DNA of 64,000 nucleotides from the NCBI GenBank assembly GCA_028286905.1, contig JAQBQP010000002.1, positions 383,430 through 447,429 on the forward strand. The letters run 5' to 3'. Source of the stretch: Candidatus Doudnabacteria bacterium (GTDB taxonomy: Bacteria > Patescibacteriota > Doudnabacteria > UBA920 > VMFF01). Below, piece by piece: positions 1 to 64,000 of this stretch. A program made the position numbers and the translations under genes. The notes under the pieces are model-generated. The model was not told where the DNA came from. It made no database searches and saw only the letters and a program-made list of their open reading frames with translations. Numbering within the stretch: the first letter of the stretch is position 1; each line of letters opens with the position of its first letter.

Positions 1-830
1 AGGTTGTAATCATTTTTATTTTTGTACACTGCGGCTAGCGCTTTAAGGGTGTGATTAAAAACATTTCCTTCAGCATGATAATCGTTAGATTGCCCAATTT
101 TCCTTAAGTTATCCACTTCTGGAAAAAGCGCTTTTAAGATTTTTGTTTCGTTCAATAAAAGTATTCCGCTTAAAAAATTATCTGAAAGCAGTATTTTGTC
201 TAGTTCATTTTTTATACGCTGGCCCGATATTTTATTTATTTCTTTGAAGTGCTTTGAAATAAACTTTTGATCTTTAGCAACAATTTTAAAATCAAGCATT
301 GCCGCAAAGCGAATTGCACGAATCAATCTCAAAGGATCTTCTTTGATCCGTTCTTCGGCCTTGCCAACGAAACGCAAAGTTTTTGCCTTTAGATCCTTCA
401 GACCGCCGTGAAAATCCAGAACTTCGTCTGCTCCCGGGTTCCAATATAACGCATTAACCGTGAAGTCTCGCCGATTACTATCTTCCTTTGCTGTTTTTGC
501 ATAGATAACTTTATCGGGATGCCGGCTATCGCTGTAGCCGCTTTCTGCTCTGAAAGTCGTTATCTCAATATTGTCTTCAGCGGTTATCACACCAATCGTG
601 CCAAATTTTTCTCCAATCGTATAGATTTTGTATTTTTTTGCAACAACTTCTTTGATCTGCAGAGGTGTCGCATTAGTGGCTAAATCAATATCGGAGCTTA
701 CTTGTTGCAGCAACATGTCTCGAACAGCGCCACCAACCCAATAACAAACAAAACCTCGGCTTTGAAATTCAAGACAAATTTCATTTGCGAGGTTTTGGTA
801 AGCACTAAATTTATTTTTATGCTTAAGCAT
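1..830 (-). CDS. cca: CCA-adding tRNA nucleotidyltransferase (5' part; gene continues beyond window start)
   Basis: Reverse translation from the ATG at 828-830 gives MLKHKNKFSAYQNLANEICLEFQSRGFVCYWVGGAVRDMLLQQ...DIDLAT, with the GGxVRD and DxD nucleotidyltransferase motifs. It is absent from the ORF track because its stop lies outside the window. Confidence 0.7.
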   Translation of the reverse strand, partial: MLKHKNKFSAYQNLANEICLEFQSRGFVCYWVGGAVRDMLLQQVSSDIDLATNATPLQIKEVVAKKYKIYTIGEKFGTIGVITAEDNIEITTFRAESGYSDSRHPDKVIYAKTAKEDSNRRDFTVNALYWNPGADEVLDFHGGLKDLKAKTLRFVGKAEERIKEDPLRLIRAIRFAAMLDFKIVAKDQKFISKHFKEINKISGQRIKNELDKILLSDNFLSGILLLNETKILKALFPEVDNLRKIGQSNDYHAEGNVFNHTLKALAAVYKNKNDYN

Positions 831-841
831 TTTTATCAATA

Positions 842-1291
842 TTATTCTTTTTCGTTCAAACGAACTGGCGTGTGTCGAGCATTTTTTCTGACTCCTACTC
901 TAGTGCGAACCAGGTTCTTTTGAAAAACAGATGAAAAATTTGCATACTCCGGAGAGTTTTTGGCTTTAACACTTTTCATGTCTTCGGCTGCTTGTGCTTT
1001 TGCTTGTTCTGCCCGCTCCAGATCAATTTCATCTGAATGCTCGGCGGTATCCGCTAAAATAATAATTTCATTCCCCGGACGTACTTCTATAAAACCGCCG
1101 GACACTGCGAGGTATTCCGTTTTGCCGGCATTCTTTACAATTAGCTCCCCTGCTTGCAACGTTGAAATTAAAGGAACATGGTTTGGCAAAATTGTAATCT
1201 GGCCTTCTTGAGTTGGCACCGTTAAAGAATCCACATCGTCATGCAGAACAGTTCTTTCCGGACTAACTATTTGAAATTTAAGTTTTGCCAT
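842..1291 (-). CDS. atpC: F1Fo ATP synthase epsilon subunit
   Basis: 149 aa last gene of the atp operon; N-terminus MAKLKFQIVSPE...PTQEGQITILPNHVPL is typical of epsilon. Confidence 0.88.
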   Translation of the reverse strand: MAKLKFQIVSPERTVLHDDVDSLTVPTQEGQITILPNHVPLISTLQAGELIVKNAGKTEYLAVSGGFIEVRPGNEIIILADTAEHSDEIDLERAEQAKAQAAEDMKSVKAKNSPEYANFSSVFQKNLVRTRVGVRKNARHTPVRLNEKE

Positions 1292-1300
1292 AAAAAAATA

Positions 1301-3626
<2,326 letters not shown>

Positions 3627-3672
3627 AAATTTGTCTTTGTCCGAGGTCTGATCTCGTTAGCAGTTCGATGTT

Positions 3673-5175
3673 TTAATTGTTCTTATACCCTTGTTTAAAT
3701 TCAGCGACTGCGCGTTTCAAAACTTCTTCAGTATTATCGGTCCAATTGCCGGCGCCAATTTCTTCCAACAAGTATTTAGCTTGCGTATCGATAAACTGGT
3801 GGAATTTAGTTTCAAAATCTTTAACTTTTTCTACAGGAATGTCATTTAAGTGGCCGTTTGTTACTGCATAAATAATCGCGACCTGGTGTGCTACGGACAT
3901 TGGCTGATACTGCCCTTGCTTCAATACTTCAGAAGTTCTAGAACCTAAGTCCAAAGCTTGTTTGGTAGCGTCATCTAAATCGGAACCAAATTGCGCGAAA
4001 GCTGCTAATTCACGATATTGCGCCATGGTTAATCGGAGTTTGCCAGCAACTTTTTTCATTGCTTTAGTTTGTGCGGAAGACCCGACACGGGAAACGGAAA
4101 TACCAACGTTTAACGCCGGACGAGTTCCTTGATAGAACAAATCTGTTTCAAGGTAAATCTGTCCGTCAGTAATAGAAATAACATTTGTCGGAATGTAAGC
4201 AGATACATCGCCAGCCTGAGTTTCAATAATTGGCAAAGCAGTGATAGAACCACCGCCATTTTCTTTATTTAACTTTGCTGCTCTTTCTAACAAACGGGAG
4301 TGTAGATAGAAAACATCTCCTGGATATGCTTCACGGCCCGGTGGGCGGCGCAGCAACAAGGAAATTTGTCTGTAAGCAACCGCGTGCTTTGAAAGGTCAT
4401 CGTAAACAATTAAAACGTCTTTGCCTTGATCCATAAAGTATTCTGCCATAGCAACGCCAGCGTACGGCGCAATAAAGGACATTGCAGCTGGCTCAGAAGC
4501 TCCAGCAACTACTACGATAGTATTTTCCATCGCGCCACGTTCTTCTAAGTCCGCTACCATCTTTGCAATCTTTGATTCTTTTTGAGTAATCGCAACATAA
4601 ATAGAAATAACGTTCTGGCCTTTTTGGTTTACAATCGCATCCAACGCAATTGCGGTTTTGCCGGTTTGTCTATCACCGATAATTAATTGGCGCTGACCAC
4701 GTCCGATCGGAATCATTGAGTCGATCGCTTTTAATCCGGTTTGCAAAGGCTGGTTAACTGACTGTCTAGTAATAACTCCGGGTGCTACCTTTTCAATTGG
4801 GTAAAAACCATTGTTTTTAATTTCACCTTTACCATCTTTTGGTTCACCCAAAGCAGAAACTACGCGACCAATCATGCCTTCGCCGACTGGTACTGAAAGA
4901 ATCTTGCCAGTTGCGCGGACAACGCTGCCCTGTTGAACTTTGCTGCTTTCTCCAAAAAGAATCGCACCAATACTATTTTCTTCAAGGTTTAAGGCCACAC
5001 CCATAATTCCGCCTTCGAACTCCAACATTTCTGATGCCGCAACTTGAGACAAACCAGAAACGCGCGCGATACCATCGCCGACTTCTAAAACTGTTCCAAC
5101 TTTTTCAACTTTTACATCGTTGCTAAAGCTTGAAATCTTATCTTTTAAATTCTGAATAATTTGTTCGTTTTTCAT
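3673..5175 (-). CDS. atpA: F1Fo ATP synthase alpha subunit
   Basis: 500 aa with Walker A GDRQTGKT and the conserved alpha-subunit core. Confidence 0.97.
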
Positions 5176-5247
5176 ATGTTTATACCAAGGCCAGACCTTC
5201 TCTAATTAATATTGAGGAAGGTCAGACCTTCCGATGCTCTACAATTC

Positions 5248-5634
5248 TTAATCCTTTGCTATTAAATCTCTTAAGTTTTCTAAGCTATTCCGTACTGAAG
5301 CGTCTATAAGTGTGTCATCGACTCTGACCACTACCCCGCCGATTATATTCTGATCGATCTTTTCTTTAACCTCGGTTTTATCGCCGACAATTTTATTTAG
5401 ATCTTTAATCAATTCTTTAGTATTTAAATGATGCGCGCTAGTAACTTCCACTTCCTTAATACCATGCGCTTTCGAATCAAGCTTCTGATACTCTTCGGCA
5501 ACTTGATCAAACATCCCAAGGTCACCGCGCTGCGCCATTATCTTTGCCATATTATCCAGTACTTTATCTTGATCTTCGGGGCGCACCTCATGGATCGCTT
5601 CGTATAAAGCCTGGGCGTATTGCTGTGCTTTCAT
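5248..5634 (-). CDS. atpH: F1Fo ATP synthase delta (OSCP) subunit, short form
   Basis: 128 aa located between atpF and atpA with a delta-like C-terminal domain. Confidence 0.75.
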   Translation of the reverse strand: MKAQQYAQALYEAIHEVRPEDQDKVLDNMAKIMAQRGDLGMFDQVAEEYQKLDSKAHGIKEVEVTSAHHLNTKELIKDLNKIVGDKTEVKEKIDQNIIGGVVVRVDDTLIDASVRNSLENLRDLIAKD

Positions 5635-5635
5635 A

Positions 5636-6136
5636 TTAGATATCCTTAAGGCTTTCTTTAATTAGCTGCTCGTCTCTTTTGGGATCAAGTTTTTCTCTTA
5701 AAATCTTTTCAGTCGCGGATACAATTAAGTTCGCAGCCTCTGTTCGAATGTCAGCCATTGCACGGCTTTTTTCGCCTTCGATTTCTTTCTTTGCTTGTTC
5801 TAACATCTTATCCGAGCTTACTTTTGCCTCAGCTAAAATCTGCTGTTTTACCAATTCGGCATTTTTTTGGGCTTGAGCGATTGCGGTATTTGCTTCTGCT
5901 CGTACTTTTTCCATTTCTGCTTGACGATATTTTTCAGCCTCTTTAAGCTTCTGTTCCACTTCTTCTGAATGCTTAATTGATAGTTCGATTTTACTGGTTC
6001 GCTCTTCTAGCTTTTTACCCAAAGGCTTGAAAACCCAGCGCCATAATACAAACAAAACAATAACAAAGTTAAACAACTGTGCTAAGAACAGCTTCCAATC
6101 TAAACCTAATAATGCTGTAACTGATTGATTTTCCAT
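5636..6136 (-). CDS. atpF: F1Fo ATP synthase subunit b
   Basis: 166 aa with an N-terminal transmembrane helix followed by a long charged coiled coil, at the expected operon position. Confidence 0.85.
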   Translation of the reverse strand: MENQSVTALLGLDWKLFLAQLFNFVIVLFVLWRWVFKPLGKKLEERTSKIELSIKHSEEVEQKLKEAEKYRQAEMEKVRAEANTAIAQAQKNAELVKQQILAEAKVSSDKMLEQAKKEIEGEKSRAMADIRTEAANLIVSATEKILREKLDPKRDEQLIKESLKDI

Positions 6137-6201
6137 AGTTCTCTATTAAATATATTCAAGCTCCAGGGCACGAGTGCCCAAGAGTCTGAACACATTCCCA
6201 A

Positions 6202-6450
<249 letters not shown>

Positions 6451-6521
6451 TTATTTGGTTTTATAGTTGGTGAGCTAATTCTTAGACTCATTAGATGAGT
6501 GTAAGATCTAGACCATCAAAA

Positions 6522-7361
6522 CTAATTATGTGCCGGTTCTAGATCGTGCCCATGTTTCTTCTTATCATTGTGACCATGGTCTGGCAATGGCATTGTTGCC
6601 ACAGAAATATAAACCAAGACCAACAATGAGAACACTGTGGCTTGAATTAAACCTACTAATAATTCCAAAGCAATAAACGGCAATGGCACAGCGTATGCAA
6701 TAATGCTGCCCAAAACTGTTAACAATACTTCGCCGGCAAAAACGTTACCAAATAATCGCAATGATAAAGAAAATAGCTTAGCTATTTCAGAAACAATTTC
6801 GATTAAACCGACGCCGAATTCTATAAAAGCTGTGAAAACAATCATAAAGTTCTTGCTTTTGAATGATTTTACGATATCACCAGCTTTAATAAACTTGTTG
6901 AAATATCTCCAAAAGCCAATCGTGCCTATCCCAATAACATGCGAGGCGATAACGCCAAATACTGCCATCGCAAGAGTTAAGTTCAAGTCAGTGTTTGCGC
7001 CTCGAAACAAAGGAATAAACTCTGCGCCGCGATGAATTCCGACCGAGCCAACCCCTGGCAGCAAGCCAATCCAGTTAGAAACAACAATAAATAAGAACAG
7101 CGTTCCAATTAAAGGCAAAAACTTTAAAGACTTTTTACGGTCGCCGGTAACCTGATCAAAATATGTAAGTAAAGTTTCAATAATAAATTCAAAAAAATTC
7201 TGAATCCCTGTCGGCACTTCTTTAATACTACGCTTTACAAAAAAAGCTAGGATTACAAAGAGAATTACAGTCAATGTTGAATTAATGTAAGTGTTTGTAA
7301 CACTGAAAGTTCCGATATTAAAAATGGATTCAGCCGCTAACGGCGGTAGTGCGTATAACAT
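6522..7361 (-). CDS. atpB: F1Fo ATP synthase subunit a
   Basis: 279 aa polytopic membrane protein carrying the conserved Arg helix (LSLRLFGN...). Confidence 0.9.
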   Translation of the reverse strand: MLYALPPLAAESIFNIGTFSVTNTYINSTLTVILFVILAFFVKRSIKEVPTGIQNFFEFIIETLLTYFDQVTGDRKKSLKFLPLIGTLFLFIVVSNWIGLLPGVGSVGIHRGAEFIPLFRGANTDLNLTLAMAVFGVIASHVIGIGTIGFWRYFNKFIKAGDIVKSFKSKNFMIVFTAFIEFGVGLIEIVSEIAKLFSLSLRLFGNVFAGEVLLTVLGSIIAYAVPLPFIALELLVGLIQATVFSLLVLVYISVATMPLPDHGHNDKKKHGHDLEPAHN

Positions 7362-7669
7362 TATTTGATTTCTTTCGGTTCGTTCTGAGTTTCTTTTTTT
7401 AACTGCGCTGCTTCGCGAAGCTTGTCAGCTAACGCTGCAAACCTTCTATATATTACAACACTAGTTAAAAGCACTGCGGCAATAATGCCAATAAATAGAA
7501 AGTAATTTGTATGCTCTTTCTGATCCAACCACTTTCCGCCTAACGCAAAGGCCACAATTGGCAAAGCGATAATAAAACCTAATTCGAAAGCAACACTAAG
7601 CACTTGCGCACTTTCTTTAGTGTAGCTTTTGTTGGGTTTTTGTTGGAGGTTTGGTATATTTTCAGACAT
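7361..7669 (-). CDS. AtpI/AtpZ-like small membrane protein at the head of the atp operon
   Basis: 102 aa with two transmembrane helices, immediately upstream of atpB in the same orientation. Confidence 0.55.
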   Translation of the reverse strand: MSENIPNLQQKPNKSYTKESAQVLSVAFELGFIIALPIVAFALGGKWLDQKEHTNYFLFIGIIAAVLLTSVVIYRRFAALADKLREAAQLKKETQNEPKEIK

Positions 7670-7813
7670 AAAGTAGCTTTTTTGAACAGAAATATTATAA
7701 AGGAAATAAGGGCTTTCTGCAAGCTTGGCTTTTTTAACTAGCCAAAAAATTATCTTATTGCTACTATGTTACCGATCATGAAGCACAGTCGCTTCCCGTC
7801 CAACGGAGGACCA

Positions 7814-8182
7814 ATGACAGAAGTGAAACTGCAAGACATCAATCTGAAGGCTTTTACGGGCGGCCAGTTCATTCGGACGTTCCACGGCCAGTTGCAAGGT
7901 AACATTCGTGAAATCGAGCTGATCAAACCCAAACGCGAGGGCGGACCGTTCCAGATCGATATCGAGTATGATTGGATCTTCGCACACGGTGATGGTACTC
8001 GGCGAGTCCAGCACCAACCCGGGCTGATCAGCGCGCTCTTGAGCCAGAACACGACCGTAACGCACGAAGTTGACCAGTCGGTTCGCATTCCGATGGTCGG
8101 CAACGGCGAACTGCTGTTGCTGCCGATCGAACACATCCGCGAGATTGACCCCAGTAACCAGCCGAACAGATCAGCTGCTTGA
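7814..8182 (+). CDS. Hypothetical protein in an anomalously GC-rich patch
   Basis: The 7766-8182 ORF has an internal Met at 7814 (MTEVKLQDINLKAF...). Local GC is about 56% against about 38% in the flanks, and an intrinsic terminator follows. Several overlapping ORFs on both strands are expected from GC-rich DNA, so the choice of strand is uncertain. Confidence 0.35.
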   Translation: MTEVKLQDINLKAFTGGQFIRTFHGQLQGNIREIELIKPKREGGPFQIDIEYDWIFAHGDGTRRVQHQPGLISALLSQNTTVTHEVDQSVRIPMVGNGELLLLPIEHIREIDPSNQPNRSAA

Positions 8183-8206
8183 AGTATTCATTCTGTAATG
8201 ACGAAA

Positions 8207-8240
8207 AGAGCGTTCCGACCAAAATCGGAACGCTCTTTCT
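8207..8240. terminator. Intrinsic (bidirectional) terminator hairpin
   Basis: AGAGCGTTCCGACC-AAAA-TCGGAACGCTCT followed by TTCT. Confidence 0.6.
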
Positions 8241-8271
8241 CTTTAACACTACTAATTTGCATATTTATATA

Positions 8272-8347
8272 TGGAGCCGGCTGCCGGACTTGAACCGGCC
8301 ACCTGCGGTTTACGATACCGCTGCTCTACCAGATGAGCTAAGCCGGC
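8272..8347 (-). tRNA. tRNA-Thr (anticodon CGU)
   Basis: The reverse complement folds as a cloverleaf: acceptor GCCGGCT/AGCCGGC, T-arm GCCGG-TTCAAGT-CCGGC, anticodon loop AT-CGT-AA, 3' CCA encoded. Confidence 0.85.
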
Positions 8348-8351
8348 GAAT

Positions 8352-9413
8352 TTACTTATACATCGTTTCGGAAACACCCAGTTTTGCCAAAATTGCAGCT
8401 TGATCTTTTGAATCCGTTACAATTTGTGGCTGCGAGTAATCATAAATCATTACGGGAGTAAACTCAATTTTTTCTAAACCTTCTTTATTGAATGTTGTTT
8501 TTGTAATAACGCTTTGTCTTGTTTCTAATGAGAACATTTGATCAAAAACAAAATTACCTAAACTGTATAAAATATATTTACCGTGATACTTTTCAACGGT
8601 CTGTAAAACATGCGGGTGATGCCCTAAAACCATTTCAGCGCCAGCATCGATTGCAGCATGATCAAAATCAATCTGATGTTGGTCCGGAGTTTTATATTCG
8701 ATTCCGGAGTGCAAGGAAACAATTACAATGTCAGCGTTTTGTTTAGCAGCTTTGACAGCAGTCTGCATTTTCGGAATATCTAACCGATTTGTACCAGGTT
8801 TATTTACCGTAGCAAAATAATTATCAGGAACGACATCAGGATCATTGTAACCAAGGAAAGCAAATTTTATTCCATTTTTTTCGATGTATACAGGCGCAGA
8901 AGCTTCAGCGCTATCTTTCCCGGCTCCGACATAATTAATGCCGGCCATTTTTAATAAACTGACGGTGTCGAGCATTCCTTTATTACCAAAGTTCATAGTG
9001 TGATTATTTGCCAACGAAACAATGTTAAACCCAGCATGCTGTAAACCAAGTTCATCTCCAGGATTCGCATGGAAGATCATTGAACCGGTAGGCACTGGCG
9101 GGCCAGCAGTTATAGGGCACTCTAAGTTCGCAAAGACTATATCTGCTTGGAGGTAAGGCTTAACTTTTTCAAAAGGGTAATCTACTCCATTTTCTTTTAT
9201 TTTTACTCCAACGTTTCGAGCAAGCATTATATCCCCCACTGCAACCAAAGTCGCTTCAGGTGGTGCTGGCGGTTTATTAATAGAAGGATTAGAAGCTTTT
9301 TCAAATGGCACCGGGTTCTGTGCTAAAAAGTCTGAGGTTCGATATATTGAAAACAGTGCGAAGCCAAGCACTACGAAAAAGAAAATTAAAATTGGAGCTA
9401 TAATTTTTTTCAT
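8352..9413 (-). CDS. CapA/PgsA-family poly-gamma-glutamate synthesis-type metallophosphatase, signal-anchored
   Basis: 353 aa with an N-terminal transmembrane helix and the CapA-family (PGA_cap) motifs GDIMLAR, NLEC and GHHPHV. Confidence 0.8.
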   Translation of the reverse strand: MKKIIAPILIFFFVVLGFALFSIYRTSDFLAQNPVPFEKASNPSINKPPAPPEATLVAVGDIMLARNVGVKIKENGVDYPFEKVKPYLQADIVFANLECPITAGPPVPTGSMIFHANPGDELGLQHAGFNIVSLANNHTMNFGNKGMLDTVSLLKMAGINYVGAGKDSAEASAPVYIEKNGIKFAFLGYNDPDVVPDNYFATVNKPGTNRLDIPKMQTAVKAAKQNADIVIVSLHSGIEYKTPDQHQIDFDHAAIDAGAEMVLGHHPHVLQTVEKYHGKYILYSLGNFVFDQMFSLETRQSVITKTTFNKEGLEKIEFTPVMIYDYSQPQIVTDSKDQAAILAKLGVSETMYK

Positions 9414-9952
9414 TTTTCAAATACAGTTGGTTGGATAAAACGCGCTAAAGCACAAATTACGCCATCACGATAAGCGTCGGTGCGGGTAATATGGCCATTC
9501 GTAATTAAGCCAAAGAAGCCGCTAGCTTGTTTAGAGTTGTGAGTTTCAAAAACCTTATCAACGACATCTCCAAGCTCCATTCCTTCTAAAATCATTTGTT
9601 CAATCACTTTTGGTAATTCTATTTTCAAAGTTGAACCAATTCCTTGATTCATAAATTTATCTAGAACGACTATCCAGCCGCATTCGTAATACCGATCATC
9701 AACAAATTGCGAGCCGCCCTCCAAGCCAACATAGTAGTCGGCTTCACCTAGTTTCATCAAAGCTTTAGCGCGGTTTCGAGCCCCAAGCACTGCTTCATCA
9801 TCGCTCATTGGTTGCGCAGCAACTCCAGATGCAACATCAAAACCTTCAAAAGAAAATTCTTTTTCGTTTTTAATTTCCGGCCAAACCCTTTCAAAAGCCA
9901 GCCGAGTGGCTTCAATTTTAACGGGATTTTTTGAACCAATAAGTACTCTCAT
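9410..9952 (-). CDS. Inosine/xanthosine triphosphatase (YjjX family non-canonical NTP phosphatase)
   Basis: 180 aa; MRVLIGSKNPVKIEA...GARNRA...GLEGG matches the YjjX/Ham1-like pattern. Confidence 0.75.
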   Translation of the reverse strand: MRVLIGSKNPVKIEATRLAFERVWPEIKNEKEFSFEGFDVASGVAAQPMSDDEAVLGARNRAKALMKLGEADYYVGLEGGSQFVDDRYYECGWIVVLDKFMNQGIGSTLKIELPKVIEQMILEGMELGDVVDKVFETHNSKQASGFFGLITNGHITRTDAYRDGVICALARFIQPTVFEK

Positions 9953-9957
9953 AAAAT

Positions 9958-10031
9958 TGGAGCGGGTAGCGGGAATCGAACCCGCGTCTCAGCCTTGGGA
10001 AGGCCGCATTCTGCCACTGAACAATACCCGC
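9958..10031 (-). tRNA. tRNA-Gly (anticodon CCC)
   Basis: The reverse complement GCGGGTATTGTTCAGTGGCAGAATGCGGCCTTCCCAAGGCTGAGACGCGGGTTCGATTCCCGCTACCCGCTCCA forms a cloverleaf with anticodon loop TT-CCC-AA. Confidence 0.85.
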
Positions 10032-10043
10032 GTTGAGCTATTT

Positions 10044-10907
10044 CTAATGTTTCAGTTTTAAAACACTATAAAGAATTTTTTCTTTCTCAAACCACTTCGG
10101 ATAATCTGTAGTTTTTATAAAGACTTGTCGGACATGATAACGAGCTGAGTTGGCAGGGCCTTTTGAATCTTTATCCAAAACCTCTACAATATGAATTCCA
10201 AAGCGTGAAATAATAACATGCGGATTGTGATCTTGAATAGACTCAAGTTGATTAAAAATTTCCGGTACCAAATCGGTATTGGAAACATAGCCCAAATCAC
10301 CACCAATTTTTGCACTTAAAGCATCGTCACTATACTGGCTAGCGACAACATCAAAAGAATCCCCAGCGGCTAGTTGTTTTTTAGCCTGATCTAATGTTTT
10401 ATATTGAGCCGCATTAAGCTTTTGATTTGAAGCCAGCCAAATTTGAAGCTTAATCTTAAGCAAATCCGGTAGAATAATTTGCTTTTTAAAATCAGATTCG
10501 CTAACAGCATAATCGGCACCGAGCAATTGCTTGCCAGTTGCTTGCTTAAGCAATGTGTAGCTTTGCTCAATATCGGTGCTGGTGACTGAAAGATTTTTTG
10601 CCTTAGCACTTAGCTCTACTATTTTGTTATTAACCAACTGATCTAAAAGTGTACCATTTTGAAAATCCTGCACACCTGAAATTTTAGTTGCAATATCAAT
10701 GCGATTATAATAATTTCCCAATAACACAGCATCAGCATTAACAAAAGCAACAGGCAATGGTAAAAAGCTCAAGACTTTTTTGCCGAAAACATATTTAACC
10801 GGTAAAAGATATGCTTGAATTACAAACAAAACAACCAAAGCTAAAATTGTGTAGGCTGTCCTGCCAATCCATTTGCGATGCGCTTTTTTTTCTTTTGTAT
10901 TTGCCAT
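10044..10907 (-). CDS. Parvulin-type peptidyl-prolyl isomerase (PrsA/SurA-like foldase), membrane-anchored
   Basis: 287 aa with an N-terminal transmembrane helix and a C-terminal parvulin domain (GGDLGYV...FGIHIVEV). Confidence 0.8.
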   Translation of the reverse strand: MANTKEKKAHRKWIGRTAYTILALVVLFVIQAYLLPVKYVFGKKVLSFLPLPVAFVNADAVLLGNYYNRIDIATKISGVQDFQNGTLLDQLVNNKIVELSAKAKNLSVTSTDIEQSYTLLKQATGKQLLGADYAVSESDFKKQIILPDLLKIKLQIWLASNQKLNAAQYKTLDQAKKQLAAGDSFDVVASQYSDDALSAKIGGDLGYVSNTDLVPEIFNQLESIQDHNPHVIISRFGIHIVEVLDKDSKGPANSARYHVRQVFIKTTDYPKWFEKEKILYSVLKLKH

Positions 10908-10915
10908 AAAAATAA

Positions 10916-11320
10916 TTAATTAGAGCCAAAAAAATAATTCCACCATTTTGAAGGATTCGATTCATTTTTAACCTTTTCTGCCTGCGCAATTTGGGCTGGA
11001 GTTGGCGCTTGTGCAGCAGTACTCGAAAAGGAATAAACGGTCTCCCCTGCTTTGCGCATGCTTAGCTGCTCGCGCGCAGTCTTTTCTTTGTAAGAATCTG
11101 TTTTCAAATATGCAATCATGTTTTGCAAGTCTTGATTATTTTTTTGAGTTTGATCGGCTTGCTTCGAAAGGTCATTAATTTCTTTCTGAATTTCGCGCTT
11201 GCTTTGATATTGGCGGAATTGCACAATTAGCAAAAACAAAATGAAACCGGAGCCAAAAATAATAAACCATTTGTTTGTAACAAGTTTTTGTAAGTTAGAC
11301 ACTGCGTTTTTTCTTAACAA
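10916..11320 (-). CDS. Septum formation initiator (FtsB/DivIC family)
   Basis: 134 aa with a transmembrane helix and a coiled coil, plus the AREQLSMRKAGE motif typical of FtsB/DivIC. Confidence 0.7.
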   Translation of the reverse strand: MLRKNAVSNLQKLVTNKWFIIFGSGFILFLLIVQFRQYQSKREIQKEINDLSKQADQTQKNNQDLQNMIAYLKTDSYKEKTAREQLSMRKAGETVYSFSSTAAQAPTPAQIAQAEKVKNESNPSKWWNYFFGSN

Positions 11321-11894
11321 TTATTTTTGGTTCGATGTTTGGCGCGTAAGGAATGTGAGCGTCAGCTCGAGCAATTTCTGGTTTGGTGTAGGTAATTTTT
11401 TGATCACCGCCGTATTCCAAATGCATTTTCCAAATGAAATCTTTTACCCAAGAAGGATTCGGCACATCTTTTAAAATCAAGGGGTGATCTAATCCAACAA
11501 TTTGAACTAAAACATCGCCATAACGAAATAAAGTTGAAAATAATCCTGTAGTTCTAAAGCTGACGTTTAAAATACGGTCAAGCGGCGTCTCACTAACCAT
11601 TTTTTTAAACAAACCTGTGTGGGCAATATGCAATAACCGCTTAGATGTAACCATATAAACATTGATCGACCATACTAAGAAGACGTGTGCAGCAAAAAAA
11701 GCAACCAGTATTGTCCAAGCCAAAAACAATTGGGTGTGTAAGTGGCTAGAAAAAACAAATTGATATTTCAAGCCAAAAAACCAAGGAATAAAAACTAAGA
11801 TAAAAATCTGAAAAACCTTTGGCACAAGCGTTAGTTCGTGCTTTCGGTAAACCTGAAGCAGGTTTTCATCGTCATGAATTTGATGAGTAAACAT
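11295..11894 (-). CDS. Hypothetical membrane protein
   Basis: 199 aa with several transmembrane helices; no motif I recognise. Confidence 0.55.
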   Translation of the reverse strand: MFTHQIHDDENLLQVYRKHELTLVPKVFQIFILVFIPWFFGLKYQFVFSSHLHTQLFLAWTILVAFFAAHVFLVWSINVYMVTSKRLLHIAHTGLFKKMVSETPLDRILNVSFRTTGLFSTLFRYGDVLVQIVGLDHPLILKDVPNPSWVKDFIWKMHLEYGGDQKITYTKPEIARADAHIPYAPNIEPKIIVKKKRSV

Positions 11895-12034
11895 CTTTAT
11901 ATTTGGAAACCAGGCAAAACTAGGGCTAAAATCATCGCAATTGCGACAAGGCTAACCATAACTGCCATAATTTTGTTTAAAGTTTTTCTGTTGCGAATCA
12001 TGCTTTTATTATAACATAACTGGTTTGCAAGGTT

Positions 12035-13822
12035 TTATTTCTTTAGCACCGCCAAAAAGGCTTCTTGAGGAATTTCTACTTTGCCAATTTTCTTCATGCG
12101 TTTTTTGCCTTTTTTCTGTTTGTTCAAAACTTTCATTTTTCGAGTAACATCGCCGCCGTATAATCCGCCGGTTACATCTTTTCTAAAAGCTTTGATAGTT
12201 TCTCGAGCGACAACTTTCCCGCCAATCGTTGCTTGCAAAGGAATTTCGAACTGTTGTTTTGGAATAAGCTCCTTTAGACTAGCAACCAATTCCCGGCCTT
12301 CAACTTCTGCAACACTTCGATGCACAATTGTAGCCAAAGCTTCCACTTTTTCTCCGGAAACTATAATGTCTACCTTTTGTAAATCACCAACCCGTTCATC
12401 TAAGAAATCGTAGTTCAAGGAAGCGTATCCGGACGAAACGCTTTTTAGCTTATCGTAAAAATCAATAATTATGTTGGCAAGTGGCATTTCAAATTTCATC
12501 AAGACCCGGTCCTGACGAACGTAATTTATATCGACGCTAATACCACGACGTTGTGAGACTATTTCCATAATCGGTCCGATGTACTCTTGCGGTGTTAAAA
12601 TTTCTACCGACATCCAAGGCTCAGAAACGTTTTGAATTGTCGAAGGATCCGGCCATTCTGCAGGAGTATGGATAACTTTATCTACTCCGCTCATTAAATG
12701 CACTCTGTAAGCAACGCTTGGCGCGGTTAGCACTAAATCTAAATCATATTCTCTAGACAAACGTTCCTGAACGATATCCATATGTAGCAAGCCCAAAAAA
12801 CCGGTTCTGAAACCAAAACCGATTGAAGGAATGTTTTCTGGCTCAAATTGCAGTGCTGCATCGCTTAGCTTTAGCTTATCCATTGCTTCGCGAAGTTTTG
12901 GATAATCTTCGGCAGAGGTTGGAAAAATTGTTGCAAAGACCATCGGCTTTACCTGTTTATAGCCAGGTAATTGCTGGATGTCTTCTTTGTACTCTTTTAA
13001 TGTAACCGTATCGCCAACGCGCGCCTTGCTAACGTCGCGTAAGCCGGTAACGATATAACCCACTTCTCCGGTCATGATTTTTTCCTGGCCTTCAAACTTC
13101 GGCCTAAAGAATCCAACGTCTAAAGCTTGCGCTTCGGTATTTGTGCCAATCATTCGGATCGTTTGATTTTTTCTAATTTCACCGTCAAAAACTCTTATAA
13201 AAGAAATTACTCCACGGTGCGTGTCATAAACAGAATCAAAAATCAATCCGCGAAACGGCGCGTCTGGATTGCCTTGTGGCCTTGGTACTCGTTCAACCAC
13301 GGCTTTTAAAATTTCATCGACCCCTTCACCAGTCTTCCCAGAAGCGTATAAAATTTCTTCTTCATCAAAACCGAAGATATTCATAATTTCTTCTGCAGTT
13401 TTAACTCGATCCGAGTTTGGCAAATCAATTTTATTTACAACTGGAATTATTTTTAAATTGTGTTCCTGTGCTAAGTGCACATTTGCTAAGGTTTGCGCTT
13501 CGATTCCTTGAGTAGAATCAACAACTAGGATCGCCCCTTCGCAACACGCCAAAGAACGGGATACTTCATAAGTAAAATCAACGTGCCCGGGAGTATCAAT
13601 CAAATTCAAAACATAATCCTGTCCATCTAAAGAATAGTTCATTCGGACTGGTTGCAGTTTTATAGTAATACCGCGTTCGCGTTCTAAATCCATTTGATCG
13701 AGCAGCTGATCCTTCATATCCCTTTTTGCAACAGTATTAGTGGTCTGTAAAAGGCGGTCCGCTAAAGTGGACTTACCATGGTCGATATGCGCAATAATAC
13801 AAAAATTTCGAACGTTATTCAT
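12035..13822 (-). CDS. lepA: Elongation factor 4 (LepA)
   Basis: 595 aa; NFCIIAHIDHGKSTLADRLL G-domain and LepA-specific C-terminus. Confidence 0.97.
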   Translation of the reverse strand: MNNVRNFCIIAHIDHGKSTLADRLLQTTNTVAKRDMKDQLLDQMDLERERGITIKLQPVRMNYSLDGQDYVLNLIDTPGHVDFTYEVSRSLACCEGAILVVDSTQGIEAQTLANVHLAQEHNLKIIPVVNKIDLPNSDRVKTAEEIMNIFGFDEEEILYASGKTGEGVDEILKAVVERVPRPQGNPDAPFRGLIFDSVYDTHRGVISFIRVFDGEIRKNQTIRMIGTNTEAQALDVGFFRPKFEGQEKIMTGEVGYIVTGLRDVSKARVGDTVTLKEYKEDIQQLPGYKQVKPMVFATIFPTSAEDYPKLREAMDKLKLSDAALQFEPENIPSIGFGFRTGFLGLLHMDIVQERLSREYDLDLVLTAPSVAYRVHLMSGVDKVIHTPAEWPDPSTIQNVSEPWMSVEILTPQEYIGPIMEIVSQRRGISVDINYVRQDRVLMKFEMPLANIIIDFYDKLKSVSSGYASLNYDFLDERVGDLQKVDIIVSGEKVEALATIVHRSVAEVEGRELVASLKELIPKQQFEIPLQATIGGKVVARETIKAFRKDVTGGLYGGDVTRKMKVLNKQKKGKKRMKKIGKVEIPQEAFLAVLKK

Positions 13823-13848
13823 AAATTTATTACGGTGTAGAGCTAATT

Positions 13849-15432
13849 CTAACCGAGAATCTTTCTTTTTACAATGCTCACCGCCGTTCTTGCCTCTTCT
13901 ATTCCAAAGGCCAGCGCTGCTCCCAAGAAAACAACTAAACCAAATCCGCCTGCAACAACTGCTTGCGCAAGAACCTTTAAAGTACTATCCAAGTTAAAAA
14001 ATATGCTGAACAGATGCGCTGCGGCGTAAGTGCCTATTCCTAATAAAACAGAGGCCATAATTATTTTAGAAAGTACTTTAAACAAATATTTGTCATCAAA
14101 ATCAGATAAATGTTTGCGTAAGAATATAAAGAGCGCTGCGGCATTGACGATGTTGGAAATGCTAAATCCAATTACCAAACCCATCGCTCCATATGTTTTT
14201 GCAAAGAAAAAAGAAAGAACAGCGTTTAAAGCCAAGGTCGACAAGCCAATTAAAACCGGAGTGACGGTATTCTGTCGGGCATAAAATGCCCGCGAAAATA
14301 ACGGAGAGATACTTTGAGCAAAAATGCTAATTGCAAAAATACCTAAAGCGTTTGCCGTAAGCTTAGTTGCTTCCCAGTCAAAATGCCCGGCTCCCAATAC
14401 TAATCGAATTATTTGAGCGCGCAGCAATATAATTAAAATCGAAATTGGAATAACAAAAAATAAAATGTTTATTGCAGTTTTTAAGAAAATCTTGTTAAAG
14501 AGCAAATTATCACCTTTTGCAAAGCTCTCAGATAAATCTGGAAATGCCGCAATTGCAAAGGATATTCCAAACATTCCAATCGCTACTGCCTGAAGATTGT
14601 TCGCTAAGTTAAAAATTGCGACCGTGCCAGAGGCGAGCAACGACCCAATAATTCCCGCGATCAATAAGCTCATCTGAGCATTATCAATCCCAAAGATTCT
14701 TGGAATGAATAATTTAACAATTTTTTTAACGCCAACGTGATGAATGTTCCAACTAGGTTTTAAAACAAACCCAGCGCTTAGAGCGCCGAGCATTTGCACG
14801 ACCAAATGCAAAACTGCCCCGATTACAACGCCATAGCCTAACCCCATAATACCGTAGCGCGGATAAAAAAATACAATTCCTAAAATAATGCCGAAATTAT
14901 AAATAATTGGCGCCAATGAAACCAACACAAATCTTTTTAAAGAATTTAAAACGCTGCCAAAGACATTAGAAATGGTAAATAATATTGGTGAAATTAAAAA
15001 CAGTCGGGTTAACATTACCGTATTATCAAATTTGACCCCGCTAAAACCTGGCGCGGTTAAGCGCGTAATTTCCGGAACAATAAAAAATAGGACCGCACAA
15101 ATTATAGACATCCCTACAAAAGTCACACTTAAAACAGTATTTGCGATGTCGTTGGCTTCGTCTTGATCTTTAATAAAATATTCAGTAAAAACCGGAATAA
15201 AAGCCACGGACAGCGTGCCTAAAATTAACAAATTAAAAACCAAATCTGGAATTCTGAAAGCAACATAGTAAGAATCCAATACGTCCCCTGCTCCAAAAGT
15301 TGAAGCAAACAATCGATCTCGAAACAATCCTACTAAACGTGAAAGCAAAGTAAAGACTGCTAGAATTGTTGCGGCTTTATAAATTGAGCTTTTATTATTA
15401 ATTTGCATAAAGTTATTTCTGCTTATCATCAA
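13849..15432 (-). CDS. murJ: Lipid II flippase MurJ (MviN)
   Basis: 527 aa, about 14 transmembrane helices, MurJ-family N-terminus (LSRLVGLFRDRLFASTFGAG). Confidence 0.9.
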   Translation of the reverse strand: MMISRNNFMQINNKSSIYKAATILAVFTLLSRLVGLFRDRLFASTFGAGDVLDSYYVAFRIPDLVFNLLILGTLSVAFIPVFTEYFIKDQDEANDIANTVLSVTFVGMSIICAVLFFIVPEITRLTAPGFSGVKFDNTVMLTRLFLISPILFTISNVFGSVLNSLKRFVLVSLAPIIYNFGIILGIVFFYPRYGIMGLGYGVVIGAVLHLVVQMLGALSAGFVLKPSWNIHHVGVKKIVKLFIPRIFGIDNAQMSLLIAGIIGSLLASGTVAIFNLANNLQAVAIGMFGISFAIAAFPDLSESFAKGDNLLFNKIFLKTAINILFFVIPISILIILLRAQIIRLVLGAGHFDWEATKLTANALGIFAISIFAQSISPLFSRAFYARQNTVTPVLIGLSTLALNAVLSFFFAKTYGAMGLVIGFSISNIVNAAALFIFLRKHLSDFDDKYLFKVLSKIIMASVLLGIGTYAAAHLFSIFFNLDSTLKVLAQAVVAGGFGLVVFLGAALAFGIEEARTAVSIVKRKILG

Positions 15433-17479
15433 AGACTATTCCTAAAAAAGTATCTTCAGTTAAATCTTGAGAAAAATTAATCTGTCCGTTGTCAGCGCCT
15501 AAATTATTTGGCGTATACCAAGCAATTTTCTTGGGCTGGGATAGAATGTAGTCCAAACTGATCGGATTGTTTCCCGGCTGCTTTTGAAACAAAATGCTGA
15601 AATGCTTCATATTTCCATAATTGAACGGCAGTAAGTATTTTACTGTTACGGTAGTCTTTTGACCAGGATCAACTTCTATCCAGTTTCCAAAACTGGTTTT
15701 ACCAGCTTCTACACTGGTTACAGTAAGCGAATTTTGATCTACGGTTGATGAGTCATCAATTGCCATTAAATCAGGATCTAACTTGTAATTGGTAGGGTCA
15801 GGATTAGCGCTGCCATTTGCTAAATAATGCGGTTTTGGGGTAAAACCCTGGGCAGAAATTAATTTACTACCAACGGGCACTAAGAATCTGACATAATCAA
15901 TATTTTTATCGGGTTGGTTTAAATTAATTTGATGTTCTCTGGTATAAGTCAAAGTATTGATAATACTGCCGTCCGGCTGCACTTCACTTTTCAAATTTGC
16001 CGACTGGCTCACATCTAGGTCAGTTTTTTTGCCACCAATGTTCGCGTTATAAATTGCTAAATAGTCAGCATCGTTTTGCGCAATTAATCCAGCCCAATTA
16101 TATTTTTCAAACTGCGCTTGAACTGTTGGGTTGCGGTCGTAAAATAAAATATTTTTTTCAAAAATATTTGTGAAAAGCGTCGTAAGTAAAGCTGTTTTTG
16201 AGGTATCATTTGCAGCGCCTAATTTTTGCAGCAATAACGGCGCAAAATCGGCCAGCATTTGTTTTGGATTATTTGTGGTCTTATCATACAAAATTGAAGT
16301 ATTTAACTGAATCACATCGCGGAAGTTTTCAGCTGTTAAAGTTAAATTGTATTTTGGAAAATCGATCGGTCCAGTAATTTTTAAGAGATCTACAAACATA
16401 TCGGGGGTCACGGCTATCACCGCATCCGGCGTTTCTCCGGCTTCTTTTTCATAAAAACTGCTGGCTTTAATTGCCGATTGCTTAAAATCAACAAACCAAT
16501 TTGAATCCCTTAAAGCCCAGGCTTGAGTTGCGTCATGAAAAGGACCTGGAGGCGCAATCCGTTCTTTTAACTGACCATCAATATCATAAATGCTGCTGAT
16601 TTTTTGTGATACGATTTTACCATCGATTGTTTTAAAATAGCCGTAAGTTCCAATAAATCCTCCGGTTGGTCGAAGCTCATTATTATTTTCAAACAGCACT
16701 AAGAAGCTTTTCTGTCCTGGTCCGACAAACTGCTGAAATAAAGTAAATAGCTCAGTTAGCTGAGTTGCAGCATTGCTCGCAAAGTTTAACTGCTCTTTAT
16801 AATTAGAAAATTGATCTTTGTAATTTGCCGGCAAATCGTTTTGGCTAACCGAAGAAAGATTCTGGTCTGCTGCCACTAGATTGGTGTTAGCATTATCTAA
16901 ATATTTTTTTGCAGCATTCATGGTTTCGTAAAAACCATCGGGAGTTTCAAATCCAGCCGGACTTACTTTTATTTGCGAGCTTAAAACGTAAAAATTATCT
17001 AAATCAATCCCTGCTTCCGAAAGCTGCTGTCCAGCTTTTAAAAGCTGACTTGCGCTATTTCCTTGTGGAGTAAGCTTTAAAAGCGAGCTCACCGCCGCGC
17101 CTAAGTCAGAAATATTTTTTTGAGCTTCAATAAAATTTTGCTGAGCAAAAATAAACTGCTGCTCGGCGCCCAAGAAATCTTTTTGCTGGACTAAATTCTG
17201 CGCTTCTTTTAAATGCGACAAGGCTTCGTTTGTGGTGCCTAAAACTGTAGCCTTGGTACTCAAACCCGAAGCAATTATTTTTGCTGCTTGGAAACCAAAA
17301 ATAATTACAATCAAAATCATTGCAAAGGTTCGAATTTCTCTTAACTTAAAATTATTTTTCAGCATCGGCTGCCCAGGTTTCAGCTTTTGTTTTAGCTCGA
17401 ATTCGCTCAAATCTAAAACAATCGGCTGATAAGCGCGCTTAGGGCGAAAATCTTCAGTTGGATTATTTTTTTGGAGCAT
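15413..17479 (-). CDS. Large membrane-anchored extracytoplasmic hypothetical protein
   Basis: 688 aa with one N-terminal transmembrane helix and a large soluble domain; lies between murJ and ftsW. Confidence 0.65.
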   Translation of the reverse strand: MLQKNNPTEDFRPKRAYQPIVLDLSEFELKQKLKPGQPMLKNNFKLREIRTFAMILIVIIFGFQAAKIIASGLSTKATVLGTTNEALSHLKEAQNLVQQKDFLGAEQQFIFAQQNFIEAQKNISDLGAAVSSLLKLTPQGNSASQLLKAGQQLSEAGIDLDNFYVLSSQIKVSPAGFETPDGFYETMNAAKKYLDNANTNLVAADQNLSSVSQNDLPANYKDQFSNYKEQLNFASNAATQLTELFTLFQQFVGPGQKSFLVLFENNNELRPTGGFIGTYGYFKTIDGKIVSQKISSIYDIDGQLKERIAPPGPFHDATQAWALRDSNWFVDFKQSAIKASSFYEKEAGETPDAVIAVTPDMFVDLLKITGPIDFPKYNLTLTAENFRDVIQLNTSILYDKTTNNPKQMLADFAPLLLQKLGAANDTSKTALLTTLFTNIFEKNILFYDRNPTVQAQFEKYNWAGLIAQNDADYLAIYNANIGGKKTDLDVSQSANLKSEVQPDGSIINTLTYTREHQINLNQPDKNIDYVRFLVPVGSKLISAQGFTPKPHYLANGSANPDPTNYKLDPDLMAIDDSSTVDQNSLTVTSVEAGKTSFGNWIEVDPGQKTTVTVKYLLPFNYGNMKHFSILFQKQPGNNPISLDYILSQPKKIAWYTPNNLGADNGQINFSQDLTEDTFLGIVFDDKQK

Positions 17480-17482
17480 AAA

Positions 17483-18601
17483 TTAAAACTTTGCCTGCTT
17501 TGAAACGTTTAAGAGAATACCCATTGCAGCTAACGTTACAACCAAAGAAGAAGATCCATAGGAAATAAATGGCAATGGAATTCCAGTTAATGGCAACAAT
17601 CCAATAATTGCGCCGATATTGATTAATGCCTGGAACACTATCCAAGCAATAATTCCGCTCGCGAGCATTTTTCCGAAAGCATCTGGCGCATGGTCTGCAA
17701 TTTTCAAACCTCTAAAAGCAAAAAGAATATATAAGCCAACAATTAAACCGCTTCTTAAAAACCCAAGTTCTTCTACCGTAACCGCAAAAATCGAATCGCC
17801 CATAACCTCGGGAAGGAAATTATATTTTTGCCTGGAGTTGCCGTAACCTTGGCCCCAAAATCCAGCGGAACCAACAGCCACCAATGCTTGGTTTATTTGA
17901 TAACCAATCCCCTGCGGGTCGGCGCCTGGATTTAAAAAAGTAGTAAAGCGCGCTAAACGGTAGGGCTGCAATTTAACCAAGACAACTAATGTTAAAAACC
18001 CTCCGACCAAAATCCAACCCAAATGTTTAATTCTCGAACCGCCCACAAATAATAGCGTGAAGGAGGTTGCAATAACCACCAACATCGTCCCGATGTCCGG
18101 TTCTAAAATTATTAATCCGGCAACCAAGCTAATAATAATTAACGAAGGAATAATGCCGTAATAAAAATCTTTTATCTCATGGCTGCGTTTATCTATCCAA
18201 GAAGAGATGTAAAAAATTAAACTTAATTTGGCAAGTTCCGCTGGTTGAAAGGAAAATCCACCATGCGCAATCCAACGCCTAGAATTTCCCACTTTTAAAC
18301 CAATTCCCGGAACCAACACTGCCATTAATAAAGCGATACTGGCAAACATGAACAAAGGTGCGTATTTTTGCCAGAAGTGATAATCGATTTTGCTACAAAT
18401 GTACATTAAAACCAGACCCAGCAGCACTCCCTGCACTAGCTGATTGAAAAAGAAATGGGTGTTAGTATGGAATTTTGAAAAAGATAAAACTGTTGAAGCA
18501 GAATATAAAATTATTAAACCGAGTAAAAGCATGCTAAAAACAATCGCCAGCATTTTATAATCCATTGTTTGATTTTTGCTTTTAGGAGTGTTCTTATTCA
18601 T
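17483..18601 (-). CDS. ftsW: SEDS-family peptidoglycan glycosyltransferase (FtsW/RodA)
   Basis: 372 aa polytopic protein with SEDS motifs, immediately downstream of murD. Confidence 0.88.
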   Translation of the reverse strand: MNKNTPKSKNQTMDYKMLAIVFSMLLLGLIILYSASTVLSFSKFHTNTHFFFNQLVQGVLLGLVLMYICSKIDYHFWQKYAPLFMFASIALLMAVLVPGIGLKVGNSRRWIAHGGFSFQPAELAKLSLIFYISSWIDKRSHEIKDFYYGIIPSLIIISLVAGLIILEPDIGTMLVVIATSFTLLFVGGSRIKHLGWILVGGFLTLVVLVKLQPYRLARFTTFLNPGADPQGIGYQINQALVAVGSAGFWGQGYGNSRQKYNFLPEVMGDSIFAVTVEELGFLRSGLIVGLYILFAFRGLKIADHAPDAFGKMLASGIIAWIVFQALINIGAIIGLLPLTGIPLPFISYGSSSLVVTLAAMGILLNVSKQAKF

Positions 18602-19967
18602 ATTGCTCCGCGAACTTTTTAAATTGGTTGCCTCGATCTTTGTAGTCTTTAAACATGTCGAAGCTGGAAGTTCCTGGGGCTAACAAAACCACATCGCCAG
18701 CTTCGGCAATATTTTTCAGCTGTGAAAAAATTTCAGTCATGTTTTGTGCACCGGTCAAAATTTTTCCAGTAAAACCAAGCTCTTTTAGATCGGCATTAAT
18801 CCCAGCGGCAATCTCTCCGATTAAAACTAAGGCTTTTAAGTTTTTTTGGCGGCAAAGTTCTTCCGTGAATTCTCGATAATTTACCTTTTTGTCCACTCCG
18901 CCAATAATGACAATCTCCGGTTCATTAAAAGCTTTGATTGCAGCCAGTGCGCTCTGCGGAGTAGTGCCAATTGAATCGTTATAAAATTTAACTTTGTTTT
19001 TTTCCACCACAAACTCCAACCGATGCTCCAAGCCTTTGTAATTGTGAATCGTTTCTAAAACAATACTGTCTTTGATATTTAAAATTTTTGAAACCATTAA
19101 AGCTGCAGAAATATTTTCAATATTATGAAATCCTCTTAACGGAGAATCTTTTGTTTCTGCGATCTGGCTTAGCTGCCCTTTTTCTACCAAATAAATGGCG
19201 CCGTGCAACTGTTCTGCAAAAATTCCATTTTTTATCTTCAAAAATTCTTCCGGCTTATAAATATTAAAAGGATCAGTGCTTACTTTTTCTGCTGGTAAAG
19301 TTTGAATATAAAATTTCTGTCCACTCCCGTTTTTCCCAATTTTAACTGAAGGCTCGTAATCGACATTAATTACCGCAAAATCTGAATCTTTTTGATACTT
19401 AGTTATCGAACTTTTAGCTTCAATATATTCTTCCATACCTAAATGGTAATCAAAGTGTTCTGGAACCACCATTAAAACTACTGCGATATGCGGAGAAGTT
19501 TTTAAATCTTGCAATTGAAAACTGGAAAGCTCTAGCACCACATAGCTATCTTCCGTTATTGTTTCTAACAAATCAATCGCCGGGATACCAATGTTCCCTG
19601 CTAAATAAGCTTTTATTTTTGCGTTTTGTAAAATCTCAAAAATTAATTTACTAGTAGTCCCTTTTCCTTTTGAGCCGGTAACTCCAATAACTTTTGCTGG
19701 ACAATTTTCTAAAAAAAATTTTACTTGCGAGGTTATTTCAATTCCTTTTTTTTGAGCAGCAATCAACAACGGTTCATTAATTTTAACTCCCGGGGAGCGA
19801 AACAATATTTCGTATTGCGTTACTTTTTCTAAATATGCAGGGTCATCTTTTTTATCAAGAATATCAAAATCAATTTGATGTTTCTTCAAATAATTAGCGA
19901 CGGCTTGACCTTCAATCCCAAAGCCAAGAATTGCAATTTTCTTATTTTTTAAGTCTGCTAAAGTCAT
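18594..19967 (-). CDS. murD: UDP-N-acetylmuramoylalanine--D-glutamate ligase
   Basis: 457 aa; Rossmann N-terminus KIAILGFGIEGQA and Mur-ligase P-loop GVTGSKGKGTT. Confidence 0.92.
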   Translation of the reverse strand: MTLADLKNKKIAILGFGIEGQAVANYLKKHQIDFDILDKKDDPAYLEKVTQYEILFRSPGVKINEPLLIAAQKKGIEITSQVKFFLENCPAKVIGVTGSKGKGTTSKLIFEILQNAKIKAYLAGNIGIPAIDLLETITEDSYVVLELSSFQLQDLKTSPHIAVVLMVVPEHFDYHLGMEEYIEAKSSITKYQKDSDFAVINVDYEPSVKIGKNGSGQKFYIQTLPAEKVSTDPFNIYKPEEFLKIKNGIFAEQLHGAIYLVEKGQLSQIAETKDSPLRGFHNIENISAALMVSKILNIKDSIVLETIHNYKGLEHRLEFVVEKNKVKFYNDSIGTTPQSALAAIKAFNEPEIVIIGGVDKKVNYREFTEELCRQKNLKALVLIGEIAAGINADLKELGFTGKILTGAQNMTEIFSQLKNIAEAGDVVLLAPGTSSFDMFKDYKDRGNQFKKFAEQYE

Positions 19968-21532
19968 TATGATTTTCTTAAAACTCTGCCTTTACTTATG
20001 CCAAACAAACTGCCCTTTTGCGAGACGATTGTACCGTTCACGAAAACGTACTCAATTCCTTCCGGGGCCTGATAAGGATTTTTATAGTTTGCTTGAGAAT
20101 TTATTTTAGAATTAAAAACTACTAAGTCGGCATAGTTATCGATGGCAATCGTGCCCCGTTTATGCAAACCAACTTTCGTTGCAGGAATTGAAGTAATTTT
20201 TTGCACTGCCATTTCCAAGCTGCAAATATTATTTGCTACAGCCATATTCAAAAATTTCGGCATTGAACCAAAGCATCGCGGGTGCGCCAAGGATTGTTGA
20301 TTGCGGGCCAATGGAAAACCGGCGCCATCAGTTGCAATCATTGATAACGGGTGGCCAAGTAAAGTTTGAACTTGGCTGATATTTAAATTCTCTTCAAATA
20401 CCAAAATTTCGCTGCCACCGCGTTCAATCATATTTAACAAAGCATCTTCGGAATCGCATTCTTGTCCGGCAGCAAGCTCGCCCAAAGTTTTGCCAACCAC
20501 ATTTAATTGCATTGAGGTGCTAGCAATCATGATTGCGCTGTAATTGATATCTTTGCTCATCAAATATGCTTTGATTTTTTTACGTTGTTCCGGGTCTTTT
20601 AAATGTTTCAGCATTACATCGCGGCCGCCTTCATAAGCCCACTTCGGCAAATAGGTATAAAGCACTTGCCAAATAAAATCATACGGATACAAATCAAAAT
20701 GAATTGAACCTTTTTTTTGATAGTTCGCTTCAATTAAATTTAAAGCATGCGGCAAAAGATGCCAGTTTGATTTATTGCGAACTTTTAAATGAGAAATTTT
20801 TAAATTGACTCCGGTCTTGTTTACCAACTCTAGCGCTTCCGCCACGCTTTCGGTAAGTTCCGCGCCTTCTGAGCGCAAATGTACTGACATTAAAGCATTT
20901 TTGTTTTTTACTATTTTTGCCAGCTCTAATAATTCATCTTCCGAAATAATCGCTTCATGGGCATAGGAAAGACCGGATGATAAACCAAATGCTCCAGCGT
21001 CAATGCTTTCTTCCAGAGAACGTTTTAAAATTTTTCGTTCATCTTCGTTTAACGCTCGAATATCATCCTTCACTAAGCCACGACGAAGGGTGGAATACCC
21101 GACCAAGCTACCAATGTTCACCCCAAAAGAACGGGCCGACAAAACTTCCAAGTATTCTTTAAAAGTCAGCCAGTTAAGATTGACGCCTTCTAAATTGTGC
21201 CACTTTCGAATCGAAAGTAACGCGTCAGGCGAAAGCAACGGTGCTAAAGACGCGCCACAATTTCCAATAATTGCGGTTGTAATCCCTTGCGAAACTAAAC
21301 TGTCTAAAGTAGGATTGTCAAAAATGGTCCAATAAACATCAGAGTGGTTTTGGATATCAACGAAACCCGGCGCAACGTACATTCCTTCAACATCTATAAT
21401 TTCTTGGGCATTGGCTTTCTGCAGGTTTCCGATTTGAACAATTTTATCTTGTTCAATCGCAATATCTGCCTTGTAAGCTGGCTTGCCTGTGCCGTCAATT
21501 ATATTTGCGTTTTTTAAAATTTTTGAATACAT
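19967..21532 (-). CDS. Amidohydrolase-superfamily enzyme, N-acyl-D-amino-acid deacylase (D-aminoacylase)-like
   Basis: 521 aa; N-terminus ILKNANIIDGTGKPAYKADIAI...GFVDIQNHSD matches the metal-dependent D-aminoacylase family. Confidence 0.75.
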   Translation of the reverse strand: MYSKILKNANIIDGTGKPAYKADIAIEQDKIVQIGNLQKANAQEIIDVEGMYVAPGFVDIQNHSDVYWTIFDNPTLDSLVSQGITTAIIGNCGASLAPLLSPDALLSIRKWHNLEGVNLNWLTFKEYLEVLSARSFGVNIGSLVGYSTLRRGLVKDDIRALNEDERKILKRSLEESIDAGAFGLSSGLSYAHEAIISEDELLELAKIVKNKNALMSVHLRSEGAELTESVAEALELVNKTGVNLKISHLKVRNKSNWHLLPHALNLIEANYQKKGSIHFDLYPYDFIWQVLYTYLPKWAYEGGRDVMLKHLKDPEQRKKIKAYLMSKDINYSAIMIASTSMQLNVVGKTLGELAAGQECDSEDALLNMIERGGSEILVFEENLNISQVQTLLGHPLSMIATDGAGFPLARNQQSLAHPRCFGSMPKFLNMAVANNICSLEMAVQKITSIPATKVGLHKRGTIAIDNYADLVVFNSKINSQANYKNPYQAPEGIEYVFVNGTIVSQKGSLFGISKGRVLRKS

Positions 21533-21570
21533 TTTGTTTTTTAGTTACTAGCTTATCCGGTTTTAAATTT

Positions 21571-22614
21571 CTAAATAATGCTAACGAAGTGAATAATTAC
21601 TCCTAATATTCCAAACACTAGCGCGATGATCCAAAGCCGCATTGTAACTTTAGCTTCGGGCCATCCTGAAGCTTCCAAGTGATGATGCAGCGGCGATGAT
21701 AAAAATAATTTCTTATGAAAAACCTTTCGCCAGAAAAGCTGGCCAAAGTAAGACAAGGCTTCCAATAAAAAAACAATTCCGATTACAGGCAACAAAAGCG
21801 AACCATTAACCAAAAAAGCAATCACCGCAAGTACTGTGCCCAAACCCATTGAGCCAGTGTCACCCATAAAAAAGCTGGCCGGAAAAATATTAAACCACAA
21901 GAATGCTAACAGCGCCCCAATCAGCACGCCTATAAATGACGCTAAATCGTATCTCCCCTCTAAATAAGCAAGCAATCCATAAGCGAAAAACGCCATTAAT
22001 AAAGCGCCTCCAGCAAGGCCGTCTAAACCATCGGTTTGGTTCACGGAAAAACTAGTGCCAACCACAACCAAAATAAAAAACGGAATGTATAACCAACCCA
22101 GAGTTAAATTACCTGCAAAAGGAATGCCGACATAATTAAAGCCAAGCTTATAGTAAAACCAGTATGCTCCGATTGCGGCTACAAGCGTATATAAAATTAA
22201 TTTATACCGAAATCTAAATCCTCTACCCTTAAAACCTCGTCCGCGTAAATCAAGAATATCATCAAACAAACCGATCATCGCAGCGCCAAGCAAAGCTCCT
22301 AATGGCAAAAGTGTTTCTTTTCTGGTTAGGAAATTCAAAAGGTGAAAGTATTGAATCCCCAACAATCTGTCTAAAACCCAAAAGACTACGATCAAAACTG
22401 TGAGCGTTCCCCAAATTAAAACGCCGGCCATCGTGGGAGTCCCTTGTTTTGCGGCATGTAACTTGCTAAAAATCGGGGTTGAACCGTCGTTTCGAATATT
22501 TTTGCCAACTTTTAATCGAACCAGGAATTTAATTAAAAACGGCGTCATCAGTAACGCAAATGCGAATGAGATCGCCGTTAAAATAAGTACTTTTAAAAGA
22601 TGGTAACTGATCAT
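21571..22614 (-). CDS. mraY: Phospho-N-acetylmuramoyl-pentapeptide transferase
   Basis: 347 aa, 10 transmembrane helices, conserved DD and NxxNxxDGxDGL-type motifs (NQTDGLDGLAGG). Confidence 0.95.
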   Translation of the reverse strand: MISYHLLKVLILTAISFAFALLMTPFLIKFLVRLKVGKNIRNDGSTPIFSKLHAAKQGTPTMAGVLIWGTLTVLIVVFWVLDRLLGIQYFHLLNFLTRKETLLPLGALLGAAMIGLFDDILDLRGRGFKGRGFRFRYKLILYTLVAAIGAYWFYYKLGFNYVGIPFAGNLTLGWLYIPFFILVVVGTSFSVNQTDGLDGLAGGALLMAFFAYGLLAYLEGRYDLASFIGVLIGALLAFLWFNIFPASFFMGDTGSMGLGTVLAVIAFLVNGSLLLPVIGIVFLLEALSYFGQLFWRKVFHKKLFLSSPLHHHLEASGWPEAKVTMRLWIIALVFGILGVIIHFVSII

Positions 22615-22663
22615 AAAGTTGCCTTAATTATACCATATTTTGGCTTGTTTCTAAAATGCTCTG

Positions 22664-23743
22664 CTACTTCCAAACAAAACTCCCAAAAACGTAATTTACT
22701 GCCTGCAAGGTGCTGTTGTTTCGATCTAATGAACCTAAAACGATTGATATAATTTTATTGCCATCTGAATCTTCCGCTTGGACAATCATGTTTCCTAATG
22801 CAACTGGTGTCAGGCCAGTTTTGATTGATTTAATTGAAGAATGGTTTGCTACTAAAGCGTTACTATTTTTTATTGAATATTTATTGCCCTGTTCGCTCTT
22901 GAACGTCAGATTATTTTGCTGCCAAATTTGTTCGTAAGGCAAGGTTTTTAAGGCATAGTTCACAAGTTTTTGAAGATCCGCAGCGGTTGAATAATTATTT
23001 TCAGAATCAAAACCAACCGGATTATCATAATGGGTGTTAGTCATGCCTAATTCCTCTGCCTTGGCATTCATCTTTTTTACAAAATCTGCAGTGTTTCCAA
23101 AATGATTTGCTAAAGTTACGGCGGCATCGTTAGCAGAGCCAACCAACATTGCTTCTACTAAATTTTCGGGCAGAACGCTATCGCCAGTTTTAATATTTAA
23201 AACCGGACTAACGCCAACATGATCTACTGCGGTGATTTCTACCGGTTTTGAAAAATCCGACTGCTCGACAGCAACAACAGCAGCCATCAGCTTTGTTAGT
23301 GAAGCAATCTCTAGTTTTTTATCAATGTTTCTTGAAATCAGCTCTTTTCCGGTTTTTGAATCGTAAACTAATTCGGCTTTAGCATTATCAGAAAGAGCCT
23401 TATCAAAACTTACTTGATAAGGCTCAATATTAGAGTCAGCTGCTGCTGGCTTATTCTCAGAAAACGCGCCTAAAACCGCTGCCGGCTCTGGAGTATTGAC
23501 TGTTTGCGCTTCAATAGTATTTTCTACTGATGGCAAAAAAACTGTAAATACAAAAACTGGAATCAGGACTGAAAAAACTTTTGCTAATTTTTCGGCTTTA
23601 GTATTTTTCTGCAAAGTTTTTTGGAAATTTATTTTGGTTTTAAGATCTGCGCAGATCGTTTTATTTTGCTTTTGTGCTTTAAATATATACCTCCTAAAAT
23701 TCGTTGACAACAAGGAAGATTGTGGATAAAATTCTATTACCAA
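22664..23743 (-). CDS. Serine-type D-Ala-D-Ala carboxypeptidase (PBP5/DacA-like, peptidase S11)
   Basis: 359 aa with a signal anchor, SxxK (SLTKLMAA), SxN-like and KTG (KTGLT) motifs. Confidence 0.8.
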   Translation of the reverse strand: MVIEFYPQSSLLSTNFRRYIFKAQKQNKTICADLKTKINFQKTLQKNTKAEKLAKVFSVLIPVFVFTVFLPSVENTIEAQTVNTPEPAAVLGAFSENKPAAADSNIEPYQVSFDKALSDNAKAELVYDSKTGKELISRNIDKKLEIASLTKLMAAVVAVEQSDFSKPVEITAVDHVGVSPVLNIKTGDSVLPENLVEAMLVGSANDAAVTLANHFGNTADFVKKMNAKAEELGMTNTHYDNPVGFDSENNYSTAADLQKLVNYALKTLPYEQIWQQNNLTFKSEQGNKYSIKNSNALVANHSSIKSIKTGLTPVALGNMIVQAEDSDGNKIISIVLGSLDRNNSTLQAVNYVFGSFVWK

Positions 23744-23764
23744 TTAAATTTGTTAGGAACCAAA

Positions 23765-24076
23765 ATGGATTTGAAAAAAGAAAATTTTGATCAAGAGGTT
23801 TTGCACTCTGAACAGCCAGTAATAGTGGATTTTTGGGCTGAGTGGTGCGTGCCTTGCAAAGCGTTAAGCCCTACTGTTGAAGAAATTGGTACTGAATTCG
23901 CTGGAAAAGCAAAAGTTTTTAAAGTTAATGTTGATGACGAAACAGAACTACAAATGAAATATGGGATTATGAGCATTCCAACTTTGAAATTCTTTAAAAA
24001 TGGCCAAATTGTTGGGGAAATTGTAGGCGCATATCCAAAAGCTACTATTGTTGCGGAACTTAACAAACACCTTTAA
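23765..24076 (+). CDS. trxA: Thioredoxin
   Basis: Thioredoxin fold with active site WAEWCVPCK, a CVPC variant of WCGPC; the most plausible start is the Met at 23765, inside ORF 23720-24076. Confidence 0.9.
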   Translation: MDLKKENFDQEVLHSEQPVIVDFWAEWCVPCKALSPTVEEIGTEFAGKAKVFKVNVDDETELQMKYGIMSIPTLKFFKNGQIVGEIVGAYPKATIVAELNKHL

Positions 24077-24078
24077 AT

Positions 24079-24468
24079 ATGACTAATAAAAAACTACACT
24101 TATCGCACGAACATCGAGTGATTGCTGGAGTATGTGGCGGCTTAGCGGAATATTTTGAAACAGATCCAGTGTTAATTAGGTTAATATTCCTGTTTTTTGC
24201 CTTTGTAGGCGGTGGCGGAATCCTTGTCTATCTTGCGCTCTGGCTAATGTTGGCAAACAAAAACGAATTGCACGATATGGAAAATGAAATTTTAGCTAAA
24301 GGCCATCATGATCATCACGGCTTTGGAATAATGGGTTTCTTTTTCATAATAGTCGGGGCTTTATTCTTGGCAGATAATTTTTTTCCAGGATATGGCATTA
24401 AAACTTTTTGGCCGCTTCTATTAATATTCTTTGGCTTAGCATTGATGCTCCGAAAACATCGAGCATAA
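24079..24468 (+). CDS. PspC-domain membrane protein
   Basis: HRVIAGVCGGLAEYFETDPVLIRLIF is the PspC domain; two transmembrane segments follow. Confidence 0.8.
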   Translation: MTNKKLHLSHEHRVIAGVCGGLAEYFETDPVLIRLIFLFFAFVGGGGILVYLALWLMLANKNELHDMENEILAKGHHDHHGFGIMGFFFIIVGALFLADNFFPGYGIKTFWPLLLIFFGLALMLRKHRA

Positions 24469-24477
24469 TATAAATTA

Positions 24478-24512
24478 AAACGACCCTGCTTTAAAAGCTG
24501 GGTCGTTTTTTA
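24478..24512. terminator. Bidirectional intrinsic terminator between the convergent pspC-like gene and the 24526-25380 gene
   Basis: AAACGACCCTGC-TTTAAAA-GCTGGGTCGTTTTTT, with A and T tracts on both sides. Confidence 0.75.
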
Positions 24513-24525
24513 TTGTCTAAATAAA

Positions 24526-25380
24526 TTATTGGCCGTTTTTGATACCTCTCCAGATATAAGGACTTTCCCAAACACAGTAGTCGTACTGGCTCGCTGCGTA
24601 ATCAGGACAGTTATTTACAACCTTTCCAGCTGTTGTTGTGGATGGCACCATAAGATTAGGGTTGTAACTTGAAGGTACATAGCTCGGAGCACTATAAGTC
24701 GGAGGCGTGTAACCTGGGTATGACGGAGTATAAGCCGGGGTGCTCAAACTTAGATTTTGGCTCGCAGCGGGGTGTTGCGCTCGGGATTGGATGTCCGCAT
24801 CGTATTCCGCTTTTGTTTTATACGGACGGAATATATATGGACTAGTCCATTCGCAATAATAATATTGATTGCCTAAATAATCCGGACAATTGTTGGAAGA
24901 AATCGAAGCACCTAAAACTTGGCCGTTAGAATTAACATTCGACATTCCACCGGAATAATTAGGAGTAGTGCTTGAAGTTGCACCGGTGCCAACCGGAACG
25001 ATATTATAGCTTGAAACAACAGGTTCAGTCGGATGCGAACTAAATGGATCAGCGTTTGATTTTAATATTGGTGAAATTATTGGCGACTGTGCCTGAGCGG
25101 TTCCAGAAACTTTGTGAATTGCAGCGTTTACTCCTTTACCAACAAAATAAAAAACACCAATAGCAATCGCTATGATTAGTACTCCCAACGTTACGCGCCA
25201 AGCCAGAATTGATTTCTTCTGCTGATTATGCGTTTGCGCTGGGCTTTCTATTTTATTGGAACTATAAGGACCGTCTTCCGGGTTCTCCAAGTGTGAAGCG
25301 TTTCCGGTCATAGAATAAACTTCCGTTTCCGAATTTCCGGCTAGATCCTTATCAGTTCTTTTTTCTAAATTTTCTGCCAT
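24526..25380 (-). CDS. Membrane-anchored Ser/Pro/Tyr-rich protein with two copies of a Cys-containing module
   Basis: 284 aa with one transmembrane helix; contains duplicated motifs NNCPDYLGNQYYYCEWTSPYIFR and NNCPDYAASQYDYCVWESPYIWR. Confidence 0.6.
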   Translation of the reverse strand: MAENLEKRTDKDLAGNSETEVYSMTGNASHLENPEDGPYSSNKIESPAQTHNQQKKSILAWRVTLGVLIIAIAIGVFYFVGKGVNAAIHKVSGTAQAQSPIISPILKSNADPFSSHPTEPVVSSYNIVPVGTGATSSTTPNYSGGMSNVNSNGQVLGASISSNNCPDYLGNQYYYCEWTSPYIFRPYKTKAEYDADIQSRAQHPAASQNLSLSTPAYTPSYPGYTPPTYSAPSYVPSSYNPNLMVPSTTTAGKVVNNCPDYAASQYDYCVWESPYIWRGIKNGQ

Positions 25381-25505
25381 GTAAGTATATTAACAACAAA
25401 AATCAAGCAAATATATGGATAAACCATACAAATTAAACTCAAAAGGACGATTATTACTTGGCATTTAAGTAAAATCGTCCCCAATTGTATAGAACTGGAA
25501 TCCTT

Positions 25506-25793
25506 TTATTCCTGGAGCATATGCCCAAATTTGCTCTGCATCAGCTTTTTATACTTCTCATTTACATCAGTTAAAGCTTCTCTAATATCCTGAGCAATCT
25601 TTTTTCGGTCCCCTACTACTCCGTCTAAAACTTCGACGCTTTTAATTTCTTGATTACCATCAATAATCAATTTAATTTGATTATCTTTAGAGTGACCTTC
25701 AATTTGTTCTTGGGCAAGCAGCATTTGCATTTGCTTCGCTTGCTGACGCATTTTGTTTAAGTCTTTGATTTGATCTAGAAAACCCATTTGCAA
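25506..25793 (-). CDS. YbaB/EbfC-family nucleoid-associated protein
   Basis: 95 aa; MQMGFLDQIKDLNKMRQQAKQMQ and the helical dimer pattern fit YbaB. Confidence 0.65.
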   Translation of the reverse strand: MQMGFLDQIKDLNKMRQQAKQMQMLLAQEQIEGHSKDNQIKLIIDGNQEIKSVEVLDGVVGDRKKIAQDIREALTDVNEKYKKLMQSKFGHMLQE

Positions 25794-25812
25794 TCCTTTC
25801 GTCTAAATTATT

Positions 25813-26958
25813 TTATGCAGTTTTTCGATAGTGTCTAAAAAATATGCCTAAGCCTGCAAGTGCTAAAACAATTCCAAACAGAAAACCAATTAAAGGAATT
25901 GTTGTCAGCAGTGCTGCCAGGATTATACCAATGATTACAGTAAGCCAATCAACCCGCATTTCTTTTTTGTCTAGTTTAGAAACTAGCCATGATCCGAAGT
26001 ATGCCGCGCTGGCTAACCAGGCGAACATCAGCATCAAAACGTACATTAACAACAAAGCTACTCCAACATACCAGCCAATTATTGTTACAAAGAAAATTCC
26101 AGCAACGATCGGCACCAGAATTAAAGTAAGTGCACCAATTCCCACATTATGCCAAAATCCATAACCAACTTTACGCACAGCGTTTCTAAAGTGATCTTTG
26201 AAAATCCAAAGCAACAACAATGCTGCTAATAACTCGCCGGCTAATTTAACCAAGAAACCGAAAGTTAGCAAAGTTAGCGCATAATTTCGATGGTTTTCTT
26301 TAATTGTATAATTTACTGCGCCACCAACTTTAGCGTTAGCATCACGCTGGTAGACATATGCCGAAGTGTAATTAACATTCCCTTTTATATTAGCGCTTGA
26401 GCCAAGAACTAAGCCCTTGTTGGTCTTGGCATCAACGTTACCATCTACGGCTCCATTTAAACTAATTGTACCTGCAGTAGCCTTAATATTACCGCGTACT
26501 GCCCCATCAACATATACATTTCCGCCGGCAACCAAAAGATCGCCATAAATTATAGTGTCCGAGCTTACATACACAGTTCCGCCAGCGACAACTAAATCTT
26601 GACCGATTACTTTGCTATCGATATGAATATTTCCGCCGATGATCCGAGCTGAGCCACTAACATCTCCTTTTACATTCACTGTGCCGCCTGCTGCTAAAAG
26701 GTCATCGCCCACTGTTCCATCTATATCCAAATTCGCACCAGCGATAACTAAGTCCTTAGCAGTTTTTGCTTTTACAATTACCTGCGATCCCGCTGTATAC
26801 AAATTTGTTACTGATTCATTTGAACCGATTTCCAATGCAGAATTGTTATTGTTATTAAATCTTAGATCGGCGGCCAAAGTGGTGCCGGCGAAAGCTAAGG
26901 TTAAAGCGCTGGCTAACATAGCGACTGCGACAGCTCTTTTGTTGATTGACTTTAACAT
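25813..26958 (-). CDS. Secreted beta-helical-repeat (bactofilin-like) protein with a C-terminal polytopic membrane domain
   Basis: 381 aa: signal peptide, repeated GG(N/T)V.V.G.V motifs, then about 5 transmembrane helices. Confidence 0.6.
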   Translation of the reverse strand: MLKSINKRAVAVAMLASALTLAFAGTTLAADLRFNNNNNSALEIGSNESVTNLYTAGSQVIVKAKTAKDLVIAGANLDIDGTVGDDLLAAGGTVNVKGDVSGSARIIGGNIHIDSKVIGQDLVVAGGTVYVSSDTIIYGDLLVAGGNVYVDGAVRGNIKATAGTISLNGAVDGNVDAKTNKGLVLGSSANIKGNVNYTSAYVYQRDANAKVGGAVNYTIKENHRNYALTLLTFGFLVKLAGELLAALLLLWIFKDHFRNAVRKVGYGFWHNVGIGALTLILVPIVAGIFFVTIIGWYVGVALLLMYVLMLMFAWLASAAYFGSWLVSKLDKKEMRVDWLTVIIGIILAALLTTIPLIGFLFGIVLALAGLGIFFRHYRKTA

Positions 26959-27026
26959 TTATTTATTCCTTAATAATTCGAGTTTAGATATAAAAATCTT
27001 ATATTTTATTAGCATTTACGTCAAAT

Positions 27027-27055
27027 TTGACATCTTTTTTTCGATCGTGTATAAT
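27027..27055 (+). promoter_or_regulatory. Near-consensus sigma70 promoter (TTGACA-17-TATAAT)
   Basis: TTGACA at 27027-27032, a 17-nt spacer, then TATAAT at 27050-27055, preceded by TG. Confidence 0.5.
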
Positions 27056-27080
27056 ATCTTTATAAGTTAATAAAAGAGCA

Positions 27081-27107
27081 GCGAACGCCGCAAGGCGATT
27101 TTTTTAT
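27081..27107 (+). terminator. Intrinsic terminator about 20-45 nt downstream of the consensus promoter
   Basis: GCGAACGCCGCAAGGCGATTTTTTT: a CGCC/GGCG stem followed by a T7 tract. Confidence 0.5.
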
Positions 27108-27134
27108 GTCTAATTTAGTCGACCCTATTCAATC

Positions 27135-27827
27135 TTAAGAGAAAAGTTCCAGCTTTATTTCTCTAGCTTCTTTGCCTTTTGCCATTAACAAGGCGCGTAC
27201 TTCTTTGACCATCACTGGCGATCCACAAATATAAGGGCGGTGGTCCTTATAAGCTTCGTAGTTTTCTTCGATGAAATTTGTTACCCGTCCTTTAGCGCCG
27301 TTCCAAACTCCTTTTGGTTGCGAGAAAGTTGGGATGAAAAAAAAGTTATGATTTTCTTGAGAAAGTTTTTCAAAAAAATCAAAATAAATTTTATCTTCTT
27401 CGCTGCGCACTCCAAACAATAATGTAATATCCTTCGGATAATTTTTACTTAGCAGCTGCGCAATGATAGATTTGAATGGCGCAATCCCCGCTCCTGTGGC
27501 TATGAACAAAAGGTCGTGGCTTTCATCGTTTACTGTAAACGCTCCGTAAGGTCCTTCAATAGTAAACCGCTCGCCAATATTTAAAGCCAAAATAAATTGA
27601 GAACCAACGCCCATATGTGAGACATCGACGCAGAAACTAAGTTCGTTCGGTCTTTCTGGGACTGATGCGATTGAATACAAACGCTTTTCTTTTTCAGCAA
27701 TTTGAAAACCAACACACTGTCCGGCCTTAAAAACCATGGTGTTGGGTTCAATCAAACGCACTTTTAGATCATAGAGCTTCGACGTCACTTGTTTCCGAGA
27801 TAGGAGCTCAACGCTATATAAGTTCAT
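27135..27827 (-). CDS. FAD/NAD(P)-binding oxidoreductase (ferredoxin-NADP reductase / electron-transfer-subunit family)
   Basis: 230 aa with RxYS-type FAD site (RLYSIAS), GxGxAP NAD site (ATGAGIAPF) and C-terminal CGSPVMV. Confidence 0.75.
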   Translation of the reverse strand: MNLYSVELLSRKQVTSKLYDLKVRLIEPNTMVFKAGQCVGFQIAEKEKRLYSIASVPERPNELSFCVDVSHMGVGSQFILALNIGERFTIEGPYGAFTVNDESHDLLFIATGAGIAPFKSIIAQLLSKNYPKDITLLFGVRSEEDKIYFDFFEKLSQENHNFFFIPTFSQPKGVWNGAKGRVTNFIEENYEAYKDHRPYICGSPVMVKEVRALLMAKGKEAREIKLELFS

Positions 27828-27913
27828 GAAGGTTGATTAATCAGCCCAAACATTATATACTTTTATGGCTTTTCCCACTAGAGACGTATTCTACGCACTC
27901 GACCAACCGATAT

Positions 27914-27988
27914 TGCCCGGTAGCCAAGTGGTAAGGCAGGGGCCTTTGAAGCCTCCATTCGCAGGTTCGATCCCTGCCCGGGCAGCCA
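27914..27988 (+). tRNA. tRNA-Gln (anticodon UUG)
   Basis: Cloverleaf TGCCCGG/CCGGGCA acceptor, anticodon arm GGGGC-CTTTGAA-GCCTC, T-arm GCAGG-TTCGATC-CCTGC, discriminator G, encoded CCA. Confidence 0.85.
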
Positions 27989-28021
27989 GACCAAACACGT
28001 TTCCCCGCTGACCTAGCGGGG
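27983..28021 (+). repeat. att-like direct repeat, copy 1, overlapping the last 6 nt of tRNA-Gln
   Basis: CAGCCAGACCAAACACGTTTCCCCGCTGACCTAGCGGGG; matches 50272-50309 with one indel. Confidence 0.8.
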
Positions 28022-28066
28022 TGAGTAAAAACAGTTAATAATATTTTAATAATGGAAAGTTATAAT

Positions 28067-28099
28067 AAAATCGCTTCATAGGCGATTTTTTGCTAAGAT
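28067..28099 (+). promoter_or_regulatory. Conserved terminator-hairpin / extended -10 module (AAAATCGC-loop-GCGATTTTTTGCTAAGAT) upstream of the methyltransferase gene
   Basis: Same ATCGCC/GGCGAT-T-tract-TGnTA module as at 50320, 53328 and 61523. Confidence 0.5.
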
Positions 28100-28126
28100 A
28101 AAGGGGTATATTAAGACAAAAAATAA

Positions 28127-29173
28127 ATGTCTCAAAAAATAAAAGCAGTAGATTTTTTTTGTTCTGGCGGAGGTATGACTTGTGGCCTAACCCAAGCAGG
28201 AATCGACGTCATTGCAGGAATCGATAATGACGCTACATGCGAAGAAACCTATAGTAAAAATAACCCGAACTCAAAATTCATTTTAGCGGATGTTTTTACA
28301 TTAAAGGAAAAAGAATTAGCTAAAAGATTGGGTCTTAAGAAGAACGATAAAAATTTAGTTCTCATAGGGTGTAGCCCTTGCCAATATTGGTCTATTATCC
28401 AAACAAATAAAACAAAATCCCAAAAATCCAAAAACTTGTTAATGGAATTTAAAAGATTTGTTGACTATTTCAATCCAGGTTATGTCTTAGTCGAAAATGT
28501 TCCTGGAATACTAGCAAAAAAAGAACAAAGCGGTTTAGCTAACTTTATCAAAGATCTTGAATCTAAGGGATATAAAGTTCATTTCGAAATTGTAAACATG
28601 AATGATTACGCTGTCCCTCAATCTCGCAAACGTTTTTCTTTAATCGCCAATAGGGTTTCAAAAAAGGCAATTTTCCCAAAACCCACTAAAGACAAGCGTC
28701 CTACGGTCGCAGATTTTATTGGTCAAAATAATGGATTTAAAAAGGTTAAGGTGGGTTTCAAAGATACAACACCCTTTAACCATAGTGTGGCAGGATTAAC
28801 CAAAAAAAATCTTTTGCGTTTGAGAAAAACGGAGAAAAACGGAGGTTCATGGTTAAGCTGGTCTAATGACAAAGAACTAAAACGAAAACTTTACCGCGGT
28901 AACGGTTTTATAGATAACTATGGTAGAATGTCTTGGGAAAAACCAGCTCCAACTATTACAACAAAATTTTTCAGCATCTCAAATGGCAGATTTGCTCATC
29001 CTGAAGAAGACAGAGCTCTTTCGATACGTGAAGGAGCTACTCTGCAAACCTTTCCTAAAACATATAATTTCTATTCAACTAGCATGACAAGCATCGCGCG
29101 AATGATAGGCAACGCGGTGCCTCCTGAATTTGCAAAAAAACTCGGAAGAACAATAATCGAAAATCATGAATAA
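28127..29173 (+). CDS. DNA (cytosine-5)-methyltransferase
   Basis: 348 aa with m5C methyltransferase motif I FCSGGGMTCGL, motif IV GCSPCQYWS (catalytic PC) and motif VI ENVPGI. Confidence 0.93.
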   Translation: MSQKIKAVDFFCSGGGMTCGLTQAGIDVIAGIDNDATCEETYSKNNPNSKFILADVFTLKEKELAKRLGLKKNDKNLVLIGCSPCQYWSIIQTNKTKSQKSKNLLMEFKRFVDYFNPGYVLVENVPGILAKKEQSGLANFIKDLESKGYKVHFEIVNMNDYAVPQSRKRFSLIANRVSKKAIFPKPTKDKRPTVADFIGQNNGFKKVKVGFKDTTPFNHSVAGLTKKNLLRLRKTEKNGGSWLSWSNDKELKRKLYRGNGFIDNYGRMSWEKPAPTITTKFFSISNGRFAHPEEDRALSIREGATLQTFPKTYNFYSTSMTSIARMIGNAVPPEFAKKLGRTIIENHE

Positions 29174-30851
29174 AACAGAAAAACTTAAGATGACTTTTAC
29201 ACCCAATACCATTGAGCATTTGGGTGTACGGATGTACTCTACGCTACCTCCTGTTATAGCTGAGCTTATCGCTAATGCTCAGGATGCTGACGCTACTGGA
29301 GTTAAAATACACCTGAGCGATACTGCAGATAAAGAAATCGTCATCTCAGACGATGGTCACGGAATGTCGTTTGAAGATATAAATAGCAAATTTTTACGTA
29401 TTGGACGTAATCGCCGCAATGAAGAAGGTGGACAGACCTCACCAGGCGGTAGAAAAGTTATTGGTAAAAAAGGATTGGGTAAACTATCCTTTTTTGGTAT
29501 TGCTCATGAAATAGAGGTCCGCACCACACAAGATCACAAAAGGAACTCCTTTGTTATGCGATGGGAAGACATTCTTTCTGACGATGACCAAAGTAAACAA
29601 AAAGATTACTCTCCAGAGATTTTGGAAAAGGATGTAAAATCTTCCGATAAAGCTGGTACGACTATAATTTTAAGAAAAATAGAACGCGTTAGCGACTTTG
29701 ATGCGAATTCTCTTGCAGACAAGCTATCAAAGTTTTTTATTATAGACCCTGATTTTAATATTTACGTAAAACATAATAATGAGAAAACAATTTTAATAGA
29801 AAACGACCGTAAATATTCCAATCTTACCAAAGAAGTTGAATGGCAAGTACCTGCAGATATTGATTTAGAGTCAGATTACGAAAAACAATCAGAAATTAGA
29901 GGACACCTAATTGCTGCTGAAAAGCCAATTCCTCCTGCAACCAATATGAAAGGCATTACATTATTTTCACGCAAAAAACTAGTAAATAGTCCAGAATACT
30001 TCTCAGACAGTACTTCAAGCCATTTTTTTACGTACTTAACTGGTTGGCTTGAAGTAGATTTTATAGATGATCTTGGGGAAGATGTGATCGGCACCAACCG
30101 TCAATCTCTAAATTGGGAACATCCTGATATGGTGGCATTACGAGAATATTTACAAAAAATGTTACGTTGGCTAGAAACCGACTGGCGTAAAAAAAGAGCA
30201 AAAATAAAAGAAAAGAAATTTGATGAAGGAACAGGTTTAAAAATTGGTGAATGGAGGGAGCATATCCCAAAAAATATAAACGATAATTTGGATCCTATCA
30301 TAAACGCCTTAACACAAGATGCAGAGTTACCCGATAATGAAGCCATCGCGAGCTTGAAAGGTTTGCAAAATATAATTAAACCTTATCCTTATTTTCATTG
30401 GCAAAACCTACATCCCACTCTTCATAACTTAGTCTTTCCTTTTTACAAAAGTGAAGATTATTACAGAGCTGTCTCGGAAGGTGTAATCAAATATGTGAGA
30501 GAAATACAAAAAAAATCTACCAGCGGATTAAATGACTCCGCGTTAATTAAATTTGCCTTTGCCCCTGACCAGCCTCCACCTCCTGCCCCACAAGCTAATC
30601 CCGAATTATCTGTTACCAAAAAGTTTAAAAGACCTAACGGAACCAACTTCGAAAATGATACAATCTCAAACATTCGTAGGGGCCATGGTCTTCTTGCACA
30701 TGCCATGTGGTTAGCTTTTAGAAATCCTATCCACCATGAACTAACTTCTGATTTAAAAGATTCTGGGCTTTATACAGAACAAGATTGTTTAGATGCTTTA
30801 GGACTTCTTTCTCATCTTTTTAGACGTTTGGAAAACTCTGAGCTGACCTAA
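29166..30851 (+). CDS. GHKL (HATPase_c / MORC-like) ATPase with a C-terminal HEPN-like domain
   Basis: 561 aa. Bergerat-fold motifs are ELIANAQDA (N box), DDGHGM (G1) and GKKGLGKLS (G2). The C-terminal roughly 120 aa is all-alpha and carries RGHGLLAH and FRNPIHHE (Rx4-6H) motifs. The ATG at 29166 overlaps the methyltransferase stop (ATGAATAA), so the two genes are translationally coupled. Confidence 0.8.
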   Translation: MNKTEKLKMTFTPNTIEHLGVRMYSTLPPVIAELIANAQDADATGVKIHLSDTADKEIVISDDGHGMSFEDINSKFLRIGRNRRNEEGGQTSPGGRKVIGKKGLGKLSFFGIAHEIEVRTTQDHKRNSFVMRWEDILSDDDQSKQKDYSPEILEKDVKSSDKAGTTIILRKIERVSDFDANSLADKLSKFFIIDPDFNIYVKHNNEKTILIENDRKYSNLTKEVEWQVPADIDLESDYEKQSEIRGHLIAAEKPIPPATNMKGITLFSRKKLVNSPEYFSDSTSSHFFTYLTGWLEVDFIDDLGEDVIGTNRQSLNWEHPDMVALREYLQKMLRWLETDWRKKRAKIKEKKFDEGTGLKIGEWREHIPKNINDNLDPIINALTQDAELPDNEAIASLKGLQNIIKPYPYFHWQNLHPTLHNLVFPFYKSEDYYRAVSEGVIKYVREIQKKSTSGLNDSALIKFAFAPDQPPPPAPQANPELSVTKKFKRPNGTNFENDTISNIRRGHGLLAHAMWLAFRNPIHHELTSDLKDSGLYTEQDCLDALGLLSHLFRRLENSELT

Positions 30852-30862
30852 CCTATTCAAAG

Positions 30863-31513
30863 CTAGCGGGCAAACTCCCCCGCCCAAGTTCCCAAGTAAG
30901 GGCCATGACAGGTCACGCTAAAGTTTAAAGGTTTTTGAAACAAAGGATTAAAAGCAGTGCCGTCGGATTTATAGAAATTTCTTTGGGTGACCACCATTGT
31001 GTCATGCGTATCTTTTGGATTGGATTGCAACTCACTTGGGATATCAATGAAATCTAGATGTGACTTGTAGGAATCATTCAATGTTAAGTCGCAGTTAGCC
31101 CAGTCAAGAGAGTTTAAATTCTTTATAGTAAATACTGGCTGGTCATCAAATTCTGAACCCATAGCTTCCATTGCGGTAGTTCGAAGAACCTTTAGGTTCA
31201 TTATTTCTTGAGGCTGGGTCGTAGCTGAGTTTTCGCTAGGAGTATTTAGGAAATGGTCTTTGAGCATTGCATAAGTCATGAATGCAAAAGTTAGAATGAA
31301 AAATCCTACCAAGATTTTATTTTTTGTTTTACTTAAATCTATTGATTGCACCGGCTTATTCTCAGGCATTTTTTTGAGTCTTTCTGCCAGCGTAGAAACA
31401 CAAAGCCCCACGCTAGCTGGGCCGTGAAGCCCCATACCAGTTTCCCGGTATGGCTCGTAAAAGCGCTGAACGTGGGGTTCAGTATCTTTTACGAGTCTTT
31501 GTGCCATGCTCAT
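30863..31513 (-). CDS. Hypothetical single-pass membrane protein
   Basis: 216 aa: cytoplasmic N-terminus, one transmembrane helix (ILVGFFILTFAFMTYAML) and an extracytoplasmic domain; convergent with the GHKL gene. Confidence 0.5.
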   Translation of the reverse strand: MSMAQRLVKDTEPHVQRFYEPYRETGMGLHGPASVGLCVSTLAERLKKMPENKPVQSIDLSKTKNKILVGFFILTFAFMTYAMLKDHFLNTPSENSATTQPQEIMNLKVLRTTAMEAMGSEFDDQPVFTIKNLNSLDWANCDLTLNDSYKSHLDFIDIPSELQSNPKDTHDTMVVTQRNFYKSDGTAFNPLFQKPLNFSVTCHGPYLGTWAGEFAR

Positions 31514-31559
31514 ATTCCTATAAGTTTAGGCTTATTATTAAGTTGTTAATGTAATTATA

Positions 31560-32882
31560 CTACAAATTTTCCGCTATTGTAACACTGTTGTTTTCTACCT
31601 TTATTCGACCTTTTAACAAAGTTAGCAAGCTGCGCTTTTCATCATTGCTCCCATCCCTCAATATGTATTTTGCATAAGCTCTGGTATCTATACTATCTTG
31701 ATCTAAAGGTTTGTCAGTTAACTTTAGAATGTCCTTTCTAAATTTATTGTATCTAGCAATCTCTTCTTGAAATTTATGCCGTACTCCAAGTTCGTTAATA
31801 TCTATAATGTCTATTATCTTTAACAGACCGATAATAAGATTATCTTCTCTTATATATTTGTTATGGCATATAGCGCGTTTTCCTCTGGTGCAGCCATAGT
31901 AGATATAATGCGAAACGTTACCGTCTTTTAATTGTTTAAATTTTTCTTCCGCGGTAATTCCAGATCCACAAAGACCACAGATCATAAGTCTAGTAAATGC
32001 GAACTCTCTAGTTTGCCTTGGGGCATTATCTCTCTTCATCTGTTCTTGGGTAGCAAAAAACAGATCTTTAGATATTAAAGGTTCCTGTCTTCCAGAATAA
32101 AAATTACCACTCCCCTTTGGATACTCTAAAGTTCCGTAGTAGAAATGGTTTTGTAATATATTGTATACGTTTGAAAGAGATAAGTGCTTTCCATGGATTG
32201 ACCTAAAGTTTAATTCATCTTTTAACCAATGGTGAATTCTTCTGCCGCTTAATCCTTGGTTTGCATACCTTTCAAATATTTGTTTTATAACTCCTGCCCT
32301 ATCTGGGTCGATATTAACCTCGCATTTGTGATCTATTCTTTTTTCGTTTAAGTATCCGGTTGGCGCAGTTGCTGGCCACAATCCCATTTCAACTCTTGCT
32401 CTCATCCCTCTTTTTACATTTACACTCTTATTATCGTTTTCAAGCTTTGCTTGAGAACCCAGAATCATTAACAAAAATTTTTCATTCGGGTTATTTGTAA
32501 ACCTTTGGCTAAAAGTTCTAATTTCAACTAGCTTCTTTTGATCTAACAAATCTACAAGTGCTCCAAGGTCACCAGCATTTCTACTTAGTCTATCTGGGTG
32601 CCAGACAAGAATGCCACTGAACTTACCGCTTCTAATGTTTGTGAGAAGCTGGTTATATACCGGTCTTTGACCACAATCTTTGGCTGAGTGGGATTCCCTA
32701 TAAACCTCTGCCACAGTAAGGCCATTTCGGTCCGCTACGGCAAGCATTTCCTTTACCTGGGATTCTATTGAAAGTGCTTGCTTCTCCTCAGCTTCGCTCG
32801 ATTTTCGCGCATACAGGCAATACTGGATGGTATCAGCGACCAGTTCGGTTTGTGGGCTAATATATAAAGTCTTTTCTTGCAT
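31560..32882 (-). CDS. Large serine recombinase (resolvase/invertase catalytic domain, recombinase domain and zinc ribbon)
   Basis: N-terminal YARKSSEAEE catalytic-serine motif, recombinase domain, and zinc ribbon CGLCGS...YYGCTRGKRAICHN. The likely start is the Met at 32882 (MQEKTLYIS...) inside ORF 31560-33023. Confidence 0.88.
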   Translation of the reverse strand: MQEKTLYISPQTELVADTIQYCLYARKSSEAEEKQALSIESQVKEMLAVADRNGLTVAEVYRESHSAKDCGQRPVYNQLLTNIRSGKFSGILVWHPDRLSRNAGDLGALVDLLDQKKLVEIRTFSQRFTNNPNEKFLLMILGSQAKLENDNKSVNVKRGMRARVEMGLWPATAPTGYLNEKRIDHKCEVNIDPDRAGVIKQIFERYANQGLSGRRIHHWLKDELNFRSIHGKHLSLSNVYNILQNHFYYGTLEYPKGSGNFYSGRQEPLISKDLFFATQEQMKRDNAPRQTREFAFTRLMICGLCGSGITAEEKFKQLKDGNVSHYIYYGCTRGKRAICHNKYIREDNLIIGLLKIIDIIDINELGVRHKFQEEIARYNKFRKDILKLTDKPLDQDSIDTRAYAKYILRDGSNDEKRSLLTLLKGRIKVENNSVTIAENL

Positions 32883-32904
32883 ACACACATTAAGCCGCAC
32901 ACAA

Positions 32905-32944
32905 GGATATATAGCAAGCGGGGCTATAGTGGATAAATATAGAC
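32905..32944 (+). repeat. About 31 bp conserved site, copy 1 (TATATAGCAAGCGGGGCTATAGTGGATAAATAT), between the divergent recombinase and HEPN-like genes
   Basis: 29 of 31 positions identical to 41335-41370 on the same strand. Confidence 0.7.
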
Positions 32945-32986
32945 AAAAAACTCTCTGTTTTTGCTTATATTTGTTAAAATACTGCC

Positions 32987-33754
32987 ATGAAGATAAATCC
33001 ATATTTTCGGACAACGCTAGCAAAACCTTTCCAGGGTAAATTTTTACACGAAGCAGGTGCTGAGGTAATTCTAAATATTCCTATTAATTCAAAAACAATT
33101 GGAAACTTTATCATAATGCTTCCAGATCCAGTTTCTCTAAACTTAAATAATGCCCAAGCTTTTATAGATAAGTGGGTAAAACTAAAAGAACGCATCAATA
33201 AATCAAAAAACTTCACCGTTTACAGCAGCGCTCTTTCTGAGGATGACATATCGGGTAAAAGCCAAGAACAAATAAAACACTTGGATCCTAATGCAAATTT
33301 TTATAGAACCTTAGATGAGGAAAAAGTGTTTGAGTGTATACAAAGTAGTATAGGCGTGGTTATCTCCTTAATCACTGCTATGGAAGCCTTCGTTAATGTT
33401 GTCATTCCTCATGATTACATTTTGCAGAGGACTAATAAACGAAGTGAAAAAGAAAATCTAAATAAAGATTCTATTGTAAAAAAACTATCTATTTCGGAAA
33501 AGATAATTTTAATTGCAGATATAAAAGGCAAGGCGGACTTGAAAGAACAAGTATTCTGGTCAACTTTTCACGAAGTAAAAAAATTGAGAAATGATATTAT
33601 TCATTTCAAAAAAACTGACGCTAACATAAATAATATGTGGGCTCCTATAATTATCGGTTTCCTAGATTCCGATTTACAGAAATTTTTTGATCACTTCGTA
33701 ATTATGATTGATTATCTTCACTCTGGTTATTTAGATACTAAAACTAATATCTAG
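32987..33754 (+). CDS. HEPN-like (Abi-type) hypothetical protein
   Basis: 255 aa, predicted all-alpha, with an Rx4H motif KKLRNDIIHFK near the C-terminus; divergent from the recombinase. The start may instead be the internal Met at about 33114. Confidence 0.5.
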   Translation: MKINPYFRTTLAKPFQGKFLHEAGAEVILNIPINSKTIGNFIIMLPDPVSLNLNNAQAFIDKWVKLKERINKSKNFTVYSSALSEDDISGKSQEQIKHLDPNANFYRTLDEEKVFECIQSSIGVVISLITAMEAFVNVVIPHDYILQRTNKRSEKENLNKDSIVKKLSISEKIILIADIKGKADLKEQVFWSTFHEVKKLRNDIIHFKKTDANINNMWAPIIIGFLDSDLQKFFDHFVIMIDYLHSGYLDTKTNI

Positions 33755-33759
33755 GGTTT

Positions 33760-34230
33760 CTAATCTAAATAACCCCCGTGCTTATCTCTAAAATCTTTGG
33801 GAATTAATTTATCAGCGCTTCTTAAAGACCTGTAGTGATAGACTACACCCATCACTATAACCACTGTGGTTATAGTGATGGTGAGCATCAAACTTATCTT
33901 CAATGGATAAACTACAGCCAAAGCTTGTCCTATAAAACCTAAGATTAAAAAAGTAAAACCAAAGTAACTACTTAGACGTGTTTCATGTTCGGAAGCTTTT
34001 GCGTACGGGTTTTCATCAAAAAAAGTATCTGCTTTTAACTTACTTACTCTTGAAGAAGTAATAATGATGCTTTTTACCAACCAAAAAGATCCATACACGT
34101 CTAATATTAAGCCTAGGAATGATATAGAATATTGTTTAGATATAATTTGAACTAAAGTACTCATAGCGAATCGTCGATTATACGGGCCGTTCTTCTTCAC
34201 TGAGATCTTATATTTTTTTCTGATGTTCAA
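33760..34230 (-). CDS. Hypothetical membrane protein (3-4 transmembrane helices)
   Basis: 156 aa hydrophobic ORF with no recognisable motif. Confidence 0.45.
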   Translation of the reverse strand: MNIRKKYKISVKKNGPYNRRFAMSTLVQIISKQYSISFLGLILDVYGSFWLVKSIIITSSRVSKLKADTFFDENPYAKASEHETRLSSYFGFTFLILGFIGQALAVVYPLKISLMLTITITTVVIVMGVVYHYRSLRSADKLIPKDFRDKHGGYLD

Positions 34231-34479
34231 TCAGTTGATTGTTTAGCATAGTTTTTGTTAATCACCCTTGGATTGTTCGAAATCTAGCACAAAACCAGCG
34301 TGACCAACTATTTGGACAGCTTTCTCGTAAAATTCTATAGCTTTTGTGTTAAGAGCATATTTTATTCTGATGGCTAATTTCAAAGAATTCTCAAAGGTAA
34401 AATAAATACCAAATATTTTAGTTTGTATTTATTTTCTGTGCCTTGATCTTAGGACCCGCAACTGTTTCTACCAACACCA

Positions 34480-34794
34480 TTAATCAAGAGTATTTTTCTT
34501 CACAAATACACCTTCTATCCCATCGTACAACATGTGTAATTTGCCGTCATTAGTTAGTTTTATTTTGGTTCGCTCTTCTCTCGGAGCCGAAGGTTGATTG
34601 GTTACCAAATAATCTCCTTCTATTTGATAAGTTAGAAAAATATACTGATTTTTATCACCTTCTGACGTGGAGTAGGTCAATTTGCCATCTGCTTGAAAGT
34701 TCATTGTCACATCACCAAATTTATTATAGGCTTTCTTATTATCGCCATCCGGTGCTAGTACCCATATACCAATAATTTGTGTTTGTGTATCCAT
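34480..34794 (-). CDS. Small protein immediately downstream of RHS-1; candidate cognate immunity protein
   Basis: 104 aa; its ATG lies 1 nt after the RHS-1 stop; predicted soluble beta-rich protein. Confidence 0.55.
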   Translation of the reverse strand: MDTQTQIIGIWVLAPDGDNKKAYNKFGDVTMNFQADGKLTYSTSEGDKNQYIFLTYQIEGDYLVTNQPSAPREERTKIKLTNDGKLHMLYDGIEGVFVKKNTLD

Positions 34795-34795
34795 A

Positions 34796-37700
34796 TTATT
34801 TATCCTTATCTCTTATAACATTTACTATGTAATTTTGAAAAGTTTTTAAGTAGTAATCCTTAGCTCTTTGAGAGGGGGTATAGCGCGAATTTCCGGTTTT
34901 AGTTTCTACTCCACCTAAAAGATTTCCTTTTTGATCCTTAACTTCTATATCTATCACTCTCTTACCTAAGAAAGTATCTTTTGTAACTTCTTTTTGAACT
35001 AACCTACCATCATTTTGCAATTGATTAGCGACGGTATCTCTAAATGCATCTCCCTTTGCCTTGTTTAATAATACATTAGCCTGTGGTACTTCGCTAACTG
35101 TATTGCTTTCAGATTGTAAACGTTGCCACGCTGATATTCCTGCTACGGTAGGAATTGCTGCTAATATATCCACTACCGCCAATGGTGCATCACCCACAAT
35201 AGCCGGAGCTAGCGGATGATCCATTAACCAATGCGCGCTAGAACTAGAACTATACCAATTATTTGCGTTGTTTCCAACATTTATAACAGCACCGTTCCAA
35301 GCGGCAGCGATTGACCACCTACCTGTGGGGTCTCTAAATAACAATGGGTTATTCCTACCATAACTATAACTATTCAAGCTCTGGGGGTCAGCTAAATAAC
35401 TTTGAGTGTCACTTCCGATCATCGCCATGAGAAGGCTTGTATTTCCCAAGGCCAAAAATGCAGAATCTTCGCTTACAAATCTCCCTATGATCGAATCGTA
35501 ATATCTTGCATTCATATAGTTCAAACCACTATCAGTATCCAACTCAGATCCTGCGTACTGACGTTGATCGCCATACGAACCAGCCTTTTGGTCTATCCTT
35601 ACTGACCCGAACGGTAAATAGTCTAGTAGTTCTTCCTGAACATCAGATGAGTTGGTGGTTATATTAGACCCTGTTAGATTATCCGTAGCTGTGGAATGAA
35701 CAACAGCACTTACTCCTGTACCAGTTACAGTTGCGATCTCAACTCCATTGGCGAAAATATGTTTAGTTTTAATAGTACCATCTGTGTTATAGGAACTCGA
35801 CGGGTAAACAGTGGTTGAGGAGCCTTTTGTGTAAGTTACTCGCTGACCCGTTGGGTCATATTTAAAGGTAACTGTATTTGACCCAGCGACTGTTTGGGTA
35901 ATCCGATTATTATAATCCCAAGTATTTGTATAAGAGGTACCTTTGGTTAACATGTTCCCATTATTATCATAGGTCAATGTCGCAGAACCAATAGTTGTCG
36001 CGGCGTTAGGGTTTGCATAGTTGCTGCCAGTATTTCCTGCATATGTGTAAGAGCCCGGTCCCGTTTTGCTAGTAATATTCCCTATCGCATCATACGCATA
36101 ATTTTCTGTGTATGTTGATTGCCCAGATGCTACGCCAGTTGCCGTAGCTGAGGTTAAGCGATTTAAATCGTCATAGACATACGCAACAGTTTTACTAGAG
36201 TTGGTTCCGGAAGCATCTACGATCTGAGTAATGTTTCCATTATTATCATAAGTATAAGCCAAATCCTGTCCATGCACAGAACTTGCGATCGTCGTAACTT
36301 TATTAGTTAACCGGTAAAGCTTTGTAGCATCGTATGTGTTAGTTGTACTCATACCATTTGCATACGTTGCCGTAGTAACTTGCTCTACCGGGGAATAATC
36401 ATAATTTGAAACCACATTGATAAAACTGGCATCTGTAGATTCTTTTCTTTGCACAGAATTAAGCAGTCCTCCTGTATTAAAGACGTACTGTATCTGTGAA
36501 GAATCAGGATTTGTAATTGTCAGTTGGTTACCCTGGCGATCATAGGTATCGCTAGTAAGATAGGTTGTCGAATTAATAACTTTACTTTCACTCTTTAATC
36601 CCCCGTTCGGGTTATATGTATTTGTTTGGGTAACACTTGCACTCGTAGTACCAGTTAGATGACCCTTACCATCTGTTCCTGAGTCATATGTATTAGTTAC
36701 TTCTGTTCCCGCAGCTCCTGTATAGTCCTCTGTTAGCTGACGGTTGATGTCATCATAGGTATAGTTAACGGTCTGACTCTTCGGATCTACAACCTGGGTT
36801 ATATTTCCCGTATCGTCGTAGGTATACGCCCAACTTCCGTAGGTCGAATCAGCTGACGCGTGTAGGTCTTGCGCAGTTAATCGCCTACCTAAACCATCAT
36901 AAGTAAAGTTTCTCACATTGCTCAATGCATCGGTAATGTTTGTAAGATTATTATTAAGATTCCAAGTGTACGTAGTTGTATAGGTTGAAGCAGAATTGTT
37001 TTCTTCTACCTTTATCAAATTACCATAAGCGTCCTTGTATAGATTTTTTGTCTTACTACGTGGGTCGGTAATAGTAACTTTAAAGCCAAAATAACTATTA
37101 CTTGTTGTTCCAACATTATTTTGCTGAGTTAAGATTCGATCTAAAGGATCGTAAGTATAAGTTATAAATAGACTCGTAGTACTAGTTGGCGAGGTCTTAC
37201 TTGAACCGCTGCTTGCATATGGCAAGGATTCTTGCGACAAGCGACCCGCTGTATCATATACATAATCCTTGGTCGTAAATGATCCTGATGTTTCAGTTTC
37301 TTTGCGCGTCTGTAACAATCGACCTCGACCATCGAAATACTGGTATGTATCGACTCCGTTACTACCGTCTAGATAATCTGTGCGTTGAACAGAAAGAGCT
37401 CCAGAAGTATCCGTATAAACATAAGTAGTCTTAGTCACGGAAGAACCACTAGAAGGATCGGGCATCTTCTCTTCAATCAAGCGACCAAATCCATCATAAT
37501 TTGTTGTCCAAACTCTGCTATTTGGATCCGTCATTGTTGCAACCTTGCCATTCAAGTAATTGTAAGTGTAAGTAGTTGCTTGAGTTAATGGGTTTGTAAC
37601 AGTTGCTGGATAAAGATTATTAATGTCATAAGCATAGGTCGTCACTTTACCTCGTGGATCTGTGGAGGTAGCGACGGTACCATTTGAGTTGTATGTTTTT

Positions 37701-40700
37701 TGAGAATTTATATAAGTAGCGCCTGTTTTCCACTGTTCAATTTTTGTTAGATTACCAACACTAACAGAGCCATAGGCAAGGGTATCAAAGTAATATTTAG
37801 ATTCGTTAACTTTTGCTGCAGATGTATCTGTAACGGTAATATCCTTTGGCACAGTTACGTTAGTTGTGCTATTTGTTGCATAGGCATAAGTTGTAACCTT
37901 TTTATCAGAACCCATGTCTGTAAATGTCCCATCCGTAGCGCCTGTGACCTGACCCCAATCCGTTTGAGTAGCTAAAGTACCATCTGCATTATTATAGGTG
38001 TACTCTGTGGCAGTATCAGTATGGGTAGAGGTTCCATCGTATTGCTCTACAACATCTTTTAATTTTCTTACGAAATCTCTGCCTGTAGCAATATTGTATT
38101 TATCCCATATATCAATCGAACGATTATACAGATTATTAGATAAATCAAAGCGTTCCGATCGATACGCTAAACCAATTTTAGAAACATCATCGTTAGCTTC
38201 GTAGCTTGCTGAGTCATTTGAATCGCCTTGATGATAATAAGTAACTGTTTTACCTGAGGGGTCTGTTGCGGTTACAGTTTGAAAACCGGCAAATTTCTTT
38301 CCTGTATCCAAAGAGTAATAATTTCTGCCATTTACATAATCGTATTGAGTTACTTCATTTGAACCTACGTCAGGAACTACGGTCATTTGCTGAACAACAA
38401 GTTTGGTTTCTCCAATGGTATTGGGTTCATCTTGTTTGCCAATAATAGCAACTTGCTTATAATCGACATTCGTAGTTACACCTCTATTTGAGATAGAACT
38501 AATTAGATCGCTTTTTTTGCCTTGAGTAATATAACCCTTGCTATCTAAAGAACCATAGTTATATATATAATCTATAGCTATGCCGTCAGCATATAAATAA
38601 TCAATTACACCATCGCCATTCAAATCGTATGGCCTAGCGCGATCACCATAGCGAGCCGAAAATTTATCAGATGGAATAATGTAAGTTGACGCTGTATCTT
38701 GTATTAAATTAGTTCCAGTATTTTTATATACATTGGAGTCAATGATGTCGGGTAAATTATCAGCATTAGCATCTATAATTCTTGAAGGGCCGTCAGTTGT
38801 TTCATTGCTTGCCAAAGTATTAGCTACAAAAGCAAATGTTCTATGATCACCGTTTGGACCTGTATATAAATCAGGCATCGCCCAATCAGTTGAAGGTGTA
38901 TTACGATACCATCCATGCCCATTATTAATGTAAACAGCAGTGTCTGTATTCGTAGCTGGAACTCCGCCCGAACCCCTAATTGCATCTGCCAAAACAATAT
39001 CAACTAATCCGTCGTTATTTATATCGCTATACTGAAAATCATTAGAACCATTATCTATATTAGGTATCTCAAAACAAGGGTCATAGACCCAACCACTTCC
39101 TGTATTTCTGAAGTAACCTCCGCGAGCTTGCCCAGAACAGACACTAGCTGCCTCTATATTAGGATCAATAATATCTGGTAGACCATCGCCGTTAACATCT
39201 ATTAAATCAGCGTGAAAATTAATTGGCGCTACATTAGATACATTGTTCGGAGCTGAGTAACTAGTAAAAGAACTAGGATATGTTGGTAAACGCCATCCCG
39301 TGGGAGTACTCCAACCTGTCCCTGTATTTATAAATACAGTAGCATTTTTCTCATAACAGCTGGTTCCAGAATTATCCATACATCCCGTTGCGTATACCAC
39401 GTCCATCAAACCATCCCCATTAACATCAGAAAAACGTACAGGATTACCAGTAACACCACCAGAAGCCACAATTTGCTCAAATCTAATAGTAGACGCTGGA
39501 CCCGAACTTGGAGTATATACATTAGGAAGTTGCCAAGCTGAATCATAAGCCCAGCCATGGGTATTATTAATAAATACAGCCGCAGTATTCCAATAACAAC
39601 TGGTAACGGCTCCAATACAACCCCCTCCGGTCACGACATCTTGTAACCCATCGCCATTTAAATCCACAAACTTAGTAGAAGCCGGTTGGATTATAAAGGT
39701 ATAATCACTTCCATTATTACTGTAGAGGGTAGGAAAGTCTGTAGAAGAAGCGTAAGACCACCCAGAGCCACTATTGTTCTGAAGTTGCGGTGGAATATCC
39801 GAAGGGCCACCTTTCCAAGCTAAATATTTACTTCCGTCGCTATTGATTATGTCCGGCAAACCATCATCATTGGCATCTAAGACATCCGTGTATGTATTAG
39901 TTCCGTAACTAGGAAAATTTAAAGTAGGAGGGGTACGTGATGCCCCAGACCATGTATTTTGAAAAGTTGGAAGCTGCCAATTTGCAAGACTATTGGTTCC
40001 TTGCGCCGCTGCTTGATATGAGAAAGTAATCGCCGGCTGCGATACTTCTGATCCTGAAGTTGGATCTTTTGCTTTTTGGGTTATAGAAGAAAGTAGCGAT
40101 CTGTATCCGTTTACTCCCGTAGTGTAAGCAAGCGCAACGCGACTCTGCCATACTGAGCTTATCTTTGTTTCAATCAAATTTATTCGGTAATTAGTTGAGA
40201 CAGCAAATCCAGCGAAGTACTTGTTAAACCCACCTGTAGAAGATTCTCTTGAAAAATCTATTTCATAAATAGATCCATATGTTATTGCACTAGGATATAT
40301 CTGCCCCGCGTCTTTGTAATACGTATAATTGATGGTGTTTCCATTTGCATCAGTAACACTAGTTAAATACCATCTGAAAATATGAGTGCTGTCACTTGGG
40401 TCATCTTGACGAGTTGCTGCACTGCTCCCAAAAACATAAACAGTCCCTGACTTATCTGTTACTGTCCACGCACTGCTTGAGAAATCGTATTTTCTAAAAT
40501 CTCCTCGCTCTACTTTGGCAGCATAGGAATTACCAGAAATAAAGGTTAAATCATCATCAAGGGAAGAATAATAATCTTTATAGGTACTGTTATATAAATC
40601 TCCGCTTCCATGTTTATTTTCTCTCTCAATGTAAGGTATGTCTAAGCTCCAACCATAGCCAACAATCGAATCATCTCGTAAGTTTTGACTATTATAAGAA

Positions 40701-41245
40701 ATGTTAATACTTGGTGTGAGATTATTCCTGCCTGGAGGAACAACTACCGGATAAGAATAATGCAGAGCTCCCGTGTTACCTAAAACAGATGCCTTTTGAT
40801 TTGATAAGGCCTGCTGTGAATAAACAAGTTTTTGGTCTCCTGTTTCCCCTCCTGTGCTACCTACTCCAGAAGCGTTAGAAACTATTCCACCGGAAGTAGT
40901 TTTAGGAGTTTTCGTTTTAACCTTAGTGCCATTTTTAGCTTCTTCTTTTTCAATTTCTTTTTCTTGTCTCGCGGACACTTCCTGTTCATAAGGAGATTTA
41001 ATCGCGCCTCCCTGAGTAGGGTCATCGTACCCAGAGCTAGTAGACGTATCAGGTGGAATAGATGTAGGGGTAGTAGATAAAGAAGTACTACTGGTGGAGG
41101 AATCCGCTGTGGGCGTAGCAGAACTATCCACAGTGCTAGCTGCTGGTTCATCAGCAAAAACTGGAGCTAGTGGAGTTAAAACAAATAAAAAAGCTAACAG
41201 CACACCTGTTAACTTGCGAACAAAAGCTCCACGAAAAATTTTCAT
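34796..41245 (-). CDS. Giant RHS/YD-repeat polymorphic toxin-like secreted protein (RHS-1)
   Basis: 2149 aa with a signal peptide, a Thr/Ser/Pro-rich linker, FG-GAP/VCBS-like DxNGDGxxD repeats, long YD repeats and the RHS core ending at DPTGRW (DPxG autoproteolysis motif). A divergent roughly 190 aa C-terminal tip containing ...GKRVIDIEVKD... follows. Confidence 0.9.
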   Translation of the reverse strand: MKIFRGAFVRKLTGVLLAFLFVLTPLAPVFADEPAASTVDSSATPTADSSTSSTSLSTTPTSIPPDTSTSSGYDDPTQGGAIKSPYEQEVSARQEKEIEKEEAKNGTKVKTKTPKTTSGGIVSNASGVGSTGGETGDQKLVYSQQALSNQKASVLGNTGALHYSYPVVVPPGRNNLTPSINISYNSQNLRDDSIVGYGWSLDIPYIERENKHGSGDLYNSTYKDYYSSLDDDLTFISGNSYAAKVERGDFRKYDFSSSAWTVTDKSGTVYVFGSSAATRQDDPSDSTHIFRWYLTSVTDANGNTINYTYYKDAGQIYPSAITYGSIYEIDFSRESSTGGFNKYFAGFAVSTNYRINLIETKISSVWQSRVALAYTTGVNGYRSLLSSITQKAKDPTSGSEVSQPAITFSYQAAAQGTNSLANWQLPTFQNTWSGASRTPPTLNFPSYGTNTYTDVLDANDDGLPDIINSDGSKYLAWKGGPSDIPPQLQNNSGSGWSYASSTDFPTLYSNNGSDYTFIIQPASTKFVDLNGDGLQDVVTGGGCIGAVTSCYWNTAAVFINNTHGWAYDSAWQLPNVYTPSSGPASTIRFEQIVASGGVTGNPVRFSDVNGDGLMDVVYATGCMDNSGTSCYEKNATVFINTGTGWSTPTGWRLPTYPSSFTSYSAPNNVSNVAPINFHADLIDVNGDGLPDIIDPNIEAASVCSGQARGGYFRNTGSGWVYDPCFEIPNIDNGSNDFQYSDINNDGLVDIVLADAIRGSGGVPATNTDTAVYINNGHGWYRNTPSTDWAMPDLYTGPNGDHRTFAFVANTLASNETTDGPSRIIDANADNLPDIIDSNVYKNTGTNLIQDTASTYIIPSDKFSARYGDRARPYDLNGDGVIDYLYADGIAIDYIYNYGSLDSKGYITQGKKSDLISSISNRGVTTNVDYKQVAIIGKQDEPNTIGETKLVVQQMTVVPDVGSNEVTQYDYVNGRNYYSLDTGKKFAGFQTVTATDPSGKTVTYYHQGDSNDSASYEANDDVSKIGLAYRSERFDLSNNLYNRSIDIWDKYNIATGRDFVRKLKDVVEQYDGTSTHTDTATEYTYNNADGTLATQTDWGQVTGATDGTFTDMGSDKKVTTYAYATNSTTNVTVPKDITVTDTSAAKVNESKYYFDTLAYGSVSVGNLTKIEQWKTGATYINSQKTYNSNGTVATSTDPRGKVTTYAYDINNLYPATVTNPLTQATTYTYNYLNGKVATMTDPNSRVWTTNYDGFGRLIEEKMPDPSSGSSVTKTTYVYTDTSGALSVQRTDYLDGSNGVDTYQYFDGRGRLLQTRKETETSGSFTTKDYVYDTAGRLSQESLPYASSGSSKTSPTSTTSLFITYTYDPLDRILTQQNNVGTTSNSYFGFKVTITDPRSKTKNLYKDAYGNLIKVEENNSASTYTTTYTWNLNNNLTNITDALSNVRNFTYDGLGRRLTAQDLHASADSTYGSWAYTYDDTGNITQVVDPKSQTVNYTYDDINRQLTEDYTGAAGTEVTNTYDSGTDGKGHLTGTTSASVTQTNTYNPNGGLKSESKVINSTTYLTSDTYDRQGNQLTITNPDSSQIQYVFNTGGLLNSVQRKESTDASFINVVSNYDYSPVEQVTTATYANGMSTTNTYDATKLYRLTNKVTTIASSVHGQDLAYTYDNNGNITQIVDASGTNSSKTVAYVYDDLNRLTSATATGVASGQSTYTENYAYDAIGNITSKTGPGSYTYAGNTGSNYANPNAATTIGSATLTYDNNGNMLTKGTSYTNTWDYNNRITQTVAGSNTVTFKYDPTGQRVTYTKGSSTTVYPSSSYNTDGTIKTKHIFANGVEIATVTGTGVSAVVHSTATDNLTGSNITTNSSDVQEELLDYLPFGSVRIDQKAGSYGDQRQYAGSELDTDSGLNYMNARYYDSIIGRFVSEDSAFLALGNTSLLMAMIGSDTQSYLADPQSLNSYSYGRNNPLLFRDPTGRWSIAAAWNGAVINVGNNANNWYSSSSSAHWLMDHPLAPAIVGDAPLAVVDILAAIPTVAGISAWQRLQSESNTVSEVPQANVLLNKAKGDAFRDTVANQLQNDGRLVQKEVTKDTFLGKRVIDIEVKDQKGNLLGGVETKTGNSRYTPSQRAKDYYLKTFQNYIVNVIRDKDK

Positions 41246-41334
41246 GTAAATTTATTTAATTGCTATTTCTTTAAAAATATACTCTTCGTAATTGCTTGTC
41301 AAAGAATTTAATAAATATTTAACAATTTCTTAAT

Positions 41335-41370
41335 ATCTATATAGCAAGTGGGTCTATAGTGGATAACTAT
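41335..41370 (+). repeat. About 31 bp conserved site, copy 2 (TATATAGCAAGTGGGTCTATAGTGGATAACTAT)
   Basis: Direct-orientation near-identical copy of 32905-32944, upstream of RHS-1 and of ORF 41400. Confidence 0.7.
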
Positions 41371-41399
41371 TAGGTTGAACAAAAGAATCCAATCAAAAC

Positions 41400-41741
41400 T
41401 TGGAAATCGGCAAAGAAGAAAAGGATGAAAATTTATTTTCACCCGACCCAACAGATGCCAATCTTGCATTGGCTTGGCTGAGGATTGAAGTTGAAAAAAG
41501 AATCCGTAAAATTGCTGAAATAAATGATGTAAAAGATACAAACCGAGGTGTTTCGCTTTTATTACACCAATTAGTTTTAAAAGGGTTTTTTGATGAAAGT
41601 ACGACTAGTGGCTTGGCTAATCTATTAAGTATTTTAAACGGTGTTCAGGCCATAACAAAAGGCAATCAATTGATAGGTATTCTGAATGCTAAAATACGTT
41701 TTGAAAGCAAGAAAAAGATTGCTGCAATAATTTCTGCTTGA
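41400..41741 (+). CDS. Hypothetical small ORF (TTG start, no in-frame ATG)
   Basis: 113 aa ORF between the two RHS genes on the opposite strand. It depends on a TTG start, and its upstream region carries copy 2 of the 31 bp site. Confidence 0.2.
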   Translation: MEIGKEEKDENLFSPDPTDANLALAWLRIEVEKRIRKIAEINDVKDTNRGVSLLLHQLVLKGFFDESTTSGLANLLSILNGVQAITKGNQLIGILNAKIRFESKKKIAAIISA

Positions 41742-41761
41742 TTGTTTTACCCTAGTTGGTG

Positions 41762-42202
41762 TTAGATACCAGAAACAGTTGGGTATTCGTAAAGACTTTT
41801 AGCTATTCCATCATAATACTTTTTAAAGTATTTATTATCCCGTTCGATGTCCCATTCTTTTAAGTACGTGAAAAAACCAAATTCTCCTTGCTCACAAAGT
41901 TCCTTTACAGCACTCAACATGTTTTCCAGTGTTACCTTTTCCAAAACAATCATTCCAGGAGCAGCCTCAAATGGGTGATGGATATCGGCGTTGCGTTTTA
42001 AGGATAGCTCTAAATTATTAATATCATAAAATGTAACCTGGTAACACTTACCGTTTTGAAGCTCTACCAAAACAAACTGAATCCAACCGTTCTCTTTTAC
42101 CTCAGCGGCCATTCTATCATCAAAACCGCCATAAAATTTTAATTTTGGCCAAACGTCATTTTGATTTAAGGTCAGAGGATGGGGTAAATTTAAGTCCTTC
42201 AT
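41762..42202 (-). CDS. Small protein downstream of RHS-2; candidate cognate immunity protein
   Basis: 146 aa whose start overlaps the 3' end of RHS-2 by about 47 nt, the overlap typical of toxin-immunity pairs. Confidence 0.55.
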   Translation of the reverse strand: MKDLNLPHPLTLNQNDVWPKLKFYGGFDDRMAAEVKENGWIQFVLVELQNGKCYQVTFYDINNLELSLKRNADIHHPFEAAPGMIVLEKVTLENMLSAVKELCEQGEFGFFTYLKEWDIERDNKYFKKYYDGIAKSLYEYPTVSGI

Positions 42203-45200
42203 ATGGTTTGGTTTGTATCTTATTTAATGATTCTTGAAACTGTTTTGGGGTAAGGTTTACTCCCTTTTTTGGAACTATTGAGCCATGCCCATTACTACCC
42301 TGTAGAATTTCCAGTTGATCAGGAATACTAATTATTTGATTTGCTCCTCCATATTTTACAACATTTGCATTAGCTGGATCAATATTTACTGAAGGGCCTT
42401 GTGTTCTTCCTACATATCCTGTCTTTGGATCAACTGTAAAGTCTGCGCCCGCCCTACCAGTGAGATCAAAACTTCCACCTCCGCGGTAAAAGCCACCTTC
42501 AACAGATACATTACCTTCAGGAATTGGAATGCCATCAACTGAAATCATATCACCCATAAATATAAACTGCGGTTGATATTTCTTTGTCTGCGCATATTGT
42601 TGAGGCTCATAAACAGGATCGGCTTGCAATATTTTGGGTTGTAATAATCCGATAACTATAAGTGTAATAAGATCGTCAATACCGAAAAATTTTCCTGTTG
42701 GGTCTGTATATTTTAGAGGATTATTTCGAGCATAGCTATAACTATTTAGAGCTTGAGGGTCTGTTAGAAACACTAGCCCATCTTTATCCGTGTCTTTCTT
42801 GATGAGGCTTGGAGAGCCTACTTCCAGAAAGGCAGGATCTTCACTTTGAAATCTCCCGGTTGCTTGATCATAATATCTTGCATCCATATAAGTAAGCCCA
42901 GTGTCGGCATCAAATTCATGTCCGGCAAACTTACGTTGTTCACTAAATGTGCCTGCTTTTTCGTCTAATCTGGATGTACCAAATGGGTAATAATCCAACA
43001 ACTCGTCTTGCGCTCCAACAGCATTAAGCACAATATTACTACCCGTTAAATTATCAGTAACGGTATTGCGAGCGACTGCTGTAGTCCCAGTTCCTGAAAT
43101 TGTCGCCACATCCATACCGTTTGCAAAAATGTGTTTAGTTATATTTGTGCCGTCCGTATTATATAACTTGGTTGGGTAAGCTACAACAGTTGAACCATTT
43201 ACGTATTTTGCTCTTTCTCCATTTGCATCATAGGCATAAGCTATGGTTGTAGATCCAGCAACAGTTTGAGTGAGACGATTATTATAGTCCCAAGTATTTG
43301 TATAGGATGTTCCTTTAGTTAAGACATTTCCATTTCTGTCGTAAGTGAGTCCGACAGAACCTATTGCAGTTACTGCATGAGGATTCGCATACAAGGTTCC
43401 TGTATTACCTGAGTACGCATATGTTCCGGTGATATCAGATTTGGTTAGTAAATTACCGATCGCATCATAAGTGTAAGTTTCTGAATGGTTGTTACTGTTT
43501 ACTGCACTTGTGGTAGTCATCGAGGCCAAGCGATACAAGTCGTCATAGCCATAAGCTACATTCTTCTTTGTGTTAGTCGTAGAATTATCTACAATTGCAG
43601 TTATATTTCCAACGTTATCATAGGTATAAGAAACATCTTGGAATTTAGGATTAAAGTTTACTGTTGCGGTTCTGGTTGTAGAACCTGAACTATTACTTGC
43701 AGTTAACGTATAAGTAGTTGTCGTTGTTGGGCTTACAGATGTGGAGCCATGCCCAAACATGCCCCCAACGCCATTATCAATACTAAAGGTTGTCGGCGTA
43801 CCTCCTGAGACCGTCCAAGTTAACGTCGAACTATGCCCTGAACTAATATTTGCGGGCGTTGCTTGAAAAGTATTAATTACTGGTGCGATACTTGTGTTTC
43901 CTATAATCCAAGAGTAAATAGTGCCCCACCAATTGGTGGCAAAGAGCGTTGCAGTATTGGGATCAAATAATAATGCGTAGACTGAATTTCCGAAACTGGA
44001 ACCTGGAAGACCGGTACTCATTTCTGACCAATTTGTACCGCCGTCAGTTGAAGTTTGCACCCTAGCACCATTGAATACCGAATATAAAGTTGTGTGGCTT
44101 TGTGGACTTATTATCATTCCATCATGGGCAACAAAACCATTTAGATCGGTAATTTTGGTCCAAGTGCTTCCCGAGTTAGTAGTTTTATAAAGATGATTTT
44201 GATTTGACCAGGAATCCACTGATGCCACATATATTGTACTAGTACTGGTAGGGTCTATTACTAATGCTGTCATCTTTGTGGTGGAGTTCAAAGTGTAGGT
44301 AAACACACGAGACCAAGAAGTTCCAGAGTTCGTCGTCTTGATCACTCCAGTATTTACTGAAGCATATAATGTACTTGGAGTCGTGGGGTCTATAACTAAG
44401 TCGTAGGGCAAGTCATTTGTGACACCGCTTGGATCATACACTTTAGACCAAGAAGTTCCAGAGTTCGTCGTCTTATAAATTCCAGTAGTATCGTTAACAA
44501 CGTAAACCGTTCCGGATGTTGCAGGATCAACTACCAAGTCAATATAATTTTGACAACTACTAATTGTCAGTCCACTATTTATTTCAGACCATGTTGTTCC
44601 CGCATCTGTAGATTTATAGACACTGCCATGCGCCCAGCATGAAGAGTCCCAATCTGTAGCGGCATATACTGTATTGTGATTCAGTGGATCCACAGCGATT
44701 GAATTTACTAACCAACTTGAGGTGGAAGTAATTTGTGTCCACGTTGTGCCGCTGTCCGTCGACTTATAAATTCCATTCCATGTGCCAGAATATTCTATTG
44801 TTGAATTAGTTGGATCCATCACCAAGGCTTTTGCAACTTGAGGAGAACCCGAAACCCCAGACCAGCTTGTAGAGATAGTATTGACTGCAGGTGTCGTTGG
44901 TGGAGTACCTGCTGATGAAGTAGGTGTTGTCAATTTATTACTTAACCGGTATAGATGGGCGGCATCATAAGTATTTGCTGTTATGATACCGTTCGCGTAA
45001 TCTGTTTCAGAAATTTGTCCAGTTGGAGAATAATCAAAGTTTGTGACAACGTCCGAATAACTTGAATCCGTAGATTCTTTTCTTTGAACTTGATTTAATA
45101 GACCCGCAGAATTATAAATATATTTTACCTGTGAACTATCAGGGTTGGTAATAATTAACTGGTTACCTTGTCTGTCATATGTGTAATCAGTTTCGTAGCT

Positions 45201-48200
45201 ATTTCCACCAATTACTTTTATCTCAGATTTTAATCCACCTAAGGGATTATACGTATTCGTTTGAGTCACTGCACTTGTTGTCGAAGAATAGAGATGACCT
45301 TTGCCGTCTGTCCCCGTGTCATACACGTAGGTGTTTTCTGTTCCGGTTGCTCCGGTGTAATCTTCAGTGAGTACTCTATTTATATTATCAAAGGTGTAAT
45401 TTGTAGTCTGACTTAAAGCGTCTACCTTCTGAGTTAAATTACCTGCGTCATCATAAACGTAAGCCCAGGTGCCATAAGTAGCATCGGCAGAAGCGTGAAG
45501 ATCTTGAGCAGTTAGATTTCTACCTAAACCATCGTAGGTAAAATTACGAACATTTCCAGAAGCATCGGTAATCTTTAATAGATCACCTAAGAAATCATAA
45601 ACATAATACGTACTATAGGTGCTACCGCTATTATGCTCATCGACCTGAATTAGGTTTCCATAAGCATTTTTATAGAAATCTTTGACTTTAGAATTTGCAT
45701 CATTTACAGTCAGTTTCCAGTCGTTATATGTGTTTGTGGTGGTACCTGCAGCATTTACAGAAGTTGTGATTCTATTCATTGGATCGTATGAGTAGACAGT
45801 ATAAAGTGCTGTGGTAATGGTTGGAGAAGTTTTAGTTGTTCCTATTGAGAAATATGGCAGAGATTCTTTATACAAGTTTCCCCTGCTGTCATATACATAA
45901 TCTTTTACCGAGAAATTACTGCCCTCTGCTTCTGTTCTTTCCTGTAATTTTCTACCTAGACCATCAAAATAGGTATAAACATCAACTGTTGTTGAAGAAT
46001 CTAGATAATTTGAAATCAAAGTCTTCACAGCACCAGAAGTATCTGTATAGATAGTAGTGTTTTTTGTAACCAACGTCGAAGGAGTAATTAAGTCCGGTTG
46101 ATCTTGTTCAACCAAACGATCTAGCCCATCATAAACGTTTTTAAACACTCTAGTATTAGGATCGGTTGTTTGTAAAACCTGTCCTGATGAATAATCATAC
46201 GTATTCGTTGTGACTTGAGAAAGTGGATTTGTTACCGTTGTTGGATACAGATGATAGGTATCATAAGAATACGATGTTGTTTTTCCTCTTGGGTCTGTAT
46301 CTACTGTAACGATTCCATAGGTACCATCATAAGTTTTTTGAGTATTAACAAATGTCGTACTCACTTTCCACATTTCGTGTTTAGTCTGATTTCCTTTTGT
46401 AACTGCTCCAAAAGATTGGGTATCATAATAATACTTATCCTCTTTTACTTTTGTAGCACTATGATCTGTTACAGAAATGTCATCGGGTAAACCAATAACA
46501 TTAGCTCCGTCTGTGGCATAGGTGTACGCGGTTGTAAAATCGTCAGTTCCAATATCAACGTAAGAACCATCGTCACTGCCAGTAACTTCACCTAGTTCAG
46601 TTTTCTGAGACACGTTTCCTGTTGAATTGTTATATAGGTAAGTTCTTGCAACATCTCGGTGTGTACTATCTCCGTCGTATGTTGAAGTGACAGTGCGGGT
46701 CACCCTTACAAATTTCTTTCCGCCTGTTAGATTGTAGCTATCCCATCTATTAATAACCTTTGAGAACAAACTGCCACTAGAATTAGCGACGGTCATGCGA
46801 TACATTTTTCCAATTTTCCAGTACTCATCGCTATACTCACCATGTGTGGAGTCACTTCCATTGCCTTGGTGAAAATATGAAGTCATTACATTTCCTGACG
46901 GATCTGTTTTAGTGATTACTCCAAAGCCTGCAAATTTACGGGTAGTAAAATCTCCACTGTCGAAATAAAAAGACCCTAAAGAATTCGAATATGTGTCGGT
47001 ACCGGTTGTTCCTAAACCATCGTTAGAAGTAACTTGATAAACTGTTTGGATTACATAAGGAAGTTTTGGGTTCAATCCGTTATAGCCAGACAGTGCTGAA
47101 GACTTGTAAGTAAACGTACTAGACCCACCAAAAGGAAAAGTTGTACTAGATAGTAGGTCTGTTGCTGCACTGTTGTTTATATAAATAGAAGTATACCCAT
47201 CCGTAATATCTGCCATCCCATCCCCATTCAAGTCTAAAATATCCGCGCTTGAACCATACCCGTTTGTAAAAGAGAATGTTCCAGGAGTATTCCAGCTAGT
47301 AGTATTCGAGGTCCAACCGTTACCAGTATTCAAATATGTTGTTCTATAAATTGCTCCGTACCAATTTATAGATTGGATCAAATCTGGTAAACCATCCCCG
47401 TTGACGTCCGCAAATCTAACCCCCAGATCTGAAGGATAGTACCCACTCAGATAAGAAGTTGTTAGTGCGGGTGTATAATCGGTGCTTGAAGTCCAGGTTC
47501 CTTTACCATCACCTAGATATGCGCTTGTATTAAACGTTGTACCTGTCCAAGCCAATCTTATAATGTCTTCCAAGCCATCACCGTTTAAATCTAAGAATGT
47601 AGCGTTATCGCCGCTTATAACAGGGAAAGTCCAGCTAGAACCCACGTCGCTGGTCCATCCAGAACCTGTGTTTAAATAAACATGTGCTGCGATTGAACCT
47701 CCCGAAATTGTATTTGATTGAAATATATCTGGAAGACCGTCTCCGTTTAAATCCACTATTCTCGTGCCAAAATCTGACCATAAATACGTAAAATTAATTG
47801 GAGAAGTCCAAGCCGTAGTTACTGTCCACCCACTGCCATTATTTATGTATGTGGCAGCTGTAATCGTACCAGAACTGTCTTTGTTCGAATATATTAAATC
47901 AGCCAAGCCATCGCCGTTTACATCAATAGCGTGAACATTAAAATCAATGTTACTTCCGGCATTAAATGATTTAAACGGGGTAGGAGCGTTGTATGCGGAA
48001 GACGCCGTCCAAGTGCCACTACTATTATTTAAATATGTAGCACGATAGTCAGTTCCGTTTGAAGCGGTGAAAGAAGTGATAATATCAGGCAAACCATCAC
48101 CATTTATGTCTGCAAATAAAGATCTTCCATCGAACGAGGTGTCTGATGGAAAAGACCAACTAGAATTCTGTGTCCAACCAGACGAAGTTGTGGACGTGTA

Positions 48201-49424
48201 CGCATTTGTTGTTGCTGGTAATGTAACGGTTGAGGTGGTAATTTCATCTGTTCCCGCTTCTGTTATAGATGTCAGTATAGAACGTGTACCGTTATCCCCT
48301 GTTGAGTACGCAAAGGTGTACTTACGAGTTATAGTACCATTTGTTTTTATGTCTATTTCGTAGATTCGATAATTCGTAGTTGTGAGAAAACCGCCTTGAT
48401 AAGATTTGGTTACATCACCCCTGGTTTGACGAAGGAAATCTATTTCAAAAATACCGGTCGTTACACCATTCCCCGTATAAATTATTGTATTTGGATAAAT
48501 TTGTCCACTGTCTTTGTAATATGTGTAGGTAATGTAGTTGCTGTTTGTGTCTCTTACTTCATCTAGCATCCACTTAACCACTTTAGAAGAATCCCCCGGA
48601 TTATCCTGTCTTGAACCAGACGCTGTACCAAATTTATAAATAGTTCCTTTTTTATCTGTCACTGTCCATGCAGTTCCATCAAAATTGTATTTAAGGAAAT
48701 CTCCATTTTCTACAGTAGACGCGTAAGTAGTTCCAGAAACAAAAGATAAATCTCCAGAAAGACTGGAGTTAAAATAATTATCAGTAAATAGAGTGCTTAC
48801 ACCTTTTTTATTTACTCTGGAAATATAAGGAACAGTGGTTGTCCATCCATACCCAACGGGACTATCACCAGAAACAGATTGGCTATTGTAAGCAAGTTTT
48901 AAATCCGGTTGCATTCCGTTTCGGCCAGGTGGAATTGTGATCGGATAACTTGAAACCAATGCTCCTGTTGTTTGATCAGGTTGTGGAATTATTTGCTTAG
49001 TTACGGTAGGCTGTGGCAATCCGGTTGCTACATCCTGTTGGATTAGTGCACTTGATTGTGGCGCAACTTTGACCTTTGAAGACTTAGCCGTTGCTGACAA
49101 AGGGTCAGAGCTCAAAGAATCAGTGGTAGGGTCAAGACCAGCAACATCAGGACCTGCTACTGTTGGATCAGTCACAGGCGCGGGAACGGCAGCATTAGGA
49201 GTGTTTACTACAGGATCGGTAAGGGGCGCAGTTGGAGTATCCACCACTACAGGGGAGCTAAGAGCATTACTAGGAGTATCTGATACGGGCGCAGAAATAA
49301 CAGTATTAGAAGTATCTGCGAAAACAGGAGCTAAAGGAGCTATAACAAATAAAAAAGCTAACAGAAAAACTGTTAACCGAGTTACTAGACGCCTCTTAAA
49401 TAGAGTTGCCATTATTTTGTTCAA
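42156..49424 (-). CDS. Giant RHS/YD-repeat polymorphic toxin-like secreted protein (RHS-2) with an embedded BNR/Asp-box beta-propeller
   Basis: 2422 aa with a signal peptide near-identical to RHS-1 (LLAFLFV..PLAPVFAD), FG-GAP-like repeats, YD repeats, six SxDxGxTW Asp-box repeats and a Thr-rich Ig-like segment. The RHS core ends at DPTGKF, followed by a roughly 190 aa C-terminal tip unrelated to that of RHS-1. Confidence 0.9.
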   Translation of the reverse strand: MNKIMATLFKRRLVTRLTVFLLAFLFVIAPLAPVFADTSNTVISAPVSDTPSNALSSPVVVDTPTAPLTDPVVNTPNAAVPAPVTDPTVAGPDVAGLDPTTDSLSSDPLSATAKSSKVKVAPQSSALIQQDVATGLPQPTVTKQIIPQPDQTTGALVSSYPITIPPGRNGMQPDLKLAYNSQSVSGDSPVGYGWTTTVPYISRVNKKGVSTLFTDNYFNSSLSGDLSFVSGTTYASTVENGDFLKYNFDGTAWTVTDKKGTIYKFGTASGSRQDNPGDSSKVVKWMLDEVRDTNSNYITYTYYKDSGQIYPNTIIYTGNGVTTGIFEIDFLRQTRGDVTKSYQGGFLTTTNYRIYEIDIKTNGTITRKYTFAYSTGDNGTRSILTSITEAGTDEITTSTVTLPATTNAYTSTTSSGWTQNSSWSFPSDTSFDGRSLFADINGDGLPDIITSFTASNGTDYRATYLNNSSGTWTASSAYNAPTPFKSFNAGSNIDFNVHAIDVNGDGLADLIYSNKDSSGTITAATYINNGSGWTVTTAWTSPINFTYLWSDFGTRIVDLNGDGLPDIFQSNTISGGSIAAHVYLNTGSGWTSDVGSSWTFPVISGDNATFLDLNGDGLEDIIRLAWTGTTFNTSAYLGDGKGTWTSSTDYTPALTTSYLSGYYPSDLGVRFADVNGDGLPDLIQSINWYGAIYRTTYLNTGNGWTSNTTSWNTPGTFSFTNGYGSSADILDLNGDGMADITDGYTSIYINNSAATDLLSSTTFPFGGSSTFTYKSSALSGYNGLNPKLPYVIQTVYQVTSNDGLGTTGTDTYSNSLGSFYFDSGDFTTRKFAGFGVITKTDPSGNVMTSYFHQGNGSDSTHGEYSDEYWKIGKMYRMTVANSSGSLFSKVINRWDSYNLTGGKKFVRVTRTVTSTYDGDSTHRDVARTYLYNNSTGNVSQKTELGEVTGSDDGSYVDIGTDDFTTAYTYATDGANVIGLPDDISVTDHSATKVKEDKYYYDTQSFGAVTKGNQTKHEMWKVSTTFVNTQKTYDGTYGIVTVDTDPRGKTTSYSYDTYHLYPTTVTNPLSQVTTNTYDYSSGQVLQTTDPNTRVFKNVYDGLDRLVEQDQPDLITPSTLVTKNTTIYTDTSGAVKTLISNYLDSSTTVDVYTYFDGLGRKLQERTEAEGSNFSVKDYVYDSRGNLYKESLPYFSIGTTKTSPTITTALYTVYSYDPMNRITTSVNAAGTTTNTYNDWKLTVNDANSKVKDFYKNAYGNLIQVDEHNSGSTYSTYYVYDFLGDLLKITDASGNVRNFTYDGLGRNLTAQDLHASADATYGTWAYVYDDAGNLTQKVDALSQTTNYTFDNINRVLTEDYTGATGTENTYVYDTGTDGKGHLYSSTTSAVTQTNTYNPLGGLKSEIKVIGGNSYETDYTYDRQGNQLIITNPDSSQVKYIYNSAGLLNQVQRKESTDSSYSDVVTNFDYSPTGQISETDYANGIITANTYDAAHLYRLSNKLTTPTSSAGTPPTTPAVNTISTSWSGVSGSPQVAKALVMDPTNSTIEYSGTWNGIYKSTDSGTTWTQITSTSSWLVNSIAVDPLNHNTVYAATDWDSSCWAHGSVYKSTDAGTTWSEINSGLTISSCQNYIDLVVDPATSGTVYVVNDTTGIYKTTNSGTSWSKVYDPSGVTNDLPYDLVIDPTTPSTLYASVNTGVIKTTNSGTSWSRVFTYTLNSTTKMTALVIDPTSTSTIYVASVDSWSNQNHLYKTTNSGSTWTKITDLNGFVAHDGMIISPQSHTTLYSVFNGARVQTSTDGGTNWSEMSTGLPGSSFGNSVYALLFDPNTATLFATNWWGTIYSWIIGNTSIAPVINTFQATPANISSGHSSTLTWTVSGGTPTTFSIDNGVGGMFGHGSTSVSPTTTTTYTLTASNSSGSTTRTATVNFNPKFQDVSYTYDNVGNITAIVDNSTTNTKKNVAYGYDDLYRLASMTTTSAVNSNNHSETYTYDAIGNLLTKSDITGTYAYSGNTGTLYANPHAVTAIGSVGLTYDRNGNVLTKGTSYTNTWDYNNRLTQTVAGSTTIAYAYDANGERAKYVNGSTVVAYPTKLYNTDGTNITKHIFANGMDVATISGTGTTAVARNTVTDNLTGSNIVLNAVGAQDELLDYYPFGTSRLDEKAGTFSEQRKFAGHEFDADTGLTYMDARYYDQATGRFQSEDPAFLEVGSPSLIKKDTDKDGLVFLTDPQALNSYSYARNNPLKYTDPTGKFFGIDDLITLIVIGLLQPKILQADPVYEPQQYAQTKKYQPQFIFMGDMISVDGIPIPEGNVSVEGGFYRGGGSFDLTGRAGADFTVDPKTGYVGRTQGPSVNIDPANANVVKYGGANQIISIPDQLEILQGSNGHGSIVPKKGVNLTPKQFQESLNKIQTKPYEGLKFTPSSDLKSK

Positions 49425-49492
49425 TTAAGATTTAATCTATTTTCAATATATTCTTTATTTGAATTGCTTGTCAAATCGATGTAAGTATGGCT

Positions 49493-50020
49493 TTATAAAG
49501 GATTGTCTTTATTATATTGCTCATATTCAGCTTCGCTCATATCATTCTCCAGATTAGAAAAGAATCGAGAATCTGTGAGCAGATCCATTAGCAAACTATT
49601 GTATTTATTTTGCAACCATTCTGGAAGTTTGTCGATTAAGGTACGCATATCATCTTCACTAAAATAACTCTTCTGATTTTCATTTTTAAGTATCTTTGGA
49701 TCAAAGCCTTCAATATAGGCCATCCAGAATCTCTGACTTTTTGCATTCCCTTTTATAGCGGCGTTGTACATCGCCTGAAGCATAGCTGGCAGCCTATCCC
49801 TACCCCACTGTTTTAAAATTGCATCAACCTGAGGCTTAAAGTCCGCCCGATTCTTCCAGTGTGTTAGAGTATTCTGGTTTATGTTATAATGCTCCGCAAA
49901 TTCGCCTTGATCGCTTAGGTGAAGCCTTGCTCTTTCAAAAGGAGGAAGCGCTGACCAGCGAATGAACTCCCGGTAAACATCCACTTTATAAACCCCCTTC
50001 TTTTCTACATTTGTCTGCAT
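49493..50020 (-). CDS. HTH DNA-binding protein, phage small-terminase-like
   Basis: The likely start is the Met at 50020 (MQTNVEKKG...) inside ORF 49493-50224. It has an HTH-like segment EFAEHYNINQNTLTHWKN and a ...AIKGNAKSQRFWMAYIEGF motif reminiscent of TerS. Palindromic operators lie upstream. Confidence 0.5.
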   Translation of the reverse strand: MQTNVEKKGVYKVDVYREFIRWSALPPFERARLHLSDQGEFAEHYNINQNTLTHWKNRADFKPQVDAILKQWGRDRLPAMLQAMYNAAIKGNAKSQRFWMAYIEGFDPKILKNENQKSYFSEDDMRTLIDKLPEWLQNKYNSLLMDLLTDSRFFSNLENDMSEAEYEQYNKDNPL

Positions 50021-50113
50021 TTTGATTTCTGCTGATTGAGTCGATAATGTCTTTATTATGGGCCAAATGAGCAAAAAAGTTAAATCTTTTAGATGCAACT
50101 TGCAATAGGGATT

Positions 50114-50128
50114 GTGATTGGCAATCAC
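50114..50128. promoter_or_regulatory. Perfect 15 bp palindrome GTGATTGGCAATCAC (candidate operator) with additional TTCAAT/ATTGAA half-sites nearby
   Basis: Located in the 5' region of the HTH gene. The annotated 243 aa ORF probably over-extends through this regulatory region. Confidence 0.5.
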
Positions 50129-50271
50129 TGTTGCTTTCGCTTTCAATCCGCTTTGAATCACTATTGAAAATCCGCATAGAAAGCGACCTATCCGGGTCAT
50201 TTCCCTATTTGGAAATATCCCCAAATACCCCTTATAATCCGTCTATATTCCTGGGACTGGACCGGCCCCTC

Positions 50272-50309
50272 CAGCCAGACCAAACACGTTCCCCGCTGAC
50301 CTAGCGGGG
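50272..50309 (+). repeat. att-like direct repeat, copy 2
   Basis: CAGCCAGACCAAACACGTTCCCCGCTGACCTAGCGGGG, followed directly by the ATCGCC hairpin module. Confidence 0.8.
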
Positions 50310-50319
50310 TTAAAAAAAT

Positions 50320-50352
50320 AAAATCGCCGAAGAGGCGATTTTTTGTTATGCT
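50320..50352 (+). promoter_or_regulatory. Terminator hairpin / extended -10 module (AAAATCGCCGAAGAGGCGATTTTTTGTTATGCT)
   Basis: Conserved module also at 28067, 53328, 61523, and weaker at 51703, 52414 and 63878. Confidence 0.55.
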
Positions 50353-50409
50353 AGATATGTATTAATGTCAACTTTAAAACCTGCAGATCAGCGGCTCTTC
50401 TGAAAATGA

Positions 50410-50943
50410 ATGAACAATATGGATGTGCTTCAAATCTTAAATACAATTTTTACCGGTTTTACTGTAATAGTGGCTATTATTGCAGTTATTTTGGCGTTTA
50501 AAATAGGGCAAAAACAAAATGAAATAAATAACCGGCTCTTATCCCTTCAAGATTACGTTGCGATATCTTTTATCCCTGATTCCCGCAACGGTGTTATAAA
50601 ATTACTCAACACTGGAAAATCAAATTTGTATTTGTGGGGGTTTGATTGGAGTTTTAATTCCGCTAATAACAACTATCACTATGAAAAAGCAAGGCTCATA
50701 AGCGCAGGCACAAACGACTCTTCGTACTATTGGATTCCTCTTCCAAAAAATATTGATAAAATTTCTACCACAACCAATTTTGATATCAAACTTTATTTAG
50801 AAGATGACTATGGAAATAAATGGGTTTCGGAGGGGGGAGGTGAGGCAAATCCAATAAAAATTATGAGCGATGAAAAAGAAGTTCCCGCCGCTGCAATTAC
50901 CATATGGTCTTATAAAACTTATAAAGATAAGTGGTCATTTTAA
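50410..50943 (+). CDS. Hypothetical membrane-anchored protein (cassette 1)
   Basis: 177 aa with one N-terminal transmembrane helix; AT-rich. Confidence 0.55.
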   Translation: MNNMDVLQILNTIFTGFTVIVAIIAVILAFKIGQKQNEINNRLLSLQDYVAISFIPDSRNGVIKLLNTGKSNLYLWGFDWSFNSANNNYHYEKARLISAGTNDSSYYWIPLPKNIDKISTTTNFDIKLYLEDDYGNKWVSEGGGEANPIKIMSDEKEVPAAAITIWSYKTYKDKWSF

Positions 50944-50980
50944 AACGGTATGGCGGACAAGCTGCCTCACTCTAATCAAA

Positions 50981-51012
50981 GTTCCAACTTCGTCCCATGT
51001 CCGCGGCCAATT
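50981..51012 (+). repeat. Cassette-junction motif copy M1 (GTTCCAACTTCGTCCCATGTCCGCGGCCAATTGA)
   Basis: One of nine same-orientation copies of a roughly 33 bp intergenic motif. Confidence 0.75.
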
Positions 51013-51093
51013 GACAAATACCATTAAATATGGTATTTTTTTATATTCAAGTTAAATTGGAGGATAACCCTTTCATCACAATGGAGTTTCGAC

Positions 51094-51588
51094 ATGCGTA
51101 TCTCTCGGAACAGTCTTGCCTACCGCATAGCCTTCGCCTTTGAGGACGAGAAACCCTCCCAGGTCGGGCTCTGCGAGCTTTGCTGGAGCGTCATTCTTAG
51201 CCCTATGGCACTCTTGTTCCACGGCGCGAAGATGGCGTGGCTGTACTTCTGGGGCCTTTTCATCGCTTGCAAACCAATCGGTACTGAAACGCGTTACGTC
51301 GGGCGATCATATGCGTCCCCCGATGGGTACGCCAAGATGACCCTCTGGGAGACCTACCCCCGGTGGCCGAAGATCCACGGAATCGTGACTCGTCCGGTGT
51401 ACCTGATCGGCGCGCTCGGCGGACTGGTCTTCCTCTACGTCACCTGGAAGATCCTCATCGGCATCGGCGCCTTCATGCTTCTGCTATTCTCGATTACCGC
51501 AGGAGTCGAAGGTTTGGAGAAACTCTACAACGGTCTCTACAACGCAGCCAACAGGAAAGGGCTGTGCCCGGTGGTGGAAGTGAAATGA
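51094..51588 (+). CDS. Hypothetical polytopic membrane protein in a GC-rich cassette
   Basis: 164 aa with about 4 transmembrane helices; local GC is about 58%, against about 38% in adjacent units. Confidence 0.5.
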   Translation: MRISRNSLAYRIAFAFEDEKPSQVGLCELCWSVILSPMALLFHGAKMAWLYFWGLFIACKPIGTETRYVGRSYASPDGYAKMTLWETYPRWPKIHGIVTRPVYLIGALGGLVFLYVTWKILIGIGAFMLLLFSITAGVEGLEKLYNGLYNAANRKGLCPVVEVK

Positions 51589-51611
51589 AGCAACGCTTCA
51601 ATGCGTGCAGA

Positions 51612-51645
51612 AAGCGCGGTGCCCCAAGGTGCCGCGCTTTTCTGA
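51612..51645 (+). terminator. Intrinsic terminator
   Basis: AAAGCGCGGTGCC-CCAA-GGTGCCGCGCTTTTCTG. Confidence 0.65.
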
Positions 51646-51664
51646 TAAATTTTTTACAATTGTC

Positions 51665-51698
51665 CTTCCAACTTCGTCCCATGTCCGCAGCCAATACT
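51665..51698 (+). repeat. Cassette-junction motif copy M2
   Basis: CTTCCAACTTCGTCCCATGTCCGCAGCCAATAC, followed by a weak hairpin and TGTTATACT. Confidence 0.75.
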
Positions 51699-51753
51699 TT
51701 TAATCGCCTAATAAGCGGTTTTTTGTTATACTTAGAACAATTAAATGACAATA

Positions 51754-52307
51754 TGAAAAAACTATTTTTATCAATCTTTGCCTTAGGATTAATCGGAGCG
51801 GGTTGCAACCAACAAACTGCTACGCCCACAACAAATAATCAACCTGAAAAAACCGTCTCCATCCCGGCTAGCAACACAACCACTTATGACGCTAAAGATT
51901 TTCAATTTCAAATATCTTACCCTAAAGACTGGACCGTTACACCCGCATCGGAAGCAGACCATGTAAAAGTAGGTTATCAATTTTCAAACTTCAAAAACAA
52001 CGAAACAGACTTTTACACGCTTGTAGTGACCAAAGAGCCAAACACTTTTACTCAACTTACCGGGTCTACAAAAGTTAAGTTACCTAACGGAATGGATGCA
52101 ACAGAGTATGACAATAAGTACGATAACCGGGTTACCGAACAAGTATTCCATATTCAACAAACTGGCTACTATTACACCCTAAGCTTTCAAGTACACCACG
52201 CTATTCCTAGCGATGGTACGGTAAATCCACCAGCTTTAAGCGCAGAAGACCTAACTGTTAGAGATTCACTTATCGCTTCATTTAAAATGACAGCTTCTTC
52301 AAGGTAA
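51754..52307 (+). CDS. Lipoprotein
   Basis: MKKLFLSIFALGLIGAGC signal peptide with a lipobox. The long 51363-52307 ORF in the track is a read-through artefact crossing the junction motif. Confidence 0.65.
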
Positions 52308-52321
52308 CCTCGTTAACTTCT

Positions 52322-52355
52322 GTTCCAACTTCGTCCCACAATTGCAGCAATGACC
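52322..52355 (+). repeat. Cassette-junction motif copy M3 (variant 3' half)
   Basis: GTTCCAACTTCGTCCCACAATTGCAGCAATGACC. Confidence 0.7.
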
Positions 52356-52454
52356 TTCATCTGGGATGTTTGTGCGGGAGCGTCAGCGAAGGCAAAAATA
52401 CTTTTTCGAAACTAAAAAATCGTCTCCATGACGATTTTTTGATATACTCAGCTC

Positions 52455-53267
52455 ATGTCAGAAATTCCACATCTTGATAGAGCCATTGGCCTTCCTTCTT
52501 CTGAAAGTCATGCCCAGGAAGAGTACGAATCCCATATTAGAGAAATTTATGAAACCAGGGGCGTAAATCCTTATGAAAATTTTGAATTGCCTAAAACAGA
52601 ACGCGACAAAGAGATCATTGATTTTGTTCAACAATCTTTGGATCAGTATCTTGCTATTTATAATCGTGAAAAAATAGTGAGCGTACCTGTTTCTAAAATT
52701 CATATTTTTTCAGAGAATGGAGTCAAGGACTTCACGAATGGTAATGTAGAAAAAGGATCTGCAGCTATAAAATTTGGGAGTATGCTAGTAGAGAGGCCTG
52801 CTTCAGATATACAGTTTGCGCTTAACGTTTTTCATGAGATGGTTCATTTAAAGTCGTACTCAGCGGTTCAAATAGTCAACCAACCAGAGGGACTGGAAAT
52901 AATTAACTATCGTTCAGGTTTTTCAGTTACAAGTCGCGAGGGTAAAAATTTATATTTTCAAGATTTAGAAGAAGGAGTGATTGGATTTCTCGTAAGAAGA
53001 TTTTACCAAGAACATGTTCAAAATAATACGATATTCTCCGAAAAGAGAGCCATGTACAACTATTCCAGAGATGAGGAGTATGGGAAATTGGAAGCTCTGA
53101 TCCAGGATCTTTGGGAAAAGAATCAAGATAAATTCGAAAATATAAAATCAATTTGGGATATTTTTATTAATACACAGTTGAATGGGAATTTATTACCAAT
53201 TGGTCGCTTAATTGAATCTACCTATGGTAAAGGATCATTTCGCAAACTAGGTGAAAATAATTTATAA
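52455..53267 (+). CDS. Hypothetical protein with HExxH motif (putative zinc metallopeptidase)
   Basis: 270 aa with the VFHEMVHLKSY motif. It is preceded by the AAAAAATCGTCTCCATGACGATTTTTTGATATACT module; the -10 ends about 7 nt before the ATG, so the mRNA may be leaderless. Confidence 0.5.
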   Translation: MSEIPHLDRAIGLPSSESHAQEEYESHIREIYETRGVNPYENFELPKTERDKEIIDFVQQSLDQYLAIYNREKIVSVPVSKIHIFSENGVKDFTNGNVEKGSAAIKFGSMLVERPASDIQFALNVFHEMVHLKSYSAVQIVNQPEGLEIINYRSGFSVTSREGKNLYFQDLEEGVIGFLVRRFYQEHVQNNTIFSEKRAMYNYSRDEEYGKLEALIQDLWEKNQDKFENIKSIWDIFINTQLNGNLLPIGRLIESTYGKGSFRKLGENNL

Positions 53268-53291
53268 TTATTTATTAATTGATCTATTTCA

Positions 53292-53327
53292 GTTTCCGAC
53301 TTCGTCCCCCAATCGCAGCCAGAAATT
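53292..53327 (+). repeat. Cassette-junction motif copy M4
   Basis: GTTTCCGACTTCGTCCCCCAATCGCAGCCAGAAATT, followed by the ATCGCC hairpin and TGTTAAACT (53328-53358). Confidence 0.75.
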
Positions 53328-53384
53328 AAATCGCCGAGCAGGCGATTTTTTGTTAAACTTAATATGTAATTAAGCAGAGCATTT

Positions 53385-53870
53385 ATGAAAAACATCAAAA
53401 CCAATCCCGCACTAAAGGATCTTGAATTACTTATTGGACATTGGACAACAGAGCTATCGAACGCTTCGTTTCTCAATGACCGATCAGCTGTCCTACAAGG
53501 CAATGCCTCTTTCGAATGGTTTGGGGACGGAGATTTTCTGGTTTTATACCAAGGGACAAAAAATGTCGATGCGGCGTGGGCGACATGGATTATCGGCCGA
53601 GATCAAGACACATCGGACTACACTATTCTTTATTTTGACGATCGACGTTTTTCTCGTGTCTACGAAATGAGCTTTAAAAAAGGCGTTTGGAAAATATGGC
53701 GTAATTCTCCAAAATTTATACAAAGCTTTAAGGGCGTAATAAGTAAGGATAAAAAAACAATCACGGGGCGCTGGAGAAAATCATCTGACGGAAAGCGTTG
53801 GGAACACGATTTTGATTTAGTCTATAAAAGAGTTAGCACAAAAAAGAAATTAACGTCAAAAAAGAGATAG
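53385..53870 (+). CDS. Hypothetical protein
   Basis: 161 aa soluble protein with a Lys-rich C-terminal tail. Confidence 0.55.
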   Translation: MKNIKTNPALKDLELLIGHWTTELSNASFLNDRSAVLQGNASFEWFGDGDFLVLYQGTKNVDAAWATWIIGRDQDTSDYTILYFDDRRFSRVYEMSFKKGVWKIWRNSPKFIQSFKGVISKDKKTITGRWRKSSDGKRWEHDFDLVYKRVSTKKKLTSKKR

Positions 53871-53911
53871 TCTTTTTTACCTCCATGTGCTTTATTAGAT
53901 CCGAGCTAACC

Positions 53912-53945
53912 GTTCCAACTTCGTCCCATCTCCGCAGCCAATACC
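53912..53945 (+). repeat. Cassette-junction motif copy M5
   Basis: GTTCCAACTTCGTCCCATCTCCGCAGCCAATACC. Confidence 0.75.
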
Positions 53946-54067
53946 GCTAGATCTAAGCCAAGCCGCTTGATTGTCGTAAAGATAGGTCTGTGCTAAAATT
54001 CTCGCAGTATTAGAAGGAGGAGTTCAAGCAGACAATATCCCCTCCTTAGCCCTTAACTAAGACCACA

Positions 54068-55156
54068 ATGCCTGAGAGATTTTTCGGAGATTTTCACGAT
54101 CAAAAGAACCCCATCAATCCAGAGAAAGTTGAGACTCACCATCGAATGGTTGTAGAATCCGCTCTAGAAGGACCTGAGGGCGAACATGCTCAATTGAGTA
54201 TCGCCTTAGATCAAGATGGCGTAGCCCGTAGGGTCAACTTCTGGGATCTGGATAAGACCTTGCTCCGAGCTGAACCGATACACGCTGTGGCTGTTACGGA
54301 GATCTTCCCGCACGTTCAGGATGTTGATGAACTGCGAAAGATCTACTTTGCAGGTTTCAAACTCGGCAATTCATTTCGAGAATGGGACCGGATGCACCGT
54401 ATTTACACTGAGGGTCAAAACCGCTTCAAGGACCCACAAGTGTACTTCGACGAAGTGATCGCAGCGGACAGCGAACGCCGCAAGGTAGACGAAGAAGGAA
54501 ACCCAACGCACGAGCGAGCTAACGACACGCTTCAGCGTTATGGCAAGATCGCCTATCAGCTCATGGCTGATCGACGGACTCAGGAAACCGAGGAAGGAAC
54601 ACCAAGCTTTTTCGAGAGCAACGGATTCCAACTGGAAGCCGCAGTACATCTGCTCCGCGCAAAATCGCGTATGGGCGAGGTTCATGTTTTTATGACCGCG
54701 AACCAGCAAGATTTCGCTCGGGCGTTAGTAGCGTTCTCTGGCTTATACAAGCATGGAATGTTCTTGGCCACAGATGAAACAATGGTTGGAGGCGGTAAAG
54801 ATATCGCGATCTTGAAGCTCATCGCGCAAATCGAGGCTCAAGGGATAAAGGTTCCTCGACACGACAAGCGTAGACTCGTAGTCTACGGCGACTCAGCTAC
54901 TGGAGATATCGGTAGCAGCAGCAAGATTACCGCTGCACATCCTGAGTTTCAATTCTCGGGCGGGCTGGTCACCGATGATCTTGCAGGAGTAGAAGACTGG
55001 AAACGCAAGATCAAGGAAGAAGAAGGTCTTCCCGAAGCCAAGCAACAGTTGACCGGAATATTTCGCACTGTCGACACCATCACACTTCCCAACGAAGACA
55101 TCGCTCGAAGCGAACGCGGAGTGCACAAGCTCGGTAAGAAACGTTCCCAGGTTTAG
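54068..55156 (+). CDS. HAD-superfamily hydrolase-like protein (GC-rich cassette)
   Basis: 362 aa with HAD motif I FWDLDKTLL and motif IV VYGDSATGD. The segment 54.0-58.6 kb has about 55% GC. Confidence 0.5.
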   Translation: MPERFFGDFHDQKNPINPEKVETHHRMVVESALEGPEGEHAQLSIALDQDGVARRVNFWDLDKTLLRAEPIHAVAVTEIFPHVQDVDELRKIYFAGFKLGNSFREWDRMHRIYTEGQNRFKDPQVYFDEVIAADSERRKVDEEGNPTHERANDTLQRYGKIAYQLMADRRTQETEEGTPSFFESNGFQLEAAVHLLRAKSRMGEVHVFMTANQQDFARALVAFSGLYKHGMFLATDETMVGGGKDIAILKLIAQIEAQGIKVPRHDKRRLVVYGDSATGDIGSSSKITAAHPEFQFSGGLVTDDLAGVEDWKRKIKEEEGLPEAKQQLTGIFRTVDTITLPNEDIARSERGVHKLGKKRSQV

Positions 55157-55241
55157 GTATTGAACTGTATAAGAACAACTTTACAACCGGCGGTCTCCAT
55201 TAGGAAACTGCCGGTTGTTGTTTTTCATGTTCTCTAATAAT

Positions 55242-55275
55242 AGTTCCAACTTCGCCCATGTCCGCAGCCAATACC
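55242..55275 (+). repeat. Cassette-junction motif copy M6 (inside the GC-rich segment)
   Basis: GTTCCAACTTCGCCCATGTCCGCAGCCAATACCA. Confidence 0.75.
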
Positions 55276-55339
55276 AGAACTCAAATGTCGCCGAAGCACG
55301 CAGCAATGACCATAATTGGATTCACAAAAAATATGTTAA

Positions 55340-55527
55340 GATTTTGAAGATGAAATAACTTTAGGCCAGCTTGGTGCTTTACCCTATCCTGAATTGCATC
55401 AATTTACAAAAGAATATTCTAAACGTGTCAGCGAAGAAGCTCATATCTGGCTACGTGAAAAGGGAATGAAAATACAGATCTTTACAGTCAAATATCCTAC
55501 TGCTATACTCAGGCATAACTTGAATGA
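55340..55527 (+). pseudogene. Possible gene remnant (ORF fragment lacking a start codon)
   Basis: A 62-codon open frame ...LGQLGALPYPELHQFTKEYSKRVSEEAHIWLREKGMKIQIFTVKYPTAILRHNLNEDE* that begins right after a stop, with no ATG/GTG/TTG near its start; AT-rich DNA embedded in the GC-rich segment. Confidence 0.2.
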
Positions 55528-55563
55528 GGACGAATAAAAACCACCTTCTCAGAGAGGCGTAAA

Positions 55564-57558
55564 ATGAAGAAACGCTCTCCGAACGGTGGAGCGCTTAGTA
55601 TTAGAGAGGTGTTGGCCACCCAGACGGAGTTGGAACTGATAAATCGTTTCCTAGGCGGCGAAGAACGCGCCTTTCAGGAACTTGTTGAGCGTTATCAGAC
55701 TAGACTTCTGAACTTCATCTATCGCACAATCGGCGACAGAGAGAAGGCGGAAGACCTTGTCCAAGAAACGTTCATACGAATTTACCGCCATCTGCATCGC
55801 TTTGACCGCGACAAGAAGTTTTCGACTTGGGCCTACACGATCGCATCGAACCTGGCGAAGAACGAACTCCGAAATCGTTCGCGGAATCCGCTCGTCCTAT
55901 TTCAGACAATCCAAGGAAATTGGGAAGATGAGGATCGGCCTCTGCAATTCGAAGATACCCAAGCACGCCCAGACGACATGTTCAACAAACGTCATCTTCG
56001 CGAGTTGGTTGACGATGCAGTAGCCTTACTCCCCGTGCATCACCGCTCTGTGTTCATAATGCGAGAGTTGGAGGGCAAGAGCTATGAAGAGATTGCCGAC
56101 GAAACCGACACAAACCTTGGGACAGTGAAGTCCAGGTTGAACCGGGCTAGGAACGCTTTCGCAGAACTGATCGAAGATCATATCGAGCAAGAGGAATTTT
56201 CACAGTCCAAACCCCTCCCTCCCAACGGAGCGCTGACAATGCCCATAGAAACGGCTATCAGACCTACTCAGCCCTCCGCAAACGGAACGGCTCCGGATGG
56301 TCTTAGGGACACACTGCGAGGTGTGTTCATGTGGTGGCTGGATTTGGAGAACGCGCATATCGTTTTTCAGATTCTGAAACCGCCGAAGAAGTTCGACGAT
56401 TTCGCAAACATTTTTTCGCAAATCCGCGCCGAAATTTGGCAAAGAAATGCGAAAAGAGCTTTGCCGCCAACGTCCCTGATGACGAAGGCGCTGCCCGTGA
56501 TAAAGCAGATTGCGGAGCGAGCCAAGCAGATGCGACTCCCGAATGTTCCCGCCGTACCCGGAAGCGAGCCTGAAACACTCCAACCCCCCGACAACGATAT
56601 GAGCGGTAAATATTCCGGAAGCAACAACCGTCGGCGCGTCGAGAGTGAGTCAGCCGTCGTCAAGCGGCCCCAGACCAAGGACGAACTGGAACACGAAAAA
56701 GCGCGGATCCGCGCTAAGCTCGTCGAATACCTGGGCAGACCGGCGAACTGGGAAGTTCTTCAGAGCACCACCTACTCGCATTTCTGCAAATCAGCCGGAA
56801 TGAGTCTGGCGCGCAATGAATTCAACATCATGTTCTCCGAAGTCAACGCCGAGCTCAAGCAGCTAAGAAGAACGGTGCGCGCGGCATCGACGAACGGTTC
56901 TGCGCCGCACGTTGAGCCCGCTAGTTCTGTCGTTGGCATAATCGCGCCGGCGACACCAGCTGTACCAATCGCGCTCGTAACACCACCATCGCCGGCAAAC
57001 ACTTCAGCCAACACGACAATGCCAGCAAAGATCGTCTGGCTAGCTGAGAATGGTAAGCATGGTCAGATGTACGCCGCCGACAGAATTCAGTTGGAATCCA
57101 TGCTCAGCAAGTTGCTAGTCGCCGAGCCTACGATCACCGTGCAAAAGGCCTACTCTCACCTGAAACCTCCGGTGAGTGAGGTTACTTTCAAGAAGCACTT
57201 CGCGGCTGCACAGTCACGTCTTGCCCCTTCGGCGGATGCCGAAGAAGTTGTAGCAACGGAAGCGCTTCCGGTCTTCGAACCCGAAGCAGCGGCCGAGACA
57301 ACAAAGGCAGAAGTGCCGACAATTGCCGAAGTCACTTCGGCCACGACGATCGAAGCCGCAGAGCCAGCAACGACGGTCGAAGATGCGCCAGCAAAGCAGG
57401 CTCGCAAGAGCATTCGGCTTCGTAGCGATGAAGTGTTCTTCCGAGCCGTACCGAACGATGATGGTACTTGGGCAGTAGAACAGCACTACCGGAGCCTGGA
57501 CGCCCTGACCATGCTAAAGATGTTGGAGCTGGCCGCCCAGCTTATGACCCAGGCGTAA
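55564..57558 (+). CDS. ECF-type sigma-70 family factor with a roughly 460 aa Ala/Pro/Thr-rich C-terminal extension
   Basis: N-terminal sigma region 2 (LVERYQTRLLNFIYRTIGDREKAEDLVQETFIRIY) and region 4 (RELEGKSYEEIADETDTNLGTVKSRLNRAR); about 58% GC. Confidence 0.8.
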   Translation: MKKRSPNGGALSIREVLATQTELELINRFLGGEERAFQELVERYQTRLLNFIYRTIGDREKAEDLVQETFIRIYRHLHRFDRDKKFSTWAYTIASNLAKNELRNRSRNPLVLFQTIQGNWEDEDRPLQFEDTQARPDDMFNKRHLRELVDDAVALLPVHHRSVFIMRELEGKSYEEIADETDTNLGTVKSRLNRARNAFAELIEDHIEQEEFSQSKPLPPNGALTMPIETAIRPTQPSANGTAPDGLRDTLRGVFMWWLDLENAHIVFQILKPPKKFDDFANIFSQIRAEIWQRNAKRALPPTSLMTKALPVIKQIAERAKQMRLPNVPAVPGSEPETLQPPDNDMSGKYSGSNNRRRVESESAVVKRPQTKDELEHEKARIRAKLVEYLGRPANWEVLQSTTYSHFCKSAGMSLARNEFNIMFSEVNAELKQLRRTVRAASTNGSAPHVEPASSVVGIIAPATPAVPIALVTPPSPANTSANTTMPAKIVWLAENGKHGQMYAADRIQLESMLSKLLVAEPTITVQKAYSHLKPPVSEVTFKKHFAAAQSRLAPSADAEEVVATEALPVFEPEAAAETTKAEVPTIAEVTSATTIEAAEPATTVEDAPAKQARKSIRLRSDEVFFRAVPNDDGTWAVEQHYRSLDALTMLKMLELAAQLMTQA

Positions 57559-57596
57559 ACAAACAACCCAAAGGAGAAACAGGAGAAAAACGAAAA

Positions 57597-57633
57597 CTCC
57601 GGCACCGATCTAATCGATGTCGGAGTTTTTTTC
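57597..57633 (+). terminator. Intrinsic terminator after the sigma-factor gene
   Basis: CTCCGGCACCGATCTAATCGATGTCGGAG followed by TTTTTTTC. Confidence 0.65.
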
Positions 57634-57708
57634 TTAATAACGCTTTGGCGTGCATGGACTCAACTGCACTAAAGAAGCTTAAAAAAATATTCAGTAAAAA
57701 AACAAAGC

Positions 57709-57749
57709 ACCGCGGTATACTTCGACAATTTGTCGAAGTATACCGCGGT
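57709..57749. terminator. Perfect 41 bp palindrome (20 bp arms) between convergent genes
   Basis: ACCGCGGTATACTTCGACAA-T-TTGTCGAAGTATACCGCGGT, with a T-tract on the minus-strand side. Confidence 0.6.
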
Positions 57750-57754
57750 AGCGC

Positions 57755-58618
57755 TTAGCAGGACGCCCTGGCCCTTTGGTGGGATGAGCGTTTTCTTCTT
57801 TCCTCCGTTCTTTTGATTTCCCCTTTCGTCGCCGGACGCGGGAAGCTTGGCACTTCCTGCTGGAACGACCAGATCGTTTCCGCGAATCCGGTCAGATTGT
57901 ACACTCGCGAGGCGACCGAGCGAGCCTGCCCTTTGAATGCACCAACAACGGCATGAACCATACCGGCCGTCAGCTCTTCACAGGACGCCTTCATAAGCGA
58001 CCCACTGAAGCTCTGCTGAACGACATAGCGAACTTCACGTTCGTTCAGAAAGTCACGCCCTGGGACATACAGAACGTCCAGATCGCCTTCGAACGAACCG
58101 TCATAGCCGCCGCAGATCGCATCGTCAACGAGCTGAGCGTTGACGGAAAGCCGCTTCAGCGAAATGACACGCGAGCCCTGCTTCGGCCTGAACTGCGCTG
58201 GCAGCGTACCCCACTGACCAACAGCACGACCCTGATCGTGAGGCGTGCGAACTTCCGCGTGCACGCCGACCAGCCGATCGCCAATCTCCCCCCTGGAGAG
58301 GCGGACGATGGACTTGGCCAGCCGATCATTGGTATCGTCAGGCCTTACCATCTGAACGAAGCTGATGAAGCTCCGGTTGTCGACAACGAAGCCAGAGGAG
58401 TCTGGCCAGGCCGTCAGAGAGACGTTGACCATGTACTGGTCGTCCTCGACGTCTGAACCAATACGCCCCCTCGTATCTCGAGAGACTGGAAAGTCCTTCA
58501 AGTACAAGGTCACCGGCGCAGAACCTTTTGGTTGCACTGCAACCTCCAGTTGAAAGTGATCGCCTAAGCTTTGGCGATATAGAAGAGTAGCATATAACTG
58601 CCCTTTTTTCAAGTTCAA
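57755..58618 (-). CDS. Hypothetical protein (GC-rich cassette)
   Basis: 287 aa ORF at about 58% GC, convergent with the sigma-factor gene. Many overlapping ORFs in this region are GC-driven artefacts. Confidence 0.5.
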   Translation of the reverse strand: MNLKKGQLYATLLYRQSLGDHFQLEVAVQPKGSAPVTLYLKDFPVSRDTRGRIGSDVEDDQYMVNVSLTAWPDSSGFVVDNRSFISFVQMVRPDDTNDRLAKSIVRLSRGEIGDRLVGVHAEVRTPHDQGRAVGQWGTLPAQFRPKQGSRVISLKRLSVNAQLVDDAICGGYDGSFEGDLDVLYVPGRDFLNEREVRYVVQQSFSGSLMKASCEELTAGMVHAVVGAFKGQARSVASRVYNLTGFAETIWSFQQEVPSFPRPATKGEIKRTEERRKRSSHQRARASC

Positions 58619-58635
58619 GTGTGTTGGTAAAAACA

Positions 58636-58660
58636 GTTCGATTTTTTGTTATACTTTATA
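58636..58660 (+). promoter_or_regulatory. Right half of the hairpin/extended -10 module (CAGTTCGATTTTTTGTTATACTTTATAT) followed by an orphan ATG and junction motif M7
   Basis: Module order is inverted relative to the other junctions: module, then ATG, then motif. Confidence 0.4.
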
Positions 58661-58680
58661 TATGAAACCGACACTAAACT

Positions 58681-58707
58681 TGTTCCAACTTCGCCCATGT
58701 CCGCAGC
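58681..58707 (+). repeat. Cassette-junction motif copy M7 (3'-truncated)
   Basis: GTTCCAACTTCGCCCATGTCCGCAGCA, after which similarity ends. Confidence 0.7.
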
Positions 58708-58777
58708 ATAAAAAAAGTACACCGCTATCATGATGTACTTTTTATTTCACTTACTTTTTGTAAAAGTTAATCAATAC

Positions 58778-59545
58778 CTAACCTAATTTTGTAATAGCTG
58801 TTTCCATTTCATCTAACATATATTGTCCCTCTGTCGGGTATTCTGCCAACGCTTTTTGAAATAGCGGAAAGTAGATTTCTCTTGTTTCAGCAACAATTCT
58901 TCGCTGCTTTTCAGGGGTTGTTCCAGCCAAACTTCTTAAATTGTGCAGCCTGTCAGCCATTTTAGCTAATATAGTTTTTGCAGGAGCGTTGCTCAAGTTT
59001 TCAATATAAAAATGATGGGCTTCTGCTTTAGTCTTTAATTCTTGTCCATCAACTTTTGGCTTTGTCAAAGTGATAACTATGTCAGCAACCTGTGAATTGA
59101 AAACCTTCCTCAAGCGAAACTCAGCAACCTCTTTCCATTTAGAGTAAGCTTGGGTTGCATTTCCAAACATAGCTGAATCTTCAACTGAATCATGTAAAAG
59201 ACATGCGATAATTAAATCTGGATCTTTAATTTTGCACTCATCAATTAAAATTAAGGCTACCGCTCTTAAGTGTTCAAAGTAACGCTCACCGGTATCACGC
59301 TCATGCGGGCGATGAGCTTCTTTACCCAAATCGTAAGCAAAATCAATTGTATTGATGACTTCTATTGGCAAGCCTTCTAATCTTTTGAGAAAGCTAGCTC
59401 GATTTTCCAATTCTACTTTTTCGTATTCTGCTTCAACCGGATTACTAATGCGCGCGGCCTCCTCATCTTCTATAAAAGGATGGTTTATTTCCTTGCCCTC
59501 CCCCGCTGATTGAGCCGCGAGTCTTGCCTCAATATTTTGATCCAT
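58778..59545 (-). CDS. HD-domain (p)ppGpp hydrolase-like protein (RelA/SpoT hydrolase-domain-only, small alarmone hydrolase type)
   Basis: 255 aa with HD motifs RYFEHLRAVALIL, LLHDSVEDS and MADRLHNLRSL as in the SpoT hydrolase domain; no synthetase domain. Confidence 0.7.
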   Translation of the reverse strand: MDQNIEARLAAQSAGEGKEINHPFIEDEEAARISNPVEAEYEKVELENRASFLKRLEGLPIEVINTIDFAYDLGKEAHRPHERDTGERYFEHLRAVALILIDECKIKDPDLIIACLLHDSVEDSAMFGNATQAYSKWKEVAEFRLRKVFNSQVADIVITLTKPKVDGQELKTKAEAHHFYIENLSNAPAKTILAKMADRLHNLRSLAGTTPEKQRRIVAETREIYFPLFQKALAEYPTEGQYMLDEMETAITKLG

Positions 59546-59667
59546 ACTTGTAAGTTAATTTATACAATTATTATAGCTTTTTTTGAATCTACGTGCTAAC
59601 CTTCGCCTTTATAACCTCAAGCAGTATTTTAATCGCCTCTAAGGCTATTTTTTGATATAGTTTAGAC

Positions 59668-60138
59668 ATGAATGAAAATAGAGAAAATCAGCGAGAAATA
59701 GGGACCAATCCTTTCTGGGTTCGGCCAAACCCAGAAAAGGAGCAAGGAGAAATTCAAAGGGCTGTTCAAGAATTTCTGAAAGTACAGCCCAGTGGAGAGG
59801 TACTCCAACAAGTTATCGATCAGATTAATATATCTCCAATTGTTGATCTTGCCGATGATACCTGGAGCCTTTTGGAAAACACAGACTCTTACGACATCAG
59901 ACCAGGATTTCTAGAAGATGCTGAAAACCTAACTGAAGAATATAATTCCCAATTATCTGTAGAAAATAAGCGTAACTTTAAAGCATTGGTTCAAGGCTTT
60001 AAAAGAAACCAACCGATGGAAGTCCCTATAATCATAAAAAGTAATGATCGACTTCATTTACTGAGCGGTAATACTCGCCTTATGATTTCGAGAGCGTTAT
60101 CCATTAAACCGAAGGTTATTATTGCAGAGCTTCCATAA
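59668..60138 (+). CDS. Hypothetical protein
   Basis: 156 aa acidic soluble protein. Confidence 0.5.
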   Translation: MNENRENQREIGTNPFWVRPNPEKEQGEIQRAVQEFLKVQPSGEVLQQVIDQINISPIVDLADDTWSLLENTDSYDIRPGFLEDAENLTEEYNSQLSVENKRNFKALVQGFKRNQPMEVPIIIKSNDRLHLLSGNTRLMISRALSIKPKVIIAELP

Positions 60139-60230
60139 TTTCCGCTCTAGCGCAGTTTTCTGTTTCATCTATATGATTTGGATATGAATGAAAGCCCTCT
60201 CATGAGGTTCCTTGCGTTAAATTTATAAGC

Positions 60231-60686
60231 TTATGAGTACGTACTGATAAGTAATAAAAAGAATATTAGTCCATTCAATGTAATCAAGGCTGTCCTAATC
60301 CAATGAGTTTCTCTCAATCGTTTCATTAATGGACTGGTTGAACTTTGATGCTCAGCACTTATTTTTCTCTCCCAGCGTCCCCACATACTCCCTGTAAGCA
60401 CAAGGATCATATATTGAATTAATACAGCGAGCAAAAGTAATGGGAAGAGAATTTTTGCAGGATGCACCCAAAGCAGTATGGTACTACAAAGTACCAATAT
60501 TCCCGTTGGAATAAATACCAAATACGGTAGTACCCTCCAATGAACGCCCCGGACCTTATGGAATAACTCAGTATCGTCAACCACCATCCATGAGCGCAAT
60601 GTTATTAACTCCATGGACCAGATCAGGCCAATCCCGTAAAACGAGAGCGCTCCGCAAAGCAAAAATAAGATATTAGGGAAATGCAT
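60231..60686 (-). CDS. Hypothetical membrane protein (4 transmembrane helices)
   Basis: 151 aa hydrophobic ORF. Confidence 0.5.
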   Translation of the reverse strand: MHFPNILFLLCGALSFYGIGLIWSMELITLRSWMVVDDTELFHKVRGVHWRVLPYLVFIPTGILVLCSTILLWVHPAKILFPLLLLAVLIQYMILVLTGSMWGRWERKISAEHQSSTSPLMKRLRETHWIRTALITLNGLIFFLLLISTYS

Positions 60687-60715
60687 AATATTTTTTTATT
60701 ATTTCTTTAGATTTC

Positions 60716-61180
60716 TTATACTACTAGCGCAACAAGAAGCGAAAAACCTCCGACCAGTAATACCACTTCGCGTATCCAGGAGAAGATGAGCCACAATCTT
60801 GTACCCGTAATGATTTCTGTGGACGAAGGAACGAATGTTCCGGCCTTACCCCATTCAATAATCTTTGGAGCCAGGTATGCTCCGCTTAAAATTGCTGTAA
60901 CTATATAGCAGATTCCGGCAAGAAGAATGAGCATACGTCGCTCAGGATTGTTCCAATTGAGCACTAACGCCGTCACCATTACAAGAACTGTCGCAACTTG
61001 CAGGGCAATCCAGAAGTTTTTTTCCATCGTACCATTTTGATTTATCTTCCCAAACGACACAGGAGGATTCGCAAACCACGTGGGCATGACAACAATGCTT
61101 TGGTACATTCCTATACCGACAACCGTTACCAAAAGAAAGCTAGCAATAATTAGAACCAAACTTGCAGGTGTAAAATTCAT
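60716..61180 (-). CDS. Hypothetical membrane protein (DUF1772-like, 4 transmembrane helices)
   Basis: 154 aa; adjacent to and co-oriented with the 60231-60686 gene. Confidence 0.5.
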   Translation of the reverse strand: MNFTPASLVLIIASFLLVTVVGIGMYQSIVVMPTWFANPPVSFGKINQNGTMEKNFWIALQVATVLVMVTALVLNWNNPERRMLILLAGICYIVTAILSGAYLAPKIIEWGKAGTFVPSSTEIITGTRLWLIFSWIREVVLLVGGFSLLVALVV

Positions 61181-61488
61181 ATTCGTGTCATATTAAGATT
61201 AAAATTTGACACTTGTCGAGAGAAAAGCAAAAGAGCAGACTCTCTATCAAGCATCTTTCAAACACAAAAATATCTCTAGAGTATATCCAGTGTTTGAAAG
61301 AACTGCGATTCGGAGTTTTGCTCCTAGATAGAGAATCTACTCTTAAAACGTAAGTGAGTATATTCTTTTCAGAAATTTCCTAAAAGGGAATTTCCTAGAT
61401 CAGTTCTTATTTATATAATACGCTGATAATGGTAAAAACTCAAGTAACCACAATACTGTGGCTACTTATAGTACTCGTCAAATAAAAA

Positions 61489-61522
61489 GTTCTAACATTG
61501 TCCTATGTTTGCAGCCATACTC
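61489..61522 (+). repeat. Cassette-junction motif copy M8 (degenerate)
   Basis: GTTCTAACATTGTCCTATGTTTGCAGCCATACTC, followed by hairpin TACTCGCCCCTTAGGCGGTTTTTT and TGTTATGCT (61523-61553). Confidence 0.6.
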
Positions 61523-61560
61523 TACTCGCCCCTTAGGCGGTTTTTTGTTATGCTTTAAAT

Positions 61561-62124
61561 ATGTTTTACGATATAGGCATAGGAATTTTATTGTCGTTGG
61601 GTTTAGCAAATCTTTTCGATACACACTTAACTGCAAGTTGGATTATTTTAGGAGTGGTCTTCTCTCTTATTCCGGACTTGGATTATTTGTTTCATCTCCA
61701 AAAAGGAGGCTCAACAAAAAATGCTCACGAACATAGGGACTACTGGCACTACCCAGTGGTATTTATTCCATTTGGCATGTTGCTTATTGCTCTACTTGCC
61801 AATTGGCATTACGCTGTTCTTTTTCTTTTTGCCACCCTGCTTCATTTTATCCACGATAGCATCGGGATCGGATGGGGTGTACAATGGCTCTATCCTTTTA
61901 ACTCAAACCATTATTCTTTTTTCTACCACTACGAACCTAGCGACAGAAGACTAGCTCGAAAAAATCTTTACATTTGGAACCATGATGAAATAAATACGTT
62001 ATCAAAGAAACATGGAGACGACGAATGGGTAAAAAATATTTATTTTAAATTACATCCTTATGGACTAATTGAATACGCTGTTTTTATAATAGCGCTTGTG
62101 ATACTAATTTTTGTTATTGGCTAA
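61561..62124 (+). CDS. Membrane-bound metal-dependent hydrolase (YdjM/DUF457-like)
   Basis: 187 aa with several transmembrane helices and His-rich motifs (HEHRDYWHYP, HFIHDSIGIGWGVQW). Confidence 0.55.
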   Translation: MFYDIGIGILLSLGLANLFDTHLTASWIILGVVFSLIPDLDYLFHLQKGGSTKNAHEHRDYWHYPVVFIPFGMLLIALLANWHYAVLFLFATLLHFIHDSIGIGWGVQWLYPFNSNHYSFFYHYEPSDRRLARKNLYIWNHDEINTLSKKHGDDEWVKNIYFKLHPYGLIEYAVFIIALVILIFVIG

Positions 62125-62127
62125 AAT

Positions 62128-62160
62128 CGTTCCCGCTTCGTCCGATGTGGCCAGTCTAAA
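62128..62160 (+). repeat. Cassette-junction motif copy M9 (degenerate)
   Basis: CGTTCCCGCTTCGTCCGATGTGGCCAGTCTAAA. Confidence 0.55.
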
Positions 62161-62237
62161 AACGAAAGAATACCGAACCCAAACAAATTTGAAATCTTTG
62201 TCAAAGTACTTCAACAGGAAATTAACGGCCTTAACTT

Positions 62238-62834
62238 ATGCCCAGTATATATACCCAAATTGCATATTTGTCTTGGAACGCAATACTCTTGGTTTGGCTG
62301 CCCGGTTATTTTACGGGTAAACGCACCATACAAAGACCAAATCCAATTCGCCGAGCCTTTGCATTCGCATTGATAATTGCCGGATTTATGTTTTTGTTTT
62401 CCAATTCTGGACCTGGAAATTCTTTTGCAGAACGCTTTCTAGCTGTCCCCCATCTTTTTATTACTCCCTCTACGGTACCTTTCGGCATAATCGGCCTCAT
62501 CATTGACCTCACAGCCATAGTCTTTGCGATATGGGCACGTATAGCCTTAGGCAGAAATTGGTCTAATGCCATCGCACTAAAAGAAAACCATGAACTAGTA
62601 CAGACCGGACCATATGCTATAGTTAGACATCCAATTTATACTGGCTTGGTATTCGCAGCATTTGGTACCGCCTTGACCATAGGCAGACTTACTGACTACA
62701 TTGGTGTCATACTACTGTTAGTAGCAATTCTTATTCGGATTCAAGATGAAGATGCGCTTATGGCCGAACAGTTTTCAGAATCGCATCCTGCATATAGACA
62801 ACGGACTAAAAAATTGGTTCCGTTTGTTTGGTAA
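62238..62834 (+). CDS. Isoprenylcysteine carboxyl methyltransferase (ICMT/PEMT) family membrane methyltransferase
   Basis: 198 aa with the GPYAIVRHPIYTG signature and about 5 transmembrane helices. Confidence 0.8.
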   Translation: MPSIYTQIAYLSWNAILLVWLPGYFTGKRTIQRPNPIRRAFAFALIIAGFMFLFSNSGPGNSFAERFLAVPHLFITPSTVPFGIIGLIIDLTAIVFAIWARIALGRNWSNAIALKENHELVQTGPYAIVRHPIYTGLVFAAFGTALTIGRLTDYIGVILLLVAILIRIQDEDALMAEQFSESHPAYRQRTKKLVPFVW

Positions 62835-62913
62835 ACATGAATTCCAGGAACCCTGCTTGGCTTTGGAGTTGGAACCTACACGTAGGAAGAATTTTATCTG
62901 TAATAACAAAACG

Positions 62914-63219
62914 ATGAATAAATCAATTTCCAGTGGTACGGTACATACATTACCCAATGATATACGCACAGCTTTAGCTTCGGACAAGGCTGCACTAGAA
63001 GCATGGGAGGATATCAGCCCACTTGCTCGCAATGAATGGATTTGCTGGGTCACATTCGTTAAAAAAGATGCAACTAGAAAAGAGCATCTCAAAAGATTAA
63101 TAAGCGAACTCAAGGAAGGGATGCGAAGGCCTTGTTGCTGGCTAGGTTGTATCCATCGTAAAGATAAGCCTATGAGCGCTTCTGTGCAGTATGTGCTCAA
63201 CAGACAATCAAAAAATTAA
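62914..63219 (+). CDS. YdeI/OmpD-associated family protein
   Basis: MNKSISSGTVHTLPNDIRTALASDKAALEAWEDISPLARNEWICWVTFVKKDATRKEHLKRLISELKEG matches the YdeI family. The ORF-track start at 62746 overlaps the upstream gene, so the Met at 62914 is preferred. Confidence 0.65.
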   Translation: MNKSISSGTVHTLPNDIRTALASDKAALEAWEDISPLARNEWICWVTFVKKDATRKEHLKRLISELKEGMRRPCCWLGCIHRKDKPMSASVQYVLNRQSKN

Positions 63220-63234
63220 AATAATATTATACAT

Positions 63235-63396
63235 ATGATAAAAGGAAATTTTCTTGGTGCAGCAATTATTGCGATAATATACACGGTTTATATTTTAATG
63301 AATCCTAGTGTGGCGACATCAAAACCAACATTCGTTGCAATATTAGTAATTCTCAATGCCTTAACTATAGTGTTGATGTATTATGCGTTTAAATAA
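63235..63396 (+). CDS. Possible small membrane protein (53 aa)
   Basis: ATG at 63235 to TAA at 63396 with two hydrophobic helices; below the ORF-track size cutoff. Confidence 0.3.
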   Translation: MIKGNFLGAAIIAIIYTVYILMNPSVATSKPTFVAILVILNALTIVLMYYAFK

Positions 63397-63418
63397 AAGC
63401 GATTGTTAAAATATTTGT

Positions 63419-63868
63419 ATGGATATAAATACATCTTTAATTACCGCTACGAAATGTCCTGAATGTGGTGCTGTTTCTAATTTAAGCTGTTGGGAAATGC
63501 TCGGTGTAATTTGTTCTTGGGAATGGGCGGATCGTGATCTACAAAAAGAACATTTTCTTATTGTTGCGTCTTACAACCTTCAACACCCCGCCAAATTTGT
63601 CGACGAAGCGATTAAGGGTCTACAAATAGCCTTAATTGATTATTTAGATCACGGCATCTCTCCCGAAGAAATACGCCGCAGAACGTCGAGAGCGTACGAA
63701 GGAAATAAGAAAGTTTTGAAAAACGATCAGAACGTTACCTTACGATTAAGAAACTGGCCGGTGACAATAGATAATATCTACGCAAACGGAGATCTAATTG
63801 ATGCTGCCACTCGTGTAAAAAAATGGGGACAATCCATCAAAGAAGAACTTCTCAAAGATGCCCAGTAA
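63419..63868 (+). CDS. Hypothetical protein
   Basis: 149 aa soluble ORF with an N-terminal CxxC. Confidence 0.5.
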   Translation: MDINTSLITATKCPECGAVSNLSCWEMLGVICSWEWADRDLQKEHFLIVASYNLQHPAKFVDEAIKGLQIALIDYLDHGISPEEIRRRTSRAYEGNKKVLKNDQNVTLRLRNWPVTIDNIYANGDLIDAATRVKKWGQSIKEELLKDAQ

Positions 63869-63877
63869 TAATATCAA

Positions 63878-63905
63878 CCGATCGCCTCTCAGGCAATTTT
63901 TTGTT
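63878..63905 (+). promoter_or_regulatory. Weak copy of the hairpin/extended -10 module (CCGATCGCCTCTCAGGCAATTTTTTGTTATAGT)
   Basis: Same organisation as the other junction modules. Confidence 0.4.
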
Positions 63906-63953
63906 ATAGTTTAAGTACACACAACATATATAATTAGAGGTAAAGAAAACACC

Positions 63954-64000
63954 ATGAAAACAATCACACCTAATCTATGGTTTGATGGAAATGCTAAAGA
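63954..64000 (+). CDS. PhnB/VOC-like protein, N-terminal fragment (continues beyond window)
   Basis: MKTITPNLWFDGNAK... is the characteristic N-terminus of the PhnB-like (3-demethylubiquinone-9 methyltransferase-like) family. Confidence 0.45.
   Translation, partial: MKTITPNLWFDGNAK

Follow-up and report, generated by a model that had tools for sequence, protein, structure and literature searches.

Two giant ORFs on the minus strand of a Candidatus Doudnabacteria (CPR) MAG, 2149 and 2422 aa long and each followed by a small gene, raise the question of what these proteins do, what their C-terminal tips are, and whether the small genes encode their partners. The window, i.e., the whole 64-kb stretch of DNA analyzed here, had earlier been given a sequence-only reading, and all four ORFs that it had described are present at the coordinates given below. 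We consider it highly probable that the two proteins, termed RHS-1 and RHS-2, belong to two RHS/YD polymorphic-toxin cassettes, with a ‘TcdB/TcaC-type’ sub-architecture and a mechanism that can be inferred in outline, independently transcribed and apparently located in an integrated element of ~22 kb. The name of the sub-architecture follows the ‘TcdB/TcaC’ secretion type of Zhang et al. 2012 (PMC3482391). Functions are thereby proposed for four ‘hypothetical proteins’ of this MAG.

Domain architecture of the paralogous RHS proteins

RHS-1 (MDB4940249.1, a ‘hypothetical protein’ at NCBI) occupies positions 34796..41245 of the minus strand, and RHS-2 occupies positions 42156..49424 of the same strand if translated from the TTG codon at 49424 (2422 aa). 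The latter ORF stands as previously described, but its start is most likely the ATG at 49412 rather than the TTG, which would probably give a protein of 2418 aa. The two proteins are paralogs (45% identity across 1185 aa and 58% across the final shell segment) that share a common layout, in which a Sec-type signal peptide precedes an SpvB/TcB-like N-terminal domain, followed by an FG-GAP propeller, then by a YD/RHS shell, and finally by an Rhs core. The last four of these modules were matched in both proteins by Pfam and NCBIfam scans, with E-values for RHS-1 and RHS-2, respectively, of 2.7e-16 and 2.7e-16 for SpvB (PF03534), 7e-10 and 7e-22 for FG-GAP_3, 2.9e-28 and 5.1e-19 for the YD/RHS repeats (PF05593, with TIGR01643 also matched), and 2e-14 and 1.1e-17 for the Rhs-associated core (TIGR03696). 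In RHS-1, the predicted signal peptide, as read from the sequence, covers aa 1-31 (41153..41245, minus strand) and ends in PLAPVFA ahead of a D; as the sequence-only reading had claimed, the signal peptides of the two proteins are near-identical when aligned. The SpvB/TcB-like domain of RHS-1 extends over aa 156-313 (40307..40780), the FG-GAP region with its DxNGDGxxD repeats over aa ~430-900 (38546..39958), and the YD/RHS shell over aa ~950-1875 (35621..38398), all on the minus strand.

The Rhs-associated cores (aa 1876-1975 of RHS-1, 35315..35620; aa 2145-2244 of RHS-2, 42687..42992; minus strand) end in NNPLLFRDPTGRW and NNPLKYTDPTGKF, respectively, the former being a predicted aspartyl autocleavage site. 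Both ends have the form PxxxxDPTG(R/K), namely PLLFRDPTGR and PLKYTDPTGK, in which R or K replaces the L of PxxxxDPxG(L); PxxxxDPxG is an Rhs core motif with a precedent for aspartyl autocleavage (PMC8636562). Immediately past DPTGRW in RHS-1 and DPTGKF in RHS-2 the similarity between the paralogs collapses, from 22-39 identities per 50 residues before DPTG to 4-8 after it, and in each cassette an unrelated tip and then a small ORF follow. The polymorphic-toxin architecture with its PxxxxDPxG boundary and unrelated tips, as proposed earlier, is thus borne out by the domain matches and the paralog alignment; the lengths of the tips, given as ~190 aa, are in fact 172 aa (tip 1) and 176 aa (tip 2). 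At 0.38, the tips hardly differ in GC content from the shells (0.38-0.41), and hence composition gives no hint that the tips were replaced recently. Orphan Rhs-core or tip remnants were found nowhere else in the 64-kb window, and neither the tips nor the small ORFs gave a match in PADLOC.

The shell of RHS-2 contains an insertion of ~410 aa (aa 1505-1915; 43680..44912, minus strand) that is absent from RHS-1 in the paralog alignment and was missing from the earlier description. It consists of a Sortilin-Vps10/BNR (Asp-box) propeller (PF15902, E 4.5e-18; NF045728, partial match) and a stretch that is Ig-like by eye and has no domain match. Propellers of the FG-GAP and BNR types, like the Ig-like-looking stretch, are modules that typically serve in binding, and CPR bacteria, which have reduced genomes, attach to host cells; both points would fit teneurin-like adhesins or attachment proteins on the surface of an episymbiont, with C-terminal domains that are not released as toxins. 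We nevertheless regard such a role as extremely improbable, given that the Rhs core is intact in its PxxxxDPxG motif and that both tip families occur almost exclusively at the C-termini of polymorphic toxins, accompanied by linked small genes.

Genomic context

A promoter-like site precedes each RHS gene on the minus strand, TTGACAAGCAATT...TATATT at 41274..41302 for RHS-1 and TTGACA-18-TATATT (11/12 matches) at 49445..49474 for RHS-2; a 13-nt -35 block is common to both. From these sites, which are consensus matches only, we propose that the two cassettes are independently transcribed. A repeat search revealed a direct repeat on the plus strand, the left copy of which (~40 bp, 27983..28022) overlaps the final 6 nt of a tRNA-Gln gene (27914-27988), while the right copy (39 bp, one indel) is located at 50272..50310. 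The repeats bracket ~22.3 kb containing the two RHS cassettes along with genes for a large serine recombinase (31560-33023) and a methylase/REase-like pair, as well as a LOOT RNA, for which literature searches gave name collisions only. The RHS cassettes thus apparently lie inside an integrated element of ~22 kb beside tRNA-Gln, as judged from its repeats and gene content.

No delivery partner or receptor was identifiable within the 64 kb. The N-termini of RHS-1 and RHS-2 gave no Pfam match to a PAAR/VgrG-binding domain, and T6SS genes are absent from the window. The two proteins might instead be Tc-toxin-like BC subunits directed against eukaryotic cells and dependent on a TcA-type translocator encoded elsewhere. 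This is very unlikely in our view: the window holds no TcA-like ORF, the two RHS genes being its only ones longer than 700 aa, each protein has its own Sec signal peptide, and both tip families have linked immunity genes, which are typical of inter-bacterial toxins (PMC3482391).

The tip of RHS-1 is a PD-(D/E)xK nuclease-fold domain

The HMM and structural comparison that the sequence-only reading had suggested for the tips yielded a PD-(D/E)xK fold for tip 1 and a Tse2-like ART fold for tip 2. Tip 1, as delimited from the sequence and the alignment (aa 1978-2149, 172 aa; 34799..35314, minus strand), starts with a hydrophobic, low-complexity linker that is followed by the toxin domain (aa 2055-2149; 34799..35083, minus strand). 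This domain has the alpha-beta-beta-beta-alpha-beta core of the PD-(D/E)xK superfamily; strand 2 bears the conserved D, and strand 3 the (D/E)xK motif. Its invariant or near-invariant residues are R2069, D2070, D2099, E2114, K2116, and Q2126, and among 48 relatives D2099, K2116, and Q2126 are present in all, and E2114 in 47. These data support the assignment of tip 1 as a PD-(D/E)xK-fold nuclease with an intact conserved catalytic set, a predicted metal dependence, and DNA or RNA as the presumed substrate. The earlier assignment to this fold and family therefore stands, while the motif on which it was based (GKRVIDIEVKD) does not: the invariant lysine is K2116, in E-T-K, and D-I-E-V-K was rejected as the active-site motif because K2103 is conserved in only 6/48 relatives.

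To our knowledge, and going by name, the Tox-REase clades modeled in Pfam are only 2, 3, 5, 7, and 9. None of these five models matched at E<=10 for tip 1 or at E<=1 for three of its relatives, and the only Pfam matches for the family were MTES_1575 (E 0.019) and VRR_NUC (E 0.083). A PDB sequence search with tip 1 alone gave nothing useful, and the motif of tip 1 is absent from Zhang 2012 and its supplement (PMC3482391). The tip 1 family is a widespread PD-(D/E)xK toxin clade without a Pfam model, which may coincide with one of the Tox-REase clades 1, 4, 6, 8, and 10.

The small gene downstream of RHS-1

The small genes were earlier said to abut or overlap the toxin stops, which is indeed the case. 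The first of them, a 104-aa ORF (MDB4940248.1; 34480..34794, minus strand), starts 1 nt past the stop of RHS-1 and belongs to a family, here called family B, whose homologs share 30-41% identity and a conserved QPSAPxEERT motif in which QPSxP..E.T is invariant. Its Pfam and NCBIfam matches are limited to weak ones, to Lipocalin_4 and TIGR03066, and a PDB sequence search gave nothing useful. In the 39 loci that encode tip 1 relatives, a DUF4304 gene lies directly 3′ of the toxin gene in 35, and a family B gene lies downstream in 15, in 14 of these after DUF4304. The start of family B overlaps or abuts the preceding DUF4304 gene in other genomes, an arrangement typical of co-translated partners. 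The usual module consists of two genes, DUF4304 followed by family B, and the 104-aa ORF corresponds to the latter. This module is not described in Zhang 2012, and the word DUF4304 is found in neither that paper nor its supplement (PMC3482391); a literature search for DUF4304 together with immunity returned no paper.

Homologs of both small genes of the window adjoin the same tips in unrelated genomes, and the earlier proposal that they are toxin partners holds as far as linkage is concerned. An immunity role of the 104-aa ORF, which on its linkage in relatives might serve tip 1 as an immunity or accessory protein, is plausible, not secure. DUF4304 was not found in the window in any frame, and hence the 104-aa protein may not be the true, or the sole, immunity factor. 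The real immunity protein of the tip 1 family could be DUF4304, lost from the window, in which case RHS-1 might be tolerated either because re-intoxication of the producer is impossible or because the toxin is directed at another organism (e.g., the host bacterium of the epibiont), or the 104-aa protein might serve as an accessory protein or chaperone. The prevalence of DUF4304 directly after the toxin, and the position of family B behind it, speak for such a loss. We hold it to be a possible, less favored explanation, since in another locus (L036), as in the window, family B immediately follows the toxin, the RHS-1 ORF is intact over its 2149 aa with all catalytic residues kept, and family B is itself conserved and closely joined to DUF4304 elsewhere.

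The tip of RHS-2 is a Tse2-like domain

Tip 2 (aa 2247-2422, 176 aa; 42159..42686, minus strand), again delimited from the sequence and the alignment, is composed of a hydrophobic segment with a linker and a toxin domain (tip residues ~63-162; 42201..42500, minus strand). It had been said to match no toxin family; on the evidence of intermediate relatives, a profile match to PDB 5AKO, and fold, it belongs to the predicted toxins of the Tse2-like ART-fold family, ADPRTs_Tse2 (PF18648). The direct match of tip 2 to PF18648 has 15.0-16.1 bits (E 0.018-0.041), below the gathering score of 26.6, whereas 21/32 of its relatives match the model (best E 1.1e-7) and many relatives carry a precomputed PF18648 annotation. 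The tip 2 family profile matches Tse2 (5AKO) with E 0.028, and Foldseek aligns tip 2 with Tse2 at E 0.35 and TM 0.38, which is weak in absolute terms; the Tse2/ART fold was recovered. An exhaustive HMMER search found 205 relatives of tip 2, and the empty result of a k-mer-seeded search was therefore a failure of sensitivity, not absence. Scans of viral contigs and JGI metagenomes contained no close relatives, and a PDB sequence search with tip 2 alone gave nothing useful.

The residues conserved in tip 2 are R68, G97-x-S99, P122, L125, H134, and P139. Position 136 is S in the window and in the two closest relatives and Gln in the third, while the family has E in 118/144 relatives (82%), Val in a 15-member subgroup, and T in Tse2. 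With Ser at this position the activity could be altered or absent, and tip 2 might be a degenerate or repurposed Tse2-like domain, without ART-type activity, that acts by binding or is inactive; its score below the PF18648 gathering threshold would agree with this. Such degeneration is unlikely, however, because Tse2, which has Thr here, is reported to be toxic (PMC6099711), and together with the Val subgroup it indicates that Glu at 136 is not essential to the family. In addition, R68, S99, and H134 are kept, and a 146-aa gene is conserved alongside the tip, which implies continuing toxicity. We therefore retain tip 2 as a predicted toxin, which represents a subclade of the Tse2-like family that is carried by RHS proteins and lacks the Glu.

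The 146-aa ORF (MDB4940251.1; 41762..42202, minus strand) overlaps the 3′ end of RHS-2 by 47 nt and, by its conserved linkage, is a candidate immunity protein for tip 2. Its homolog (53% identity, E 2e-50; L040:6072-6467) begins 1 nt beyond the stop codon of P0018, the closest relative of tip 2, and the N-terminal sequence WPKLKFYGG, which is conserved, is included only if translation begins at the ATG at 42202. No PDB sequence matched at E<=10, though Tsi2 is present in 5AKO. The genes downstream of two more distant Tse2-like toxins encode proteins of 111 aa and of 167 aa (ankyrin-like by reading), both unrelated to the 146-aa ORF, and hence the 146-aa immunity family is subclade-specific.

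Proposed mechanism and implications

Judging from its signal peptide, each RHS protein would be exported by Sec. By homology to TcB-TcC and Rhs structures, the YD repeats would form a closed shell around the tip, with SpvB/FG-GAP as a lid, and the Rhs core aspartyl protease, whose motif is observed, would cut after PxxxxDPTG(R/K). The freed tip might then be delivered into a neighboring cell, for which the Sortilin/BNR propeller of RHS-2 and the hydrophobic stretch opening each tip are speculative candidates for binding and translocation. Once there, tip 1 would act as a metal-dependent PD-(D/E)xK nuclease on its presumed substrate, and tip 2, going by family and fold, as a Tse2-like ART-fold, growth-arresting toxin; we know of no target for Tse2. 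Conserved gene linkage suggests that the 146-aa protein may neutralize tip 2 and that the 104-aa protein may neutralize, or help to neutralize, tip 1, each protecting the producer and its kin.

A bolder version, which we think improbable, is that RHS-1 and RHS-2 are TcA-independent, self-targeting delivery devices on a serine-recombinase island, with the Sortilin/BNR propeller in the RHS-2 shell as a built-in module for binding a receptor and family B as a hitherto unrecognized, self-sufficient immunity protein able to replace DUF4304 for an unnamed REase clade. If true, the targets of the toxins could include the host bacterium or competing epibionts, beyond kin. In the preferred reading as two toxin cassettes, ~14 kb of a CPR genome, apparently part of a mobile island, is given over to two encapsulated toxins whose chemistries differ. 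The association of the tip 1 clade with DUF4304 and a ~100-aa partner suggests functions, open to experiment, for DUF4304 and for a new small family.

Comparison with known systems

WapA-type toxins of monoderm bacteria combine a Sec signal, a YD shell, a polymorphic nuclease-type tip, and an immunity gene (for WapI) directly downstream, with wall-binding repeats instead of SpvB and FG-GAP, and their tips are tRNases. RHS-1 and RHS-2 resemble these toxins, likened here by description only, in the Sec signal, YD shell, and polymorphic tip; WapA is mentioned in PMC8636562.

The TcB-TcC cocoon of Tc toxins (Photorhabdus TcdB2-TccC3, Yersinia entomophaga YenB-YenC) has the same SpvB-like domain, FG-GAP beta-propeller, and YD/RHS shell, as well as the same Rhs core, with its motif for aspartyl autocleavage, and a C-terminal toxin that is hypervariable (PMC8636562; PMC3482391). 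In contrast, each RHS protein of the window unites these parts in a single chain that has a Sec signal peptide of its own, lacks a TcA within 64 kb, and bears a tip of an inter-bacterial type with a linked small gene, and RHS-2 has the extra Sortilin/BNR propeller within its shell. T6SS Rhs effectors (e.g., Photorhabdus Rhs1, P. aeruginosa Tse5) have a tip-enclosing YD shell, C-terminal aspartyl autocleavage, and a downstream immunity gene (PMC8636562), for which RHS-1 and RHS-2 offer a like shell, a predicted cleavage site, and candidate immunity genes; unlike these effectors, RHS-1 and RHS-2 have a signal peptide in place of a PAAR/VgrG-binding N-terminus, and the window contains no T6SS genes.

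Like tip 1, the Tox-REase clades of Zhang et al. 2012 (PMC3482391) are C-terminal REase-fold toxins with a D-[EQ]xK site, found on RHS and other carriers, although no Tox-REase model was matched in the Pfam scan of tip 1. Compared by listed signatures, Tox-REase-6 (‘E, D, ExK, Q, Y’) resembles the tip 1 family and Imm54 (‘GF, Q’) resembles DUF4304 (PMC3482391). Tse2 of the Pseudomonas aeruginosa Tse2/Tsi2 pair (PDB 5AKO) is a stand-alone effector that depends on T6SS/Hcp, whereas tip 2 travels as RHS cargo; the two share only ~19-22% identity, and the PDB search, 5AKO included, detected no sequence similarity between Tsi2 and the 146-aa partner. A review credits Tse2 with NAD-dependent ART activity, citing the structure paper, and names no target (PMC6099711). 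An RHS toxin with an immunity gene was noted earlier in another CPR lineage, Saccharibacteria (PMC6031116). RHS-1 and RHS-2 represent not a new kind of system but a bacterial weapon of familiar design, present here in an unusual (CPR) host, and they leave the general picture of polymorphic toxins unchanged.

Architecture of the two RHS proteins

All four ORFs claimed in the sequence-only reading exist as described: two giant RHS/YD-repeat genes, RHS-1 (34796-41245, (-) strand, 2149 aa; MDB4940249.1, annotated 'hypothetical protein') and RHS-2 (42156-49424, (-) strand, 2422 aa; true start probably ATG 49412), and a small gene after each of them. Both proteins consist of an SpvB-type N-terminal domain, FG-GAP repeats, RHS/YD repeats and an Rhs-associated core (Pfam, NCBIfam), the latter matching TIGR03696 at aa 1876-1975 in RHS-1 and aa 2145-2244 in RHS-2. 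They share 45% identity over 1185 aa, with 58% in the last shell segment (BLASTP). Global alignment displays the near-identical signal-peptide regions (LLAFLFV..PLAPVFAD) noticed earlier and agrees with the proposed conserved core followed by different tips: the identity per 50 residues is 22-39 in the shell and core and 4-8 right past the boundary motif, DPTGRW in RHS-1 and DPTGKF in RHS-2. Both boundaries match the Rhs demarcation motif PxxxxDPxGL (PMC8636562), but with R or K replacing L. The C-terminal tips are unrelated, as had been stated, although they are shorter than the estimated 190 aa (172 aa for tip 1 of RHS-1, 176 aa for tip 2 of RHS-2).

The alignment also reveals a feature overlooked in the sequence-only reading, an insertion of approximately 410 aa within the YD shell of RHS-2 that is absent from RHS-1 (aa 1505-1915; 43680-44912, (-) strand). 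It contains a Sortilin-Vps10/BNR (Asp-box) propeller (PF15902, E 4.5e-18; NF045728 partial), and the remainder after the propeller is Ig-like by eye, without a supporting domain match. No such insertion was found in the RHS proteins of the 39 loci with tip-1 relatives described below. Speculatively, the insertion may be a receptor-binding module. Each RHS gene is preceded by a promoter-like site, and since both sites share the block TTGACAAGCAATT and a TATATT -10 element, they suggest two separate transcription units duplicated along with their promoter.

Tip 1 is a predicted PD-(D/E)xK nuclease

The last 95 aa of tip 1 have 17 protein homologs and occur in 39 genomic loci of species-representative genomes from Proteobacteria, Bacteroidota, Gemmatimonadota, Nitrospirota, Planctomycetota, Verrucomicrobiota, Chloroflexota, Actinomycetota, and Acidobacteriota. 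In all 39 loci the domain ends at the stop codon of its frame or no more than about 25 codons from it. The shortest of these frames are 68-aa remnants and the longest exceed 2750 aa; many carry YD repeats or the Rhs core, and some loci (L002, L021) contain arrays of core and tip cassettes. Such a distribution is the defining pattern of a polymorphic-toxin tip.

Six residues (R2069, D2099, K2116, Q2126, K2129, and D2130) are invariant among 48 sequences of the family, and two more (D2070 and E2114) are kept in 47 of them. The secondary-structure ranges of the model put D2099 on strand 2 and E2114-T-K2116 on strand 3, the classical D...(D/E)xK arrangement. The nuclease assignment had been suggested from GKRVIDIEVKD, with K2103 as the lysine of the motif. 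This position is Lys in just 6 of the 48 sequences and Ser in 28, so the nuclease reading was moved to D2099 and E2114-T-K2116; the fold family stands, whereas the motif does not. Pfam scans of tip 1 and its relatives yielded no match to the Tox-REase models, the sole matches being MTES_1575 (E 0.019) and VRR_NUC (E 0.083), the latter obtained with one relative. Among the ten Tox-REase clades of Zhang et al., 2012 (PMC3482391), clade 6 has the listed signature 'E, D, ExK, Q, Y', which is similar to the conserved residues of tip 1.

Genes downstream of tip 1

The 104-aa ORF (34480-34794, (-) strand; MDB4940248.1, annotated 'hypothetical protein') begins 1 nt past the RHS-1 stop, and thus abuts it as claimed. 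In other genomes, tip-1-type toxins have two partners. Family A, a gene of approximately 200 aa, follows the toxin directly or within about 250 nt in 35 of the 39 loci, and two of its representatives match Pfam DUF4304 (E 4e-13 and 2e-17). Family B (approximately 100 aa) comes after DUF4304 in 14 of these 35 loci, its start codon often overlapping the stop codon of DUF4304 (e.g., L011:6625-7239 and L011:7239-7556). The 104-aa ORF belongs to family B (30-41% identity, invariant G.W...F..DG.L...QPSxP..E.T) and stands right after the toxin, an order seen in one other case, a toxin remnant followed by family B (L036). It is thus truly linked to the tip-1 toxin family, yet it accompanies the toxin less regularly than DUF4304 does.

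As the near-universal downstream gene, DUF4304 is suggested to be the immunity protein of this REase toxin family, and it was not found in any frame of the window. The real immunity protein could then have been lost here, the 104-aa ORF not being the immunity factor; we consider this rather unlikely, since RHS-1 is intact with a complete set of catalytic residues and the 104-aa gene adjoins its stop. The 104-aa ORF is therefore the likely candidate for the immunity factor of RHS-1.

Tip 2 is a divergent Tse2-like domain

A word-seeded homolog search with tip 2 returned zero relatives; this result is misleading. Word-seeded searches also missed the window's own proteins, though they are cluster representatives in the 15-billion-protein collection. 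HMMER over all 1.84 billion representatives found 205 relatives (E<=1e-3). The conserved unit spans approximately 95 aa (tip residues ~63-162); in 147 of 148 proteins it lies at most 27 residues from the C-terminus. Carriers among the 28 long members include RHS repeats (10), eCIS core (4), PT-HINT (3), DUF6531, and PT-TG.

Tip 2 had been considered a match to no toxin family and perhaps a new effector domain; instead, several comparisons place it with Tse2. Pfam ADPRTs_Tse2 (PF18648) is matched by 21 of 32 domain sequences of the family (best E 1.1e-7), but tip 2 of RHS-2 itself scores just 15-16 bits, below the gathering score of 26.6. The family profile aligns with Tse2 (5AKO) at E 0.028, spanning G-x-S ... 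IPxxLK..Q ... H-x-x-I-x-P, and Foldseek ranks Tse2 first (probability 0.90, but with E 0.35 and TM 0.38). Seven residues are at least 95% conserved (R68, G97, S99, P122, L125, H134, and P139). At position 136, most sequences (118 of 144) have Glu; the window and the two relatives nearest to it have Ser, a subgroup of 15 members has Val, and Tse2 has Thr. Tip 2 thus belongs, as a divergent member, to a known toxin family and is not a new effector domain. We know of no target of Tse2. A review reports that quiescence is induced by Tse2 and credits it with NAD-dependent ADP-ribosyltransferase activity on structural grounds, naming no target (PMC6099711).

The 146-aa ORF (41762-42202, (-) strand; MDB4940251.1, annotated 'hypothetical protein') starts 47 nt ahead of the RHS-2 stop, confirming the reported overlap. 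The closest relative of tip 2, P0018 (L040:4913-6070; 67% identity over 164 aa), is a 385-aa 'mini-RHS' in which a similar signal peptide leads straight into the last shell segment, followed by the core and the Tse2-like tip; it resembles a deletion derivative, or else a cassette that stands alone with its export signal retained. On three contigs, a 131-aa gene located 1 nt past the P0018 stop is 53% identical to the 146-aa ORF (E 2e-50) and begins with MWPKLKFYGG, corresponding to residues 17-26 of the latter. In the window, ATG 42202 is the sole in-frame start ahead of the WPKLKFYGG stretch, so the overlapping call is right. The genes after two more distant Tse2-like toxins, of 111 aa and 167 aa (the latter read as ankyrin-like), are both unrelated to the 146-aa ORF, which is the usual pattern of subclade-specific immunity. 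The 146-aa protein has no match in Pfam, NCBIfam, PADLOC, or PDB (Tsi2 included).

Host and genomic context

The host, Candidatus Doudnabacteria (phylum Candidatus Doudnaibacteriota), is a member of the CPR/Patescibacteria. Housekeeping genes occupy the window before 27.9 kb (ATP synthase, LepA, MurJ, FtsW, MurD, and a family-4 glycosyltransferase at the MraY position). A direct repeat of 39-40 bp, CAGCCAGACCAAACACG(T)TTCCCCGCTGACCTAGCGGGGT, is present at 27983-28022, starting inside the last 6 nt of tRNA-Gln, and at 50272-50310. The two copies enclose approximately 22.3 kb; judging by this organization, the enclosed DNA is probably a mobile element that has integrated, and it contains both RHS cassettes and several other features. 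At its left end lies a restriction-modification-like pair (28127-30851, (+) strand), namely a C5 cytosine DNA methylase followed by a HATPase_c_3 and Hypoth_Ymh protein with a match to PADLOC 'REase_II' (E 5e-38). A LOOT RNA (31419-31532, (-) strand; Rfam RF03000, 75.7 bits) is located directly downstream of the gene for a large serine recombinase (31560-33023); it also overlaps the mechanical ORF 30863-31513 at the 5' end of that ORF. A 255-aa ORF (32987-33754, (+) strand) with weak DUF3644 and CARF_HEPN-like PADLOC matches (E ~5e-4) may be a HEPN-type defence gene. Between the RHS cassettes, on the opposite strand, lies a 113-aa helical-looking ORF (41400-41741, (+) strand) without a Pfam or PADLOC match. 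The island is not distinguished by GC content, and the 64-kb window contains no TcA-like, PAAR, VgrG, or other large gene.

The GC content rises to 0.48-0.54 at 54000-58000, compared with approximately 0.39 elsewhere in the window; within this stretch lies a 664-aa ORF (55564-57558) whose N-terminal ECF sigma-70 domain is followed by a long C-terminal extension.

Proposed mechanism and comparison with known systems

The analysis establishes the order of the domains, the cleavage motif, the toxin family or fold of each tip, the conserved linkage of both small genes, and the island between the repeats. By homology with TcB-TcC and Rhs structures, RHS-1 and RHS-2 would be exported via Sec, the YD shell would close around the tip, aspartyl autocleavage would occur past DPTG(R/K), and the tip would be set free into the target cell; the small proteins, likewise by homology, would neutralise the tips inside the producer. 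Hydrophobic stretches opening each tip (Kyte-Doolittle 2.1 for residues 1-20 of tip 2 and 1.4-2.1 for residues 36-60 of tip 1) may, speculatively, help membrane passage.

Less ordinary features of the system are its CPR host, the Pfam-unmodelled REase clade with a module of DUF4304 and family B, represented here by family B only, the propeller set into the RHS-2 shell, and the location of the RHS cassettes on a putative 22-kb island. The architecture of RHS-1 and RHS-2 had already been catalogued among RHS polymorphic toxins under the type name 'TcdB/TcaC' (Zhang et al., 2012; PMC3482391), and an RHS toxin with an adjoining immunity gene was noted earlier in a Saccharibacteria genome (PMC6031116).

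Follow-up and report, generated by a model that had tools for sequence, protein, structure and literature searches.

A predicted Asp-box beta-propeller module inserted in the YD-repeat shell of an Rhs protein from Candidatus Doudnabacteria

The window, by which we mean the whole 64-kb stretch of DNA that was analysed, carries the Rhs genes RHS-1 (34796..41245, minus strand; 2149 aa) and RHS-2 (42156..49412, minus strand), and apart from the RHS proteins it holds no further ORF longer than 700 aa. The mechanically called RHS-2 ORF (42156..49424, 2422 aa) starts with TTG at 49424 and ends with the stop codon at 42156-42158, while the deposited protein (P0229, 2418 aa) starts with ATG at 49412 and is 100% identical to 'MAG: hypothetical protein JWO40_677 [Candidatus Doudnabacteria bacterium]'. 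Its N-terminus, read off the translation, is signal-peptide-like (MATLFKRRLVTRLTVFLLAFLFVIAPLAPVFA/D, then a Pro/Thr/Ser-rich linker; 49317..49412, minus strand) with an h-region nearly identical to that of RHS-1, and this predicted signal peptide suggests Sec-type export. A TcB-like N-terminal SpvB domain (PF03534, E 2.7e-16; best stretch aa 152-232, 48729..48971, minus strand) is followed by FG-GAP/VCBS repeats (PF13517 6.9e-22, PF01839 2.5e-13; aa ~437-745, 47190..48116, minus strand), the counterpart of the TcB gate propeller. The shell then begins with TcB-mid-like sequence and YD repeats (aa ~746-1504, 44913..47189, minus strand), identified by BLASTP and by PF05593 (RHS_repeat, 5.1e-19 by Pfam); PF25023 (TEN_YD-shell) was found in RHS-2 homologues. 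Beyond an insert described below, the remaining shell and the Rhs core (aa 1926-2240, 42705..43649, minus strand) were delimited by BLASTP (58% identity to RHS-1) and motif search. Both Rhs autoproteolysis motifs (RxYDxxxGRFxxxD ... PxxxxDPxG) are present, as RYYDQATGRFQSED at aa 2183 and PLKYTDPTG/KF at aa 2236, and by these motifs the core is putatively autoproteolytic.

The variable C-terminal domain (aa 2241-2422, 42159..42704, minus strand) is the presumed toxin cargo; no homologue of it was found among the 120 closest relatives, and Pfam returned only a weak match (ADPRTs_Tse2, E 0.043). Just downstream lies a small ORF (41762..42112, minus strand; 116 aa from an internal ATG, the mechanical ORF extending to 42202) that is a candidate immunity gene and gave no Pfam match. 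P0231 is likewise followed directly by a 116-aa gene, which is not similar to that of RHS-2, and no similarity was found between accessory genes of the window and those of the P0231 contig. A TcA-type domain was absent from the 20 window ORFs scanned.

Six Asp-box motifs lie in a single minus-strand frame of the RHS-2 ORF (aa 1555-1802 of 2422; 44019..44762): STDSGTTWTQI (aa 1555, window 44730-44762), STDAGTTWSEI (aa 1605, 44580-44612), TTNSGTSWSKV (aa 1652, 44439-44471), TTNSGTSWSRV (aa 1697, 44304-44336), TTNSGSTWTKI (aa 1748, 44151-44183) and STDGGTNWSEM (aa 1792, 44019-44051). The first-pass annotation had quoted these six SxDxGxTW repeats, at spacings of about 40-60 aa and as missing from RHS-1; all six were recovered, the measured spacing is 44-51 aa, and the pattern has zero matches in RHS-1. 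Across all six frames of the window, [ST]x[DN]xGxxW matches seven times; the quoted motifs account for six of these, and the one remaining match stands alone at aa 591 of the RHS-2 ORF. When the insert was shuffled 5000 times, the pattern occurred on average 0.05 times and at most twice, against the six observed; for the whole shuffled RHS-2 protein the mean was 0.13.

The motifs fall within a 421-aa insert between two YD repeats (aa 1505-1925, 43650..44912, minus strand), mapped from the RHS-2/RHS-1 alignment gap and the junction. By BLASTP, RHS-2 aa 415-1504 aligns with RHS-1 494-1656, and RHS-2 from aa 1916 to at least 2214 aligns with RHS-1 from 1647, at 45-58% identity across the shell; the gap falls at RHS-1 aa 1656/1657. 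Since the alignment resumes on YD shell on both sides, the 421 extra residues interrupt the shell itself, and the earlier placement of the repeats between the YD shell and the upstream FG-GAP region was wrong. The equivalent position in RHS-1, to which that annotation had pointed for comparison, is an uninterrupted junction (...TTIASSVHGQD..., aa 1654-1660, 36266..36286, minus strand). A sequence search of RHS-1 against the PDB gave only weak matches, to RhsA (7Q97) and Tse5, too distant for placing the junction on a solved shell.

Structure modelling of the insert, proposed at first pass as a check on the repeats, predicted a closed seven-bladed beta-propeller (aa 1522-1840, 43905..44861, minus strand). 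Six of the seven blades carry an Asp-box, and the closing seventh blade, VYALLFDPNTATLFATNWWGTIYSW, is predicted to be completed by the N-terminal strand TSWSGV. The chain leaves the shell through a Pro/Thr-rich linker, AGTPPTTPAVNTIS (aa 1505-1521, 44862..44912, minus strand; model residues 1-12 with pLDDT <50), and returns into it through an Ig-like beta-sandwich (aa 1848-1922, 43659..43883, minus strand) for which AF2 gave six strands. The fold prediction is confident for the propeller and moderate for the Ig-like part (pLDDT 55-85). The latter showed weak Pfam matches to I-set, BACON and PKD, and is homologous to domains present in 4-9 tandem copies in P0247, P0261, P0263 and P0295. Pfam assigned the insert to Sortilin-Vps10/PSII_BNR, with PF15902 scoring 61.9 bits (cut-off 33, E 6.5e-17) when the isolated insert was the query; the match was absent in the whole-protein scan. 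Foldseek TM-scores against known propellers, normalised by target length, were 0.61-0.74, at 13-20% identity. The modelled propeller belongs to the Vps10/GH74/Ycf48 class.

Sialidases and GH74 xyloglucanases are among the Asp-box propellers, and GH74 enzymes are the insert's best matches both by sequence and in Foldseek; the insert could be an active sialidase- or GH74-like glycosidase that trims target surface glycans for toxin access. We consider this very improbable. The model has seven blades rather than six, the insert contains no FRIP motif ([FY]R[IV]P, or RIP), the sialidase profile BNR_2 (PF13088) gave no match on it at E<=10, and no sialidase stands among its matches listed. A sialidase/neuraminidase identity was rejected on these grounds, so that of the sialidase-like Asp-box propeller first proposed, the propeller fold stood, with PF15902, and the sialidase did not. 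A GH74 xyloglucanase identity was likewise rejected: the insert holds one propeller of ~320 aa, whereas every matched GH74 entry is a two-propeller chain (685-780 residues), and the GH74 active site lies in the cleft between the two propellers. Furthermore, Ycf48 and DAIP, the closest relatives with a single propeller, bind but do not catalyse. The insert is probably a surface-binding module and not a sialidase.

The 120 closest SpvB+FG-GAP+RHS proteins, mostly from Patescibacteria, were collected with full-length RHS-2 as query. An insert at exactly the RHS-2 junction was found in 39 of the 120. At least 12 mutually unrelated classes of insert occur there, among them CBM_4_9, LamG, Ig arrays, a CBM-like 223-aa module and SLH, and diversity is high among close relatives. 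We regard the junction as a swap slot, since binding-type modules of unrelated kinds occupy this very position in related toxins. The junction is empty in RHS-1 and in roughly two out of three homologues. In P0244, a shell segment is duplicated between two LamG domains. Only three RHS proteins with the Asp-box propeller were found among the 120, which speaks against the explanation that we favour below. This rarity is also the sole point in favour of a chance resemblance, or of a functionless, decaying relic of a gene fusion. We find such an origin scarcely credible: six motifs occur where 0.05 were expected, the reading frame is intact, the fold is confidently predicted, and two other proteins keep the module at 40-43% identity, none of its structural motifs being lost.

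When the query was the insert by itself or a 671-aa fragment spanning the junction, the matches listed were all shorter than ~1.75 times the query, so RHS proteins could not appear among them; each match listed was a free-standing 'Ycf48-like' protein with one or two propellers. An exhaustive search of representatives returned multi-propeller or Ig-array surface proteins as its best 150 matches, and a local check together with a Pfam scan of four long matches found no RHS+BNR combination among these 150; 50% clustering has probably concealed RHS proteins with an insert behind representatives that lack one, and for this reason we take no carrier count from this search. A search of genome contigs with the three-insert alignment, using generic Asp-box patterns, gave 80 loci, all of them non-CPR propeller genes at no more than 35% identity and without RHS flanks, and neither a donor lineage nor an additional propeller carrier was identified among them. 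In the literature searched for Rhs in CPR/Patescibacteria and for BNR in Rhs proteins, subscription journals lying outside it, the architecture of RHS-2 is nowhere described.

On balance we favour the view that RHS-2 is a single-chain TcB/TcC-like, Sec-exported Rhs cocoon toxin of a CPR bacterium, carrying an exchangeable, externally displayed surface-binding module. The chain would run from signal peptide and Pro/Thr linker through SpvB, FG-GAP propeller, YD shell and Rhs core to a unique C-terminal cargo, with aa 1505-1925 as a module that interrupts the shell in its last third, at a turn joining two YD repeats. This module would consist of a flexible Pro/Thr leg, the closed seven-bladed propeller and one Ig-like domain returning the chain to the shell, forming a two-legged stalk that holds the propeller on the outside of the cocoon. 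We infer this exterior location from the size of the propeller and Ig-like insert (~45 kDa), the stalk topology and the precedent of SGS1. There, the propeller would act as a non-catalytic binding module that docks the cocoon onto a cell-surface ligand, and its binding would decide which cell surface the toxin engages. By analogy, the ligand could be either a peptide or protein, as bound by the relatives Ycf48, DAIP and Vps10p, or a glycan, as bound by GH74.

The cell recognised might also be the producer. In P0300, the same slot holds Big_7+SLH; SLH domains are classical cell-wall anchors of the producer, and slot modules may therefore bind self rather than target. The propeller and Ig-like insert would then tether the cocoon to the envelope of the cell that made it (wall polymer, S-layer or pilus) for contact-dependent killing and would not recognise the target, in keeping with the Foldseek match 1L0Q, an archaeal S-layer protein in which a PKD domain follows a YVTN propeller, and with the Pro/Thr-rich stretch after the signal peptide, which resembles a wall-spanning stalk. 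The majority of slot modules belong to CBM, LamG or Ig types, which are uninformative on self versus non-self; the high diversity of modules in close relatives is more easily squared with changing targets than with a self-envelope that stays conserved, and RHS-1, in the same cell, bears no module. We hold self-anchoring to be unlikely.

A structural role for the propeller, as a second gate or plug of the cocoon, an oligomerisation surface or a docking surface for a translocator replacing TcA, is less probable still. It has parallels in Tc toxins, whose TcB propeller both seals the cocoon and provides the docking to TcA, and in SGS1, where a propeller extends the chamber (PMC9935623); moreover, no TcA gene lies among the window ORFs scanned, so some other partner would be needed. 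Against it, RHS-1 and the other insert-free homologues retain the FG-GAP propeller, and their core motifs are intact; the slot also holds unrelated folds, simple CBMs included, which argues against a conserved mechanical role.

Returning to the surface-binding module, we can extend this reading only tentatively: in this SpvB+FG-GAP+RHS family, which is widespread in Patescibacteria, the last third of the shell may be a programmable display scaffold, in which one preferred inter-repeat turn and two or three secondary ones take interchangeable cassettes (Asp-box propeller, CBMs, LamG, Ig arrays or SLH) that direct a cocoon toxin working independently of TcA towards different partner cells. If so, the cassettes would determine the specificity with which CPR bacteria engage hosts or competitors. 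These bacteria are believed to rely on other cells, and the molecules that choose which cell is touched or attacked are largely unknown. Giant secreted cocoon toxins with an exchangeable binding cassette would, if the favoured explanation is true, be concrete, clonable candidates for CPR cell specificity, with an insert that in RHS-2 should be expressible by itself, and receptor domains on an Rhs shell, structurally seen so far only in mosquito SGS1, would extend to bacterial polymorphic toxins. As a permissive insertion site, the junction could also serve in retargeting engineered Rhs or Tc cocoons. What has been found is a variant in domain architecture, backed by prediction; it is not a new mechanism.

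Among known systems, Ycf48/HCF136, DAIP, 3B7F, the Vps10p domain and the halves of GH74 share with the insert an Asp-box per blade and a closed seven-bladed propeller, but they are free-standing or, in GH74, two-propeller proteins, none is embedded in an Rhs shell, and identity is 13-20%. WapA-type Rhs toxins of Gram-positive bacteria are polymorphic YD-repeat proteins with a downstream immunity gene that act between bacteria independently of the T6SS, with Sec-dependent export; WapA has N-terminal wall-binding repeats and is not known to carry SpvB, FG-GAP or modules inside the shell. Bacterial teneurin-like proteins and metazoan teneurins combine a Sec-exported YD shell enclosing a toxin with a propeller and variable adhesion domains, but their propeller is a six-bladed NHL forming part of the conserved superfold, SpvB and FG-GAP are lacking, and the teneurin domain scheme gives no sign of variable adhesion domains spliced into the shell (PMC13018210, PMC5851990). 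The TcB-TcC cocoon of Tc toxins, too, has SpvB at its N-terminus, an FG-GAP-type propeller, a YD shell and an Rhs core bearing the PxxxxDPxG autocleavage motif, and it ends in a hypervariable C-terminal cargo, as RHS-2 presumably does; natural single-gene B-C fusions are known (PMC7861908). RHS-2 differs in its predicted Sec-type signal peptide, in the lack of a TcA translocator gene among the 20 window ORFs scanned, and in carrying its binding-type module on the cocoon itself, whereas receptor-binding domains in Tc toxins are on TcA. SGS1 resembles RHS-2 in its Rhs/YD cocoon and TcB-like propeller, and in having a domain encoded as an insertion within YD-repeat sequence. In this eukaryotic, mosquito protein, however, other folds are inserted at other positions, without an Asp-box propeller and with no known swap slot, whereas RHS-2 belongs to a CPR bacterium and its module appears exchangeable across paralogues and orthologues.

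Alignment of RHS-2 (42156-49424, minus strand; 2422 aa) with its downstream paralogue RHS-1 (34796-41245, minus strand; 2149 aa) by BLASTP revealed where the extra sequence in RHS-2 lies. RHS-2 aa 415-1504 aligns with RHS-1 aa 494-1656, and the alignment picks up again at RHS-2 aa ~1926 (RHS-1 aa ~1657) with 58% identity; because it breaks at aa 1504 and resumes only at ~1926, a 421-aa insert (aa 1505-1925; 43650-44912, minus strand) interrupts the YD shell, falling between one YD repeat and the next (...LYRLSNKLTT, insert, QDVSYTYDNVGNIT...), at a position where RHS-1 is uninterrupted. SpvB (RHS-2 aa 152-232), FG-GAP (aa ~437-745) and RHS repeats were detected by Pfam in both proteins. The insertion point is ~760 aa past the FG-GAP region and ~315 aa ahead of the Rhs cleavage motif, and not, as the first-pass annotation had placed it, between the shell and the FG-GAP region.

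The six Asp-box motifs quoted in that annotation were all found in RHS-2, in one frame (44019-44762), starting at aa 1555, 1605, 1652, 1697, 1748 and 1792, with a spacing of 44-51 aa. Across the window, read in all six frames, the pattern [ST]x[DN]xGxxW matched seven times, all but one match being the quoted motifs, and pattern search of RHS-1 returned none, as had been reported. By shuffling, the chance expectation was 0.05 matches for the insert and 0.13 for the whole RHS-2 protein, and we give almost no credence to chance or a relic as the explanation of the insert.

We then characterized the fold of the insert. Scanned alone against Pfam, it matched Sortilin-Vps10 (PF15902; 61.9 bits, cut-off 33, E 6.5e-17) and gave no match to the sialidase (BNR_2) profile; its sequence matches in the PDB were GH74 xyloglucanases (1e-12) and the BNR protein 3B7F. 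An AlphaFold2 model built from 28 aligned sequences (pLDDT 85.5, pTM 0.80) folded the repeats, as proposed, into a propeller, whose strand pattern gives seven four-stranded blades, six carrying an Asp-box; the seventh (VYALLFDPNTATLFATNWWGTIYSW) is closed by the N-terminal strand TSWSGV, so that the first strand joins the last blade. Residues 1-12 are Pro/Thr-rich and disordered in the model, and residues 344-418 form an Ig-like six-strand sandwich after the propeller (pLDDT 55-85). Foldseek ranked GH74 propellers first (1e-16), followed by 3B7F, DAIP, Ycf48 (TM-score normalised by target length, up to 0.74), Vps10p domains and 1L0Q, an archaeal S-layer YVTN-propeller+PKD protein. A better description than "sialidase-like" is therefore a predicted Asp-box propeller with seven blades, belonging to the Vps10/GH74/Ycf48 class, with an Ig-like domain after it. 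The insert is unlikely to have GH74-type activity, since it holds a single propeller and the matched GH74 chains hold two.

The Ig-like domain (aa 1848-1922; 43659-43883) gave weak Pfam matches only (I-set, PKD, BACON). It recurs as 4-9 tandem copies in the homologues P0247, P0261, P0263 and P0295 (nine in P0247, inside the RHS shell), at the same junction in P0263 and at a second site in the other three. Its family also makes very long tandem arrays elsewhere, with 47 matched stretches in P0349 (4314 aa), a protein from a wider search.

To place the insert among relatives, we located its junction, via the RHS-1 flanks, in the best 120 homologues, all with SpvB and RHS and nearly all with FG-GAP; those named are mostly Patescibacteria (Paceibacterota, Staskawiczbacteria, Falkowbacteria, Uhrbacteria, Parcubacteria). 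Exactly at this junction, 39 of the 120 carry 212-886 extra residues, nearly all others none and two 21. By sequence, at least 12 unrelated classes of insert can be told apart: a 223-aa module with no Pfam match (17 homologues), Gly_rich_2 + Bact_surface_Ig-like (5), LamG (5), CBM_4_9 (3), Asp-box propeller + Ig (3: RHS-2, P0231 and P0232), one each of Ig_Rha78A_N + PKD, Ig array + CHB_HEX_C_1 and Big_7 + SLH (P0300), and others without family making up the remainder. The commonest, the conserved 223-aa module (P0230 aa 1483-1705 and 17 other homologues), is sometimes doubled in one insert; the best PDB matches of its AlphaFold2 model (pLDDT 93) were a chondroitin-sulfate-binding CBM (8WAB, 7e-6) and an alginate-binding CBM (7VBO). 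Among its invariant residues are a G-D-G triplet close to the N-terminus, R-x-G-H-D and D-P-x-L-E-V-T-Y, and the module appears to be a CBM-like family not previously described.

Scanning the 120 homologues for insertions of at least 150 aa relative to RHS-1 yielded 60 in 54 proteins, all within RHS-1 aa ~1416-1889 (~35579-36998, minus strand), the final ~550 aa of shell sequence ahead of the cleavage site, with hot spots at ~1650-1660 (the RHS-2 slot), ~1750 and ~1775-1810; the N-terminal half of the shell yielded none. On a crude dendrogram of shell-flank similarity, the insert classes were dispersed. The flanks nearest RHS-2 are insert-free (P0233, 65%; RHS-1, 62%), with the propeller carrier P0231 at 58%, and the three propeller inserts are 40-43% identical to one another, lower than their flanks. 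These three carriers were the only ones found, within the best 120 homologues; searches cast more widely were dominated by stand-alone propeller proteins. In P0244, the slot insert has two LamG domains separated by a second copy of the flanking shell segment (...YDYSPLGKVTTQTYANG...QDLAYAYDANGNITRIVD...), apparently a trace of recombination or duplication at the slot. These results show that unrelated modules fill one inter-repeat turn in relatives, where RHS-2 has a confidently predicted binding-type fold; the exchangeable slot is more interesting than the propeller, itself rare.

RHS-2 matches, at 100% identity, "hypothetical protein JWO40_677" from a Candidatus Doudnabacteria MAG (540-kb contig); RHS-1 is JWO40_674. 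Both tandem genes encode signal-peptide-like N-termini (...LLAFLFV..PLAPVFA|D) with nearly identical cores, followed by a Pro/Thr/Ser-rich stretch, keep the Rhs core motifs (RYYDQATGRFQSED and PLKYTDPTG|KF in RHS-2) and are directly followed by a small ORF. The C-terminal domains of the two proteins are not related, and the 120 relatives contained no homologue of the RHS-2 one. With this architecture and no TcA-like gene among 20 window ORFs scanned, RHS-2 is thus, as judged from sequence, a single-chain TcB/TcC-like cocoon toxin without evident TcA; natural B-C fusions are known for Tc toxins (PMC7861908). Directly past the RHS-1 cleavage site, ~70 Ala/Gly/hydrophobic-rich residues, missing from RHS-2, recur in ~10 other homologues and may be a shared pre-toxin or translocation segment.

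Housekeeping genes and a large serine recombinase (Resolvase+Recombinase+Zn_ribbon_recom; 31560-33023, minus strand), a few kb away, surround the RHS genes, and the locus may be on or beside a mobile island. A LOOT RNA match (Rfam RF03000, 75.7 bits; 31419-31532, minus strand) lies directly downstream of the recombinase gene, and an ORF with HATPase_c_3 and Hypoth_Ymh domains (29166-30851, plus strand) adjoins a tRNA and the recombinase/RHS region. G+C reaches 48-54% at 54000-58000 (~39% elsewhere), where the first 200 aa of a 664-aa ORF (55564-57558, plus strand) contain sigma-70 regions 2 and 4 and its long C-terminal remainder is unassigned. Close upstream of the other two RHS genes with a propeller lies a gene for a Trans_reg_C protein of the OmpR-type winged-helix kind (L001 1564-3648, the P0231 locus, and the P0232 contig); in the window, a 243-aa ORF (49493-50224) with a weak HTH match only is present instead. 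Among the neighbour proteins compared between the window and L001, BLASTP detected none that were similar.

The assignable slot modules are mostly of carbohydrate- or surface-binding type (CBM_4_9, LamG, Ig-type, SLH and the CBM-like 223-aa module). We infer from its size, its topology and the precedent of SGS1 (8FJP), where insertions in the YD sequence supply domains that decorate the outside (PMC9935623), that the rigid insert is held outside the cocoon, since a ~45 kDa module could hardly share the cavity with cargo; the chain would exit the shell via the flexible Pro/Thr leg and come back via the Ig domain. A gate or assembly role at this turn appears improbable. The insert would bind rather than catalyse, because it is a single propeller without sialidase features and its nearest single-propeller relatives are binders; ligands in solved Foldseek matches are peptide or protein for Ycf48, DAIP and SorLA Vps10p, and xyloglucan for GH74. 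A catalytic role is accordingly rated highly improbable. The SLH in the P0300 module gives real weight to anchoring of the toxin to the producer's own wall, which we consider unlikely, and still likelier than the catalytic, gate/assembly and chance/relic explanations. We favor a binder that would set which surface the cocoon engages; from the first-pass interpretation the propeller stands and its recognition role is plausible, whereas the fold family and location do not hold.

The literature searched contained no account of an Rhs toxin from CPR bacteria or of an Asp-box propeller within an Rhs shell. In bacterial teneurin-like proteins, variable adhesion domains accompany a YD shell, with no description of their being spliced into it (PMC13018210). 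The RHS-2 insert is neither a sialidase nor a GH74 enzyme by these predictions, and RHS-2 is not a canonical Tc toxin. The insert distantly resembles Tc receptor-binding domains, but those are on TcA. It belongs to the Asp-box propeller class, is carried by a member of the Rhs polymorphic-toxin family, and its working may be likened to that of the receptor domains on the SGS1 shell.

Follow-up and report, generated by a model that had tools for sequence, protein, structure and literature searches.

The junction motif that recurs between genes in the window (the whole 64,000-nt stretch of Candidatus Doudnabacteria DNA analyzed here) is probably the element-side (P-type) half-site of large serine recombinases (LSRs) that target tRNA-Gln. 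The region of this CPR genome is probably an SCC-like series of non-autonomous LSR cassettes, arranged in tandem and anchored at tRNA-Gln. We give this reading a probability of about 0.65. An earlier sequence-only reading had taken the motifs for recombination-site junctions around gene-sized units whose cargo is unrelated and in part foreign, and this view was upheld. The link to integrons drawn with it was not, as the ORFs scanned held no tyrosine recombinase, the units had predicted promoters of their own, and no attC fold was obtained. The same reading had missed that the tRNA-Gln 3' end makes up the 3' part of the motif, that an LSR lies in the neighboring island, and that in relatives the motif forms the distal end of LSR elements.

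Nine copies of the motif (M1 to M9), all on the plus strand, start at positions 50981, 51665, 52322, 53293, 53912, 55243, 58682, 61489, and 62129. The earlier count and strand were right, and four of the earlier coordinates were off by one. A profile built from 22 copies recovered these nine and no others in the window (E values from 1e-7 to 4e-3 in a search of 1.16 Mb). Shuffled sequence gave no matches, and no copy was found on the minus strand or elsewhere in the 64 kb, the copies being confined to 50.98-62.16 kb. Every copy lies between long ORFs, in agreement with the intergenic position described earlier. The uniform conservation claimed for a motif of about 33 bp did not hold; only three copies were within 3 mismatches of the quoted 33-mer, and conservation was graded. 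The invariant part is the 5' 17-mer GTTCCAACTTCGTCCCA, in which M1 to M9 show 0, 1, 0, 3, 0, 1, 1, 4, and 3 changes, and the 3' part, GCAGCCA(ATAC), corresponds to the acceptor end of tRNA-Gln. The motif score dropped with distance from the tRNA (Spearman rho of -0.82, permutation p = 0.005), and in the relative L106 the drop was monotonic.

Each copy ends one cassette. Cassette 1 consists of a terminator/promoter module (50316-50352), a gene (50410-50943), and M1, a putative P-type half-site plus core (GTTCCAACTTCGTCCCATGTCCGCGGCCAATTG; 50981..51013, 30.3 bits). Cassette 2 carries a gene at 51094-51588 and ends in M2 (51665..51697, 32.5 bits), which has a hairpin/promoter module directly 3' of it. 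The next three cassettes consist of a module at 51698-51732, a gene at 51753-52307, and M3 (52322..52354, 31.3 bits; a CACAATTGCAGC variant also present in L105 and L106); a module at 52414-52448, a gene at 52455-53267, and M4 (53293..53325, 24.9 bits); and a module at 53326-53359, a gene at 53385-53870, and M5 (53912..53944, 30.3 bits). Cassette 6 holds a gene at 54068-55156 (GC 0.51) and ends in M6 (55243..55274, 27.7 bits), and cassette 7 holds an ECF-sigma fusion (55564-57558, plus strand) and a 287-aa gene (57755-58618, minus strand) and ends in M7 (58682..58713, 25.8 bits); both motifs have a 1-nt deletion. Together with a promoter and a terminator, M7 makes up a local "empty" unit (58639-58745), and it is orthologous to a motif plus terminator in L017. 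Cassette 8 comprises an HD-domain gene (58778-59545, minus strand) and genes at 59668-60138 (plus), 60231-60686 (minus), and 60716-61180 (minus), followed by the degenerate M8 (61489..61521, 21.1 bits). Cassette 9 comprises a module (61522-61554), a YdjM gene (61561-62124), and the most degenerate copy, M9 (62129..62161, 18.2 bits). The conserved flank begins past M9, with homology to L017 resuming at 62190 and an ICMT gene at 62238-62834.

The alternation in base composition noticed earlier is visible at third codon positions, with a GC3 of 0.75 in 51094-51588 and of 0.52-0.64 in 54068-58618, compared with 0.30-0.38 in core genes. These values, sharply unlike those of core genes, suggest that several cassettes are foreign cargo. 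No cargo common to the window and any relative was found. The module joins a hairpin resembling an intrinsic terminator to an extended -10 (hairpin plus TTTTTTGTTATGCT), as represented by the copy at 50316..50352 (plus strand; repeat search, pattern search, and terminator scan). Further copies lie at 28067-28100, 51698-51732, 52414-52448, 53326-53359, 59625-59661, 61522-61554, and 63874-63910, and a partial one, with only the T-run and -10, at 58639-58664. The pattern search gave eight copies at 50.3-63.9 kb, all on the plus strand. The hairpin, AAATCGCC-loop-GGCGATTTTTTGTTATACT, had been said to follow most motifs directly; this is true of M2, M4, and M8 only. It comes about 60 nt past M3, other terminators come next after M1 and M7, and nothing comparable to the module was found downstream of M5, M6, and M9. 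Since motif-less copies of the module lie at 28067, 59625, and 63874 and are also present in the relatives L033, L034, and L035, the two are separable. Most cassettes have their own terminator and predicted promoter.

The tRNA-Gln(UUG) gene lies at 27914..27988 on the plus strand (ARAGORN, Rfam), and it adjoins the same reductase gene in L017, L031, L033, L034, L036, and L038. Its 3' end (GGTTCGATCCCTGCCCGGGCAGCCA) would be the chromosomal (B-type) att arm and the anchor of the variable region. Directly 3' of it, a 22-kb island (27989..50271) carries a C5 methylase, a HATPase protein, an LSR, two Tc/Rhs-like giant genes, and an HTH protein (Pfam). The LSR (31560..33023, minus strand; Resolvase, Recombinase, and Zn_ribbon_recom domains) is the sole recombinase found in the window. 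The island is bounded by a 40-bp repeat of the sequence downstream of tRNA-Gln (27983-28023 and 50272-50312, by alignment), and the anchoring of the array at this island, proposed earlier, was confirmed together with the distal repeat. The distal junction (50244..50312, plus strand) consists of a pseudo-tRNA arm (ending in CCGGCCCCTCCAGCCA) and then the repeat of the post-tRNA-Gln sequence; the island terminates in an arm different from the motif. The island is missing from L017.

A search beyond the window for a recombinase linked to the motif led to LSR elements in four relatives (L036, L105, L106, and L002) and, in a variant form, in L040. In these genomes the motif is the far end of an element of about 5 kb, and the LSR gene abuts tRNA-Gln at the near end; inside the window, the cassettes lack an LSR. 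The order in L036 is tRNA-Gln, then an LSR, a Rep gene, and four genes, then TTTCCAACTTCGTCCCATGTCCGCAGCCA, and finally a terminator with gaactgttcgacgcccttc; the LSR ORF overlaps tRNA-Gln. Since the terminator and gaactgttcgacgcccttc stretch lies directly 3' of the tRNA in the uninterrupted L033 and L038, the native tRNA flank of L036 resumes past the motif. Identity to the L036 LSR is 93% in L105, where the cargo is different, 74% in L106, 43% in L002, and 35% in L040, and the LSR is the only gene common to the L036, L002, and L040 elements. L040 has a GC of 0.28, and the arm of its element is variant, following the sequence of the local tRNA-Gln.

Genomes differ by whole units, and the breakpoints fall at the junctions in L017, L036, L105, and L106. 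For example, in the syntenic L017, tRNA-Gln runs through GCAGCCA into ATACTTTTAATCGCC and then GGCGGTTTTTTGTTA, which are the motif 3' end and the module at M2 (95% identity between window positions 51687-51728 and the sequence 3' of the L017 tRNA-Gln); the matching interval measures 1.25 kb in L017 versus 34 kb in the window. L106 holds two LSR elements and, distal to the LSR/Rep element, four motif-bounded LSR-less cassettes of 0.7-2.2 kb. One of its tandem junctions reads P arm of island A, core, and P' of element B, which demonstrates that tandem LSR elements do form. In L001, tRNA-Gln is followed by three motif copies, and L011 has three copies within 1.7 kb. The arrays of L106, L001, and L011 are made of LSR-less one-gene units similar to those of the window, with different cargo in every genome. 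Motif-carrying hosts range in GC from 0.28 to 0.55.

The geometry of the motif points to a half-site. In 6/6 pairs, one of them an unrelated arm from a second LSR island type, the distance from GTTC to CAGC is 18 nt in tRNA-Gln versus 23 nt in the arm, so that the motif has its GTTC 5 bp farther away from the shared CAGC than the tRNA does. The motif has a sharp start, some 24-25 bp away from this CAGC. As reported previously, the LSR attP half-site is 25 bp, and its zinc-ribbon motif lies 5 bp farther from the crossover than in attB (PMC3783163). The offset between motif and tRNA-Gln matches this published attP versus attB geometry at the sequence level, and the crossover center is predicted within the shared CAGC(CA). 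The repeat is a conserved variant of the tRNA end, with a 5-bp insertion and substitutions, and is invariant across hosts with differing tRNA-Gln. The right-hand arms are loosely alike by eye, with A/T-rich starts and a terminator, and those of the LSR elements share, also by eye, a TTTTTGA(R)G stretch.

We therefore favor, on the probability given above, a model in which the LSR family would insert DNA at the tRNA-Gln 3' end. The final motif bases, GCAGCCA, would be a copy of the tRNA acceptor end and contain the crossover point, and the 17-mer, similar to the tRNA T-loop region apart from a 5-bp insertion after GTTC, would be the outer recognition part. With each insertion the tRNA would stay intact, and one P arm plus core would mark the distal end of the new DNA; the nine copies would thus record at least nine insertions, with the newest beside the tRNA and the oldest and most decayed farthest out. 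A typical non-autonomous unit would consist of the module, one gene, and a P arm, with no recombinase, and would presumably be mobile, being moved in trans by an LSR from Rep/LSR elements of about 5 kb or from islands such as that at 28-50 kb. Hybrid sites are not recombined by canonical LSRs (PMC3783163); thus, repeated insertion at an occupied tRNA-Gln would need relaxed pairing or regenerated attB-like sites.

Several observations count against this model. No L036-type LSR was found in the window, and the window LSR is only about 35% identical to that type (34-37% to the LSRs of L036 and L002). In the close relatives L033 and L034 the variable region is present and the motif is missing, and the 9.9 kb available past the L031 tRNA contain no copy. 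Neither a circular form, an empty site, nor an identical cassette at two places was seen. The 40-bp direct repeat of the island is atypical of an LSR product, and the right-hand arms have no clear dyad symmetry.

The motifs could instead be attR scars of complete LSR (or other) elements that lost their recombinase backbone, the small units never having been mobile cassettes. This is unlikely on balance. In its favor, full-size elements terminate in the same motif, the distal copies are decayed, and recombination of hybrid sites is disfavored under canonical LSR rules. However, LSR or Rep remnants are absent from all nine units, and at least 5/9 window units share one stereotyped arrangement (module, one gene, and arm), which is found again in L106, L001, and L017. 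In addition, LSR-less single-gene units lie directly against tRNA-Gln, the youngest position, in L001 and L017, and "empty" promoter-motif-terminator units occur.

Scars of a tyrosine integrase or another recombinase, with ordinary tandem islands at the tRNA gene, repeats copied from the tRNA 3' end, and an incidental link to LSRs, would be an improbable source. Tandem tRNA-gene arrays are typical of such elements; serial 3'-end insertion restores the site, pushes older elements outward, and leaves tRNA-like repeats (PMC7192596). Serial insertion at a tRNA 3' end and repeated tRNA-like ends are shared with our region, the motif is similar to the tRNA 3' half, and the 40-bp direct repeat flanking the island also fits. 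Those arrays, however, usually have a tyrosine integrase per unit and true copies of the tRNA end as repeats, whereas here an LSR is associated, most units are integrase-less, and the repeat imitates the tRNA end in a conserved, altered form, with the 5-bp insertion across hosts. No tyrosine recombinase was found in the scanned window ORFs or in the called genes of L036, L105, and L106, and five LSR elements end in the motif. A tyrosine-integrase island array was rejected on the lack of an integrase among the genes scanned and on the difference between repeat and tRNA end.

It is less probable still that the motif and terminator are a conserved 3' untranslated region or small-RNA module (a C/U-rich seed or a protein-binding or processing site) and no DNA site. 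Seven of the nine copies do lie between a stop codon and a terminator, the sequence is pyrimidine-rich and unstructured, and the "empty" units, in which the motif lies about 26 nt past a promoter and ahead of a terminator, have the build of a small RNA. However, no Rfam family matched, even at E < 5; M7, M8, copy 3 of L106, and copy c of L011 come after opposite-strand genes; and the junctions with the native tRNA flank, the LSR elements, and the +5 geometry would be left unexplained. Seventeen invariant bases without covariation in hosts of GC 0.28-0.55 better fit a protein-DNA site or recent spread. A secondary RNA role may exist alongside the DNA role. Spread of the motif-module junction within the locus by duplication or homologous recombination, with later shuffling of genes, would agree with module copies that are 70-90% alike and restricted to the tRNA-Gln to dnaX region; it is very improbable, as the 17-mer is also found in unrelated contigs and hosts with other modules, terminators, and cargo and at the ends of LSR elements.

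A true integron, or a sedentary chromosomal integron with homogeneous attC sites, has next to no probability: one- or two-gene units of heterogeneous composition are bounded by same-strand repeats, but IntI was not found in the ORFs scanned, imperfect palindromes of the attC kind are missing from both strands of the junction, the pyrimidine-rich motif cannot pair with itself, and the cassettes have their own (predicted) promoters. The Pfam scan gave no Phage_integrase domain in the window ORFs that it covered, and when both DNA strands of the M2, M4, and M8 units were folded, only the short terminator hairpin formed; the sequence-only reading had already noted both the missing IntI and the noncanonical fold. 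In the folds, the motif is unpaired or its pairing is not conserved among copies, and z-scores are mostly unremarkable. Promoterless cassettes under a common Pc were ruled out by the eight predicted promoters of the modules ahead of cassette genes. As in integrons, gene-sized cassettes from mixed sources stand in order, all on one strand, beside a fixed platform, and the decay gradient seen here fits newest cassettes proximal. Unlike in integrons, no tyrosine recombinase was found in the ORFs scanned, there is no folded attC or common Pc, and the cassettes are self-expressing by prediction.

Among known systems, SCC composite islands may be mechanistically nearest to the cassette array. Ccr proteins are large serine recombinases, and SCC composites, at the 3' end of orfX/rlmH, include ccr-less pseudo-SCC. 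As reported previously, SCC composites are tandem elements at a conserved gene 3' end, with insertion-formed repeats, varied cargo, and some members without a recombinase (PMC6243372; bioRxiv 10.1101/336396). Tandem elements at one conserved 3' end, some of them recombinase-less and each bounded by repeats attributed to insertion, are likewise seen in the nine window units and in the two LSR elements and four LSR-less units of L106. In contrast to SCC, the target is tRNA-Gln, not rlmH; the units, 0.6-3.4 kb long, mostly comprise one gene and bring along a terminator and predicted promoter; the repeat would be a 29-bp P-type arm imitating the tRNA; the hosts are Patescibacteria; and the LSR, judged by its domain architecture, is probably not a Ccr orthologue. 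The Listeria A118/LI serine integrase sites share the half-site of about 25 bp and the 5-bp outward offset in attP (PMC3783163). Classical phage systems, however, integrate once and leave inert attL/attR, whereas in the present array tandem sites have built up and delimit cassettes that lack a recombinase, and a full-site dyad is not evident. The L036-type LSR family is widespread in Patescibacteria (among the best 120 relatives listed, down to about 45% identity). The behavior of the region is integron-like, yet it is not an integron, and its outcome would be an accumulation, much as in integrons, of self-expressing cassettes from mixed sources.

The ~33-base junction motif was located nine times in the window by repeat finding and an ungapped scan, at 50981, 51665, 52322, 53293, 53912, 55243, 58682, 61489, and 62129 (M1 to M9). 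All copies lay on the + strand, and none was found elsewhere in the window by either method. Exactly the same nine were returned within the window by a profile HMM for which 22 copies served as input. The sequence-only reading of nine same-strand copies was thus borne out, with copies graded in quality. The 33-mer it quoted as conserved held less well, as only three copies matched it at three or fewer mismatches (shuffles gave 0). The motif was better described as an invariant 17-mer, GTTCCAACTTCGTCCCA, then about 5 variable bases, then GCAGCC(A). Its 5' edge was sharp, with conservation beginning abruptly at GTTCC and none upstream. A second, partial motif (55276-55310, ..GTCGCCGAAGCACGCAGCAATGACC) was seen after M6; it looked like the M3 variant's 3' half and may be a remnant junction.

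The hairpin fused to an extended -10 (TTTTTTGTTATACT) was also real and occurred eight times in the 50.3-63.9 kb interval, on the + strand only. It had been described as following most motif copies; it lay directly 3' of the motif only at M2, M4, and M8 and also occurred without the motif, both in the window and in relatives. Across the module copies (50316-50361, 52414-52457, 58639-58664, 59625-59670, 61522-61563, and others), the hairpin, T-run, and extended -10 ended, in most cases, 6 to 7 nt before an ATG. The module suggests a compact adaptor, with a predicted terminator, promoter, and leaderless start.

The motif cores, the shared CAGC(CA), delimited nine cassettes. C1 (50313-51009) contained a module and a 177-aa gene, C2 (to 51693) a 164-aa gene with a GC3 of 0.75, C3 (to 52350) a module and a lipoprotein-like gene, C4 (to 53321) a module and a HEMVH-motif protein, and C5 (to 53940) a module and a 161-aa gene. 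C6 (to 55270) carried a HAD-like gene (GC, 0.51). C7 (to 58709) comprised an ECF-sigma fusion and a - strand gene of 287 aa, together with an "empty" unit made up of promoter, motif, and terminator, in which an ATG at 58662 started a 23-codon micro-ORF running through M7. C8 (to 61517) held an HD-domain gene and three small genes, and C9 (to 62157) held a module and YdjM. The proposed mosaic of base composition was visible at third codon positions, with a GC3 of 0.52 to 0.75 in four cassette genes versus 0.30 to 0.38 in core genes. A perfect 20 + 20 nt palindrome (57709-57749) between the convergent high-GC genes at 55564-57558 and 57755-58618 is probably a bidirectional terminator imported with a foreign segment.

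No cargo was common to the window units and any relative. PADLOC gave no match for the ten cassette proteins tested, PHROGs gave none for the eight covered, and a search for the window cassettes elsewhere yielded only 42-44% homologues. In L107, a 42%-identical homologue of the C4 protein (52455-53267) formed a one-gene unit between perfect 23 bp direct repeats, CCACCATTCCCCAAGTCATTCGA (9902-9924 and 10876-10898). A module-like hairpin and promoter followed the first repeat copy, and no tRNA was nearby. Judging from this layout, the L107 unit may represent a second cassette system with another junction motif.

The window derives from a 540 kb contig of a Candidatus Doudnabacteria (Patescibacteria/CPR) MAG. 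Core genes (ATP synthase, lepA, murJ, ftsW, murD, and mraY) lie in the left part of the window. A tRNA-Gln gene (27914-27988) is followed by a 22 kb island (27989-50271) with a 40 bp repeat at both bounds. The large serine recombinase (LSR) gene of this island (31560-33023) was the only recombinase gene found in the window; the cognate LSR of the 17-mer arm was not found there. The island also contained two giant SpvB/RHS/FG-GAP (Tc-toxin-like) genes on the - strand (34796-41245 and 42156-49424; 2149 and 2422 aa), cargo that is unusual in so small a CPR genome. A strong match to LOOT RNA (RF03000, 75.7 bits) was detected at 31419-31532 (-), immediately 3' of the LSR gene, overlapping the start of the ORF at 30863-31513. 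Searches of L031, L036, L105, L106, L040, L039, and L002 (contigs of relatives) gave no LOOT match, and a role of this RNA as LSR guide or partner was rejected because it was missing from these other LSR loci.

The origin of the motif was addressed by comparison with relatives. From tRNA-Gln to dnaX, the variable region spanned ~44 kb in the window versus 5.5 kb in L034. L017 showed synteny on both sides, with 1.25 kb in place of the 34 kb in the window. Its tRNA ended in ..GGGCAGCCA, followed by ATACTTTTAATCGCC..GGCGGTTTTTTGTTA, and this string matched the 3' end of M2 plus the module. Thus, the 3' third of the motif corresponds to the tRNA-Gln acceptor end; at the sequence level, the 5' part loosely resembles the tRNA T-arm. 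In L036, which was the decisive locus, tRNA-Gln was followed by a 5.5 kb element encoding an LSR, Rep, and four other genes. The element ended in TTTCCAACTTCGTCCCATGTCCGCAGCCA; next came a terminator and ..gaactgttcgacgcccttc, a stretch that directly follows the tRNA in the uninterrupted relatives L033 and L038. The motif therefore replaces the tRNA at its native flank and looks like an attR junction. The LSR ORFs of L031 (8391-9989) and L036 (8393-9973) crossed the antisense strand of tRNA-Gln, both ending in ..LPGQGSNLRMEASKAPALPLGYRA, which places the attachment site inside the 3' end of the recombinase gene.

The same layout, an LSR element ending in the motif, was found in four more elements. 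The LSR of L105 was 93% identical to that of L036 and the backbone 86% identical, with wholly different cargo. The LSRs of L106, L002 (host GC, 0.55), and L040 (host GC, 0.28) were 74%, 43%, and 35% identical to it, respectively. The target of the L002 element appears not to be a tRNA. The arm in L040 was a variant, GTTCCAACTAAATCCCAACTGTCCAGCCA, and equaled the end of the local tRNA-Gln apart from an insertion of CAACT behind GTTC. The LSR gene was the sole gene common to the L036, L002, and L040 elements. This LSR family exceeded 3,100 proteins at E < 1e-60; the few organism-named matches were all annotated as Patescibacteria, and none of the best 120 relatives listed for the L036 LSR could be tied to the contig from which the window derives. 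Among IMG/VR relatives, LSR genes were convergent to tRNA genes (Trp, Asp, Ser, Glu, Arg, Gln-CUG, and Asn) at L044, L049, L054, L067, L072, L075, L076, L083, L084, L087, L088, and L098. The far end of L098 had a tRNA-Asn-like arm, GGTTCCAAACCTATCACGGGAGCAGA, without the 5 bp shift.

In six arm/tRNA pairs, one of them from the L106 junction, where the unrelated arm belongs to a second type of LSR island, the distance from GTTC to CAGC was 23 nt in the arm versus 18 nt in the tRNA. A '+5 template' scan of other tRNA-adjacent LSR loci gave noise and missed the known L036 arm itself, and local alignment of tRNA 3' ends at LSR loci recovered only L040 and the no-shift L098. As reported previously, a serine-integrase attP half-site spans 25 bp, and the zinc-ribbon-domain motif occupies positions 16 to 24 in attP and lies 5 bp nearer the crossover in attB (PMC3783163). 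Given this rule and the 5 bp offset, we infer that the motif is an attP-type (P-type) half-site and the tRNA-Gln T-arm/acceptor an attB-type (B-type) half-site. The P-type reading explains the sharp 5' edge. The predicted crossover would lie inside CAGC, most likely at AG. For the L036/L105 LSR, the predicted attP is the motif plus a GAATTCAAAATCATG.. arm, and the predicted attB is the tRNA-Gln 3' end plus terminator.

The arm-core-module junction of M2, M4, and M8 matched the tRNA-core-module junction of L017, left arm excepted. On that basis, cassette and chromosomal sites would have the right half in common, and sites of both types would be re-formed at every insertion, which would permit stacking. 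Such behavior departs from the canonical attP x attB reaction of LSRs (PMC3783163). In L106, two tandem LSR elements preceded four motif-bounded units without an LSR, and one junction read as arm of island A, core, and P' of element B, indicating that occupied sites are nevertheless used. Motif scores dropped with distance from the tRNA, in the window (rho = -0.82, p = 0.005) and monotonically in L106, which fits insertion at the tRNA-proximal end.

Three motif copies within 2 kb followed tRNA-Gln in L001. In the third (7671-7735), 18 additional nt separated GTTCCAACTTCGTCC from CCAGAGACGCAGC, close to the point where the invariant 17-mer gives way to the tRNA-like part. L011 had three copies in 1.7 kb. 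In L009 (1500-1760, -), three pseudo-tRNA 3' ends lay in a row (..GGGTTCAAGACCCTGACAGTCAGCT, ..GGACTCGAAGACCTTGCCAGCT, and ..GTTTCGAGTCCCTGACCGGCAGCT) a short way upstream of the first copy of the motif, and the variable part of that copy mirrored the last of them. The motif was absent from the close relatives L033 and L034 and from the 9.9 kb available downstream of the tRNA in L031; thus, the system is sporadic. Genome and metagenome pattern scans gave genuine matches only in L001, L002, L009, L011, and L017, most metagenome matches being chance hits in high-GC coding sequence, and these scans under-sampled the distribution because GCRGC was demanded at a fixed spacing. A viral-contig scan with the 17-mer gave single matches only, which look like chance in coding sequence.

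The motif feature is real and specific; we infer cassette mobility and the order of insertion. The most far-reaching reading, to which we assign roughly one chance in three, is that Patescibacteria have an equivalent of the integron based on a serine recombinase, in which the tRNA-Gln 3' end is the fixed platform for acquisition. Cassettes of gene size would carry a ~29 bp P-type half-site and have a terminator, extended -10, and leaderless start built in. The LSRs of small Rep/LSR episomes would capture, stack, and possibly excise them in trans, and cassettes would be exchanged among hosts whose GC ranges from 0.28 to 0.55. An LSR productive on hybrid (P-B') sites would be needed, which the canonical attP x attB rule does not cover.

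The motif may also act in RNA as a secondary function, since seven of the nine copies are in 3' UTR position and it forms sRNA-like "empty" units. Several copies, however, follow opposite-strand genes, no Rfam family matches the motif (gathering threshold and E < 5), and an RNA model leaves the junction data unexplained. Pure decay of larger elements is a weakened explanation: none of the nine window units retained LSR or Rep remnants of a backbone, and single-gene units without an LSR adjoin the tRNA directly in L001 and L017. The sequence-only reading was right in outline about a cassette array and wrong in the family to which it likened the array. An integron was rejected, as the scanned window ORFs yielded no tyrosine recombinase, the junction gave no attC-like fold on either strand, and the cassettes are predicted to have a terminator and extended -10 of their own and, in many cases, a leaderless ATG. 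ECF-sigma/sigma-54 promoters, dif/Xer sites, CRISPR repeats, DGR IMH, and IS91/IS605 ends were dropped by eye, with consensus, symmetry, and partner genes unmatched.

Among known systems, SCC composite islands of staphylococci come closest; in these, tandem elements at the orfX/rlmH 3' end are each bounded by insertion repeats and pseudo-SCC elements lack recombinase genes (PMC6243372; bioRxiv 10.1101/336396). The likeness lies in tandem units at the 3' end of one conserved gene, some without a recombinase, and in insertion-generated repeats. Tandem arrays of integrative elements at tRNA genes, a known general phenomenon (PMC7192596), are also close. The window array differs in the use of an LSR instead of a tyrosine integrase at a tRNA gene, in the conserved tRNA-mimic arm with its 5 bp offset, in the mostly single-gene, predicted self-expressing units, and in its CPR hosts. 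Our literature search found nothing on the 17-mer or on LSRs with tRNA genes in Patescibacteria.

The tRNA T-arm as attB and its mimic with a 5 bp insertion as attP would provide a natural example of the attP/attB offset rule. The LSR family, which is very large and whose tRNA-derived sites are short and predictable, may tolerate hybrid sites and is of interest for genome engineering, and the 17-mer is a simple marker for such arrays in metagenomes. To our knowledge, few routes of gene flow are known for the ultra-small CPR bacteria. If correct, our reading would add a second route, distinct in mechanism, by which integron-like cassette arrays arise, and it would show how CPR bacteria gather single foreign genes at one safe site and express them.

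Follow-up and report, generated by a model that had tools for sequence, protein, structure and literature searches.

GC-rich gene cassettes in a tRNA-Gln-anchored array of Candidatus Doudnabacteria, one of them encoding an ECF sigma factor extended by a long C-terminal tail

The GC-rich stretches in the DNA of a Candidatus Doudnabacteria bacterium are, in the reading that we consider probable, three gene cassettes delimited by a direct repeat (named D1) in an array anchored at a tRNA-Gln gene. They would have been imported from donors of higher GC content, and one of them encodes an ECF sigma factor with a tail that may be regulatory. The cassettes were located in a window of 64 000 nt (i.e. 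the whole stretch of DNA that was analysed). D1 is a 28-nt repeat (GTTCCAACTTCGTCCC-N7-CAGC) and closes each of the three cassettes (Table 1). Horizontal import of the GC-rich units through the cassette system is well supported, since their edges are bounded by D1, D1 arrays are widespread and homology breaks at D1. For a distant donor the support is partial.

The GC content of the window is 0.398. Its background genes have a mean GC of 0.388 ± 0.034 and a GC3 of 0.346 ± 0.062, and the host contig has 38–40% GC. With a 200-nt sliding window, GC was 0.555–0.61 over positions 51100–51650 and 0.50–0.635 over positions 53950–58600, with dips at 55200–55500 and 57500–57750 within the second block. 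GC-rich units in a low-GC genome, as claimed in the initial annotation, were thus confirmed (51–57% GC and GC3 of 0.52–0.75 vs 0.35 ± 0.06). The range of 55–58% GC given there is slightly too high for the HAD-like gene (51%) and for the second block as a whole (about 52%). GC3 of the four GC-rich genes deviated from the background by z = 2.9–6.5. As the excess lies at synonymous sites, amino-acid content does not explain it. After normalization for composition, Karlin delta* and tetranucleotide deviation placed the cassettes within the upper 6–14% of background windows of the same size. The cassettes are only marginal outliers in these normalized di- and tetranucleotide signatures, and the anomaly is essentially one of GC and GC3. 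An atypical synonymous composition together with relatives in genomes of other composition (contigs of 66–69% GC for the sigma core and of 54% GC for the 287-aa ORF) is as expected of horizontally acquired genes.

Cassette edges coincide with D1, in agreement with the foreign origin previously proposed for the GC-rich units, and rises and falls in GC occur at D1 copies of the window. A junction motif reported inside the GC-rich block is indeed there, as the D1 variant at 55243. This copy and the copy at 58682 flank the sigma cassette, are identical over 26/26 nt (family D6) and carry a 1-nt deletion found in these two only. D1 resembles the T-arm/acceptor region (3' half) of tRNA-Gln and shares its terminal CAGC(CA). 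In native cassettes it is located 5' of the terminator. No excess complementarity of the flanks, as expected for a hairpin partner, was found over 179 copies of D1 (–15.2/–15.8 kcal/mol vs –14.6/–15.2 kcal/mol for shuffled flanks). When D1 and the arrays were compared with Rfam, only tRNAs and one LOOT RNA were matched, and no conserved pairing was seen at D1. A literature search with the D1 sequence returned unrelated primers only, and no description of such tRNA-Gln cassette arrays was found.

Table 1. Features of the tRNA-Gln-anchored region (positions in the window)
Feature	Position	Strand	Evidence or details
tRNA-Gln (UUG), anchor of cassette region	27914..27988	+	ARAGORN, Rfam
Left direct-repeat copy, 41–42 nt: last 6 nt of tRNA-Gln (CAGCCA) and 35 nt downstream	27983..28024	+	Matches 50276–50316
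22.3-kb island between tRNA-Gln and cassette array	27989..50275	.	Flanking direct repeat; Pfam, PADLOC, Rfam
Large serine recombinase	31560–33023	-	Pfam; inside island, 18 kb from array
Right direct-repeat copy, head of cassette array	50276..50316	+	Repeat comparison
D1 copy at the 5' edge of GC-rich cassette 1	50981..51012	+	Repeat search, 25.8 bits
GC-rich cassette 1	51014..51697	+	AT-rich leader, SD GGAGGA, ORF 51094–51588, own GC-rich terminator, D1
Membrane-type gene	51094–51588	+	GC 0.572, GC3 0.745
D1 copy closing GC-rich cassette 1	51665–51697	+	Sequence read
D1 copy after native low-GC cassette	52322..52354	+	Repeat search
D1 copy after native low-GC cassette	53293..53325	+	Repeat search
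D1 copy, 5' boundary of second GC-rich block	53912..53944	+	GC rises directly 3' of copy
GC-rich cassette 2	53945..55274	+	HAD-like ORF 54068–55156 (362 aa), terminator 55183–55225, D1 variant 55243–55274
HAD-like gene	54068–55156	+	GC 0.508, GC3 0.523
D1 variant minus one T, end of cassette 2	55243–55274	+	Repeat search
GC-rich cassette 3	55275..58707	.	290-nt low-GC leader, sigma gene, convergent 287-aa ORF; flanking D1 copies
Sigma-70-type promoter-like site TTTACA-17-TGcTATACT, 5' of sigma gene	55481..55509	+	Consensus match only, 10/12, TG extension
ECF sigma factor gene (664 aa)	55564..57558	+	sigma2 55681–55884, sigma4 56002–56154, extension 56176–57555; GC 0.543, GC3 0.602
Perfect 20 + 20 nt palindrome between convergent genes	57709..57749	.	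Repeat search
287-aa ORF	57755–58618	-	GC 0.562, GC3 0.635
D1 variant cut short after GCAGC, 3' edge of GC-rich block	58682..58707	+	Repeat search
Degenerate D1 copy	61489..61521	+	8.5 bits
Degenerate D1 copy	62129..62161	+	5 bits

The gene content of the cassettes is as first described (a polytopic membrane protein, a HAD-like protein, an ECF sigma factor with an extension and a convergent ORF). The membrane-type protein of cassette 1 (164 aa) has about three TM-like segments and is an ORFan, with two marginal matches only among 1.84e9 representatives. For the HAD-like protein of cassette 2, the Pfam match was PF12710 (E = 0.003; 18.3 bits against a cut-off of 27) and no sequence match was found in PDB. 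Its translation contains HAD motif I (DxDxT) as DLDKT and motif IV (GDxxxD) as GDSATGD, which places it in the HAD superfamily, and many of its homologues contain PF00702. The product of the 287-aa ORF, whose gene is convergent with the sigma gene, is a soluble ORFan. Its only relatives found were P0039 (99%) and P0040 (36%), and Pfam, NCBIfam, PHROG, PADLOC and PDB gave no match. A homologue of this ORF is carried by a contig of 54% GC with a D1-like site. A conserved pair formed by the sigma gene and the 287-aa ORF was considered and rejected, as the sole homologue of the ORF is not beside a sigma gene. The palindrome between the two genes is likely a bidirectional terminator. No PADLOC defence system was matched among the cassette proteins.

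The sigma factor of cassette 3 is a genuine ECF, as it had been annotated, with sigma2 and sigma4 only and without sigma1.1 or sigma3. The evidence came from Pfam (PF04542, aa 40–107, E = 1.8e-21; PF08281, aa 147–197, E = 7.8e-15), TIGR02937 (113 bits, cut-off 42.9) and a Foldseek search of the model (sigmaE, AlgU and SigW at E of about 1e-8). All NCBIfam equivalogs were far below their cut-offs (RpoE 133 vs 236), so that no named ECF equivalog was assigned. From these matches the gene product is an ECF core of the sigmaE/SigW type and is predicted to be functional. The core is 79–85% identical to stand-alone ECFs on contigs of 66–69% GC.

The C-terminal tail (about 460 aa) recurs in only four other proteins (P0001, P0002, P0003 and P0005). 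It had been suggested to act as an intramolecular anti-sigma or sensor domain; the searches matched the tail neither to a Pfam family nor to an anti-sigma domain or a sensor fold. In the AF2 model, which is of low confidence (pLDDT 57–64, pTM about 0.25), it is made of three small helical modules (weakly FF-like) and a beta3-alpha end domain, joined by disordered linkers rich in Ala, Pro and Thr. A fused ZAS anti-sigma was rejected, because the tail has no Pfam match and is dissimilar to the region of the high-GC relatives that resembles an anti-sigma. The lack of an adjacent anti-sigma gene was also borne out: the neighbours encode the HAD-like protein and the soluble 287-aa ORFan, with no match to zf-HC2, RskA or another anti-sigma. 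The region 3' of the high-GC relative P0009 has a weak zf-HC2 match (E = 0.0015, below the cut-off). ECFs with a regulatory C-terminal extension (ECF41/42/56/238) also have a sigma2–sigma4 core and no adjacent anti-sigma gene, and share with this sigma factor a long fused C-terminal region conserved in a small group of homologues. Their signature domains (SnoaL-like, TPR, Cys-rich) are absent from its tail. By analogy only, the cytoplasmic tail may be an appendage for protein interaction or regulation and, on the low-confidence model, a regulatory role is plausible. The usual downstream anti-sigma is absent in this lineage, the protein having the 460-aa tail instead.

The island located between the tRNA-Gln gene and the array encodes a C5 methylase, an REase-like protein, a LOOT RNA, the large serine recombinase, two RHS/YD giants and an HTH protein. 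The latter (49493–50224) resembles a small terminase subunit in a PHROG search. The large serine recombinase was the sole recombinase among the approximately 36 window ORFs scanned (the scan took in about two thirds of the ORFs of the window, its gaps being confined to 0.8–28 kb). Next to the array, none is encoded within 49–64 kb of the window. Homologues of the large serine recombinase were present in 8 of about 125 D1 loci and are the only recombinases repeatedly seen nearby. Among 116 ORFs flanking D1 arrays, no recombinase (tyrosine recombinases included) was consistently found. The cassettes are single small genes without an integrase of their own.

At least 120 metagenome loci carry D1 arrays, as do MAGs of Lloydbacteria, Moraniibacteriota and Patescibacteria, and 230 D1 copies were counted in 131 loci. 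In each of the 40 multi-copy loci that were listed out of 50, all copies of the locus have one orientation. In all the other D1 loci holding a tRNA-Gln gene (39/39), this gene is upstream of the D1 copies and co-oriented with them. Like tRNA-anchored integrative elements, the arrays sit 3' of one particular tRNA gene and have repeats related to its 3' end. Distinct D1 cassettes (n = 89; median 662 bp) are filled to 81% by their longest ORF, which has the same orientation as D1 in 75%; the arrays are thus made of tandem co-oriented single-ORF cassettes, each with a site. The GC range between cassettes was at least 0.10 in 9 of the 25 arrays. Near-identical contigs part at D1 edges in three sets (L027/L125, L068/L079/L126 and L005/L083). 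In the last of these, one cassette is located 3' of D1 in L005 and directly 3' of the tRNA-Gln end in L083, and identity begins at CAGCCA. Site-specific recombination, either at D1 or at the 3' end of tRNA-Gln, would carry cassettes from one lineage to another that differs in GC. The three GC-rich ones would have come from higher-GC donors before being fixed, and their AT-rich leaders may provide sigma-70-like promoters for their expression.

Like integron arrays and CALINs, D1 arrays consist of tandem co-oriented units, mostly with a single ORF of about 0.5–1 kb and a site after each ORF. They also share with them mostly unknown genes, a mosaic composition and a fixed anchor at one end. The anchor is attI in integrons and the tRNA-Gln 3' end in D1 arrays. 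The attC site is structured and variable in sequence, whereas D1 is 28 conserved nucleotides without a hairpin. Integrons encode the IntI tyrosine recombinase by the array, whereas none was seen adjacent here, and native D1 cassettes have their own promoter and terminator, unlike integron cassettes. The tycheposon-containing islands of Prochlorococcus are tandem tRNA-targeting integrative islands, hypervariable between strains. In these as in D1 arrays, cargo accretes 3' of a tRNA gene and direct repeats are related to the tRNA 3' end. Unlike them, D1 units are gene-sized and without their own integrase, and D1 is a diverged tRNA-like sequence conserved over Patescibacteria lineages rather than an exact repeat of the host's tRNA end. 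The rAID-1 loci of Bacteroidales are recombinase-associated arrays of orphan immunity genes. They resemble the D1 array in having small genes of varied GC and conserved intergenic repeats including promoters, near polymorphic toxin loci. The toxin-type neighbours of the D1 array are the two RHS giants, but these lie in the separate 22-kb island. Unlike in rAID-1, an adjacent tyrosine recombinase was not found, and the likeness drawn here is one of layout and neighbourhood.

A wider proposal, to which we give slightly less than an even chance, is that D1 marks an undescribed integron-like gene-capture system of Patescibacteria (CPR), and that the sigma factor is the founder of a new ECF group in which a tail of tandem FF-like modules takes the place of the anti-sigma. 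Single-gene cassettes ending in a tRNA-Gln-like conserved 28-nt site would enter at the 3' end of tRNA-Gln and be swapped across GC-divergent lineages. The gene for the recombinase, possibly a large serine recombinase, would lie outside the array, and the sigma, HAD-like and membrane-protein cassettes would be one visible product of this traffic.

D1 could also be a conserved 3'-UTR or processing RNA element that accompanies the genes as they move, the mosaic arising from ordinary homologous or illegitimate recombination. Its tRNA-like sequence, its place before the terminator in native cassettes and its position 0–9 nt 3' of the preceding stop codon in about 35% of copies fit this, as does the lack of a dedicated recombinase among the 116 flanking ORFs. 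We nevertheless consider it unlikely: contigs that are nearly identical separate exactly at one or the other D1 edge, and a cassette located after D1 in one genome comes after the tRNA-Gln 3' end in a second one, identity beginning at CAGCCA. D1 lacks an Rfam match and conserved pairing, and strict tRNA-Gln anchoring is typical of integration sites.

The initial annotation had proposed a recent acquisition; the block is already present in a sister strain diverged by 3%, where the genes are under purifying selection (pN/pS 0.22–0.29), and a recent event is not supported. Between the strains, pS differed sharply from cassette to cassette (0.146 in the HAD-like gene vs 0/~145 synonymous sites in the sigma core). 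The distant donors that were also proposed find support in the sigma core only, which points to a lineage of 66–69% GC. For the HAD-like protein they are not supported: members of its family lie on Patescibacteria-type contigs, the closest of them (76% aa identity) being likewise encoded by a GC-rich gene in another low-GC genome (36%). In each of three hosts, genes of the sigma family have about 54–55% GC, and those of the HAD subclade behave alike, so that a cause of GC-richness intrinsic to the genes is possible. The genes would then be long-resident, their composition reflecting protein composition, mRNA selection or biased gene conversion. The sigma homologues L002 and L139 and the HAD homologue L015 are also GC-richer than their flanks, the normalized k-mer signatures are not clearly foreign and the purifying selection is compatible with long residence. 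Against this, the excess is greatest at third codon positions, a more distant HAD homologue has a host-like GC (0.389, GC3 0.316), ORFans make up two of the four genes, the boundaries fall on a recombination junction and GC mosaicism is general among D1 arrays. Long residence is in our view a little less probable still than an RNA element.

An assembly or binning chimera, with GC-rich cassettes of another population joined at D1, is very improbable. D1 is common to several lineages and conserved across co-occurring Patescibacteria, so that an assembler could join foreign cassettes at the repeats, and the low-GC/GC-rich junctions proper are covered by two assemblies only (the MAG and one Logan contig), possibly from shared reads. 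These two assemblies, the Logan contig being an independent one, are nevertheless 100% identical over 15.8 kb, and a sister-strain contig (97% identical) retains the HAD–D1–sigma order. The D1 copies of the window differ from each other (the longest exact repeat listed is the 26 nt of D6, and 32-nt copies are at most 97% identical to the reference). The GC-rich cassettes bear the window's own D1 subtype (CCCATGTCCGCAGCCAATAC), as well as AT-rich leaders and host-like promoter matches.

A prophage or phage remnant with the sigma as takeover factor is less probable still: the sigma core matches phrog_1740 (E = 7e-36) and a protein like a small terminase subunit is encoded upstream of the array, but phage sigma factors align with the core alone, at 37% identity or less, viral relatives of the tail were not found, PHROG gave no match for the other cassette proteins and structural or replication genes are absent.

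The genomes of Patescibacteria are tiny, and these bacteria rely on other cells. Taken alone, a GC anomaly is a common sign of horizontal transfer; what gives the probable D1-delimited import its value is the mechanism that it exposes. The array at tRNA-Gln offers a concrete, testable route for the gain of accessory genes in Patescibacteria, with a conserved 28-nt junction, more than 100 environmental contigs and a visible mixing of genes of different GC. In such a tiny genome, an imported ECF sigma factor has been kept under purifying selection. Its long tail, where high-GC relatives appear to have an anti-sigma partner, points to another way of controlling an alternative sigma factor.

The window is part of a 540-kb Candidatus Doudnabacteria MAG contig, and its left part carries the ATP synthase, LepA, MurJ, FtsW, MurD and MraY genes. 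Overall GC content was 0.398. Calculated in 200-nt windows, it peaked at 0.555-0.61 at 51100-51650 and ranged from 0.50 to 0.635 across 53950-58600, where the dips corresponded to two intergenic stretches (55200-55500 and 57500-57750). The GC-rich blocks in a low-GC genome described in the initial annotation were thus confirmed: the four genes concerned have a GC content of 0.508-0.572 versus a background gene mean of 0.388. Their GC3 deviated from the background (0.346±0.062) with z = 2.9 to 6.5; the excess therefore sits at synonymous sites, and an Ala/Pro-rich protein composition does not account for it. For base-composition-normalized dinucleotide (Karlin delta*) and tetranucleotide deviations, the GC-rich cassettes fell only in the upper 6-14% of background windows of the same size. 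The compositional anomaly is a GC/GC3 anomaly. Elsewhere, a 53% GC patch (7750-8180) with ORFs overlapping on both strands adjoins tRNA-Thr; no Rfam family matched it with the threshold relaxed to E<=0.1, and it may represent either a structured RNA lacking annotation or a further small insert of foreign origin.

Coordinates and composition of features in the window; (-), reverse strand
Feature	Coordinates	GC	GC3	Identifier or description
LepA				MDB4940228
Locus tags				JWO40_683-685
tRNA-Gln	27914-27988			
41-nt direct repeat	27983-28024 and 50276-50316			tRNA-Gln last 6 nt + 35 nt
164-aa protein gene	51094-51588	0.572	0.745	
HAD-like protein gene	54068-55156	0.508	0.523	
Sigma factor gene	55564-57558	0.543	0.602	MDB4940259
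287-aa protein gene	57755-58618(-)	0.562	0.635	
D1 copies	50981, 51665, 52322, 53293, 53912, 55243, 58682			
Degenerate D1 copies	61489, 62129			
Host module preceding native cassette genes	50323-50361, 51703-51741, 52419-52457, 53330-53368			hairpin ATCGCC-N5-GGCGAT, T6 run, extended -10 TGTTATACT
Host module, further copies	58639-58664, 59632-59670, 61525-61563, 63881-63919			

An assembly chimera is a very improbable source of these blocks. A 33-kb Logan contig from SRR13312974 is 100% identical to the window over 45564-61337, and the JGI contig L013, 97% identical over 54050-57728, has HAD, the junction repeat and sigma in the same order. The junction repeats of the window differ from one another, and the longest exact repeat listed (26 nt) is too short to generate false joins when assembling with k>=31. 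When the window is compared with L013, synonymous divergence is sharply unequal, at 0.146 for HAD and 0.051 for the sigma tail, and the sigma core has no change at ~145 synonymous sites; the cassettes therefore have separate histories. The pN/pS values of 0.22 (HAD) and 0.29 (sigma) indicate purifying selection on both genes. The proposal that the gain was recent is therefore only partly supported, since L013 already possesses HAD-D1-sigma and the genes are under such selection.

The GC-rich blocks are bounded by D1, a direct repeat of sequence (G)TTCCAACTTCG(T)CCCATGTCCGCAGCCAATAC. In native low-GC cassettes, a stop codon is followed by D1, the hairpin and T6 run, the extended -10 (TGTTATACT) and, ~10 nt on, the ATG; this repeated host module suggests insulated, possibly leaderless transcription units. 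The GC-rich cassettes are devoid of the hairpin/-10 module and carry their own SD and GC-rich terminators, as well as AT-rich leaders with sigma-70-like promoters. A promoter-like site upstream of the sigma gene reads TTTACA-17-TGcTATACT. The D1 copies flanking the sigma cassette (55275-58707) are identical at 26/26 nt and have in common a unique 1-nt deletion. At 58639-58707, the host promoter module precedes a 23-codon ORF reading through the truncated D1 copy, which has the appearance of a native cassette start truncated by recombination; read on the other strand, the D1 reverse complement gives TTGGAAC, which could serve the 287-aa gene as a -35.

D1 was found in Lloydbacteria, Moraniibacteriota and other Patescibacteria MAGs by a scan of species-representative genomes, with more copies nearby at gene-sized spacing, and in at least 120 loci by a metagenome scan. 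Pooled, the set comprised 230 copies in 131 loci, 50 of which had more than one copy; copies shared one strand in each of the 40 multi-copy loci listed, out of these 50. Conservation over the 230 copies ends at the borders of the consensus GTTCCAACTTCGTCCCA.AC.GCCAGC. The inter-D1 units (89 distinct) have a median length of 662 bp (IQR 472-1069), 81% of which is taken up by the longest ORF, co-oriented with D1 in 75% of units. The stop codon of the upstream ORF lies 0-9 nt before D1 in ~35% of copies. No complementary partner of D1 was detected in either flank and no Rfam family matched it. GC mosaicism was seen in many arrays (0.34-0.57 in L073, 0.28-0.57 in L039), with a cassette range of at least 0.10 in 9/25; the mosaicism initially reported is therefore a general property of such arrays. 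Relatives (53-60% identical) of an OmdA/YdeI-like cassette gene of the window (62746-63219) occur in the D1 arrays L063, L078 and L109 and in L002, so some cassette families are common to several arrays.

Among 125 D1 loci, 39 of the 43 tRNA genes found were tRNA-Gln, and all 39 were upstream of every D1 copy, co-oriented and mostly one cassette away. D1 is similar to the T-arm/acceptor portion of tRNA-Gln, and both end in CAGC(CA). Contigs L027 and L125 are 99.9% identical as far as ...CAGC, then unrelated; in L068, L079 and L126, homology breaks at the GTTCCAAC edge of D1. A 554-bp cassette (98.7% identical) is located after D1 in L005 and directly after the tRNA-Gln 3' end in L083, identity beginning at CAGCCA. 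Near-identical contigs thus lose homology exactly at D1, as a site-specific recombination junction with the tRNA-Gln 3' end as its primary target would do. The dnaX gene, often with a GtrA-like gene, recurs directly upstream of the tRNA-Gln/D1 array (L008, L015 and other D1 loci), suggesting a conserved chromosomal neighbourhood.

In the window, the 41-nt repeat at both ends indicates that a 22.3-kb island was inserted between tRNA-Gln and the cassette array (27914-50316). Besides a LOOT RNA, it encodes a C5 methylase, a REase-like protein (REase-like ATPase), two very large RHS/YD proteins of 2149 and 2422 aa and a large serine recombinase. The LOOT RNA (RF03000, 75.7 bits; 31419-31532(-)) lies directly 3' of the gene for this recombinase, at 31560-33023(-), and the beginning of a called ORF (30863-31513(-)) falls within it. 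Homologues of this recombinase were found in 8 other D1 loci; in L074 and L106, at most a few hundred nt separate the homologue's gene from tRNA-Gln. No recurrent tyrosine recombinase was present among 116 flanking ORFs of D1 loci.

The 164-aa protein, with ~3 TM-like segments, had no family match and only two marginal matches among 1.84 billion representatives; it is an ORFan. The HAD-like protein contains the motifs DLDKT and GDSATGD, and its PF12710 score falls below the cut-off. A total of 44 homologues were found, many with PF00702 and one named Candidatus Paceibacterota. The gene of the nearest (76% aa identity) is again GC-rich (0.49, GC3 0.48) on another contig of low GC (0.36); it is surrounded by small genes, and a D1 site and dnaX are close by. 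In a 44% homologue, GC content resembles that of the host. The soluble 287-aa protein has only two relatives, one of which (36%) is on a 54% GC contig with a D1-like variant and has no sigma gene next to it.

The sigma factor has clear sigma2 (aa 40-107) and sigma4 (aa 147-197) regions and passes the TIGR02937 cut-off; no equivalog reaches its own. The core, confidently modelled by AF2, matches sigmaE, AlgU and SigW and is 79-85% identical to stand-alone ECFs (~200 aa) on 66-69% GC contigs (L003, L014). The distant donors initially proposed are only partly supported: the sigma core points to a 66-69% GC lineage, but the nearest HAD homologue is again in a low-GC contig (0.36). Besides the sigma factor of the window, only P0001 (98%), P0002 (41% full length, 45% GC contig), P0003 and P0005 (shorter) have the 460-aa tail; tail-bearing genes have ~54-55% GC and GC3 ~0.61 in each host. 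Sigma-family GC3 is nearly equal (~0.61) in the window, L002 and L139, and sigma/HAD homologues form GC-rich islands in L002 (10001-14231), L139 (1582-3006) and L015 (10001-11086), in hosts of 45%, 44% and 36% GC. In the tail (pN/pS 0.28), AF2 predicted helical modules (aa 245-322, 372-443 and 504-553) and a beta3-alpha domain (aa 617-661), separated by disordered Ala/Pro/Thr-rich linkers (pTM ~0.25). No Pfam match at E<=0.05, conserved TM segment or viral relative of the tail was found. Downstream of the stand-alone ECFs lies a ZAS-type anti-sigma-like N-terminus (MDCREF...HLACARCC; zf-HC2 E 0.0015, below cut-off), to which the tail shows no similarity. The sigma factor joins the ECF class with C-terminal extensions as a new member. 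That its tail may act as an intramolecular anti-sigma or sensor, as first suggested, is reasonable, and is supported here only by the lack of an adjacent anti-sigma gene and by the conservation of the tail.

Horizontal acquisition of the GC-rich units is well supported by their D1 boundaries and synonymous-site excess. No description of tRNA-Gln-anchored D1 arrays was found in the literature; they are common in Patescibacteria, and the GC-rich units are best described as cassettes imported via such an array.
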